DNA of 37,289 bases. It comes from an uncultured virus (IMG/VR IMGVR_UViG_2831971958_000015) (Duplodnaviria > Heunggongvirae > Uroviricota > Caudoviricetes). The stretch's first letter is position 1; every line of letters starts with the position of its first letter. Of this stretch, positions 1-37,289 are shown piece by piece. The translations under genes and the position numbers were made by a program. The notes below the pieces were generated by a model, which did not search any database, was not told the DNA's origin, and saw nothing but the letters and a program-made list of their open reading frames with translations. The stretch is from the IMG/VR virus record IMGVR_UViG_2831971958_000015; one strand, 5' to 3'.

Positions 1-33
1 TCCTTCCACTACTATCATTGATTCAATATCCAA
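1..33 (-). CDS. 5' fragment of next late gene (MDIESMIVVEG...), truncated by window edge
   Basis: GGAGGGAG RBS near 44-53, TTG start at 33, open to position 1. Confidence 0.35.
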   Translation of the reverse strand, partial: MDIESMIVVEG

Positions 34-67
34 AATTCCCGCGCTCCCTCCCTTCCTAAAAAATGCA

Positions 68-94
68 ACAAAAAAGACACCCTTTCGGATGTCT
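68..94 (-). terminator. Intrinsic terminator after toxin-immunity pair
   Basis: Minus strand AGACATCC-GAAA-GGGTGTCT followed by TTTTT. Confidence 0.8.
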
Positions 95-108
95 CCTTTC
101 AGAATCCC

Positions 109-366
109 TTATGCGATTTTATCTTCAAGCTCTCCGAGCGCATTATAAACATCATCCGTCATAAATTTTCGGTAAATGCTCTCAAAGCACCCTGAAACTA
201 CTTTAAGATCCCCGGGTTCCATTTTATCCAGATAGGACAGTATTGCGTCCGCATCTTCTCCAAACGCTTCCATAAGCGGATTGATAAGATGCTTCCCTAT
301 GTCCATGCCCTGGGTATCTGTTTCCTTCCACCACTTAACCAGGCTCTCTATTCTGTTTTCATCCAT
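109..366 (-). CDS. Putative immunity protein for the MuF-EndoU toxin (85 aa, acidic)
   Basis: ATG at 366, 1 nt after the MuF stop, with a GAGGTG RBS. Small acidic ORF directly downstream of a toxin domain. Confidence 0.7.
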   Translation of the reverse strand: MDENRIESLVKWWKETDTQGMDIGKHLINPLMEAFGEDADAILSYLDKMEPGDLKVVSGCFESIYRKFMTDDVYNALGELEDKIA

Positions 367-367
367 A

Positions 368-2023
368 TCAATCACCCACCTCTCTTTGCGCCGCATCCGG
401 AAAGACCGTATCTATATTGTGCCCCGCATCCTCGAATATACCTACCGTTACGCCGTCAAACTTTTGGAATTTGCGATATCCAATGATATCTCCAGCATCA
501 TTCCGAATTTCTTCCGTGATCGCCGGCCGATTTGCGGTGTACGTCCCTGCCACGGTAATCTTTTCCGTATCCCAGCTTTCTGGAAACCAGGATTGCCCTG
601 ACTGTCCCAGCCTTTTCTCCGGTGCCGTATGGTTTTCCACCCCGCCTATACGGACACCATTGTCATATGCCATTTCAATGTTGTATGCAATCCCTCGGTT
701 TGAAAGCTCGTTGAGATTTGCCTGCGAGTGCCCACCACCCGTCATGTTGCCGCCATTTCGCCCGCCGGCCGGTTTCTTCGGATTCGCAAGGTTGGAGAAA
801 TCTCCCACCGTTGAATGCCTTGCGGCTGAGCTTCCTACAGTTAATATACCATCTTCCCGCAATTCCTGCAATGTGGATTTTTTAATCTTTCTCAGCATTT
901 CATCACTGTCGATCAGCCCGGCGTCATAAAGGGCCATTTTTGCCTTTCCGAGATATTTGATCTGTTTTTCTCTCGGCTTTTCCTTAAAGCTTTCAAGCGC
1001 AGAATAGGGTGTTATCCCGGCCTTTGCCTTATTCTGTTCATCCAGTTCCTTTTTCCATGCGCCATCATCCTCCTCAATATATTTTTGCTGAAGCTGTCGC
1101 CGCTCCTCCAGGCTCATTCCGAGAGCATCATCTGCCGCAACTCCCCTATGGATACAATGGCAATTCACAGTTTCGCTGGCAGGGAGGATTGGATCTCTGG
1201 GATACATGGGATGATAGACAACACCATCTCTCCCCTGTAATTCAAACGGTTTATCCTTTGGAACAATCTGGCCGTCCATATCTACATGATTTGGGCGAGG
1301 CTTATTTTTATGTGCCCCGGTATGCCGCCATTCCTTCCGATCCGTAGATGGGCTTTGCTGAATCGCCTCTTCTCTGGCAACCGAATGTGCCCGCAGCACT
1401 TCGGTAACAGCTACCCGCCGTGCCTGGTAATGTTCATTCCGCCAGCCTCCATCCATTATTTTCCGCGTAAGTGTCTCAATGCTTTCTCCCTGATCTATAG
1501 TTCTCTGGATAATATCCGTTATCTGTTGATGGGTATTTATTTTCATCAGCTGTCCCAGCCGCTGGCTCCATGAGGCAATCCAGCTTTTTGTTCTCTGCCG
1601 GATGACATCAACAACCAGGTCTCCGTCTGTTTCCTGCATATAAACCGTTGCCAGCTTAGGAACCTCTGTTTGGAACATATCTGCAGCGGCTTCCTGAACC
1701 TGCTCCGCAATATCATCTCCGTCAAGCATTTCAGATACTTTTTTCTGCGCCGCAGCCCATCCGGAATCCTGTTCCGCCGCCAGTGCTTCCACAAGATCAT
1801 CTGTCTGGTTCTGAAGCGTTTCCGCTATCTCTTCCTGCATGGCATTGATTACCTCGACTGAATCTTCTGCATCAGCATACCCTTCATCAGCCAACACATC
1901 CGACAATTCATCATCAGCTTTTGCAAGATACTTGTCTATGGCCTCTATGATTCCATCGGCATTTGATATGAGAGCTTTTGCAATCGCCTGGTTATATTTT
2001 AACTGCCTCGGCATATCACTCAC
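368..2023 (-). CDS. MuF/SPP1 gp7-like minor head protein with C-terminal bacterial EndoU-type RNase toxin domain
   Basis: Follows portal. MuF motifs ARRVAVTE, KEW, RPNH, NCHC. C-terminal RHSTVG..GGGHSQ..SWFPESW..TVFP fits the EndoU_bacteria pattern. Confidence 0.85.
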   Translation of the reverse strand: MSDMPRQLKYNQAIAKALISNADGIIEAIDKYLAKADDELSDVLADEGYADAEDSVEVINAMQEEIAETLQNQTDDLVEALAAEQDSGWAAAQKKVSEMLDGDDIAEQVQEAAADMFQTEVPKLATVYMQETDGDLVVDVIRQRTKSWIASWSQRLGQLMKINTHQQITDIIQRTIDQGESIETLTRKIMDGGWRNEHYQARRVAVTEVLRAHSVAREEAIQQSPSTDRKEWRHTGAHKNKPRPNHVDMDGQIVPKDKPFELQGRDGVVYHPMYPRDPILPASETVNCHCIHRGVAADDALGMSLEERRQLQQKYIEEDDGAWKKELDEQNKAKAGITPYSALESFKEKPREKQIKYLGKAKMALYDAGLIDSDEMLRKIKKSTLQELREDGILTVGSSAARHSTVGDFSNLANPKKPAGGRNGGNMTGGGHSQANLNELSNRGIAYNIEMAYDNGVRIGGVENHTAPEKRLGQSGQSWFPESWDTEKITVAGTYTANRPAITEEIRNDAGDIIGYRKFQKFDGVTVGIFEDAGHNIDTVFPDAAQREVGD

Positions 2024-3713
2024 CCTCTTTCTCTCGATATCCTTTCAACGCCTTCCGGATTTCCAGCATAATAGGAATAATATCCGCATCAAAAACAGCT
2101 GCTTTCCGGATTTGCCCGTCAAGCTGCTCGATCTCTTCATCCGTAACCACTCTTTTTTGCCTCTGAGACTCTCTCTTTTGACCTGTAGGCTCGTTAGTCT
2201 GCGCCGACAGGCTTCCCAACGGTTCAGCCGCTAAACCCGCCTGTTGGCTTTGTGAGAGCGTTTTTGTATAAGCAAGCGGAATGTCTCCCCATTCCCCTTC
2301 GTAGTCCTCGCAGCCGTCTTTCCCCAGAACTTCATAAGTCAGAGCTTTGGCGGTATTGGGTGTCAGGCCGCCGGCCCGTTCCGTAATGTTCAGCATCTTC
2401 TGAATATCATCCGGATTGGTGATGTCTGGCTCATCGAATTGCGCCTCCACATGTTTGAAGCGATAACCATTCAGCAGTTTTTGATTGACTGCCCAGGCAA
2501 GGGACGTCCTTTCTGGCTGGAATACCTGTTTTTCAGTAACCTCCATTGCCGTCTGAGCCGTTGCCCTGTTAAAGTCTGTGGTATATCCCACATACAGATC
2601 CGGGAGTAGGAAAGCTGACTGCGTTTTCTTTCTTCCGTTCTCCTGGTACTCCTGAAACAGTTCATCTTTTTGTAGGATGGCAGCAAGATCCTTGATTTCT
2701 ACTTCCGGCTGTTTCTGATCCGTAAATGCGGCCGTGGTCTCCAAGGTGTCCGTCTCCAATACCAAAAAGGAGTGCTGTCCGCTTTCTCCTTCAATGCCGT
2801 CCATATACGCTTGCAGTTTGGTAAATGCCGAGTCTGTCAGCGTTCCACCCTTGACCAATATCATAAGCGGCGTATGCCTCCCATGCCGGAAATAATTATT
2901 ATTTAAAACCTCTGCCCTTCGGTTCCCGTCCACGGTAAGCACTTGCCCGATCCAGCGGACTTCTCCGTATGGCATACTTCCAATGCGGAATTCGATAATC
3001 TCATTGGCCTGGTCATCTATGTCGATAGGAGCATCAGCCTCTCCTATGTACTCACCATTTCTCTTATCCATGATACGGGGATCTCCAAACTCCTTGAAGT
3101 ACACCGTCTTACCGCCTACATTCTGCCGGAACTTGCGAAATTTCTTTTTTCTGTTGATTGCTTTCCCCTTGTAAAAATACTCGATATCCACATATGGCCG
3201 AAGCGGATATGTCATATCAACGGACGGCGTATCGATAATGAACTGCAGCTCCACGACCTCCTGTGCCTGATTCCTGATAACCTCGCAATAGGATATTCCA
3301 TACGTTTCCCGGTCACGGATAACATTTTCAAATACCTCTTTTGTCTGCATATCCATATTGAGAAGCGCTATGATCTGCTTCAGCGTATCCCATTCCGCTT
3401 TCATCTCCGGCGTTTCTGTATCATAATCTTCTGCGTATCTCACAGAAATACCAAAACCGGCAATATTGCTCTTATATGCTCTGATGCACTGCGGCAAAAT
3501 CGTGGAATTATCAACCAGAATTTTCAGGCCGCGCATATCAATGGCATGTGGTATCCAGTCAGAAGCAGATATCTGTATGGACGGATCCAGCTGTTCGCCC
3601 TTATCCGACTTCTCCACCTTCTGCTGCTCATAAAATACTGTCGGTGTATCCATGCTGGAGGATTTTATTATTTTCACATCCACTCTTGGCGTAGGAGCTT
3701 TCTTTTCATCCAT
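2016..3713 (-). CDS. Phage portal protein (PBSX XkdE-like)
   Basis: Between terL and MuF. Motifs YGEVRW, NNNYFRHGRHTP, DFNRATAQTA. Confidence 0.88.
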   Translation of the reverse strand: MDEKKAPTPRVDVKIIKSSSMDTPTVFYEQQKVEKSDKGEQLDPSIQISASDWIPHAIDMRGLKILVDNSTILPQCIRAYKSNIAGFGISVRYAEDYDTETPEMKAEWDTLKQIIALLNMDMQTKEVFENVIRDRETYGISYCEVIRNQAQEVVELQFIIDTPSVDMTYPLRPYVDIEYFYKGKAINRKKKFRKFRQNVGGKTVYFKEFGDPRIMDKRNGEYIGEADAPIDIDDQANEIIEFRIGSMPYGEVRWIGQVLTVDGNRRAEVLNNNYFRHGRHTPLMILVKGGTLTDSAFTKLQAYMDGIEGESGQHSFLVLETDTLETTAAFTDQKQPEVEIKDLAAILQKDELFQEYQENGRKKTQSAFLLPDLYVGYTTDFNRATAQTAMEVTEKQVFQPERTSLAWAVNQKLLNGYRFKHVEAQFDEPDITNPDDIQKMLNITERAGGLTPNTAKALTYEVLGKDGCEDYEGEWGDIPLAYTKTLSQSQQAGLAAEPLGSLSAQTNEPTGQKRESQRQKRVVTDEEIEQLDGQIRKAAVFDADIIPIMLEIRKALKGYREKEGE

Positions 3714-5191
3714 CAGCTCTTGCCTCCCTTCTTCTTATAATTCATTGGCAAACACACAAGCAGAATACAGTCCCCTTCATCCGGAGAGGAAAGCCCCCTG
3801 TCTTTCATATCCTGTTTGCTCTCTACTTTCTGTTTGGCATTACTCCCAAACTCAAATTTCCGGCAAGACAGCTGGCCGATAAGGTCACTGTCATCCGGCA
3901 AGATCACTTCTGGCACATGGGGACGCCCGAAATCATCATATGGCGCAATCAGATCCCTTACTACCCCCATCATATAGGTTGTCGAATCCGCATAATGCCG
4001 GTGCTTTATTGGCACTCCGAAATTCACTGCCAGAATAGCCATATCCCCAAACACTTCCGGGTCAGAACGTTTCCAGTTTCTCAGCTGATCAACAACACCG
4101 CCTCCGACACCGCCATCATCGACTTTCACGCCAATCTGTCCCTGGAATCTAAACCGCTGCTTCAATTCCTTATAGAGCCGCGCTATCATGCTGGCCGTCC
4201 AGGTGGTATCCTTCCCGTTGTACTTTTTATAGATTTGGACTACTTCATTTACCCGATACCCTATGCAGGTTTTATCATCGCCAAACCGGGCCACGTCACA
4301 GCCTATCTCAATCAGCTCCACTCCGCTCACATCTACCGGCTGGAGATTCCCGGCGCCGTCCCGGTATTTTCCGAATGCTCTGGCTGTAGGCTCTGACATT
4401 TCGGTTTTGATACTCTGCTCCAGAAACGAGATAGGGATAAACACATCATCTTCCTGCTCTGGGAACTCCCCATATACACGGACACGGACCACATTGCTGC
4501 GCTCCCCATACTTTCGCTTCATGGCATCGATATTCTCTTTATTGGTACGCTTGCTATGCTCCGCATTTACCGTATGACAGCGATACAAGGCCCTGTCTGC
4601 AGTATGGCTTTCATAAAACGTGCCGCTGGTCTTTGTCGGATTGCCCATCAGCAGAAGTTTGTTATTGGCTCCAGCCAGAGTACCGGTAATTGCCTCCATA
4701 ATCGGATCTGCTACGCCCGATGCCTCATCCACAATGAAGAGCATATTGTCCTCATGGAATCCCTGCATATTCTCCGGCTTGGTCGCTGTCCTTGCCACCG
4801 CAAACCAGCGTTTTTCATATCCAATCATGTAAACGTATGTTTTGGTCCATTTAAGGAGCATTGGGAGTAGCGGAGAATTATTCATCCACTTATCAACCTC
4901 AGACCACAATACATCGTGAAGCTGCTGCTTTGTAGGGGCCGTGGCCACAATGCGCGGATACGGAAAGCAAACCAGGAACCAAAGAAGCAGTGCCGCTTCC
5001 TCACCGGTTTTCCCGACACCTTGCCCTGATTTGACTGACACTCTCGGATAATCCCTCAAATCATAGGCCACCTCGATCTGCCAATCATCCGGTTCAAACA
5101 GCAATACCTCGCGCATAAATAAAACCGGATCGCCTCGCCACAGCGGGATGCTTTCATCAAGGAATTCTTCAAGCCATTTTTCATTTTTCAT
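3713..5191 (-). CDS. terL: Terminase large subunit
   Basis: Walker A SGQGVGKT, APTKQQ, Walker B FIVDEASG, GNP coupling motif, nuclease GCDVARFGDD and SPDEGD. Confidence 0.95.
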   Translation of the reverse strand: MKNEKWLEEFLDESIPLWRGDPVLFMREVLLFEPDDWQIEVAYDLRDYPRVSVKSGQGVGKTGEEAALLLWFLVCFPYPRIVATAPTKQQLHDVLWSEVDKWMNNSPLLPMLLKWTKTYVYMIGYEKRWFAVARTATKPENMQGFHEDNMLFIVDEASGVADPIMEAITGTLAGANNKLLLMGNPTKTSGTFYESHTADRALYRCHTVNAEHSKRTNKENIDAMKRKYGERSNVVRVRVYGEFPEQEDDVFIPISFLEQSIKTEMSEPTARAFGKYRDGAGNLQPVDVSGVELIEIGCDVARFGDDKTCIGYRVNEVVQIYKKYNGKDTTWTASMIARLYKELKQRFRFQGQIGVKVDDGGVGGGVVDQLRNWKRSDPEVFGDMAILAVNFGVPIKHRHYADSTTYMMGVVRDLIAPYDDFGRPHVPEVILPDDSDLIGQLSCRKFEFGSNAKQKVESKQDMKDRGLSSPDEGDCILLVCLPMNYKKKGGKS

Positions 5192-5969
5192 CCCGCTGCC
5201 TCCTTGCCTCTAAAACTTTTTGGGCCCAGGTCTTCACAATATCATTGCCAGCCTCTTCATTCTCCAGCTTTTGGCTCTCCGTCCTGAGTCTTGACAGTGC
5301 CTCTATAGCCTTTGTCTTTGCCCTCTGCACTTTGGTTAATTCAGCCTCCAGGGCCATTATGCTGCTCATGACAGCTTCCGTGTGCGTGACGCTGGTTTCT
5401 GTCACCTTCTTATATTTTCCAGCACCGGCACTCTCTCCATCAAAATCTGTCACATCCTCCACCTTTTTGGTCTTGGATGCCGCTTTTACGGAAAGCCCAT
5501 GGTTCTCCGCTTCCAGCTCCCGATAGTGCTTGATCCTCTGCATCAGGCGGCGCTCCCGTATGGAGAACATTTGCAGCTGCATAAGCAGGTGTTCTTCCTC
5601 GGAATCCCCCATACTTTCAATCATGCCCAGTTCTTCATCGTCCAGGGTATCCCAGTATACCTTGGAATAGGCTCCATGTGTTTCTGCGTTTTTATTTCTT
5701 TTAGGGGTAGATGGGGCATGGCCAGCAGCATTCTTATTCCCTCTCGGCGCTCCTTTTGGTTTCCGAGCGTTCGGTTTCTTTTTATCCGAGCGTTCGGTTT
5801 CTTTTTTTTTACTCTGTTCGCTTTTATTTCCATCCCATTTTTGGGTAGATTTCCATCTGCGGACAGTGCTGTCCGGTACGCCGATTTTCTTCGCAATATC
5901 AACCAGTTTCATCCCATCCTGGTATAGCTTTTCTGCTTCAATACTGCTTGGGCTTCTTGCTCTTGCCAT
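5181..5969 (-). CDS. terS: Terminase small subunit
   Basis: N-terminal HTH (LVDIAKKIGVPDSTVRRWKS), GAPRGNKNA and NKNAETHGAYS motifs, directly upstream of terL. Confidence 0.9.
   Translation of the reverse strand: MARARSPSSIEAEKLYQDGMKLVDIAKKIGVPDSTVRRWKSTQKWDGNKSEQSKKKETERSDKKKPNARKPKGAPRGNKNAAGHAPSTPKRNKNAETHGAYSKVYWDTLDDEELGMIESMGDSEEEHLLMQLQMFSIRERRLMQRIKHYRELEAENHGLSVKAASKTKKVEDVTDFDGESAGAGKYKKVTETSVTHTEAVMSSIMALEAELTKVQRAKTKAIEALSRLRTESQKLENEEAGNDIVKTWAQKVLEARRQRDEK
5762..5806. repeat. Two 22-bp direct repeats (TCCGAGCGTTCGGTTTCTTTTT, 23-bp period) inside terS; candidate pac site
   Basis: Exact copies at 5762-5783 and 5785-5806, each with near-palindrome CCGAGCGTTCGG. Confidence 0.6.
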
Positions 5970-6002
5970 TCATCACCACCTCGCTATTTGTTTTGTTTTC
6001 AT

Positions 6003-6031
6003 AAAAACAGAGGGAGGCAATGCACTCCCTC
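6003..6031 (-). terminator. Intrinsic terminator between ibrB-like gene and terS
   Basis: Minus strand GAGGGAG-TGCATTGC-CTCCCTC-TGTTTTT. Confidence 0.7.
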
Positions 6032-6066
6032 GTTGTTGTGTCATACGGATACCGATTGATTTAACA

Positions 6067-6588
6067 TTAAATCTTCGTTATAAACTCCGCTTTCGAGAAC
6101 CCCTGATCCGGCTTGATCATCATTTTCAGAAAGTCTTCTTTGGAAAACTCTGAAAGCCGGAAGATTTCCTCCGGCCTCATTCCCAGCTGCTTCCCAATTT
6201 CTTCCACGGATTTCCCCTCTGCCATCAGCTCCTTTACGATTGCTTTCATGGGTCCCAGCAGATGCGTACCTCTCGCCCTGTTATGGGTAACAGTTCCATA
6301 GATATTCCCGGCCTTATCCTTATGCTCCACAATTACCACCGGCACCTTCCCGTCCAGCATGGAAACCAGAGGCTCTTCTCCGGCAACCGTCCATCTGTGG
6401 AATCCGTCAATAATCGTGAAATCCGGCCTTACCACAATCGGCAGGGTCCAGCCATTGGCAAGTATGGATTGCTTCAGCAATTCCAGGTTCTGTTTTGATA
6501 CTTTGTTTGGGTTGTAGTCGTTCGGTTTCACACTCCCCCTGTCTACCCATCGGAGCGTTGACAGCGGGCCAGAAATCTTATTGTCCAT
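6067..6588 (-). CDS. ibrB: ParB/Srx-fold protein, IbrB/YbdM-like
   Basis: PNDYNPNKV, GWTLPIVV, IIDGFHRW, HNRARGTH motifs. AAGGAGG RBS before ATG 6588. Overlaps the ibrA-like stop. Confidence 0.82.
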   Translation of the reverse strand: MDNKISGPLSTLRWVDRGSVKPNDYNPNKVSKQNLELLKQSILANGWTLPIVVRPDFTIIDGFHRWTVAGEEPLVSMLDGKVPVVIVEHKDKAGNIYGTVTHNRARGTHLLGPMKAIVKELMAEGKSVEEIGKQLGMRPEEIFRLSEFSKEDFLKMMIKPDQGFSKAEFITKI

Positions 6589-7729
6589 TCGGCAGCCCCT
6601 CCTTTTTCTTGGCTTCTGTGATATATTTTCCATAGATCCTCTGGTATAGCGCCCGGAACGAACGCAGCTTCGGATCGCCCGATATAAGCCCTTCATAAAT
6701 CGCCTTGCAGTCCTTATTGTCCGCAATAGCAGAAACACTCATAAAAAAGTTTCGGTATCGGTTGGCCACATATCGCTTATGCTCCGTCCGAAAATTCCCA
6801 TCCATGTCAGAGAACAGCTCCAGAAGCGCCGCCTTGTAATCCTTTTCAGCGCTCCCCTTTTCATTCTGCTTTCTGGCTGTGGTATTTCTCCCGAACATCT
6901 CACTGTCCCAATAGAGGGCAGCGAGATAAGCGTTTGGTTCCCTACGAATGATCCGCTCCATCAGATCCGGATAATACTCATTCATTTTCACAAGGCTCTT
7001 GGCCGTGTCAATGGAGAAAAACTGCGATACCCTCAGCTGGCCCTTCTTTGTCCCGGACTGCCATAAAAACAGGTATATCTCCGGAATATCCACTTTTTCC
7101 CGCAGTAGATAGAGCCATACATCATTGTTGGTCCAATCATAGATCGGGAATACCTGGTGCTTATTCGTCATGGACTTTCCGGCTCTCAACATTACTGCGA
7201 TATTTTGCAGGCGCTGTACGGATTCTGCTGTCCGGATTCCGGTTATGGTAATCCCCGCTGTGCATAGCCTCGGCAGGAAATCCTGATACGCATCTATGCG
7301 GGGCCGCAAGAGCGGATGGTCCCGGATTGCGAATGATGGGGGCTGCCTTACCCATACATCCTTTTTATATCTGTCCCAGCAGATGAAAGTTTCATCGTTG
7401 GACAGTTCGTTAAAGCAGTTGTAGTGTTTCACCTCAAGGCAGAACCACTCAAACTTTGCCCCAACTAACATGAATTTTTTGCGCCATTCCCGCACCTTTT
7501 CCTCCATGCATGGGAAAATGGCTTCTTCATCAATGAATTGCACAATGAGCTGCGCCGGATCGATCTCGCCAGTCTGGATCAGATTCATTACCAGCTGCGA
7601 CATGCAAAGGCTGTCTTTCCCACCGCTGAAAGACATATAAACCGGGAGACCATTTCGGAAAACATTCCGGATTCTGATCTTTGCAGCTTCCACCACATCG
7701 ATGCTGGCCGGGCATCTTTTTATAGCCAT
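6578..7729 (-). CDS. ibrA: PAPS-reductase-fold PP-loop protein, IbrA/YbdN-like
   Basis: SFSGGKDS PP-loop, FIDEEA, GIRTAESVQR, PIYDWTNNDVW. Paired with an IbrB-like gene. Confidence 0.82.
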   Translation of the reverse strand: MAIKRCPASIDVVEAAKIRIRNVFRNGLPVYMSFSGGKDSLCMSQLVMNLIQTGEIDPAQLIVQFIDEEAIFPCMEEKVREWRKKFMLVGAKFEWFCLEVKHYNCFNELSNDETFICWDRYKKDVWVRQPPSFAIRDHPLLRPRIDAYQDFLPRLCTAGITITGIRTAESVQRLQNIAVMLRAGKSMTNKHQVFPIYDWTNNDVWLYLLREKVDIPEIYLFLWQSGTKKGQLRVSQFFSIDTAKSLVKMNEYYPDLMERIIRREPNAYLAALYWDSEMFGRNTTARKQNEKGSAEKDYKAALLELFSDMDGNFRTEHKRYVANRYRNFFMSVSAIADNKDCKAIYEGLISGDPKLRSFRALYQRIYGKYITEAKKKEGLPNGQ

Positions 7730-8346
7730 ATCTTTTCTCCACATTTCGGGCAGACAACAAATTTTCTTATCTCGGTGGGATCTTCATTGTCTGCCGCCGG
7801 CTCCTGCTGCACTACTGCGGCCGGGGCCTGTTCTGACTGCTGTTCTCCCTGGCTGGCCTGCATCTGCTGATCCCTTTTCTCCGCCGCCTCCTTAATGCTC
7901 CGGATCTCATCTTCATCAAGGGTTCCATATTCAGAAAGCTTGCTTGTGATATCCTCGGCCTCCGACACCATCTGTTTCAGTATTTCTTCATCAAATCCGG
8001 GAATATCCAGATCGCCCTGCAGGTCCTCCAAAAAGCTGTTCAACGTCTCCAGGTTCTCAATCCCCAGGCTGAAAATCTTATTGTCAGCGATCATCAGCTT
8101 CTTTTTCTGATTTTCAGTGAGATTGTCATACCGGTACACGTCTGCCGTGTCCATCCCCATCGCAACGAGGGTATCATACAGGCCGTTCCCTGCCAGAATG
8201 ATATTCTTTTCATCCACGACAATCGGCCTGATCTGCCCGAACATTTCCACGCTCCGGCGAAATTCTTTGATCTGCTGCTCTGTATGGATCCTGACATTCT
8301 TCTCAGGCTTTACCAGATCAGCCAATTTCATTTTTACCACTTTCAT
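7720..8346 (-). CDS. ParB-like N-terminal domain protein with C-terminal CPKCG zinc-ribbon half site
   Basis: NVRIH..FGQIRPIVVDEKNIILAGNG..IADNK. GGAGGA RBS before ATG 8346. Confidence 0.8.
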   Translation of the reverse strand: MKVVKMKLADLVKPEKNVRIHTEQQIKEFRRSVEMFGQIRPIVVDEKNIILAGNGLYDTLVAMGMDTADVYRYDNLTENQKKKLMIADNKIFSLGIENLETLNSFLEDLQGDLDIPGFDEEILKQMVSEAEDITSKLSEYGTLDEDEIRSIKEAAEKRDQQMQASQGEQQSEQAPAAVVQQEPAADNEDPTEIRKFVVCPKCGEKIWL

Positions 8347-8420
8347 GTCCGCATCCTCCAAACTGATTTGGTAGGAGCGTCTGCAACGTATGATCTATAT
8401 GCCATCTGCAAATAGCAAAA

Positions 8421-8460
8421 TTGACAGCCATTGCGGACATTTGCCTGCAAGTGCTGTCAA
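8421..8460. repeat. Four tandem 10-bp units (TTGACAGCCA/TTGCGGACAT/TTGCCTGCAA/GTGCTGTCAA) bounded by the inverted repeat TTGACAGC...GCTGTCAA; iteron-like
   Basis: Read directly; same unit family as 25637-25686 and 34127-34167. Confidence 0.65.
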
Positions 8461-8471
8461 GTGAAAACATT

Positions 8472-9257
8472 TTATTTCAGACTATCCAAAAAGTCTTTTG
8501 CGCTCTGGATATGTTCTGCCGCCTCCGTTACGATAGAGCCGTCTATCTCATAGATCTCTGCCCAGGCATTTTCCACGCTTCCGGTCCACTGCCTTGCCGG
8601 CCATGGATGCGTGCCGCAGAGATACCCGTTTTTCCAATCATAGATTGGCGGCATCTCCAGATTGTGATAATGGATATATGCCAGCATCTGTTCATGTGTC
8701 CAGTCGGAGAGCGGGCTGTATCTCGTCACGCCCTGATTGTTGGTATAGATATTGTCTCCCCTTCCCACATAGTTCCCATCTGCCCGCCGGCGTCCCAAAA
8801 GCATCATATCCAGCTGGTTCTCTTTGTAATATTTCGCCTGCCCTCTATGCTGAACGATCTGGAACCACATAGACGCATATTTGCTGTCCTGTGGGAAAAG
8901 CATCTGCGGATGGGCGGCCAGCCATTTCATGTCCTGTCCTGTGTTGATTATGGACAATTCCGGAGGCTTATGAGCATCCACCCATTCTATAAACGCTTTG
9001 TACTCCAAATTGCAGATAACGAGCACACAGGAGGCTATCCCCGCCATACGGCAGATTTCCCCCAGAACCAGGGAATCCTTTCCGCCGCTCCATGCATATG
9101 CGGCTTTCTTGCCCCTGGTTTTCTTTTTAATCTCCTTCACGGTTTTATCCACCAGCTGATCCAGCTCTTTCCGGCTCACGGCCTGCTCGATCTTTGCAAG
9201 CGCCTCGATCCATTCAGAATTTTTGATCCGCTGCTTTCTTCCAAGTATTTCACCCAT
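8472..9257 (-). CDS. Second PAPS-reductase-fold/PP-loop adenine-nucleotide alpha hydrolase
   Basis: AYAWSGGKDS, LLGRRRADGN, SPLSDWTHEQML. Start overlaps the symporter stop (ATGGGTGA). Confidence 0.8.
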   Translation of the reverse strand: MGEILGRKQRIKNSEWIEALAKIEQAVSRKELDQLVDKTVKEIKKKTRGKKAAYAWSGGKDSLVLGEICRMAGIASCVLVICNLEYKAFIEWVDAHKPPELSIINTGQDMKWLAAHPQMLFPQDSKYASMWFQIVQHRGQAKYYKENQLDMMLLGRRRADGNYVGRGDNIYTNNQGVTRYSPLSDWTHEQMLAYIHYHNLEMPPIYDWKNGYLCGTHPWPARQWTGSVENAWAEIYEIDGSIVTEAAEHIQSAKDFLDSLK

Positions 9258-10635
9258 GGTCCTCACCCCGCTTTCTGGTCACGGCCAGAGCCACGGCTCC
9301 GGAGAGGATAACGGTCAGAAGGCTCCCTGCAGTCTTGCAAACGGCTATCCCCTTTATATTTCCATACCCGAACACCGGCAGTCCGATCAGCATGGCGGAG
9401 ATAACTCCTGCCACGATGCCCTGCGGCGCCAGCCTTACGCCTTTAAGGGTAAGAACCGTTGGCAACAATGTGGAGGCTCTGAGCGTTCCGTACATCAGGA
9501 AAAAGTGCGTTACCGTCAGCCCCGGGATATTTGCTACCGCAATGCCGGCGGCCAACAGCAAGATCATGGAGAGCTTTGTTTTCCCCATTGTATTTTTCCG
9601 AAAAATGTCTGTTGTGAGGGAAGATACTGCGCACAGGTTACTGTCAATCGTGGACAGCAGGCCGGAAATGATCATAAACAAAAACGGGATCACCGCCCAG
9701 GCCGGAAATAATGTGCTTATCAACTCAAAATTGACCACCCCGGTATCCACCGCGGCATATCCCATGCCGGCGCCGATAAATCCGAGGATCCCCATCGACA
9801 GCGGCACAATGCCAAACAGCAGAGCTCCTACCAGAAATGCCCTGCCGACCCTGTCTTTTTTCACGCAGAAAGCCCTCTGCCAAAAGCACTGATCCCCAAA
9901 CGGCCCGGATATAAGCCCGATTGTGGTCGGAAGCCCAAATCCGAGGAAAATCTCCAGTCCACTTGCCGAGAACAGGCGTCCGGCATCCCCTGTGGCCCCT
10001 CTTAAACCCGTAAGCAGCGTTTCCAGCCCTCCGCCATTCTTTACACCAAAAGCCACAAAACCTATGCTGGCGGCCAACATGAAGACCATCTGAATGGCAT
10101 CTGTCAGTATCGAGGCCCTTATCCCGGAAAACTGGGAATAGGAAAACGCAATCGCCGCCATAATCACCGTCATGGCGGTAAACGGGATCCCGGTAAGCAT
10201 ACTTAAAATCTTGCTGCCTGCCAGCAGCTGCACCCCGGTAGATAATACCGACAATGCGCCGAGCTGGAGCAGGTAAATGTTCTTCACGGAGCCGGACCGG
10301 TATTTTTCATGCATATACCCGGAAAGAGTGATCCCCTCCGGCATTTCCTCCCTTATCCTTTTTGCAAAAGGGATGAACAGTATCAGGCAAAGCACATTCG
10401 GTACCAGGAACCAGAAGAGCCCTGCAAAGCCCTTTGTGTATGCGTTCTCGGTTGACGTGAACAGCGCCGGCGCCCATATCCATGTGGCGGCTATGCTCAG
10501 CGCGGATATTCCCCACCCGATATCTCTATTCCCGACACAGAACCTTTCGACATTGCCCTCTTTTTTTGTCATAAGCACCGTTGCCCCAAACATTACCACC
10601 GCATAGGCCAACAGCACGATCAAAGTGTAATTCAT
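9250..10635 (-). CDS. Sodium:solute symporter (SSS) family transporter
   Basis: About 13 hydrophobic segments. SIAATWIWAPAL, GIRASILTDAIQ, DQCFWQRA and GLLSTIDSNL (Na-site region) motifs. AAGGAGGA RBS. Confidence 0.88.
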   Translation of the reverse strand: MNYTLIVLLAYAVVMFGATVLMTKKEGNVERFCVGNRDIGWGISALSIAATWIWAPALFTSTENAYTKGFAGLFWFLVPNVLCLILFIPFAKRIREEMPEGITLSGYMHEKYRSGSVKNIYLLQLGALSVLSTGVQLLAGSKILSMLTGIPFTAMTVIMAAIAFSYSQFSGIRASILTDAIQMVFMLAASIGFVAFGVKNGGGLETLLTGLRGATGDAGRLFSASGLEIFLGFGLPTTIGLISGPFGDQCFWQRAFCVKKDRVGRAFLVGALLFGIVPLSMGILGFIGAGMGYAAVDTGVVNFELISTLFPAWAVIPFLFMIISGLLSTIDSNLCAVSSLTTDIFRKNTMGKTKLSMILLLAAGIAVANIPGLTVTHFFLMYGTLRASTLLPTVLTLKGVRLAPQGIVAGVISAMLIGLPVFGYGNIKGIAVCKTAGSLLTVILSGAVALAVTRKRGEDHG

Positions 10636-10717
10636 GGTATTCCTCCTTATTTTCTTTTGGAGGAGCCCTCATGCCATCCTCTCCCTGCTCCATCTCCTTT
10701 CCCGGAAAAATTGCACG

Positions 10718-10749
10718 AAAAAGGAAGCCCGGAATACTACCAGGCTTCC
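10718..10749 (-). terminator. Intrinsic terminator just downstream of the late promoter
   Basis: Minus strand GGAAGCCTGG-TAGTATT-CCGGGCTTCC-TTTTT. Confidence 0.8.
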
Positions 10750-10780
10750 CCGACGTTCGATTTAGAATTTTACGAGTACA

Positions 10781-10809
10781 ATTTTCCCACTTTTATATTG
10801 TAATGTCAA
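10781..10809 (-). promoter_or_regulatory. Putative late promoter (sigmaA-type)
   Basis: TTGACA (10809-10804), 17-nt spacer ending TGG, then GAAAAT (10786-10781), just after the late regulator gene. Confidence 0.65.
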
Positions 10810-10834
10810 TGGAAAGTTTTTTGAGCCGGAGGAT

Positions 10835-11587
10835 TTATCGAACGTTCAATCCGTCCACCCCAAAAATGAGCGCCGTCAGCCTCTCAATCCCTACCCGGAG
10901 ATCCGAATATACACTGTCCTTGGAAATATTCTGCTTTTCCGCAATCTCCTTGGCCGAAAGCGTATCCTCCGCCATATACATATCCCATACCACATTGTAC
11001 CGGCGCAGATCAATCTCCCTATTGGTGGACCTGTCACAGTAAGAATAATACAATCCGAACATAGTTTCGATATGAGATACAATGATAGCCGTCCTGGTGG
11101 CGCTGTTCTTGATGCTCTGGATGATAACCTCGTCATTATAGATGGACATCATGGATTCAAGAATATCCAGCGCCGACTCCTTCATCTGCGTCCGGCCAAA
11201 AACGGAATTTTCTGCATGCTCCTTCAGCATATGATAATTCCGCAGAAGAAGTTTGGTATTGCGAAGCCGCTTGTCGGCCCGGTGGCTGTACTCCTTCTTC
11301 CGTTCCTGTTCAAATGTCTTGAGCGCCTCCCTTGCCCCAATCGCAGCTGCTTTCTCATATATTTCACGAAGTTCTGTAGCTGAGAGACACACGATCTTCT
11401 CTGGTTTCGCTTCTTCCTCAGCTTTGCGTTTTTGTTCCCGGACCGGCTTTTCCGCATGAGCACGCAGAGCTTCTTCTACTGCTTCGGGTGTAATTCCCAT
11501 TTCTGCGGCAATCCTCTCGGTTCTCCAGCCGGCCGATCTGAGTGCCGCCGCCTTCCCGGCATCAATATTTTTGTTGTCTGTTTTCAT
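10835..11587 (-). CDS. Putative late transcriptional regulator (C-terminal sigma70 r4-like HTH; ArpU/RinA-like position)
   Basis: RLRNTKLLLRNY and LSAKEIAEKQNISKDSVYSDL. Last gene before the late promoter. Extra N-terminal HTH. Confidence 0.7.
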   Translation of the reverse strand: MKTDNKNIDAGKAAALRSAGWRTERIAAEMGITPEAVEEALRAHAEKPVREQKRKAEEEAKPEKIVCLSATELREIYEKAAAIGAREALKTFEQERKKEYSHRADKRLRNTKLLLRNYHMLKEHAENSVFGRTQMKESALDILESMMSIYNDEVIIQSIKNSATRTAIIVSHIETMFGLYYSYCDRSTNREIDLRRYNVVWDMYMAEDTLSAKEIAEKQNISKDSVYSDLRVGIERLTALIFGVDGLNVR

Positions 11588-11608
11588 GCAATCGCCCTCC
11601 TGATCCTA

Positions 11609-11679
11609 TTTCAATTTCTATCAGATTATGTTATAATCTAACTGTCTGTTGGAGGGTTGCGAAAGCACTCTCCTTTTTT
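11609..11679 (+). ncRNA. Candidate short antisense transcript: extended -10 promoter plus terminator
   Basis: TGT-TATAAT (11629-11637), then hairpin GGAGGG-T-TGC-GAAA-GCA-CTCTCC followed by TTTTTT (11651-11679). Confidence 0.5.
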
Positions 11680-11890
11680 ACTGCCCCAAAAGTGTCTGCA
11701 GATAATCTTCCATGGATATCTGTCCCGGGAGATTGTGATCGGCTTCTTCCACTGCCGGTACCGGCATATCGGCATCCCTGTGGCTTGCATGCGGGGCAAT
11801 GCCAAATTTCCTTTTATAGCAGACCGGACCATACCCCAGCTCCCGGCTCTTTGGGTTCTTTAATTTTCTGCCGCAGATTGAACACTTCAT
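11678..11890 (-). CDS. Small zinc-finger protein (DUF6011-like)
   Basis: CSICGRKL..SRELGYGPVC; GGAGGG RBS. Confidence 0.7.
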   Translation of the reverse strand: MKCSICGRKLKNPKSRELGYGPVCYKRKFGIAPHASHRDADMPVPAVEEADHNLPGQISMEDYLQTLLGQ

Positions 11891-12108
11891 AGCCCTCCCT
11901 CCGCCAGCCGCCTTATGTACTGCCGTATGACTTTTGAAACCGCCGCCGGCTCCATGCGCATTTCAGCCGCGATATCTTCATCGGTCCACCTTGCCCTTTT
12001 CAGAGCCATTATTTTTCCAGTATCGATACGCTTTGGAGCCTTTTCCTCCGGTTTTTCCTTGACTCGCTTCGGTTTTTGGGATTTTAATACGCTTTTTGTC
12101 TTAGCCAT
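11887..12108 (-). CDS. Small HTH protein
   Basis: IDTGKIMALKRARWTDEDIAAEM; start overlaps the upstream stop. Confidence 0.6.
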   Translation of the reverse strand: MAKTKSVLKSQKPKRVKEKPEEKAPKRIDTGKIMALKRARWTDEDIAAEMRMEPAAVSKVIRQYIRRLAEGGL

Positions 12109-12328
12109 TTGCTTCCACCCCTTTCCGCAGGGCGCATTCCGTACATAAGGCAGTGGCTCCCTGCTGAAGCACCACTGAAAGCAGCGGTGTCTTCCAGCAT
12201 TCACATCCACACGCCGGGCATTGTGTAAGTTCCCATCCATCCCGGCCGACCGGAATATTCTTCCTCATGGGCATCATGGCATATCCGCCTTTTTCCTTTG
12301 GGCCTCTCGGCCATATCTTTACTTCCAC
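12101..12328 (-). CDS. Small Cys-rich hypothetical protein
   Basis: CPACGCEC and CTEC; GGAGGG RBS with GTG start. Confidence 0.6.
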   Translation of the reverse strand: MEVKIWPRGPKEKGGYAMMPMRKNIPVGRDGWELTQCPACGCECWKTPLLSVVLQQGATALCTECALRKGVEANG

Positions 12329-12330
12329 GC

Positions 12331-12774
12331 TTATCCCTCCCCTCCCACGTTTTGTAATTTCTGATCAATAATCGGAATCAGCATCCTTGCCGACACCCTC
12401 ATGTGGATCCTGGTAGGCGCCTCCACAATCTTGTAAAGCATATCCGTATATACCTGCTCTGCAGATAATCCCCTGGCATATTCCTCTGCCTGCTGCCTGG
12501 TTTCATCCACAATCGGGATAGTGCTGCACTTCTCAGCAATCTCATGAATCAGCTGCCTTGCCTCGTTGGAGAAAACAACCGTATTGTCTGATTTGACAAT
12601 ATCCATATCAAGCAGATCCGCAATCATATCATCAAGTTTTTTCATACTCACCATCCGCCTTTTCATCATTTCAGAATTTTGTAGGATTTCCATCCATTCC
12701 TGCTCTTGCTGACAAGTTAGCGATAATACCACCCTGTCATTTGCAACCCAATCTAACACCCTGTTCTGTTCCAT
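12331..12774 (-). CDS. Hypothetical phage protein
   Basis: Operon-coupled ORF with RBS before MEQNRV. Confidence 0.55.
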   Translation of the reverse strand: MEQNRVLDWVANDRVVLSLTCQQEQEWMEILQNSEMMKRRMVSMKKLDDMIADLLDMDIVKSDNTVVFSNEARQLIHEIAEKCSTIPIVDETRQQAEEYARGLSAEQVYTDMLYKIVEAPTRIHMRVSARMLIPIIDQKLQNVGGEG

Positions 12775-13132
12775 CCTCCGCCTCTCCCCTTTCAATACCG
12801 GCCATCCGGCCAATCTGCTCGATATGGAACCGATAATATTCCTTTCCAGGGACAGCTCCCCATTCTTCCCTTCCGGTTCCGATAGATAATTTACACATGA
12901 CCTCCACTTCCGGAGAATCACGTCTATATCCGTTCTGGAGAATGACCGGATGGGCCTTGATCGTGCCCTGGGCCCTAAGCAGCTCCAGAACAGTCTCCGT
13001 TTCCTCGCTGGGAAATCCCAGCCAGTGTATAATCCTCACGGTCCAATATGGTTTTATCTCCCGGTATTCATCTTTTTTCTCTCCGGAAAGTATCATATCA
13101 AGCCACTTGCGCTCTATGGGAAGTATCAACAT
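12737..13132 (-). CDS. ASCH domain protein
   Basis: LPIERKWLDMILSGEKKDEYREIKPYW (GxKxxExR). Confidence 0.8.
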   Translation of the reverse strand: MLILPIERKWLDMILSGEKKDEYREIKPYWTVRIIHWLGFPSEETETVLELLRAQGTIKAHPVILQNGYRRDSPEVEVMCKLSIGTGREEWGAVPGKEYYRFHIEQIGRMAGIERGEAEDGTEQGVRLGCK

Positions 13133-13938
13133 AGCTCACTCGCCTCCTTTTGTAAATGGTTTTCCTTTATCCTTCTAAGATTATCCAATGCTCTCTGCAG
13201 ATCATCCTCTACACGCCCTAATTCTTTCGGATAGCTGCTGCTCAGAGCATCATCCAGATCTTTTAAAGTATCATCCAGATTTCGGTACCAGCGCCATCCT
13301 AATATCTGATGCTTTTCCAGAATCTCCTCGATCTTACGGAGCTGCTCAAGCCGTCCCTCCACATCGCTCAGGCGCTCAAGCCTCTCCTGGCAATTTTTGA
13401 GATCCTTTGCCATCTTACTTCCGAAGTCTCGCCCTATCTTCCTCTTTTCGCTCTGATCCGCGAGATAATCTCTGGCATATTCTGCCCGGTCCTCATAAAA
13501 CGGTATCCGCTCCTGATCCAGCCGGCTGTAAATGATATACTTATAAACTCCCACCGGCTCCTCGATTTTCCGATAAACCGCCCTTCTCTTTTTCATGAGT
13601 TTCCCTGTTTCGGGATAATAGTAGATCAGGCCGACATTTTCCGGAATTTCATCCTTTGCCACCAATCCCGCAGGAACCACGAAATAAAATTCATTACAGT
13701 ATTGCAGATACAAATGCCATTTATTATCTCCAAGGAAACCGCTGCGGCTTACCTTGATTTCATATCCGGTTATACATGGCGCCGTATAGCTTCTGGTCAT
13801 TGCCAGTCCGTCAAATTTGAGCATTCCTTGTGGATCCGGAAAGTATGTAGAGCAGGTTTTGCACTCTGTAAGGAAATAATCCTTCGGATGGTATTTAGCC
13901 AGCGCTTTCTTTATTTCTGTTGATGTTACTTTTAGCAC
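13126..13938 (-). CDS. MmcB-like PD-(D/E)xK nuclease
   Basis: FDGLAM..GYEIKVSRSGFLGDNKW..YCNEFYFVVP; AAGGAGGTG RBS before GTG 13938. Confidence 0.72.
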   Translation of the reverse strand: MLKVTSTEIKKALAKYHPKDYFLTECKTCSTYFPDPQGMLKFDGLAMTRSYTAPCITGYEIKVSRSGFLGDNKWHLYLQYCNEFYFVVPAGLVAKDEIPENVGLIYYYPETGKLMKKRRAVYRKIEEPVGVYKYIIYSRLDQERIPFYEDRAEYARDYLADQSEKRKIGRDFGSKMAKDLKNCQERLERLSDVEGRLEQLRKIEEILEKHQILGWRWYRNLDDTLKDLDDALSSSYPKELGRVEDDLQRALDNLRRIKENHLQKEASELC

Positions 13939-14371
13939 CTGTCTCACCTCCTTCTTTCTTGGCCTCTTTCCCCCTACCACTATATTTCACAGCTAAAGCC
14001 ATCGCATCCTCTCCAACATCATCTTTTCTCTCTTTCGCCTCCATTTTCTTTTTACACTTCTCCAGCTGCTTTTCGTAGTCATATTCGATCTGTTCTGCCA
14101 GCCGGTCGGCCATCTTCGTGAACACGCCCCGATAATATGCCTGATAAAAGACATCATCAGCCTTTATTTCATCCAACATATTTATATAATCGTGCAGCAT
14201 ACAGATGATCAGCACCACATCATAGTATGAACAGCTGACCACATAGTCACACATCAGGCGGAGATTGATGGCTTTTTCAATCATCACCTGCTTTTCTTCC
14301 TCCCGGGACATTTCTTTTTCGACCTCATGGAGAAACTGAAACAGGAACCACAGCCGTTCTTTTTTATCCAT
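13895..14371 (-). CDS. Hypothetical phage protein
   Basis: AAAGGTGG RBS, operon context. Confidence 0.6.
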   Translation of the reverse strand: MDKKERLWFLFQFLHEVEKEMSREEEKQVMIEKAINLRLMCDYVVSCSYYDVVLIICMLHDYINMLDEIKADDVFYQAYYRGVFTKMADRLAEQIEYDYEKQLEKCKKKMEAKERKDDVGEDAMALAVKYSGRGKEAKKEGGETGAKSNINRNKESAG

Positions 14372-14384
14372 CACATTCCACCTT

Positions 14385-14567
14385 TCAACTAAATTTCCAC
14401 GCATCCATTCCATACAGATTGTGGCTTTTCCCTGTCAGAGTGATCTTATCCGTAAATTCCTCTCTGCAGCTTTTCTTCGCTGCCCTTCTCATTCCCCGAG
14501 AAGTGCATCTCTTTATATGCCGTTTGTACCCAGGACCGACAAATCTGTTTTTATGATACATTCCCAT
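14385..14567 (-). CDS. Small basic hypothetical protein
   Basis: AGGAGGTG RBS before ATG 14567. Confidence 0.5.
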   Translation of the reverse strand: MGMYHKNRFVGPGYKRHIKRCTSRGMRRAAKKSCREEFTDKITLTGKSHNLYGMDAWKFS

Positions 14568-14576
14568 AGGCACCTC

Positions 14577-14918
14577 CTATTTTTTTATCAGCCTTATCCT
14601 TTTTCTGTTCCTTCTGGCTCCATAATCAGACATTACAAATTCCACGCATTCTTCTTTGCGCTGGTTCAGTTTCCGGCGATCTCCATCATATACCCGGCAA
14701 TCATCACAGTTAAAACACGGCTCCTGCATCTCCCCTGGCTTAACTCTGTCCAGTGATTGCTCCGCATTATTCACGCAAAACTCGCATAGACAGTTGGCAC
14801 ATAGACATACCGGATCTCTTACCTTTTCAAACAGCTGCTCAAATTGTGTCCGGGGTGGCTTCAGTTCGCTTTCTGGTGGTTTCTCTATGAAATCAAATAT
14901 ATCCATTTGCCTATACAT
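14577..14918 (-). CDS. Cys-rich hypothetical protein with N-terminal QMDIF motif
   Basis: CLCANCLCEFC and CFNCDDC; GGGAGGT RBS. Confidence 0.62.
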   Translation of the reverse strand: MYRQMDIFDFIEKPPESELKPPRTQFEQLFEKVRDPVCLCANCLCEFCVNNAEQSLDRVKPGEMQEPCFNCDDCRVYDGDRRKLNQRKEECVEFVMSDYGARRNRKRIRLIKK

Positions 14919-14951
14919 ATTACCTCCCACCATGCGCAACATAAAAATATA

Positions 14952-15128
14952 TTATGAGGCGCTTTCCATCAAAGCAATAAGCTGATCTTCAAGGCTCATT
15001 CTGCGGTAATCATCGTAACAATCAGGGCATATAAAATAATTACCTTCACGATGAAAAGTCTCCTCCATTTCCATCAGATCTTCAAGATCATCATCTGTAA
15101 ACTGCTCTCCACACAATGCACATTTCAT
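14952..15128 (-). CDS. 58-aa zinc-ribbon protein missing from the ORF track (MKCALCGEQF...ICPDCYDD...)
   Basis: AAAGGAG RBS, ATG 15128, TAA 14952-14954, two CxxC pairs. Confidence 0.7.
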   Translation of the reverse strand: MKCALCGEQFTDDDLEDLMEMEETFHREGNYFICPDCYDDYRRMSLEDQLIALMESAS

Positions 15129-15171
15129 ATAATCAATCTCCTTTAATCACCGGATAAGAGAATTCCGTTGT

Positions 15172-15387
15172 TCAATTATGCGTATCATTGAAATTCTCCA
15201 TGGCCCACTTATTCCCCGTTGCTGCTACCGCAAGCCGTGTACGCTCCTGCGGTGTCAAAATCCCATGCTGAACGCTGTCCAGTGCCTCCATAGTCCCGCA
15301 GTTATCGCAGATCATCGTTTTATTATCCATTCTCGATACGGCCAAAAGCCGCTCAAATTTTCTTCCACATTTCGGACATATCTTCAT
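15172..15387 (-). CDS. Small zinc-finger protein
   Basis: CPKCG..SRMDNKTMICDNCG; GGAGGT RBS. Confidence 0.7.
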   Translation of the reverse strand: MKICPKCGRKFERLLAVSRMDNKTMICDNCGTMEALDSVQHGILTPQERTRLAVAATGNKWAMENFNDTHN

Positions 15388-16199
15388 ACTAAACCTCCAA
15401 AATCTTCAAAAGTCATCTGAATATTAGCCGGCTCAAAGTTCATCCACAGCACTTCTTTTTTCTTGGAGTTGACCTGGGAATAAGATGTGTTTTCCCGGCG
15501 CTCCCATTTAGAAAGAATGTCCCGATACAATTCTGTATCATAGCCGCTTATCATGGCTGGTCCTTTATGTTGGAGCAAAACCTTCAGCAGTTCCTCATGT
15601 TCCATATCATCCATTTCACATCGGTATTGCTTCCCGTGCCTAGTCTCCAACACATACGGCGGATCGCAATATATCAGCACGTTTTCAAAATTGAACCGTT
15701 TTATAAGTTCAAGCGCCGGCCTGTTTTCAATCTGTACGCCCCTGAGCCGTTCAGCAGCCTGCATAATCTTCCCCGGCAGATTGCACCAATCCTGTGATGC
15801 GTAGGAGCGCTCCCGCCCCTGCACATCATTCTTCCAGCCCACACGCTCCCCGGAAGTCCGGAAACCATGTCCCATATTAAGCCTGATATAGAAATTCAAA
15901 GCAGCTTCAAATTTGTCCTCTGGAATTTCCTCATATGACCTTTCGTATACTTCCCGTGCGTATGGTGTCATATAAATCATTCCTGCCAGCTTTTCCGGAT
16001 TTTCCCGTATGCACTAAAAGAGATTAACAACATTGCAATCCAGGTCATTAACCGTCTCGATATGGGATCTAGGCTTATTGAACAGGACGGCTCCGCTTCC
16101 AAAGAATGGCTCCAGATAGCTGTGGTGCTTTGGGAAAAATCTTATGATCCAATCTGCCAGCGACCACTTACTTCCCGGATACTTCGCTATCGCTTTCAT
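15384..16199 (-). pseudogene. Dam-like (D12 class) N6-adenine DNA methyltransferase interrupted by one in-frame TAG (16014-16016)
   Basis: KYPGSK and EPFFGSGAV (motif I) lie upstream of the TAG, YCDPPY (motif IV) downstream, both halves in the same frame. Confidence 0.85.
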
Positions 16200-16204
16200 C
16201 GGCC

Positions 16205-16873
16205 TTACGCTCCCGGAGCCAATACCGGCTGATCGGCTCCACCAGCCCCATCCTCCCCCGCTTCTGCTGCCGCCTTCCGTATCTGTTTTAAAGCCATCTG
16301 GTACCCAATGGCCCACAAATACACACGCTCGCTGATCCGCTTCCCTATATGTGCAAATTCTGATTCCCACCACGGATCCGCATATCTCTCTGCAAGTTCA
16401 ACAAAGGCATCAGGATACGGAACATTTTCTCCAAAAGTCATTTCATCGCATAATCTGAGCATTTCTGCAAAATCTTCCTCAACCTCACCTGCTGATATTC
16501 CATGATTCCAATTTCCATCATCTTTCAGAAATTCTTCCTTTATGCCCTCAAGGTCTGACACGATATCGTGCCATTGATAATCATATGTGTCGGAAGAACA
16601 CTGGAATTTTCCCATGAAGTATGAGATATCATTGATATAACACGCCAGCTTATCCGGTGTTACATGATTGAACCAGCTGGCTATGCAGTCTCCCAGATCC
16701 CCACTGACAATCAGATTTCCTTTCTGGCAATCCACAATATATCTGACCGCATATTCTCCGCTGCCGCTCTTATCCCTCCAATCCAAAATCAGGAAATCCT
16801 CATTTTCCAGTACCACCGTAGCTTTATGATTCTTAAATCTTTTCATGCATCTGTTTTTTATGCTTTCGTCCAT
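16205..16873 (-). CDS. Hypothetical phage protein
   Basis: GAAAGGAG RBS, 222-aa ORF in operon. Confidence 0.7.
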   Translation of the reverse strand: MDESIKNRCMKRFKNHKATVVLENEDFLILDWRDKSGSGEYAVRYIVDCQKGNLIVSGDLGDCIASWFNHVTPDKLACYINDISYFMGKFQCSSDTYDYQWHDIVSDLEGIKEEFLKDDGNWNHGISAGEVEEDFAEMLRLCDEMTFGENVPYPDAFVELAERYADPWWESEFAHIGKRISERVYLWAIGYQMALKQIRKAAAEAGEDGAGGADQPVLAPGA

Positions 16874-16966
16874 GTCTGCTCCTTTCCGGGCGGCAGCGCC
16901 CGCCGCCCTGGTTTATTTGTGTGATATCATTCCTTTCCGAGACCAATCGGAGTATGTGGCGCTAAT

Positions 16967-18013
16967 TTATATTGCCACCGGGAGAACGATTGTCTTAAAA
17001 TCGCTGTCCTCGGCCTCGACAATCATAGGCATCTTCGGGCCTCCAAAGGAAAGCCCTACATTCTCACAGTCGAACGCTTTCAGCGTTTCCAGTACCAGCC
17101 GGGCATCAAACCCTATCGTCAGCGTCTCCGCAATGTTCTCCTGAAGCTCTATCGTTTCATGGTAATCCGTGGTCTTATCTTTAATGCTCAGGCTCAGGGA
17201 ACCTCCTTCCAGTTCAAACCTGACCGGACACCGCTCCTCGGTACACATCTTCGCCCTTGTCATCGCATCCAGCAGGGCAATTCTCGATACGACCGTATGT
17301 AACGGAAGTTCCTTGAATAGTGTCTGATACTTGAAATACTCCCCCTCGATCAGCCGGGTATATATTTCAAAATCCTCCGTTATAAATACTGCGCCCGTCT
17401 TATTGTGCCGGATCTGGACCTCCCCGGACAGCCCGAGTGACTTCATCTTATCGACCGTATTTTTCGGTATCAGTAGTTCAAATTCTCCGTCATAGTCTAT
17501 TTTGTCCCATGCCAGCACATGGCCATCCAGTCCGGCAAAATTCAGCTGCCCGCCTGCCGCCTGCAGACACATGGCAGTCATTACCGTATTGGTATTCTGC
17601 GCCGGCACCGCATAGGATACACGTTTCATGGATTCCAAAAGCATTTCTGCTTTAATCCTCAGCTCACTTCCCTCATCCTGAGAAGCCGTTGTAGGAAACT
17701 GTGCCGGATCCAGCGTCTGATACTTATTTTTGATCTTGTCAGCCTTGATCGTGATGATATTGCCAGCCGCAGCGGAAATTTCCATCTCTCCATCCGGCAG
17801 GTTATTGATCAGGTCAAACGCCCTTTCCGGAATGATGAAGGATTCCCCCTCTGTGCCCTCTATCTTCGCCTTAACGGTCATTTCCATATTGCTGGCGATT
17901 AAATAACCATCCCGGACCAAAATACCCTGTAAGACCGGCATGGTGGTTTTCTTCGGCACCACTCCCTTAATTTTGTTCAGCTTCTGAGCCAGGTCTGTTT
18001 TCTGTATTTTCAT
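16967..18013 (-). CDS. dnaN: Phage-encoded DNA polymerase III beta sliding clamp homologue
   Basis: KTTMPVLQGIL, AGLDGHVLA, RLIEGEYFKY, IGFDARLVLETLK, C-terminal IVLPV. Confidence 0.88.
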   Translation of the reverse strand: MKIQKTDLAQKLNKIKGVVPKKTTMPVLQGILVRDGYLIASNMEMTVKAKIEGTEGESFIIPERAFDLINNLPDGEMEISAAAGNIITIKADKIKNKYQTLDPAQFPTTASQDEGSELRIKAEMLLESMKRVSYAVPAQNTNTVMTAMCLQAAGGQLNFAGLDGHVLAWDKIDYDGEFELLIPKNTVDKMKSLGLSGEVQIRHNKTGAVFITEDFEIYTRLIEGEYFKYQTLFKELPLHTVVSRIALLDAMTRAKMCTEERCPVRFELEGGSLSLSIKDKTTDYHETIELQENIAETLTIGFDARLVLETLKAFDCENVGLSFGGPKMPMIVEAEDSDFKTIVLPVAI

Positions 18014-18527
18014 CTTTCAATTCCACTCCTTCCAAAATGAGTATTGTGCATTGCTTCTCCTGCAACCGGTACGGCTCCAGTTCCTGTTCCGTCATAAACT
18101 TATGCCCGAACAACTCTTTCATCTTTTTCCAGATATCCCAGGGAACCCTATAAAACTTCATCAGCCCTACGGATACCATCACATAGCAGTGGGCCCCAAA
18201 CTTCTCATAAATATCAAGGCTTTTCCACTGGGTATCCGTAACGGCATTCTGATTGATTCTGTCGGAATCCGTGTGCTTGGCCTCAAACATAATCCCGCTG
18301 CCATCACATAAAATGCCTTTATAATCCGGCTGCCCTTTCTTTTCATAATAACCACGGACAACTCCTCTTTCGTCCTTGCTGGTGATGTGGAACGGCTCCG
18401 GCGTCTTTTCTATATGCGCCCAGCCATTCCGCAGATAAAATTCACAGGCATCCGTGATCCAGCGCTCAAAGGTTTCTCCGGCAGCTTTGCTCCGCCTCCC
18501 GATCAGCTGCCGCCTCGGATCAGACAT
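17967..18527 (-). CDS. recU: RecU-family Holliday junction resolvase
   Basis: GETFE, IEKTPEP, PDYKG, FEAKHT, Q..L motifs. Confidence 0.82.
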   Translation of the reverse strand: MSDPRRQLIGRRSKAAGETFERWITDACEFYLRNGWAHIEKTPEPFHITSKDERGVVRGYYEKKGQPDYKGILCDGSGIMFEAKHTDSDRINQNAVTDTQWKSLDIYEKFGAHCYVMVSVGLMKFYRVPWDIWKKMKELFGHKFMTEQELEPYRLQEKQCTILILEGVELKDENTENRPGSEAEQN

Positions 18528-18708
18528 TGGCCTCACCAACCTTTGTCAATCCGTCTGCGGCATAACAACCTCTATAACCTTCGAGCCATACACAAAGCGT
18601 TCCACATACTTCCTGCGGTTCTACTGTAACAATAAACTCTTTTCCCTTATTCTTCTCAGGAACATGGTACTTGTCATTCATAACAACCTTATCTCCAACT
18701 TTTAACAT
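18520..18708 (-). CDS. Small hypothetical protein (LKVGDKVV, SH3/KOW-like)
   Basis: GGAGGT RBS, coupled to neighbours. Confidence 0.6.
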   Translation of the reverse strand: MLKVGDKVVMNDKYHVPEKNKGKEFIVTVEPQEVCGTLCVWLEGYRGCYAADGLTKVGEANV

Positions 18709-19088
18709 TCTGCTCTTACCTCCAAATGCTTTTCGAGGATTGCCTGAATGCCCTCCAGCTTAGTTGCCCCGATTCCCCGGACATTTCCAATCTCATTGAT
18801 AATTTTCTCAATGCTGATCGATCTGTATTTAGGTGCCTGAGCCTTTCCCTGGTTAAAACCCTCGCTCCTGGCTTTCTCCACCCGATCCTCCACGTAATGC
18901 ACCAGCTGCTCGTCAGTCATTTTCCGCATCTTTACAGCCTTTTCGTGGATAATACTTTCGTCTGTTGTGCGCCTGCAGTTTCTCTTCTTCGCCATAGCAA
19001 TCTTCCTTTCCTCTCTTGATACTCTCCCTATGGCTATGCCGGCGGTAATGTCAGCATAGCCCTCTCTGTTCCTATTCCATTTACCCAT
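18702..19088 (-). CDS. Hypothetical protein with C-terminal HhH-like motif
   Basis: RNREGYADITA; IGNVRGIGATKL. Confidence 0.6.
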   Translation of the reverse strand: MGKWNRNREGYADITAGIAIGRVSREERKIAMAKKRNCRRTTDESIIHEKAVKMRKMTDEQLVHYVEDRVEKARSEGFNQGKAQAPKYRSISIEKIINEIGNVRGIGATKLEGIQAILEKHLEVRAEC

Positions 19089-20121
19089 CTGTATCACCGG
19101 GGCCTATTGTAATGCTGTCTGCCAATTCTGCCAGATGGGGAATATCCAGCCCCAGATCCCGGCAGAATTTCTTGAAACATTCCTTGCACATAAATCCAAA
19201 CTGTTTCGGCTGCTCTCCGCGCCTGGATCTCGCCAGCAACGTAATCATGTCGCTCTTTTTCAGCCGGACCTTACATTCGGCACAGACATCATATATTTTC
19301 GCTTCCATCTTCGGACTTATCGCCGAGTGCTGAAGCTGCTTTGGGAATTCTCTCCGCATTCCGTCTTCTCCAACGATAGGGAGCAGACTATCCTTCATAA
19401 ACACCGGGATCCCTGACTTCTCACACCATGCCACGATATCCTCTATCCACTCCTTCTGTGGGATGATCCTGTTTTTACTGCGCCCGGTTTCCGCACCGAT
19501 AATTATCCAGTTAGGAGAAAATTCATCCCGCTCCCACAGGCAAAACGGCGCATGAATCGGCTCAATGCTCCAGAATGTATTGTGTGCATTTGACACGAAA
19601 CATTTATCTTCTGGCCTGGTGAGCGTGGATCCGTACCACATATTTTTACCCGCCGGGAGGATTCCGGCTGAATCAATGCGCTTATATCTTTCCGGGTTCT
19701 TTGTGAGAAACAGGTAATTATGTATGGGGTACTTCTGGCAGATATTGAATATCTCCGCAATCCACTCATCCGGCACCCAACTTCCGAACACGTCCGCCAT
19801 GGCGCCTACAAAAATATTGTTTCCCATTTTCAGCTTTGCGGGAGTATCCAGCCGGTACCGGTGCAGCGTAGGGGCAAATCCAAAGGGATATACAAGCGGA
19901 TTCCCTGTTTCATTCAGCATTGGGGCATCCAGCACATATAAGTCTTCTCCCCCATCAGCCGCCGGCACCATGGAATAATCCTTTTTTGCCATCTTATTAA
20001 GCCTTACATCACCGGAAAACCGGGCAACCATGCGCCGGGCATAGCAGTATTCGCAATTACGCCGGCATCCCGTAATGGGATTTAATGTGTGGTCACACCA
20101 CTCTATCTTCGACCTGTTCAT
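19081..20121 (-). CDS. DUF5131 / phage Gp37-Gp68 family radical-SAM-like protein
   Basis: SKIEWCDHTLNPITGC, CRRNCEYC (CxxxCxxC), FVGAMADVF, LTKNPER, WIIIGAETG. Confidence 0.85.
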   Translation of the reverse strand: MNRSKIEWCDHTLNPITGCRRNCEYCYARRMVARFSGDVRLNKMAKKDYSMVPAADGGEDLYVLDAPMLNETGNPLVYPFGFAPTLHRYRLDTPAKLKMGNNIFVGAMADVFGSWVPDEWIAEIFNICQKYPIHNYLFLTKNPERYKRIDSAGILPAGKNMWYGSTLTRPEDKCFVSNAHNTFWSIEPIHAPFCLWERDEFSPNWIIIGAETGRSKNRIIPQKEWIEDIVAWCEKSGIPVFMKDSLLPIVGEDGMRREFPKQLQHSAISPKMEAKIYDVCAECKVRLKKSDMITLLARSRRGEQPKQFGFMCKECFKKFCRDLGLDIPHLAELADSITIGPGDTDG

Positions 20122-20371
20122 GTTCCCCGCTCCTTTCCGCAAACCCTAATTCCTTTTCTTCTTTCCACTCAATTCCCTTGAAGCTGACTTTCTGCCCGCA
20201 CTGATCGCAATATCTCGGCTGGTAATTCGGTCCTGCGTTCAGAATGCTTCCGCACCTGGGACATAAATGCTTCTCGCATTCTGTAATCACAAATCCGTAT
20301 TTCAGATACGTTTCTGTTCTTGCCGCCGGCCTCCTGGCTATGTTCTTGGGAATCCAAACTTTTCTAAGCAT
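20093..20371 (-). CDS. Zinc-ribbon protein
   Basis: CPRCG..YCDQCGQK; GGAGGAGG RBS. Confidence 0.65.
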   Translation of the reverse strand: MLRKVWIPKNIARRPAARTETYLKYGFVITECEKHLCPRCGSILNAGPNYQPRYCDQCGQKVSFKGIEWKEEKELGFAERSGEHEQVEDRVV

Positions 20372-20549
20372 CTGCATCCTCCTCCCAAAATTCCACGAAA
20401 TACATTGTCTGCCCCTTGCCACCGGGGCGCTCCTTTCCGATCCGGGCAGCATATCCCGCTTTTATCAGCAGACAACAAAGAGTATTCCGGTCTTCATCAT
20501 TCAGCTTCATAAGCAGATTTCTGATCTTATGCCTTGCCTTATCCGCCAT
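20364..20549 (-). CDS. Small hypothetical protein
   Basis: GGAGGG RBS; LLIKAGYAARIGKE. Confidence 0.6.
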   Translation of the reverse strand: MADKARHKIRNLLMKLNDEDRNTLCCLLIKAGYAARIGKERPGGKGQTMYFVEFWEEDADA

Positions 20550-20550
20550 T

Positions 20551-22653
20551 TCATCCCGCCCTCCTTCCCTTTACAGAATTTTCTGCCTCGCTCTCCTCCT
20601 TCATTTTTCGCTCGAAAGCCTTAACGAAAGCTTTAACATCTTTTGTCATACCACAGTTCTTTTTGCCTCTGCATTGGATGACTTTTCCGTCTCTATATTC
20701 CAGTGTAAAATAAGGGACGTCCGGAGCAGTTTCCTTTCTAATAAACAGAATCATGGTTTCGCCTTTCGCAACTCGCTCTACATAGGTTCCTACACAGTGA
20801 TGCAACGTCCGGCCCTCTTCCTTAATCTCAGATCCGCTCTTGGGAAGAATGATCATCAAACCTCTGGCCTTCATCATCATCGCCGGAATACCCTCGGCGG
20901 CGTCTAAAGCTTTCTTGATTAACTTCTCTAATTCTTCCTGACGTTTCCGTTCCTGTTCATCCTTAAATGCCTGATATTCTTTCATTACCCTATCATGGGC
21001 CTTTCCAAAATCCGGAGGGAGCAATACATACATATCTTTTATGTCATACTTCAATGTTGCACTCCACGAAATATAGTCCAACCAGTCTTTTGCCAGATTT
21101 CTATATCCCTCACGCATCCGTTCCTTTTTGCTGTAGCTTTCCGGAGAACACCATGCTGCGTGGCAGGGGACTTCTTTATGCTTTGGCAAGACAGTTCTTT
21201 GCTTATCCATATATTTGTTAAACTTCCGTATGCTCATATGGGCATTGATAACCCCGATCAGTTCATCATTTCCTCCGAACCGTTCGCAGAAACCACGGAT
21301 ATCTTCTCCCTGCGGAAGAATATTATCGGATTCACACTGTTTCAGTAACCTTAATTCAGCAGTGCCTCCGTCAATCTCTCTCAGTATTGAGATATATTTT
21401 TTAGATATCCCCAAAATAGTCTCTGGTGTCTTGCCATTTAAATCAAGCTCGTATGCATGCCCTTCCACAATTTCACCGGTCAAATTAACAAGGCCGGCCT
21501 TTAAAAACATTTCCAGATAGGTGTATCGAGGATATGTATTCATAAAGCGCCATACCGGTACTGGATCACAGGCAAGTTTCTTTTGGTATAAGTCCAAAGC
21601 GCAATACCGGTAGAAAGTCCCCTTAAACACCTCCGGCAGGTTCTCTGTATAAACAACAGCACTTGCACAATTTTTATGATTCTGATCTGGACACCAACGC
21701 GGAAGCCCATGCTGTTTGTATATCCCCCATTCATATGAATCAATTTTAATCTCCACGTTATCTTCTTCCAAAAACGCTCTACAGAGTTCACTTATGCTAA
21801 ACGATTCCTTGTAGTTATAATCTCTTTGGATTTCCTGATGGACGTGAAAATATCTCGACACAATCACAGTCGAAACTTTTTGCATCAGGCACACCCATTT
21901 ACTGTCTCTCTGATAGGTCGGAAAATATCCTTTGGGGATGAAAGTTACAGGGCTACCGCAGTTAGGGCAATTCCCCCGCTTTTTATTTCGGGGTTGAACA
22001 GATTTAACATCTATTCGGACAGTCCTTTTGCAATAAGTACAGTATCCCGTTGTCATTTTCTTTTTGCTTGCGGCCTCATACACCAGATACCTTTTATCCC
22101 CCATCGCAATCTCATGCACCCATTTTTCAAATCCTTCCGGCTTTTCTGGTACCATCTCCATTTTCTTATCAATTTTGTCTGTTTCTTTTTTATGCTTAGC
22201 CTTCAGCCGCCTGTCGAGAACTTCATCCTGAAATTTCCAGATTGCATCCCATACATTCGGATCTTCCCCCTCGAAATAGGCTTTCATATAATATTTCGCA
22301 CTGATAAAATCTGAATCTGATGCGAATGTAACATCATGCCCCTTTTCTTTGGTATTCCACCAATACCACCCCAAAATTGACTTGAAACTTCCAGTTTTCC
22401 ATTTCACTCTTGCGCTAGATAGGTCCTGCGTGATATAATCGCTCCGGGAAATAAATGTCCTAAATGCTGCTCCTGTTTTCTCCTTGACGAGTTCTGACCT
22501 CTGGAAGAAATTCAAGAGCAGTATTTTTTCTCCATCCACATCAATAATTTTTGCTGTCGCAATATACCTGTCCCCGTCTGTTCTTTTCGCCAGACGAATC
22601 ATATTTTCAGACGCCTTGGGCTTTTCTATCCTTGAAAGCGATCTCTTATTCAT
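20551..22653 (-). CDS. PcfJ-like domain protein
   Basis: C-terminal EEGRTLHHCVGTY..ILFIRK..PYFTLE..QCRGKKN; internal CxxC pairs; follows a PcfK-like gene. Confidence 0.82.
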   Translation of the reverse strand: MNKRSLSRIEKPKASENMIRLAKRTDGDRYIATAKIIDVDGEKILLLNFFQRSELVKEKTGAAFRTFISRSDYITQDLSSARVKWKTGSFKSILGWYWWNTKEKGHDVTFASDSDFISAKYYMKAYFEGEDPNVWDAIWKFQDEVLDRRLKAKHKKETDKIDKKMEMVPEKPEGFEKWVHEIAMGDKRYLVYEAASKKKMTTGYCTYCKRTVRIDVKSVQPRNKKRGNCPNCGSPVTFIPKGYFPTYQRDSKWVCLMQKVSTVIVSRYFHVHQEIQRDYNYKESFSISELCRAFLEEDNVEIKIDSYEWGIYKQHGLPRWCPDQNHKNCASAVVYTENLPEVFKGTFYRYCALDLYQKKLACDPVPVWRFMNTYPRYTYLEMFLKAGLVNLTGEIVEGHAYELDLNGKTPETILGISKKYISILREIDGGTAELRLLKQCESDNILPQGEDIRGFCERFGGNDELIGVINAHMSIRKFNKYMDKQRTVLPKHKEVPCHAAWCSPESYSKKERMREGYRNLAKDWLDYISWSATLKYDIKDMYVLLPPDFGKAHDRVMKEYQAFKDEQERKRQEELEKLIKKALDAAEGIPAMMMKARGLMIILPKSGSEIKEEGRTLHHCVGTYVERVAKGETMILFIRKETAPDVPYFTLEYRDGKVIQCRGKKNCGMTKDVKAFVKAFERKMKEESEAENSVKGRRAG

Positions 22654-22665
22654 ATTAACCACCCC

Positions 22666-23778
22666 CTACATGCCCATCATTGAGAACAGATCCATCTGGC
22701 CGTCCATCTCTTTCGGGTTTTTCTTGGGCTTCGGCGGCGCTTTAGGCGTTTCTGCTTTAGGAGGAACGGAAACCTTTTCCGTCTTCTCAGCATTTCCTTT
22801 CGCTTTAACCGTTTTTCGTTCTGTCGCAGTTTTTACCTTTTTAGCTTTTTCAGTAGCGGTCTTTTTGGCCTTGTCCTCGGCTGTCTTTTTGGCTTTCTTC
22901 TCTTCCTCAGCCTTATCGTCCTTGTGGTAATAGTCCTCGGCCCATTCATATACCACATCATCACGAACAGCAGCACAATTCCCATGCGCCTGTTGTCTGG
23001 CCTGGCGATAGATATATTCAAAACACTTTTGCCAGGTCTTATGATCCTGCACCACATCCTCGGCCAGCCCTTCATCCTCCCGGCATCTCTCCAGAAGATA
23101 CCCAATAATCGGATCCGCAAAAGATTTGTCTTTGGCCGCCGCCAGCTCCTTTTTCAACTTTTCCTCAGCTCGCTGTTTGACCAGCCTACTGTCTTGTTCG
23201 CTGGTGCTCTTGCCTTCCACTGGTTTGGGCGGCTCCTGGTTGCTTTCAATGTTTTCCCCAGTTACATCAGGTGTGCTATCCGGTTCATCCTCCTCCGCTC
23301 GCTCCGCCTGCGGAGCCTCGCCAGCTTCCGGATCTTCCTCCGTCTGTTCCACAACCAAATCACTTTTCCTATCCGCATTATCTTCCTCCCTGGTGTCCGT
23401 ATTCTCCGCCGCATCCCCGGCGCCGCCGTTCATCAGCCATTCATATTCCTTTTCAAGCCTCTCATTCGTCACATCAAAGAGAGTGTCCCCGGCAGCATCA
23501 TAAAAGACCGTTACCTCTGGACGCCGCAATGTCCTGTACGTCTCGCCCATCACGACAATATCAGGGCTTTTATCCTCGGCATTATATCCGCTTTTCAGAT
23601 ACTCATTTACAACCTGATTCCAGATCGCTCCATAGGCATTCTCCGCTGTGCTTTCAGCCGTGAAGTGCTTAACCTCTTTTTTCTCTTTCATGCTATCCCT
23701 GACTTTCTGCCACGTTTCCGACTGCAGAGCCTTTTTGCTCTCTTCCGACAAATTTCCATCAAATCCTTTGACTCCCAT
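22666..23778 (-). CDS. PcfK-like (AcrIIA9-related family) protein with acidic N-terminal extension
   Basis: IIGYLLERC..KTWQKCFEYI..ARQQ..CAAVRDDVVYEWAEDYY; C-terminal GQMDLF. Confidence 0.72.
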   Translation of the reverse strand: MGVKGFDGNLSEESKKALQSETWQKVRDSMKEKKEVKHFTAESTAENAYGAIWNQVVNEYLKSGYNAEDKSPDIVVMGETYRTLRRPEVTVFYDAAGDTLFDVTNERLEKEYEWLMNGGAGDAAENTDTREEDNADRKSDLVVEQTEEDPEAGEAPQAERAEEDEPDSTPDVTGENIESNQEPPKPVEGKSTSEQDSRLVKQRAEEKLKKELAAAKDKSFADPIIGYLLERCREDEGLAEDVVQDHKTWQKCFEYIYRQARQQAHGNCAAVRDDVVYEWAEDYYHKDDKAEEEKKAKKTAEDKAKKTATEKAKKVKTATERKTVKAKGNAEKTEKVSVPPKAETPKAPPKPKKNPKEMDGQMDLFSMMGM

Positions 23779-24604
23779 ACTGCGCCTCCTTTTCTCCAAA
23801 ATCGAAAAACATATAAAAGTGCTCTTTTTCCACTGTTTTTTCGGTGGTTACAGTTCCACCCATACTTCCCAGCGAATGAAATATCTTCCGCCACTGCCAC
23901 ACATCCGACTGGAACATTGGCATATACCACATTTCCTGCCCCTCGTTTTCCCTGGGGAATAATACCGGGCCGGTCAAAGGGTTGGTAATCGTATTCCCTA
24001 CACAGATATAACCGGCACATCCCAAGAGAGAAAGCTGGATATAACACATCTGAGCCACCACCCGATCCACGTCCTGCCCTACAAAAAGCACATGGTTCTG
24101 GAAATTATATTTGGATCCTTTCAAGGTATTTGCTGCTGCTATCAGTGTTGCCCCTGCGCCGCATGCTGGATCACAAATGGATATGTACCCCTGTTCTTCT
24201 ATCTGCCTGTCAACGTTCTCCACGGTCATCTGCGACATCATTTTGCATACGTTATATGGGGTGAAAAACTGGCCTTTCCAGTGGTTTCCCAAGTTCAGAT
24301 TCATATACATTTTTCCGAGAAAGTCCTGCTCCGGCTCATTTTCCAAAGCCATGACGATGATATTGAGTATCTCCGCCGTTATTTCCACTGATCCGAGTCT
24401 CTCTATACATTGGGCATATTCCTTTTCCCTCGCCTCAAAATGCTTCTGTGTCCGATCTGTCACATTGCTCAGGGTACATGCGATTGCGCTTATCAAGTCG
24501 GCCCATACCTGCCAGGAGCTTCTGGAATAGCAGAGCCGGTTGAATACATCCAAAAATTCCTTTTCGGTACCCTGTATGATTTCACTCCGCTTTGCTCTAG
24601 CCAC
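23759..24604 (-). CDS. N6-DNA-methylase-like SAM-binding protein (HsdM-like core)
   Basis: DFLGKMY, GQFFTPY, DPACGAG; no canonical NPPF/Y. Confidence 0.75.
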   Translation of the reverse strand: MARAKRSEIIQGTEKEFLDVFNRLCYSRSSWQVWADLISAIACTLSNVTDRTQKHFEAREKEYAQCIERLGSVEITAEILNIIVMALENEPEQDFLGKMYMNLNLGNHWKGQFFTPYNVCKMMSQMTVENVDRQIEEQGYISICDPACGAGATLIAAANTLKGSKYNFQNHVLFVGQDVDRVVAQMCYIQLSLLGCAGYICVGNTITNPLTGPVLFPRENEGQEMWYMPMFQSDVWQWRKIFHSLGSMGGTVTTEKTVEKEHFYMFFDFGEKEAQYGSQRI

Positions 24605-25238
24605 CTAAAATCCTCCTTCTTGCCTCCTCAAATTTCCTTGCCCGTTCCTCCATCTGCTCCTGCGTGAGATCTGCCCTCGGATCCGGCGGTCTCTCTGCTG
24701 TCTCAATCCTCGGTGCCGGTTTCTCTTCAATGGGCGGAATATACTGCTCTTGCAGCATTGCTTTCCCCTTTGCCACAAACTCTGGCAGTTGGAGGCTGTC
24801 CTGCAAATCACCAGCCCTGGCTTCATATGCTTCCCTGAAATTCGCTCTGTCAGCTGTCGGATTTTCACTACAACACAGCCTGGTCCATCCGAGATTTTTC
24901 ACTATCGTCCTGGTAAGTTCATCCATGGTTTCAAATGCTTCCTGCGGACGTTCCCGACCATACGTGGATATCGCTTTCTGCACCACGCCCCACGCTTCGT
25001 CAAAGCTCAGCACTGGCTGCCTGCACCGCTCCATGCACAGCTTCCGGATCTCCGCTATGTTCGGGGGGAATACGTTGGTGCATATATGCTCCATAACCGC
25101 ATTTTCAGCCACCTCATAGGGGATGTCTCTCAGCATCATGTACCAGAAATCCATAGATGCCTTATCCTCCAGTATCTTTGAAGCCGGGTAGGCAGATTTG
25201 ATTCCGATGGAAATTGTTGCAAACTGCTGTTTATCCAT
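24597..25238 (-). CDS. Replicative helicase loader/inhibitor (SPP1 G39P-like)
   Basis: WYMMLRDIPYE..AV..H...FPPNIAEI; directly after the initiator. Confidence 0.72.
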   Translation of the reverse strand: MDKQQFATISIGIKSAYPASKILEDKASMDFWYMMLRDIPYEVAENAVMEHICTNVFPPNIAEIRKLCMERCRQPVLSFDEAWGVVQKAISTYGRERPQEAFETMDELTRTIVKNLGWTRLCCSENPTADRANFREAYEARAGDLQDSLQLPEFVAKGKAMLQEQYIPPIEEKPAPRIETAERPPDPRADLTQEQMEERARKFEEARRRILGG

Positions 25239-26025
25239 TATTCGCCCACTCCCTTGCTCCCGCTGCAAACTGCTCTACTCTGGAAGCGCCGGCAGGCTCC
25301 CGGTTTGCTATGGGCCTATACCTCGGCGTCCCTCCCCGATCCTGCTCTTTTTGCAGCCATGTTGTTATAAAGCGCGTGATTCCGCGTGCCGTTTTTCTCT
25401 TTGCCGGATTAGACATCAGCCAGCCTTTCATGTTCCGCAGGCATTGCATGACATCAACAGCCGGATAAAGTTCCATCCATCCCTCCACGTCTCCCCGTGT
25501 GACGGCATATTCCTCCCCGGTATTCAGGGAGAGCGTGATCACCGGCGGCTCCGCAGCGGCTTTCTGCTCGGAGCATATATCCGCATTGGATTCCGATTCG
25601 GATTTGGATTCCGATTGGATTGGATTACGGACGCATTTGTTGTCCGATGCTTCCTTTTGCTGTCCTTTGCTGTCATTTGACAGCAGAAGTTCACAATCGC
25701 ATGTGTACTCCGGATATTTACTTTTCTGGTTACGGATCCTCTGATGTTCCGCCCAAGTTACCAATTGCAGGTACGGTCTTCCCTGTGCCTTATACACTCG
25801 GACCAAGCCTACCGCCGACAACTTATCAAGCGCTTTATCAATATCCTTTTCCGTAACATCCTTTAAGGGAAAGCATGAACCCTTGATTATCTTTGCCCTG
25901 CCGTCATATCTCCCAAAATCATCACAGATCACAATCAGCCTATAGAACAGAACTTCTTCAAACCAGGATAAGGAATCTATTTCTTCACTTCTGCAAATGC
26001 TCTCTTTCAATATCCTGTTTGGCAT
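25231..26025 (-). CDS. Phage replication initiator
   Basis: MPNRILKESI..LFYRLIVICDDFGR N-terminus, low-complexity linker, C-terminal YPAVDV..MKGWL..NP..RKT..GI.RFI..WL; contains iterons. Confidence 0.78.
   Translation of the reverse strand: MPNRILKESICRSEEIDSLSWFEEVLFYRLIVICDDFGRYDGRAKIIKGSCFPLKDVTEKDIDKALDKLSAVGLVRVYKAQGRPYLQLVTWAEHQRIRNQKSKYPEYTCDCELLLSNDSKGQQKEASDNKCVRNPIQSESKSESESNADICSEQKAAAEPPVITLSLNTGEEYAVTRGDVEGWMELYPAVDVMQCLRNMKGWLMSNPAKRKTARGITRFITTWLQKEQDRGGTPRYRPIANREPAGASRVEQFAAGAREWANNG
25578..25686. repeat. Putative replication origin inside the initiator gene: GGATT(C/T) short repeats plus five 10-bp iterons
   Basis: TTGTTGTCCG/ATGCTTCCTT/TTGCTGTCCT/TTGCTGTCAT/TTGACAGCAG in tandem at 25637-25686. 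Confidence 0.6.
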
Positions 26026-26075
26026 CCCACCACTCCTTTCATTCCCGGAGAGCGTTTCCGCCCTCCGGCATATTT

Positions 26076-29000
26076 CTAATAAATAACCTTGCTGCCCCTC
26101 TCGGTCTTTACGACATCCAAATTCTGGGGGAACCTGGCTTTCATAGTAGGATCATGCGTGATTGCCATGATTTTAATGTTTCTGTACCGGCCCTGGATGG
26201 TTTCCAGTGCGTCACAGTATGCCTGAATTCCGTCCCCGTCCAAAAACGGCGGTTCGTCGATAAAGAGCATCCCCAGCTGGATCCCGGCAGATGATGACTT
26301 GATCTCCGCAAGGGCAAGTATCACCGAGAGGGAGGATTTTACCTTTTCGCCTCCTGACTTCGACAGATACGGCAGTACAGATTTCCCATATTCTTCAATG
26401 AAAATATCCAGAGAAACCTTTTCCTTTCCGTTTTTCAGCACCCTCTCCAGCCGAAATTCCACGCCCATTTTCCCGCCGGTCATCTGCCCCAAAATGGAGT
26501 TGGATGTAGCCGTGAGCTGCGGGATAATGGAGCGGATAATCTGATGGGGAACACCGCTCTGACTAAATGCAACTTTCAGAGCGTCATAATCTGCCGTTTC
26601 TTTTGCGTATTCCGTCTGCTTTTCTTGCAAATCCACAATCTCTTTTTTCAGTTTGGAAATCTGATCTGATTTCTGCTGCAGAGCGCCGATCTTCATCTGC
26701 TTTTCCCGTACCAGGGCATTGATGGAATCCACTTCCACATTCATGCCGGCAACAATGCCAGCAAGTTCCTCTATGCTGCTCATGACTTGCGCCTCTTTGT
26801 CTGCCTCAGCCTGTTTTTCACTGATTTCCGCCTCGATCTCTGCCATTTCTGCCGCCAGTTCAAGCACCCGGCCCATTGCTGTCGTCTTCCTTTCCTCTGC
26901 CACCGGAAGCTGCTTTTCCTTTTCAATCCATGGCCCGAGCGCCGCGATCGCGCTCAGTGCCTGTGCATGTTCCTCCGATACCTTGGCGTACCGGTCGCGC
27001 TCTTGCTCGGCCTCTGTGCCCTTTAATTTGGCCTCCGCAAGCCTTTTTTCTGCCCCGAGTATATTTGACTGCAAATGCTGTATATCAGCTTCCAGCAGGG
27101 CAATCTTGCCTTCCCGCTGGTTGATGGCTTCAAGCTTTGCCATGTAGGGCTTCAACTCGGCTATCCTCTTCGATACTGCCGCCACTCTCCCGGCATCAAA
27201 GGGCAATCTGGCCAGCTGCTCTTCTAACTCGGCAATCCGCTGATCGAGGGGCGCCGTCTGCTCCCCATAGGCTCTCTCCAATTCCGCATAGCGTCCGGGA
27301 TAATCTTCAAGGGCCTGTTTTGCCGAAATCGCATCTGCCAGAAATCCGCATTTAGCCTGGGATATATCCACGCACTCCACATTGGAGAGCAGCTCTGCTT
27401 TCTTTTTCAGTCCGGCCTCTTCAAGCTGCAGACGCTTTACATCCGAATCATGCCGTGTGGTGATCTGCTGTAAATCGTACCTTGCCTGTGTCAGCTGCTT
27501 CTCCACCGCCCGGTATGCCCTTTCCTGCTCATACGCTTCATCCAGCAATTTCTTCTGCCGTTCATACTCTGCGGCGTTTTCTTTGATGACTGCATCCTGA
27601 TCCGAGGGCTGGGCCCACGACAGCTCATTTTCTTTTTGCTCTATCCTTGCTTTGAAAGCATCAATAGCCTCCTGCTCGGATGCGGCCTGCCTTGCAAAAC
27701 CTTCCGCCTCCCGTTTCTTTGCAGAATACAGCGCGGATTCCCTGGCCAGGTTCCTTTCGCGCTCCATGAGGGCGCTATACTCCGCGACCTTCCCCTCAAT
27801 CTCCTGCCGGCTGTCAAGAATAACCGAGCAGCTATCTATAATCGCCTGCTGAGTGGCTCTATTTTGGCCTGTAGCAGCCTTTTTACTCTGCAAAGTAGTA
27901 ATAGATGCCAACAGCTTTGTCCGCCTTTCTGCGGCTTCCTGCTGATTTGTCAGGAGAAGCTTATTTTTATCCCGCTCTGCAATCTTTTCCTGCAACCTGC
28001 TTTCGTATCCTTCCAGTTCCGTCCGGCAGTTCTCCAGTTCTTCCTCCGGATTTCCAAAGCTGGATATCGTACTCCTGTGGATCTCGACCTCCTGCTTCAG
28101 TTCACGGTTCTTCGCCCCATATACCTTTGCCTTATCCTGGGCGATTCTCTCCATGATCTGATAGACACCCAGGCCGAGAAGTGTTCCGAGGACTTCCACC
28201 CTTTCCTCCGGCTTGGCCTGCAGGAAGAGCCCATACTGATCCTGCATGATCAGCGCGCAGGACTTGAATGTGAAGCTATCCATGCCGATGATATTCAAGA
28301 TCTCCTGTTGGGTATCGTTCGCCCTTTCCTTTGAGCAGTCTTTCCATTCCCCTTCCATGAAACACGCAATGTTCAGCGTTACCTTCCCGGAGCGGGCCCT
28401 GGTCCTTGTCACCCGGTATTTCTTTTCCCCAATACGGAATGTAAACATAATGGCGCCGGACCGGACCGATTCATCATTCCGCAGCCACGGAGATCTCCCG
28501 GTATCGTCCTTGATGATGCCCTCTCTCGGCTGCTCATAAAGGCAGTCAATTATGGCGTCCATGAACAGGCTGCTCTTCCCGGCCCCGTTCTGCCCATTGA
28601 TGGTGCAGAATGTGATATCCTCAAAATTAAAGGTTTCATCCTCATAGTTGCGGTAATTCTTGACCGAAATTTCCACCGGTTCAAATATCCCAGTATTGAC
28701 CGCCGTCGGCATATTTGCCTCTGCCTCTGCGATAATGGGCCTTGCTTTCAGCACCAACTCCTGCACCTTTTCCGGCTCCATCTGCTTCTCTTCAAGATAT
28801 TTGATAAGATTGGCTTCCGGATCCGTGGCTCTGGCCAGCTCTGTCCGGTTTGCAAATTCATCTATTTTATCCGGGAGGATCTCCCATACCATGAAAGCCC
28901 CGTCTTCAAGCAGCGTCCTCTCGATCAGCGCCTTATTCAGCGCTTTGCTGTTCTCCGCGGAGCAGCTATAATGGATCCGGACAATCTTATCTTTCACGGC

Positions 29001-29924
29001 CCCGTTGTGCCGCCAGTAATTGTATGCCACATCATCCATGTCTCCGAGATTGATCGCTGTGATATCCGTGTCAGTAAAATTGAAAGTGATGAATTCTCTG
29101 ATCGGTGTCTTGAAAAACCGGCTGTCCCATCCCCCAAACGGCATATCCGTGTGGATCCAGAATCCCCGCTCCTGTCCTTCGTCATTGAAATTCATGGCAT
29201 TTATGGCGCCGGAGTAAAACCAATACTGGTTCATCAGGTTCTGCGGTCTGTGGATATGTCCCAGGGCTACCAGATCATACCCTGCCGCCAGCAGAGCTTC
29301 CTGAGGGATGATCGGCTCAAACTGCGTCAGCATCATCGTCTGCCCGCTTTCCGTATTGCACCCAGGAACGGTATAATGCGCCATAAGGATTTTTTTCTTA
29401 CCAGGTCTGCACTGGGCCCGCATTCCGGTAACGATATTGGAGAGTTCCTGCGTGAACACCTCATTTTCTTCCTCGCTGGAGAGGCCGGGGAACTTTGCCC
29501 GGTAAACTCCCCTGTCAAATCCTGGGAGGACCGCTATGTCAGCATCCTCAAATGTAAGAACCTCCGGCATGGCGACAATATGGACATTCGGAACGCCCTT
29601 GAACATTTCAGAGAGGACGTTAAACTGTGCAGCTCCGTCATGATTCGGGGTACCGCGCATGATCACCACTTCCTTAGAAGCTGCCGCCAGCTCCTTGATA
29701 TAGTGAGTTGCCATGACAATCTCTTCGCAGCACCTGTCGGACCAGAGCCGGCCAACGTGGAACACATCACCGGAAACCAGAGAAAAATCCGGATGCTCCT
29801 CCTTTGTCACTCTTATCAGTTCATCCATGCAGCGTTTCGTATCCTCTGTGCGGAGATTTACCCCATCCCTGACCGGGCTTCGGAACGTCCCGAAATGCCA
29901 GTCTGCCGTATGTAATATTTTCAT
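26076..29924 (-). CDS. Fused Mre11/SbcD phosphoesterase - Rad50/SbcC ATPase (1282 aa)
   Basis: HTADWH, SGDVFH, GTPNHD, LGHIH; then Walker A GQNGAGKS, coiled coil, signature SGGE, Walker B LFIDEP, ITHD. Confidence 0.9.
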   Translation of the reverse strand: MKILHTADWHFGTFRSPVRDGVNLRTEDTKRCMDELIRVTKEEHPDFSLVSGDVFHVGRLWSDRCCEEIVMATHYIKELAAASKEVVIMRGTPNHDGAAQFNVLSEMFKGVPNVHIVAMPEVLTFEDADIAVLPGFDRGVYRAKFPGLSSEEENEVFTQELSNIVTGMRAQCRPGKKKILMAHYTVPGCNTESGQTMMLTQFEPIIPQEALLAAGYDLVALGHIHRPQNLMNQYWFYSGAINAMNFNDEGQERGFWIHTDMPFGGWDSRFFKTPIREFITFNFTDTDITAINLGDMDDVAYNYWRHNGAVKDKIVRIHYSCSAENSKALNKALIERTLLEDGAFMVWEILPDKIDEFANRTELARATDPEANLIKYLEEKQMEPEKVQELVLKARPIIAEAEANMPTAVNTGIFEPVEISVKNYRNYEDETFNFEDITFCTINGQNGAGKSSLFMDAIIDCLYEQPREGIIKDDTGRSPWLRNDESVRSGAIMFTFRIGEKKYRVTRTRARSGKVTLNIACFMEGEWKDCSKERANDTQQEILNIIGMDSFTFKSCALIMQDQYGLFLQAKPEERVEVLGTLLGLGVYQIMERIAQDKAKVYGAKNRELKQEVEIHRSTISSFGNPEEELENCRTELEGYESRLQEKIAERDKNKLLLTNQQEAAERRTKLLASITTLQSKKAATGQNRATQQAIIDSCSVILDSRQEIEGKVAEYSALMERERNLARESALYSAKKREAEGFARQAASEQEAIDAFKARIEQKENELSWAQPSDQDAVIKENAAEYERQKKLLDEAYEQERAYRAVEKQLTQARYDLQQITTRHDSDVKRLQLEEAGLKKKAELLSNVECVDISQAKCGFLADAISAKQALEDYPGRYAELERAYGEQTAPLDQRIAELEEQLARLPFDAGRVAAVSKRIAELKPYMAKLEAINQREGKIALLEADIQHLQSNILGAEKRLAEAKLKGTEAEQERDRYAKVSEEHAQALSAIAALGPWIEKEKQLPVAEERKTTAMGRVLELAAEMAEIEAEISEKQAEADKEAQVMSSIEELAGIVAGMNVEVDSINALVREKQMKIGALQQKSDQISKLKKEIVDLQEKQTEYAKETADYDALKVAFSQSGVPHQIIRSIIPQLTATSNSILGQMTGGKMGVEFRLERVLKNGKEKVSLDIFIEEYGKSVLPYLSKSGGEKVKSSLSVILALAEIKSSSAGIQLGMLFIDEPPFLDGDGIQAYCDALETIQGRYRNIKIMAITHDPTMKARFPQNLDVVKTERGSKVIY

Positions 29925-30364
29925 AAGCCAAACGCCTCCTTTGCCACTTTCATTACCTCGATCATATGATCCAGCTGCAGCTTCAGATTTTCAAAAACAG
30001 AATCCTCAATGCCGCAGAAATCTATCCCGTCACTTCCCCATTCCTCTCCGACAAAGAGAATGTTCCCCATGATCGGATGGCCGTGCCTGTCAGTTTCATA
30101 GAGATAACTGCCAACCGGATTCGGCTCGTTTTCCTTTAACAGCCCCTCCTCATCAATCAGCATACTTATACACTGCCCCGGCACTTTTGTCGGGCGGTTT
30201 TTCATATGCAGCACTGTATACAATCTGCTCGGCATGATATGCTCATAAATATCGCAATGGTTCCCGATCAGTTCCCGCAGAAACCTGTTCTCTTCCGCAT
30301 ATCCCCCGGAAGGGAATTCATGCACTGTCAACTCTAGATCCGGTGAAATTTTAATCAGCTTCAT
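29921..30364 (-). CDS. Hypothetical protein (DUF3846-like)
   Basis: MLIDEEGLLK..N..GS.LY..IMGNILF; TGATG coupling at 30362-30366. Confidence 0.6.
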   Translation of the reverse strand: MKLIKISPDLELTVHEFPSGGYAEENRFLRELIGNHCDIYEHIMPSRLYTVLHMKNRPTKVPGQCISMLIDEEGLLKENEPNPVGSYLYETDRHGHPIMGNILFVGEEWGSDGIDFCGIEDSVFENLKLQLDHMIEVMKVAKEAFGL

Positions 30365-31530
30365 CACTTCCCCGCTCCCTTCTGGCACTTCATGCAAAGC
30401 GGCCTCCCAAATTTATTAAGGGAATACCCATACACCCTTTCGTTGATCTCCGCTCCGCATTCATCACAGAAATATCCGCTGGATTCTTCGCGGGGCGTCT
30501 CTGTCTGCTGGGCCGGCGGCTCCCGGCGTTCTGAGGTCTCCTGTGGCGGTGCCTGCTGGTATTGCTCCTGAATATCATCATCTTCTGTACTCTGCTCCGA
30601 TGTAAAAGCCGGATTGCTCAGATTTTCCTCCGGATCAAAAGCCTCATGGACAGCGTCCTCGAAAATCCCCATAGAGCTGATTGCCGGCGGCGCTGCTGCC
30701 GCGCCGAACATATTCCCCATAGAATTCATTCCCTGCTGCAACATTGCCTGCCGCACAGTGGCATCCGAGTAATCCGGCGAGAATGTGACAGTGGGAACCG
30801 CAAACGGCTTTTTCAATTCGTTCAGCTGGTATGTACCTTTGATTCCCAGCAAAGCCCGGATAACCCGCAGGATTGCCCCCGTCTGTGCCTTTTCAGATGC
30901 CGTTTTCCTGAGAAGCGTCATGTTTACCAGAATGGAACGCTCAATGTATTTTTCCCGGTCACAGTCTGCAATCACATAATACTTTTCCGGTTTGTTCCAT
31001 TTGTCCCGCTTCTCCGGATCCTCCCGCCATTCTCCTTTGAACATATCCGCTGCGGCCTTTGCTGCTCTCCAGTCATGGATCCCCATAATGGATTTATCCA
31101 TGAATTCGAGGCGGTATTTGGATTCTTCATCATCCAGACAGATCCGCTTCGTTTCTGCGTGTGTCTTGAAAGTCCCGTCCGGGAGCCGGAGTGCTCCATA
31201 TGCCTTGCCGACATAAGTATTTGCATTTTCCCGAAAGACCGTTGTGTACTCCGGATGGAACTGGACGCCCGCCGCAGTCGCAAGCTTCATCAGGAGCGGC
31301 TTTGCCGGGGAGAAAACGTCTGCATAGATTGCTTTTCCGTTCCGATCCTCCCCGGTCTTGATATTTCCGACCTTAAAAATATCGCCGGAGTTCTCAGAGG
31401 TGTCGGCCACAACCTCCATGACCGTACATTTGTAAAAGGGATTGATCTGCACTGATGTAGCTGCCGGTATCAGCAGATTGCAGTTCTGGTATTTTGACTG
31501 GATTTCAGTCAATGCATAAGAATTGTCCAT
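30364..31530 (-). CDS. Hypothetical protein with C-terminal zinc finger; candidate recombination/annealing protein
   Basis: GGAGG RBS; globular N-terminus, acidic/Pro linker, CDECG..CMKCQ; upstream of the nuclease. Confidence 0.6.
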   Translation of the reverse strand: MDNSYALTEIQSKYQNCNLLIPAATSVQINPFYKCTVMEVVADTSENSGDIFKVGNIKTGEDRNGKAIYADVFSPAKPLLMKLATAAGVQFHPEYTTVFRENANTYVGKAYGALRLPDGTFKTHAETKRICLDDEESKYRLEFMDKSIMGIHDWRAAKAAADMFKGEWREDPEKRDKWNKPEKYYVIADCDREKYIERSILVNMTLLRKTASEKAQTGAILRVIRALLGIKGTYQLNELKKPFAVPTVTFSPDYSDATVRQAMLQQGMNSMGNMFGAAAAPPAISSMGIFEDAVHEAFDPEENLSNPAFTSEQSTEDDDIQEQYQQAPPQETSERREPPAQQTETPREESSGYFCDECGAEINERVYGYSLNKFGRPLCMKCQKGAGK

Positions 31531-31551
31531 AGATTTTCCTCCATATCGTCA

Positions 31552-31633
31552 TTGATTTATTTGCTAAATCATGCCCTGATATGGTTTTCCGTAGAAGCCG
31601 CCCCGACAATCTGCCGAGTGCTCTTTTCCCCAT
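31552..31633 (+). repeat. Degenerate duplicate of the 31691-31770 promoter-hairpin unit
   Basis: Shares TTGxTTTAT, TGC-6nt-ATGGTTxTCCGTAG and TGCCGAGTGCTCTTTT; offset 139 bp. Confidence 0.7.
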
Positions 31634-31690
31634 ATTCTGCATGTTTATAGCCATTTTCATTGTCCTCTTTACCATATTGAAAAATTCCGC

Positions 31691-31766
31691 TTGCTTTATC
31701 CGGCAGGAACTGCTACAATATGGTTATCCGTAGGGGCGCTCTGGCAACTTGCCGAGTGCTCTTTTT
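31691..31766 (+). ncRNA. Candidate ~40-nt antisense RNA with its own promoter and terminator
   Basis: TTGCTT-17-TACAAT with TG extension; hairpin GGGCGCTC-TGGCAACTTGCC-GAGTGCTC then TTTTT. Confidence 0.55.
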
Positions 31767-32007
31767 CCATGTCGCGCAGCGCCCTGCACAGATCCATCGT
31801 GAATTTTGAGAACGCAAGGCTCCGCACATACTCTTCCGTCAGCTTTACCAGATACCAGTGCTGCAACACCACCGGCCTCCGTTCCCGCTGATAGATATAC
31901 TCCTGCTTGCGCCGGGCGCATTCTAAAGCCTCCTGAAGCTGTTCATCTGTTATTGCGAAGCCCAGCAGTTCCTCTACCTCCTGCCTTTTCATGTCCTGTT
32001 TCTGCAT
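31696..32007 (-). CDS. Hypothetical phage protein
   Basis: GGAGG RBS before MQKQDM. Confidence 0.55.
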   Translation of the reverse strand: MQKQDMKRQEVEELLGFAITDEQLQEALECARRKQEYIYQRERRPVVLQHWYLVKLTEEYVRSLAFSKFTMDLCRALRDMEKEHSASCQSAPTDNHIVAVPAG

Positions 32008-32218
32008 ACATTCCATCCTCCAACGCATTCAAAAATATATTGATCATCTTATAAGCCGCCCAGGCCACCATGGGGATAAAAAGATACTCTCCTCCGACAG
32101 CATCATAGCCACGCTCCAGATAGGCATAGCGTATAGCCCATTTCCCGGCCATGTATGTAACTGCCATAACATAAACTGCCACGACCGCCGGCCGCCCGAT
32201 CCACTTCCACCTGCTCAT
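31943..32218 (-). CDS. Small membrane protein
   Basis: Two hydrophobic stretches flanking AYLERGYDAVGGEY. Confidence 0.65.
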   Translation of the reverse strand: MSRWKWIGRPAVVAVYVMAVTYMAGKWAIRYAYLERGYDAVGGEYLFIPMVAWAAYKMINIFLNALEDGMYAETGHEKAGGRGTAGLRNNR

Positions 32219-32835
32219 TTCCCGCCCTCCTTATCCGTGTAAAAATAATGGTTGCCATGTTGGAAAAGGAATTCCAAATTTTCCTCATGCCAGGTGGATT
32301 CACTCTCACTCTCGAAGTAGGTAGCACCCATACTTTCATCCCATCCATCCACTTCAATCAGAGAAAGAGCCTGCCAACAATCGGCATCCGGCTCCACTCT
32401 GTCAAACCTTCCGCTGGCAACGGGGCTGAACTGCCTTTCCTGATAGATCACTTCTTCTACAGAATCAGGAAATCCACCGGCTTTCACACGGTTTAGAACC
32501 ACCAGCATGACCAGCGCCTTCCCCTCCGTATCCTCACTTTCCGCCTCTGCCATAGCGATTTTGGCGAGAAGATAAGAATCCTCCGAGCTCCGGCTCTCGC
32601 TTTCCGTTTGTGGCGGTTCCTCTGCTGGCTCAGGCAATGAGACCGTTTCAACTGATAATCGTCTCTCTTTTTCTTTGATCCCCGGCTCCTCCTGACAGAT
32701 TGCAGCTTGCATATCCGCCCTCTGCCCTACTGCCGGACTTGCGCCGTCCGTGCCCGCCGTACTTATAAATGCCGCTGCAGACAACACCACCAGGCCTACC
32801 ACCGCACCCAGGCTAACAACAACTTTTGCTTTCAC
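32215..32835 (-). CDS. Cell wall hydrolase, SleB/Hydrolase_2 family, with N-terminal signal/TM segment
   Basis: LLAKIAMAEAE..V..VVLNRV..FPDSVEEVIYQ..QFSPV..GATYF..GNHYFY. Confidence 0.88.
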   Translation of the reverse strand: MKAKVVVSLGAVVGLVVLSAAAFISTAGTDGASPAVGQRADMQAAICQEEPGIKEKERRLSVETVSLPEPAEEPPQTESESRSSEDSYLLAKIAMAEAESEDTEGKALVMLVVLNRVKAGGFPDSVEEVIYQERQFSPVASGRFDRVEPDADCWQALSLIEVDGWDESMGATYFESESESTWHEENLEFLFQHGNHYFYTDKEGGK

Positions 32836-33004
32836 ACCGAACCTCCCCGCTGTCGAACGCAAAAGCAAGCTGCCTCGCTTTCGGTTCCATTTTCAAGTGC
32901 CGGCTGAAAAACTCCTGTTTCTTTTCCGCTTCCTCCCAGCAATCGCATTTTTCGCCCGGATCCAGCGTAGCCCCGCAATCCGGACAGATTTTGTAAAATG
33001 CCAT
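32813..33004 (-). CDS. Small zinc-finger protein
   Basis: CPDCGATLDPGEKCDC; AGGAGGTG RBS. Confidence 0.7.
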   Translation of the reverse strand: MAFYKICPDCGATLDPGEKCDCWEEAEKKQEFFSRHLKMEPKARQLAFAFDSGEVRCESKSCC

Positions 33005-33014
33005 GACACACCTC

Positions 33015-33239
33015 CTATTCTTCAATCATGCACCGCTCCAAAAAATACTTTCTCGGTACTTTTCCCTGCGGATACGCCGGCGTCAGCTTGCCGGCTTCTA
33101 TGAGTTCCTCCCTGAGCTTTCTTATCAGCTCATAGGCCTTATTTTCTTTGCAACCGAGATACTCCATAACCTCTGCAACCCCACAATAGTATTTCCCGGG
33201 GGAAGAGATCACGCCCGGCGCCGCTGCCAATGCTCCCAT
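33015..33239 (-). CDS. Excisionase-like winged-HTH protein
   Basis: VAEVMEYLGCKENKAYELIRKLREEL..GKVPRKYF.ER. Confidence 0.62.
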   Translation of the reverse strand: MGALAAAPGVISSPGKYYCGVAEVMEYLGCKENKAYELIRKLREELIEAGKLTPAYPQGKVPRKYFLERCMIEE

Positions 33240-33253
33240 GCAATCCCTCCTTC

Positions 33254-33625
33254 CTACCATGTCGCACGGACAACATACGGATTATCATCAATCTCCGGAT
33301 CGTAGTAATCAACCTGGACCGGGATGCCCGCGCGGACAGCATCAACAATTCCCTGCACTTCATCCAGCGTCCGCATCTCCGAGCGGGGCGGCGCCTCGAT
33401 CTGCACCTCCAGCGCTCTCCGCAGATAGGCCATGGCACCTTTCAGGTAAAAGTCTCCGTAGTGTGTGCGAAAGTGCATATCCCGCTGCACATCACCCATT
33501 CCCTGCCCTTGCAGTGCATAGTGTTTCAGAAAGCCCTTCACAATGGCGTCTTCGTCCAGATTGTCATGGGCCAAATCAAACAACCATGTTGCCTTATCTT
33601 CCAGCCATGCTTTTGCCATGGTCAC
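33254..33625 (-). CDS. Hypothetical phage protein
   Basis: AAGGAGGG RBS; coupled to the upstream gene. Confidence 0.6.
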   Translation of the reverse strand: MTMAKAWLEDKATWLFDLAHDNLDEDAIVKGFLKHYALQGQGMGDVQRDMHFRTHYGDFYLKGAMAYLRRALEVQIEAPPRSEMRTLDEVQGIVDAVRAGIPVQVDYYDPEIDDNPYVVRATW

Positions 33626-34053
33626 ACACCCTCCTTTGATAAATCCCTCATTTCCAGCTCTCCCGGCTTTAATCCAAAAAAATCTGCTATTTTATGCCTT
33701 TCCGCAGGACCGATAGGGAGTTCTAATCCAAACCGCACACATTGCTTCCATTGGCTCATTGTCAGCCCCATCAAAAGGGCTAATTCTTTATCGCTAATCT
33801 CATACTTGGTCTGCAAAAATCGGACATTTCTTATGTAAAGCGGTTGGACCGGCCGAATTGGTTTGGCAATCAATTCATCTACAGTAATCTGGAAATGAAA
33901 TGCCAGATCAACAACCTTTTGCAAATTCGGTTCACATTCCCCTTTCTCATATCTGCTGATAGTCATTTCTGTCACAAAAAGCATATTGGCTATGTCTTTT
34001 TGCGTTTCCCCGTTTTTTTCTCTCAGATACTTCAAGTTTTGTGCTAAATACAA
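33622..34053 (-). CDS. XRE-family HTH regulator (possibly two HTH domains)
   Basis: NLKYLREKNGETQKDIANML..ISRYEKG..EP; GGAGGTGG RBS before TTG 34053. Confidence 0.8.
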   Translation of the reverse strand: MYLAQNLKYLREKNGETQKDIANMLFVTEMTISRYEKGECEPNLQKVVDLAFHFQITVDELIAKPIRPVQPLYIRNVRFLQTKYEISDKELALLMGLTMSQWKQCVRFGLELPIGPAERHKIADFFGLKPGELEMRDLSKEGV

Positions 34054-34072
34054 CTTTCCACCTCCCACTGCC

Positions 34073-34167
34073 TATCCACATTGGATTCCGATTTGGATTT
34101 GGATTCGGATTGGATTACGGACGCACTTGCCAGCAATCGCTGTCAAATGTCCGCATATTGCAGGCAA
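34073..34167. repeat. Intergenic copy of the initiator-gene origin region
   Basis: 34073-34129 matches 25578-25639 (4 mismatches, one 5-nt gap); 10-bp units TTGCCAGCAA/TCGCTGTCAA/ATGTCCGCAT/TTGCAGGCAA run from 34127 to 34167. Confidence 0.8.
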
Positions 34168-34171
34168 GATA

Positions 34172-34645
34172 TTACAGATTTTTCTTTACCCACAGCTTGA
34201 GGCTCTGCGCTATCTGCTCCAGTTCCTCCAGATTTTCGAGCACCTTATTCAGATCTCCTTTTTCGTCCTCCGAAATAATACCGTCCTCTGTAATATCCAA
34301 CAGCAAATCCTTTGTTTCTCCAATTTTTCGGAAAGTAGAAAGTGCCTTGATTGATATCCTGTCAAGATCTGCCAGATCGGCTTTGGGCATTTCTCCACCG
34401 AGAGGGCAGATATTCGTGCAGTAATAGTTTTCCAGTTCCGGCGCATTATACAAATCCGCCATGAGGCGTATCTCTTCAGGATAGGGATTGGTTATTCCGC
34501 TTTCAATCCTATAAAGGCGTCCCCGGTCAATGGACATTATGTCTGCCGCCCCTTCTCTGCTGCTTAATTGCTCATTGTGTGCTGCCGCCGCGCAACGTGC
34601 CTTATAGAACACGTTGGAACTTGTCTTTGCTGCTATATTTGCCAT
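34172..34645 (-). CDS. XRE/CII-like phage regulatory protein
   Basis: SREGAADIMSIDRGRLYRIESG..PYPEEI; DITEDGIISEDE; located after cro. Confidence 0.72.
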   Translation of the reverse strand: MANIAAKTSSNVFYKARCAAAAHNEQLSSREGAADIMSIDRGRLYRIESGITNPYPEEIRLMADLYNAPELENYYCTNICPLGGEMPKADLADLDRISIKALSTFRKIGETKDLLLDITEDGIISEDEKGDLNKVLENLEELEQIAQSLKLWVKKNL

Positions 34646-34680
34646 TTTGATTTTCACCTCCATGCTTTATAATGAAATAA

Positions 34681-34699
34681 AGTCAATTTTTTATGGACT
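34681..34699. promoter_or_regulatory. Operator copy at the cro 3' end
   Basis: AGTCAA-N7-TGGACT. Confidence 0.6.
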
Positions 34700-34906
34700 T
34701 TCGTGGCAAAAAAACTCTGTCGTTTTATCACAAGCATTGGAGATGCTGACTGCCATCTCAAAGCTAAGTTTAATATTCCCACGCTCCAACTCGGATACCC
34801 ATTGCTTTGATTTACCGATTCTTTTTCCGAGTTCAGTCTGTGTCAGCTTGGCATCTTTACGGGCATCTTTTACCCTTTTTGCTGTGTTGATGGTAATGGC
34901 ATCCAC
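34691..34906 (-). CDS. cro: Cro-like repressor
   Basis: 71-aa XRE HTH (LTQTELGKRIGKSKQWVSELERG), divergent from the repressor; GAAAGGAGGG RBS. Confidence 0.85.
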   Translation of the reverse strand: MDAITINTAKRVKDARKDAKLTQTELGKRIGKSKQWVSELERGNIKLSFEMAVSISNACDKTTEFFCHESP

Positions 34907-34923
34907 TTTTTCGCCCTCCTTTC

Positions 34924-35040
34924 AGTCCATTTTCTATGGACATTTTAATATTAGTCCATTAAATATGGATTGTCAATGGTTTTTGACAATTTTTTTTGGA
35001 CTTTTTCTTTCGGAGGTTGAAAGTCCAGTATTTTTGGACT
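34924..35040. promoter_or_regulatory. Four operators AGTCCA-N7-TGGACT (34924-42, 34953-71, degenerate 34984-35002, perfect 35022-40)
   Basis: Read directly; constant 7-nt AT-rich spacer. Confidence 0.8.
34948..34976 (-). promoter_or_regulatory. Lytic (cro) promoter
   Basis: TTGACA-17-TAATAT overlapping operator 34953-71. Confidence 0.75.
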
Positions 35041-35045
35041 AAAAT
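35017..35045 (+). promoter_or_regulatory. Repressor (lysogenic) promoter
   Basis: TTGAAA-17-TAAAAT overlapping the perfect operator 35022-40. Confidence 0.75.
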
Positions 35046-35067
35046 ACATTAAGGAGGTTGAATGCGT

Positions 35068-35766
35068 ATGGCTGTAAGTGGAGAACGGATAAGACAGCTC
35101 CGGAAAGAGGCTGGACTTACACAAGAAGCTCTTGGGAAAAAATTGGGAGTCATAAAGCAAACTGTAAGCAGCTGGGAGAATGGCATTTCAGAGCCTAACA
35201 GCGAAATTTTATCAAATATGGCTTCCATTTTTAAGATTCCTATCGGGTATTTATACGGGGATGCATCTACCGGTATCGATTATAAGAATTACCAAATGGA
35301 CGCTCCCCAATTTACATTTGAATTCAAAATGAAAATAAGGGATTTGCTGGCAGAAAAAAAGATATCCAAAGACAATTTTGCAGAGATGCTTAATTTTAGC
35401 AAAGAAGAAGCTGACGCTTACCTATATGGCAACCGAATGCCATCCATTGAGGATCTGATCAAAATTGCTGGAGTCCTTAATGTGTCAACAGATTACTTAC
35501 TAGATGTCTCGCACCGAAAACGCATCACAGAGGAAGAAGAAGCACTCCTTCAATCATTCAACCGCTGCGATGATGAATGTAAAAAATATCTCTTAGCAAA
35601 GGCAGGTGTTTTGTGCGTAGAGGGTATCTCGGCAGTTGCAGCTGGCGAATACGGAAAATACGCCGATGAAGAAAAAAATCCCGTCCTTCGAGTGGTACCG
35701 GAGGCATCGGGGCTTAAAAAAAATAGAAATTCACATATACGAAAACTGTGCTTAGAGGGGAAGTGA
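35068..35766 (+). CDS. cI: CI-like repressor with two tandem XRE HTH domains
   Basis: RIRQLRKEAGLTQEALG..VSSWENG and KIRDLL..GNRMPSIEDLIKIA..LNVSTDYLL; alternative start 35062. Confidence 0.82.
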   Translation: MAVSGERIRQLRKEAGLTQEALGKKLGVIKQTVSSWENGISEPNSEILSNMASIFKIPIGYLYGDASTGIDYKNYQMDAPQFTFEFKMKIRDLLAEKKISKDNFAEMLNFSKEEADAYLYGNRMPSIEDLIKIAGVLNVSTDYLLDVSHRKRITEEEEALLQSFNRCDDECKKYLLAKAGVLCVEGISAVAAGEYGKYADEEKNPVLRVVPEASGLKKNRNSHIRKLCLEGK

Positions 35767-35771
35767 ACATT

Positions 35772-36146
35772 ATGAGAAAATACATCTTCATACTGCTTTG
35801 TTTTATTATGCTTTTCCTATCCGCATGCGGAACTTCAAAAAAAGATAGCGTTCCAAGCGACAAGGCCGTTTCCTGTGCAAATAAAGCAATCGAAACAGCA
35901 GAGAAATACCTATCCTATGAACTCAATTATAAGGAAGCCAAAGAAATAATAGATGACTTACAATCAGATATGGAATACGTGAGCGATCTTTCCACGGAGG
36001 ATCCGAATTATTTTCCGGATTCTAATATTCACACTGCTATCATGGGATTGTCAATCCACCTTATAGATGATAATTTCAAAGGCTCCGATGAAACATATTC
36101 TAAAATTCAGGATGATATAGAGGAATTGAAAAAACTGATAGATTGA
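35772..36146 (+). CDS. Lipoprotein in lysogeny module (candidate superinfection exclusion)
   Basis: MRKYIFILLCFIMLFLSAC lipobox; between repressor and integrase. Confidence 0.7.
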   Translation: MRKYIFILLCFIMLFLSACGTSKKDSVPSDKAVSCANKAIETAEKYLSYELNYKEAKEIIDDLQSDMEYVSDLSTEDPNYFPDSNIHTAIMGLSIHLIDDNFKGSDETYSKIQDDIEELKKLID

Positions 36147-36182
36147 TATGTAGGTACTTTTCCCAGGAAGGAGGAAGCTGCC

Positions 36183-37289
36183 GTGCCGGCCTATAAGTAC
36201 ACCTTAAAAGACGGAAAAACCACACGCTGGTATGCCAACTTCTACTTCACGGACTGGACCGGCGAAAAGAAGCATATCTGCAAACGGGGCTTTAAGACGC
36301 AGCGCGAGGCCAAAGAGTATGAGCGCTCATTCCTGGATCAGCAGAACAATACCAGCGATATCCTCTTTTCCTCCCTGGTGGAGAACTATCTGGAGGACAT
36401 GTCGCACCGGTTGAAGCCTACCACAATGGAAAATAAGCGGTTCATCATAAAAGGAAAGCTGCTCCCCTACTTCGGGAATCTGAAGGTATGCGATATTGAC
36501 ACCATCAAGGTCCGAAAATGGCAGAACGAATTGATATCCTACCGGGATGAAGCCGGGAACCCCTTTTCCCAGACATATCTCAAGACTGTTAACAATCAGC
36601 TGTCCGCCATCATGAATTATGCCGTGGCCCATTACCGGCTCTCCGCTAATCCGTGCCGGGCCGCCGGCAGCATGGGGAAGAGCCGAGCCGAGGAAATGAA
36701 TATATGGACACAGGCACAGTACGAGCAGTTCTCCGCCGCCATACAAAAATCCTCTGTAAAGCTGGCCTTTGATGTGCTCTTTTACACCGGAATGCGGTCC
36801 GGGGAGCTGCTGGCCCTTACCCCTGCAGACATCCTCCCTTCAAAACGGATTGATATCAATAAAAATTATGCAAAAGTAAATGGGGAAGAATTATTCCTGG
36901 AGCCGAAAACGCCCAAGGCTAAAAGGTGTATATCCATACCCGATTTTCTATACGATGATATTCAGGAATACATGGCAAAGCTCTATGGGATTGAACAGGG
37001 GGACCGGATATTCTATTTCACAAAATCTGCCCTGGATAAAGAGATAAAGCGGATCGCCGCCAAAGTGGGGCTGCCAATTATAAGAGTCCACGATCTGAGG
37101 CACTCACATGCCAGTATGCTGATTGAAATGGGTTTTGCCCCATTGGAGATTGCGGACCGGCTGGGGCATGAATCCGTGAAGACCACACTGGATACCTATT
37201 CCCACCTTTACCCGGACAAGGATCAGCAGCTGGCAAATCGGCTCAATCAGTTCCGGCGAGCGGCGCCGCCGACAGAAGAAAATTCTTGA
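36183..37289 (+). CDS. int: Tyrosine recombinase / phage integrase
   Basis: N-terminal arm-binding KRGFKTQREA; TGMRSGE, KT, HDLRHSHAS, RLGH, TYSHLY. Confidence 0.96.
   Translation: MPAYKYTLKDGKTTRWYANFYFTDWTGEKKHICKRGFKTQREAKEYERSFLDQQNNTSDILFSSLVENYLEDMSHRLKPTTMENKRFIIKGKLLPYFGNLKVCDIDTIKVRKWQNELISYRDEAGNPFSQTYLKTVNNQLSAIMNYAVAHYRLSANPCRAAGSMGKSRAEEMNIWTQAQYEQFSAAIQKSSVKLAFDVLFYTGMRSGELLALTPADILPSKRIDINKNYAKVNGEELFLEPKTPKAKRCISIPDFLYDDIQEYMAKLYGIEQGDRIFYFTKSALDKEIKRIAAKVGLPIIRVHDLRHSHASMLIEMGFAPLEIADRLGHESVKTTLDTYSHLYPDKDQQLANRLNQFRRAAPPTEENS

Follow-up and report, generated by a model that had tools for sequence, protein, structure and literature searches.

A transporter, PP-loop and ParB-fold gene cassette ahead of the packaging genes of a mouse-gut prophage: a possible DNA-modification pathway

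Introduction

The original descriptions of IbrA and IbrB present them as activators of the expression of prophage genes. The ybdNM genes of E. coli form a regulated operon repressed by CitR (PMC9068703), and DndB and DndC have roles in DNA phosphorothioation (PMC10853773). The ParB-dependent phage thymine dioxygenase 5mYOX needs a small ParB-fold partner on double-stranded DNA, mutation of the NTP-binding residues leaving the role of this ParB unaffected (PMC13229309), and DpdB, the partner of DpdA, is described as a ParB-like ATPase (PMC12839542).

The window analysed here, the whole stretch of 37,289 nucleotides of viral DNA, comes from a mouse-gut prophage which carries a cassette of such genes just ahead of its DNA-packaging genes. 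Our analysis tentatively favours the cassette being a late, importer-fed and ATP-dependent modification pathway that ParB-like proteins would direct to phage DNA.

The cassette and its genes

3713..5191, minus strand: terL, terminase large subunit (phrog_5902, phrog_2)
5181..5969, minus strand: terS, terminase small subunit, with which the packaging genes begin after the cassette (NF040601, 161.7 bits against a cut-off of 120; phrog_1889)
6067..6588, minus strand: IbrB-like ParB-N protein, 173 aa (phrog_2159, ParB_N near the cut-off)
6578..7729, minus strand: IbrA-like PP-loop enzyme, 383 aa, PAPS_reduct domain and helical C-terminal domain (PF01507, phrog_2302)
7720..8346, minus strand: ParB1, ParB/Srx-fold protein, 208 aa (phrog_620, fold search)
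8472..9266, minus strand: PP1, PAPS-reductase-like PP-loop protein, 264 aa, an accessory member (PF01507, phrog_424)
9250..10635, minus strand: 461-aa transporter of the SSS (sodium:solute symporter) family, from a subfamily linked to phages (PF00474, phrog_20720)

As the preliminary description had it, the five cassette genes are co-oriented. All are on the minus strand, with a regulator gene on one side and terS on the other. The SSS and PP1 genes overlap by 8 or 17 nt, PP1 and ParB1 are separated by 110-125 nt, and the ParB1/IbrA and IbrA/IbrB overlaps are of 10 and 11 nt, respectively. Alternative starts are possible for PP1 (ATG at 9257) and for ParB1 (TTG at 8361, giving 213 aa). The corrected start of the IbrB gene is 6588 (MDNKISG), not 6738, and that of the IbrA gene is 7729; in the longer IbrA frame the third codon is a stop in 21 of 111 distinct related stretches.

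The transporter matches PF00474 (80.6 bits, cut-off 22.8, E 1.4e-22) and phrog_20720 (E 1e-227), and reaches 116.7 against a cut-off of 184 with TIGR00813. Its relatives form 250 clusters at E<1e-30; the subfamily is marked by the signature GPFGDQxFWQR and by conserved R37, R254 and R386. A search at E<=1e-80 through 200 other genomes from the host's family gave no match to it. One automatic protein-atlas name is 'pantothenate permease'.

Both PP-loop proteins match PAPS_reduct (PF01507), PP1 with 45.4 bits (cut-off 22.5, E 1.2e-11) and the IbrA-like protein with 53.4 bits (E 4e-14), and each has a phage family of its own (phrog_424, E 2.9e-33, and phrog_2302, E 3.9e-96, respectively). The PP-loop of PP1 reads WSGGKDS; among 115 aligned sequences GGKD, RRR and CGTHPW are conserved, with CGTH near-invariant (at least 98%), and this CGTH aligns with the GYLSVGD stretch of CysH, not with the catalytic tail. 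In the IbrA-like protein of the window the motif is FSGGKDS. Among 40 aligned IbrA sequences 39 have SGGKDS and the other SAGKDS, the DEE and R/E/D residues are present in all 40, and C105 is invariant; CCHCC is kept in 34, the four-Cys motif thus not being universal. The predicted IbrA model (pLDDT 80) has as its nearest solved folds NcsA/TtuA, FMN adenylyltransferase (FAD synthase), LarE and PAPS/APS reductases. The name 'IbrA-like', used from the outset, is loose, because the window protein has no match to DUF3440, which is matched by only one of the 40 aligned members. CysH and DndC were considered as identities for PP1 and the IbrA-like protein and rejected, neither protein qualifying as a member of these families.

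Were the two proteins CysH-type enzymes boosting host sulfate assimilation, the cassette would be one of auxiliary sulfur metabolism, as the Pfam PAPS_reduct matches and the PHROG label 'phosphoadenosine phosphosulfate reductase, auxiliary metabolic gene' would have it; the chance of this is close to negligible. The cysH and PAPS/APS reductase models, whose cut-offs are 154-254, give only 18-25 bits, ParB-like proteins and not sulfur enzymes are the obligate partners, and the cassette has no sulfate-type transporter. The motifs noted as missing in the preliminary description are indeed absent, the C-terminal ECG(L/I)H with its Cys from PP1 and the CC..CxxC cluster from both proteins, and its view that sulfate assimilation is unlikely agrees with the CysH and CysD models, which lie far under their cut-offs, and with the lack of the catalytic tail. 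PP1 and IbrA moreover keep the ATP-binding SGGKDS loop; to our knowledge, true CysH enzymes lack it. Virome papers commonly class such genes as cysH sulfur genes, and a table in one review lists phage cysH under assimilatory sulfate reduction as 'not validated' (PMC12713726).

ParB1 has no match in the Pfam profile search, but belongs to phrog_620 (E 1.9e-50) and also matches ParB-methyltransferase fusions over their N-terminal part (phrog_498, PADLOC MTase_II). Its predicted N-domain (pLDDT 80-93) gives 23 Foldseek matches at E<=1e-3, including ParB CTPases, Noc, KorB, sulfiredoxin and free serine kinase, of which the best are the DNA-clamping ParB, Noc and KorB; the structural model thereby confirms the ParB/Srx fold. 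Where the H-R pair would be, ParB1 has AGNGL; its linker is acidic, and a CPxCG knuckle lies at its C-terminus. The IbrB-like protein matches phrog_2159 (E 5e-72) and scores 25.7 bits with ParB_N, slightly below the cut-off of 26.3. The motifs DGxHR and HNRARG are invariant in an alignment of 42 sequences, and IbrB is 39-59% identical even across the most distant cassettes.

Conservation and variation of the cassette

The set is kept together across hundreds of phages. Among assessable loci, the SSS gene adjoins IbrA and IbrB in 68 of 70 viral, 66 of 69 genome and 50 of 55 metagenome loci, and the reverse survey, seeded with IbrA, finds the SSS gene in 53 of 57 assessable loci, although these loci are often near-identical phages and the counts are not independent. 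This neighbourhood survey, proposed earlier as a check, thus gave no refutation: the transporter stays with IbrA/IbrB in nearly all assessable loci. The link persists at a transporter identity of only 42-50% and through five gene orders: SSS-PP1-ParB1-IbrA-IbrB, SSS-ParB1-IbrA-IbrB, ParB1-SSS-IbrA-IbrB, ParB1-IbrA-IbrB-SSS, and ParB-SSS-(five sugar genes)-PP1-IbrA-IbrB. The view that all five genes form one unit, as first suggested, is supported; PP1 is nevertheless absent from a subset of cassette loci and dispensable in many relatives, and the core of the cassette is therefore four genes.

The hosts include Lachnospiraceae, Oscillospiraceae, Ruminococcus, Anaerovorax and Peptococcaceae; the cassette also occurs on a chromosome of Clostridioides difficile and in a phage with 61-65% G+C. 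The flanks change while the cassette is constant, with at least four terminase types downstream and a regulator identity of 20-100%. In the Faecalibacterium phage FP_Taranis a different membrane protein takes the place of the SSS transporter ahead of ParB1-IbrA-IbrB-terS. Pairs of IbrA and IbrB without the transporter occur in Streptococcus phage CHPC1148, Bacillus 031MP003 and Flavobacterium VK58; in CHPC1148 the pair follows the lysis genes and precedes a Cro-like repressor gene, and no terminase was found within the 9-kb stretch around it.

The constant place directly ahead of terS/terL, whatever the terminase family, would suit a packaging accessory, in which the ParB-like proteins mark or cut pac/cos for TerS/TerL with the PP-loop enzymes as cofactors, and nuclease activity is described for some ParB/Srx proteins (PMC12839542). 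Such a role is nonetheless quite improbable: it leaves the transporter, the glutaminase and the sugar enzymes unexplained, most phages with the same terminase families do without the cassette, and the 9-kb stretch around the CHPC1148 pair has no terminase.

Enzyme genes are inserted in a few cassettes. Two of the 417 loci (L297 and L298) have a class-II glutaminase (MCGIFG start) between PP1 and ParB1. In a single contig (L330), from a high-GC phage, the cassette includes inositol-3-phosphate synthase (TIGR03450, E 4.5e-122), a DegT aminotransferase and two GT25 glycosyltransferases. As GT25 is annotated for LPS synthesis, the latter set could mean that a sugar-like group is built for, or moved to, an envelope or virion component and not DNA. 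We consider a surface or virion glycan highly improbable, since the evidence is confined to that contig, glycosyltransferases are missing from the window and from nearly all relatives, and the ParB/Srx partners go unexplained.

Seven transporter relatives have no IbrAB within reach, two of which (L342, L402) are assessable, with 3.5 kb or more of sequence on the downstream side of the SSS gene, the other five being short contigs. The neighbours of the transporter gene are AsnB-like amidotransferases in L342 and L346 and an ANL ligase in L338. These adenylating neighbours, together with the glutaminase adjoining PP1, would fit a small-molecule pathway in which a ParB/Srx-type kinase phosphorylates the imported solute and the PP-loop enzymes adenylylate or amidate it, the product being a metabolite, a cofactor or a modified nucleotide precursor needed late. 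The fold kin of ParB1 (free serine kinase, sulfiredoxin) and of IbrA (FMN adenylyltransferase/FAD synthase, LarE) are of this kind, so that such a pathway fits the folds equally well. It is still unlikely, though it deserves real weight: the top ParB1 fold matches are DNA-clamping proteins, ParB1 matches the module found at the N-terminus of DNA methyltransferase fusions, and plain metabolic genes would have no reason to be fixed beside terminases of at least four types.

Regulation of the cassette

6003..6031, minus strand: terminator-like hairpin between the IbrB gene and terS (7-bp stem and T run)
10716..10750, minus strand: leader hairpin, GGAAGCCTGG / CCGGGCTTCC then UUUUU, terminator-like (folding of the leader)
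10781..10809, minus strand: promoter-like site, TTGACA, 17 nt, TG-n-GAAAAT (10/12 matches, extended -10)
10835..11587, minus strand: gene for a 250-aa regulator, directly ahead of the cassette (phrog_1558, E 5e-50)

The regulator combines an HTH at the N-terminus with a sigma-70 region-4-like HTH at the C-terminus, the Sigma70_r4_2/HTH matches being weak and below the Pfam cut-offs; it is syntenic in most close relatives and replaced in distant ones. It is a candidate late activator or antiterminator. The promoter-like site is weak evidence alone, because the scan gave seven sites against a mean of 7.9 in shuffles; a loose promoter pattern was matched in 29 of 129 distinct leaders, an uncontrolled count. 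Between this site and the SSS start, within the SSS leader, lies the leader hairpin. Neither the site nor this hairpin appears in the preliminary description.

The SSS leader of 145 nt folds at -50.5 kcal/mol (z -3.1) and has no Rfam match. By a strict scan, terminator-like hairpins are present in 73 of 125 distinct leaders, with stems that vary in sequence among lineages, whereas the reverse complements give 2 of 125 and the coding controls 2 of 722; this pattern suggests late expression by antitermination. The hairpin closing the cassette, reported earlier, is present, although its stem fails the strict rule, which is passed by 20 of 108 distinct IbrB-downstream regions versus 2 of 722 coding controls. 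Because terminator-like hairpins lie on both sides of the cassette, its earlier assignment to the 'head of the late operon' needs read-through, which we only infer.

This setting, between a late regulator and terS in a region bounded by such hairpins, would also befit IbrA and IbrB, together with ParB1, as regulators of late gene expression, the transporter and PP1 being passengers. Annotations of homologues carry the wording 'co-activators of prophage gene expression', and ybdNM is itself a regulated operon (PMC9068703). We judge this improbable: the conserved PP-loop, DEE and R/E/D residues of IbrA point to catalysis and not binding alone, a passenger transporter would not remain linked when the gene order takes five forms and its own identity falls to 42%, and some cassettes have acquired genes of supply enzymes.

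A possible pathway

In the DNA-modification pathway that we favour, the phage-encoded SSS transporter would import a small solute, and the PP-loop enzymes, IbrA always and PP1 in many lineages, would use ATP for substrate adenylation, the PP1 step perhaps being an amidotransferase-type ligation. The two ParB/Srx-fold proteins, IbrB retaining the NTP-binding DGxHR motif and ParB1 having lost it, would direct or switch on the chemistry at phage DNA shortly before packaging, and the imported solute or a derivative may be the group attached. For expression, the upstream regulator would drive read-through of the leader terminator. The co-occurrence of the genes through five gene orders, the exchange of flanks, the range of hosts, the membrane protein of FP_Taranis, the supply genes, the adenylate-forming neighbours of transporter relatives, the ParB/Srx fold of ParB1, the precedents of ParB-like partners and the enrichment of leader terminators count for this pathway; the equally good fit of the folds to a small-molecule pathway, the original description of IbrA/IbrB as activators, the non-universal four-Cys motif of IbrA, the transporter-less IbrA/IbrB pairs, the transporter relatives without IbrAB and the rarity of the glutaminase and sugar-gene variants count against it. 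The import-and-modify proposal of the preliminary description is therefore partly supported, in the conservation of the unit and the improbability of sulfate assimilation, while DNA as target, the solute as the group placed on it and an anti-restriction purpose rest on the ParB/Srx fold, the pre-terminase position and analogy with DndB/DndC, DpdB/DpdA and 5mYOX. The cassette probably labels phage DNA with a product derived from a compound that is imported.

Comparison with known systems

The transporter belongs to the superfamily of PanF and PutP by Pfam and TIGR00813, but is far under the equivalog cut-offs (PanF 70.9 vs 328; PutP 47.2 vs 515) and falls in a separate, mostly phage-borne subfamily. 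With AsnB-type amidotransferases there is a possible resemblance in working, not membership: the stand-alone glutaminase directly after PP1 in L297 and L298 mirrors the two enzyme halves, and fused AsnB-like genes lie directly upstream of the transporter relatives in L342 and L346, yet PP1 is of the PAPS_reduct and not the Asn_synthase branch and the window has no glutaminase.

Like IbrA/IbrB of E. coli prophage islands and YbdN/YbdM of K-12, the cassette has a PAPS-reductase-fold PP-loop protein followed by a small ParB-N protein; phrog_2302 and phrog_2159 are the families annotated IbrA and IbrB in phage records, and a distant member (L321) has both PAPS_reduct and DUF3440, recalling IbrA and YbdN. 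Unlike these pairs, the cassette of the window also encodes a transporter and another ParB-fold protein and, as often in its relatives, another PP-loop protein. DndB/DndC likewise pair a DGxHR-type protein of the ParB superfamily with a PAPS-reductase-like PP-loop ATP pyrophosphatase acting on DNA, and the IbrA-like protein has local matches to DndC models; however, TIGR03183 gives 27.8 bits against a cut-off of 290.4, DndA, DndD, DndE and the cysteine dyad are absent, and IbrA sequences vary in their Cys set. Compared with 5mYOX and DpdA, the enzyme of the cassette is of the PP-loop superfamily and not a dioxygenase or transglycosylase. The likeness to 5mYOX and DpdB/DpdA lies in a small ParB-fold protein encoded beside an enzyme, and the 5mYOX partner, which keeps its role when the NTP-binding residues are mutated, recalls the loss of the H-R motif in ParB1.

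Organization of the Cassette and Its Surroundings

The window represents a temperate phage residing in a Lachnospiraceae-type genome from mouse gut, whose nearest named records are Acetatifactor and related MAGs and isolates. Its ORFs place an integrase and a repressor at the right end and the late genes at the left end. A minor head protein of the MuF type (Phage_Mu_F; 368–2023, −) is fused at its C-terminus to a bacterial EndoU nuclease domain (Pfam E 1.7e-15), so that a toxin-like domain forms part of a virion protein. Replication and recombination genes, a sliding clamp, and two DNA methyltransferases are also encoded. The D12-class (Dam-like) adenine methyltransferase at 15384–16373 (−) is split into two ORFs, the N-terminal part at 16014–16373 and the C-terminal part at 15384–15980; the contig of a related strain skips 15421–16157. 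Another ORF, 26076–29924 (−), codes in a single frame for a 1282-aa protein combining a calcineurin-like phosphoesterase (SbcD-like) with an SMC/AAA_23 ATPase (SbcC-like). The cassette of five genes, SSS-PP1-ParB1-IbrA-IbrB (6067–10635), and the genes bordering it are as follows.

Genes of the cassette and its borders
10835–11587, −, regulator, 250 aa, directly upstream of the cassette
9250–10635, −, SSS, transporter of the sodium:solute symporter family (PF00474)
8472–9266, −, PP1, PAPS-reductase-like PP-loop protein (PF01507, SGGKDS)
7720–8346, −, ParB1, assigned by fold match, no Pfam hit
6578–7729, −, IbrA-like PP-loop protein (PF01507, SGGKDS)
6067–6588, −, IbrB-like ParB-N protein (phrog_2159, DGxHR)
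5181–5969, −, terS, downstream border of the cassette

The start of IbrA was set at 7729, since the third codon of a longer frame is a stop in 21 of 111 distinct related IbrA stretches, and that of IbrB at 6588, where conservation across related loci sets in at MDNKISG. Overlaps of 8–17, 10, and 11 nt join the genes at three of the four junctions; PP1 and ParB1 are separated by a gap of 110–125 nt. The regulator gene is itself preceded, at a distance of about 90 nt, by a gene (11678–11890, −) for a DUF6011 protein of 70 aa that contains a CxxC...C motif; many relatives have it in synteny, with 30–50% identity.

Conservation of the Cassette

The cassette is a genuine phage module that is widespread, tightly conserved, and as yet uncharacterised. 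Scans seeded with the transporter gave 195 relatives from IMG/VR, 338 from species-representative genomes, and at least 403 from metagenomes; of each scan, the 80 top-ranking loci were inspected. A locus was considered assessable when 3.5 kb or more of sequence followed the transporter or when the IbrA and IbrB pair was seen. The preliminary description had treated the five genes as one unit, and this is borne out: the transporter keeps both IbrA and IbrB in 68 of 70 assessable viral loci (66 of the 68 with PP1), 66 of 69 genomic loci (60 with PP1), and 50 of 55 metagenomic loci (36 with PP1), and in a reverse scan seeded with IbrA the transporter is present in 53 of 57 assessable loci; these counts are of non-independent events, many loci being near-identical phages.

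The survival of the linkage through change is a stronger argument than the locus counts. The SSS-IbrA-IbrB link is kept through five gene orders, at transporter identities down to 42–50%, and while IbrA identity drops to 24–28%. At least four kinds of terminase follow the cassette, which is also retained in relatives with a swapped regulator module. Its hosts include Lachnospiraceae, Oscillospiraceae, Peptococcaceae, Anaerovorax, a Clostridioides difficile chromosome, and one phage of 61–65% G+C. Exceptions to the linkage are mostly damaged copies, with deletions (L071, L411) or a truncated transporter (L252, L262, L095, L112); two loci, L280 and L373, end within IbrA. The former, from Eubacterium plexicaudatum ASF492, is an otherwise typical cassette with a Mu-like transposon between SSS and PP1, an insert (7301–10836 of that locus) encoding a Mu-like transposase (rve + Mu-transpos_C), an AAA_22 ATPase, and two small genes.

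PP1 is absent from several otherwise complete cassettes, for example L043, L077, L266, L281, L310, L314, and L318, and from the majority of distant ones; the core therefore consists of the transporter, ParB1, IbrA, and IbrB. Among GenBank phages, megablast with the cassette found no match and tblastn a single one, the unannotated gut fragment MT836198. Lysogens named in public records include Acetatifactor aquisgranensis DSM 110981, Parablautia intestinalis D8-82, and Otoolea muris DSM 111138.

The PP-Loop Proteins

Both PP-loop proteins carry SGGKDS and exceed the PAPS_reduct (PF01507) cut-off of 22.5 bits, PP1 with 45.4 and IbrA with 53.4; all 40 aligned IbrA members match this family. CysH-type reductases have their catalytic cysteine in a C-terminal ECG(L/I)H motif, and APS reductases a CC...CxxC cluster. 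Neither of these is found in the translations of PP1 and IbrA, and the cysH and PAPS/APS reductase models yield 18–25 bits against cut-offs of 154–254, so that sulfate assimilation, already rejected in the preliminary description, is again set aside. CGTH, near-invariant in PP1, falls opposite GYLSVGD in an alignment with E. coli CysH, and PP1 is free of Cys beyond this point. CysD was likewise discarded, its models scoring far under their cut-offs, as was DndC: TIGR03183 gives 27.8 bits versus 290.4 in a local match confined to residues 165–216, the PADLOC DndC model gives 31.5 bits, also locally, and no DndD/E-like genes occur among the ORFs of the window.

IbrA matches phrog_2302 (E 3.9e-96), the family of gp37 of the isolated Faecalibacterium phage FP_Taranis, annotated as IbrA, and it has an adjoining, translationally coupled ParB-N partner, the 11-nt overlap being with IbrB. 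DUF3440 is not matched at E ≤ 0.1 by the IbrA of the window; one of the 40 aligned members, that of L321, does match it (E 1.2e-12), and the two proteins are 28% identical in an alignment spanning the start of the DUF3440 region of L321. A sequence search for solved structures close to IbrA found none. The structural neighbours of the predicted model (pLDDT 80, pTM 0.75) are only generic PP-loop proteins, namely NcsA/TtuA tRNA thiolases, FMN adenylyltransferase, LarE, and PAPS/APS reductases, at TM-scores of 0.27–0.36 when normalised to the query. Of 40 sequences, 34 have all of C74, C97, H102, C105, and C117 (CCHCC); as C105 alone is invariant, no universal Fe-S cluster is claimed.

The ParB-Like Proteins and the Transporter

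IbrB falls just under the ParB_N cut-off (25.7 bits versus 26.3) and further below that of parB_part (25.5 versus 58.45), and it matches phrog_2159 with E 5e-72. Residues D61, G62, H64, R65, and H102–G107, which make up the DGxHR and HNRARG motifs, are invariant in 42 sequences. Since ParB1 has no Pfam hit, its structure was predicted from 42 sequences, giving an N-domain with pLDDT 80–93 and a poor remainder. Foldseek returned 23 matches at E ≤ 1e-3, the best being ParB with a CTP analogue (7bnr, E 7e-6), followed by pNOB8 ParB-N, Noc, KorB, and sulfiredoxin, and by its predicted model ParB1 belongs to the ParB/Srx fold. The nucleotide-binding box of that fold has Arg/His. At the corresponding position ParB1 has ILAGNGL, with G53 and G55 invariant and H-R absent; a few relatives have AGRGL. 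The protein ends in a C-terminal CPxCG knuckle.

The transporter lies above the curated PF00474 cut-off (80.6 bits versus 22.8, residues 32–348) and below that of the TIGR00813 superfamily model (116.7 versus 184). Identification as PanF or PutP was rejected, the scores being 70.9 and 47.2 against NCBIfam equivalog cut-offs of 328.05 and 515.5, respectively. Its occurrence in the host's own family is sporadic: a search of 200 further genomes, each from a different genus, gave no match at E ≤ 1e-80.

Variants and Neighbours of the Cassette

FP_Taranis carries a related cassette, in which ParB1, IbrA (43% identity), and IbrB precede terS and a membrane protein of 333 aa, assignable to no family, stands in front. 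Compared with SSS, this protein gives a BLASTP E of 0.41 and an hhalign probability of 2.3%, and it matches no Pfam or PHROG family; a protein atlas lists for it a 'sodium:proline symporter' cluster (score 0.92, 157 shared features), a lead towards a possible remote kinship with SSS. IbrA/IbrB also occur in phages that lack a transporter.

Two loci, L297 and L298 (68.5% mutually identical), have between PP1 and ParB1 a class-II glutaminase of 197–199 aa, with GATase_6 scores of 43.7 and 50.6 bits against a cut-off of 27. Both glutaminases begin with MCGIFG, and in class-II (Ntn) glutaminases the N-terminal Met-Cys provides the nucleophile. The layout of PP1 and glutaminase resembles that of asparagine-synthetase-type amidotransferases, in which a glutaminase stands beside a PP-loop ATP-pyrophosphatase. 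Three loci with no IbrAB in reach link the same transporter clade to other enzymes. In L342 (550–4800) and L346 (373–5280) a fused AsnB-like enzyme lies directly upstream of the transporter; these amidotransferases are 51% identical, and the loci also share a Zn-ribbon/membrane/Toprim-like protein (32% identity, E 3e-52), the trio being conserved in two distant organisms of 46% and 63% G+C. In L338 the transporter is flanked by a methyltransferase on one side and an ANL adenylating enzyme on the other.

The phage contig of 61–65% G+C (L330, G001; 4144–13451) has the order ParB, SSS, DegT aminotransferase, inositol-3-phosphate synthase, an unidentified gene, GT25, GT25, PP1-like, IbrA, IbrB, terL, so that sugar genes sit between the transporter and PP1-IbrA-IbrB. 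The inositol-3-phosphate synthase homologue matches TIGR03450 with E 4.5e-122, under the equivalog cut-off, and the variant is a singleton with no further relatives in IMG/VR viral contigs. On the metagenome contig L406 a 2OG-Fe(II) oxygenase (PF13759; 5747–6400) lies directly upstream of ParB1-SSS-IbrA-IbrB, which is of interest as ParB-dependent DNA dioxygenases are now known. Taken as gene neighbourhood, these arrangements suggest that the transporter clade may feed adenylate-forming enzymes, and that some phages may themselves provide ammonia or a sugar/cyclitol unit.

Control of Expression

Three sites flank the cassette.

Sites flanking the cassette
10781–10809, −, promoter-like site, upstream of the leader hairpin
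10716–10750, −, leader hairpin with a 10-bp G+C-rich stem and U tract, about 80 nt before the transporter start
6003–6031, −, hairpin between IbrB and terS, 7-bp stem, failing the strict terminator rule

Under the strict terminator rule, such a hairpin occurs in 73 of 125 distinct SSS leaders (those of the window and of loci L002–L081 and L241–L328), compared with 2 of 722 coding controls and 2 of 125 reverse-complemented leaders; regions downstream of IbrB are positive in 20 of 108 cases. This rule with its controls replaced a looser scan, uninformative with 178 of 324 coding controls positive. Stem sequences of the leader hairpin vary by lineage. A riboswitch in the leader was discounted, no Rfam match being found at E ≤ 5 within 5800–12500.

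On the plainer reading the leader hairpin merely ends an upstream transcript; alternatively, it may be part of a late switch. The lambda Q design consists of a promoter, a terminator, and the late genes, with the regulator gene just upstream, and the window likewise has a promoter-like site, a hairpin, and late genes, with the 250-aa regulator upstream. By this analogy, transcription of the cassette together with the packaging genes may depend on antitermination, in a Q-type switch with the 250-aa regulator. Four metatranscriptome-labelled runs were available as contigs over positions 1–20000, divided into 30 bins: X5 and X8, from the same study, cover all 30 bins evenly, X11, from another study and a 95–99% relative, covers the late genes and the cassette, and X12 mostly the early region; such contigs carry no starts, strands, or levels and may include DNA carry-over, and are thus silent on lysogenic versus late expression.

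Proposed Function and Relation to Known Systems

The best-fitting reading of the cassette would be DNA hypermodification with an imported solute. The phage-encoded importer would bring in the solute late in infection, as a building block from outside the cell; PP1, as an amidotransferase-like PP-loop enzyme aided in some phages by the glutaminase, would process it; and the IbrA/IbrB/ParB1 core would join it to DNA via adenylate chemistry shortly before packaging. That phages of gut Clostridia, and distant relatives elsewhere, indeed hypermodify their DNA by this route is put forward tentatively, as possible and on balance rather unlikely. A 7-deazaguanine route was rejected, there being no TGT/DpdA-like gene among the ORFs of the window.

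PAPS-reductase-like genes are among those most commonly reported as sulfur 'auxiliary metabolic genes' in viromes, where they are listed as cysH. A large group of them does not pass the tests for CysH and is instead locked to ParB-like proteins and a dedicated importer, and in some phages to glutaminase or sugar-building enzymes. One review table lists phage cysH as 'not validated' (PMC12713726). Were the proposal true, a large share of the phage 'cysH' auxiliary genes would be re-labelled, IbrA/IbrB and E. coli YbdN/YbdM would gain their first biochemical role, and, with DNA as the target, a new, medium-dependent class of phage DNA modification would be added. The cargo of the importer offers an experimental handle on these two unexplained pairs.

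A search of openly accessible papers yielded no study on the biochemistry of IbrA/IbrB or YbdN/YbdM, and no paper tying a solute symporter to PAPS reductase/ParB genes in a phage. IbrA/IbrB together with YbdN/YbdM of E. coli form the family closest to the PP-loop/ParB pair of the cassette. The closest characterised analogue is DndB/DndC (PMC10853773). ParB-like proteins act as helpers of DNA-modifying enzymes in the case of phage thymine dioxygenases (PMC13229309), and such a helper is also documented for Dpd (PMC12839542).
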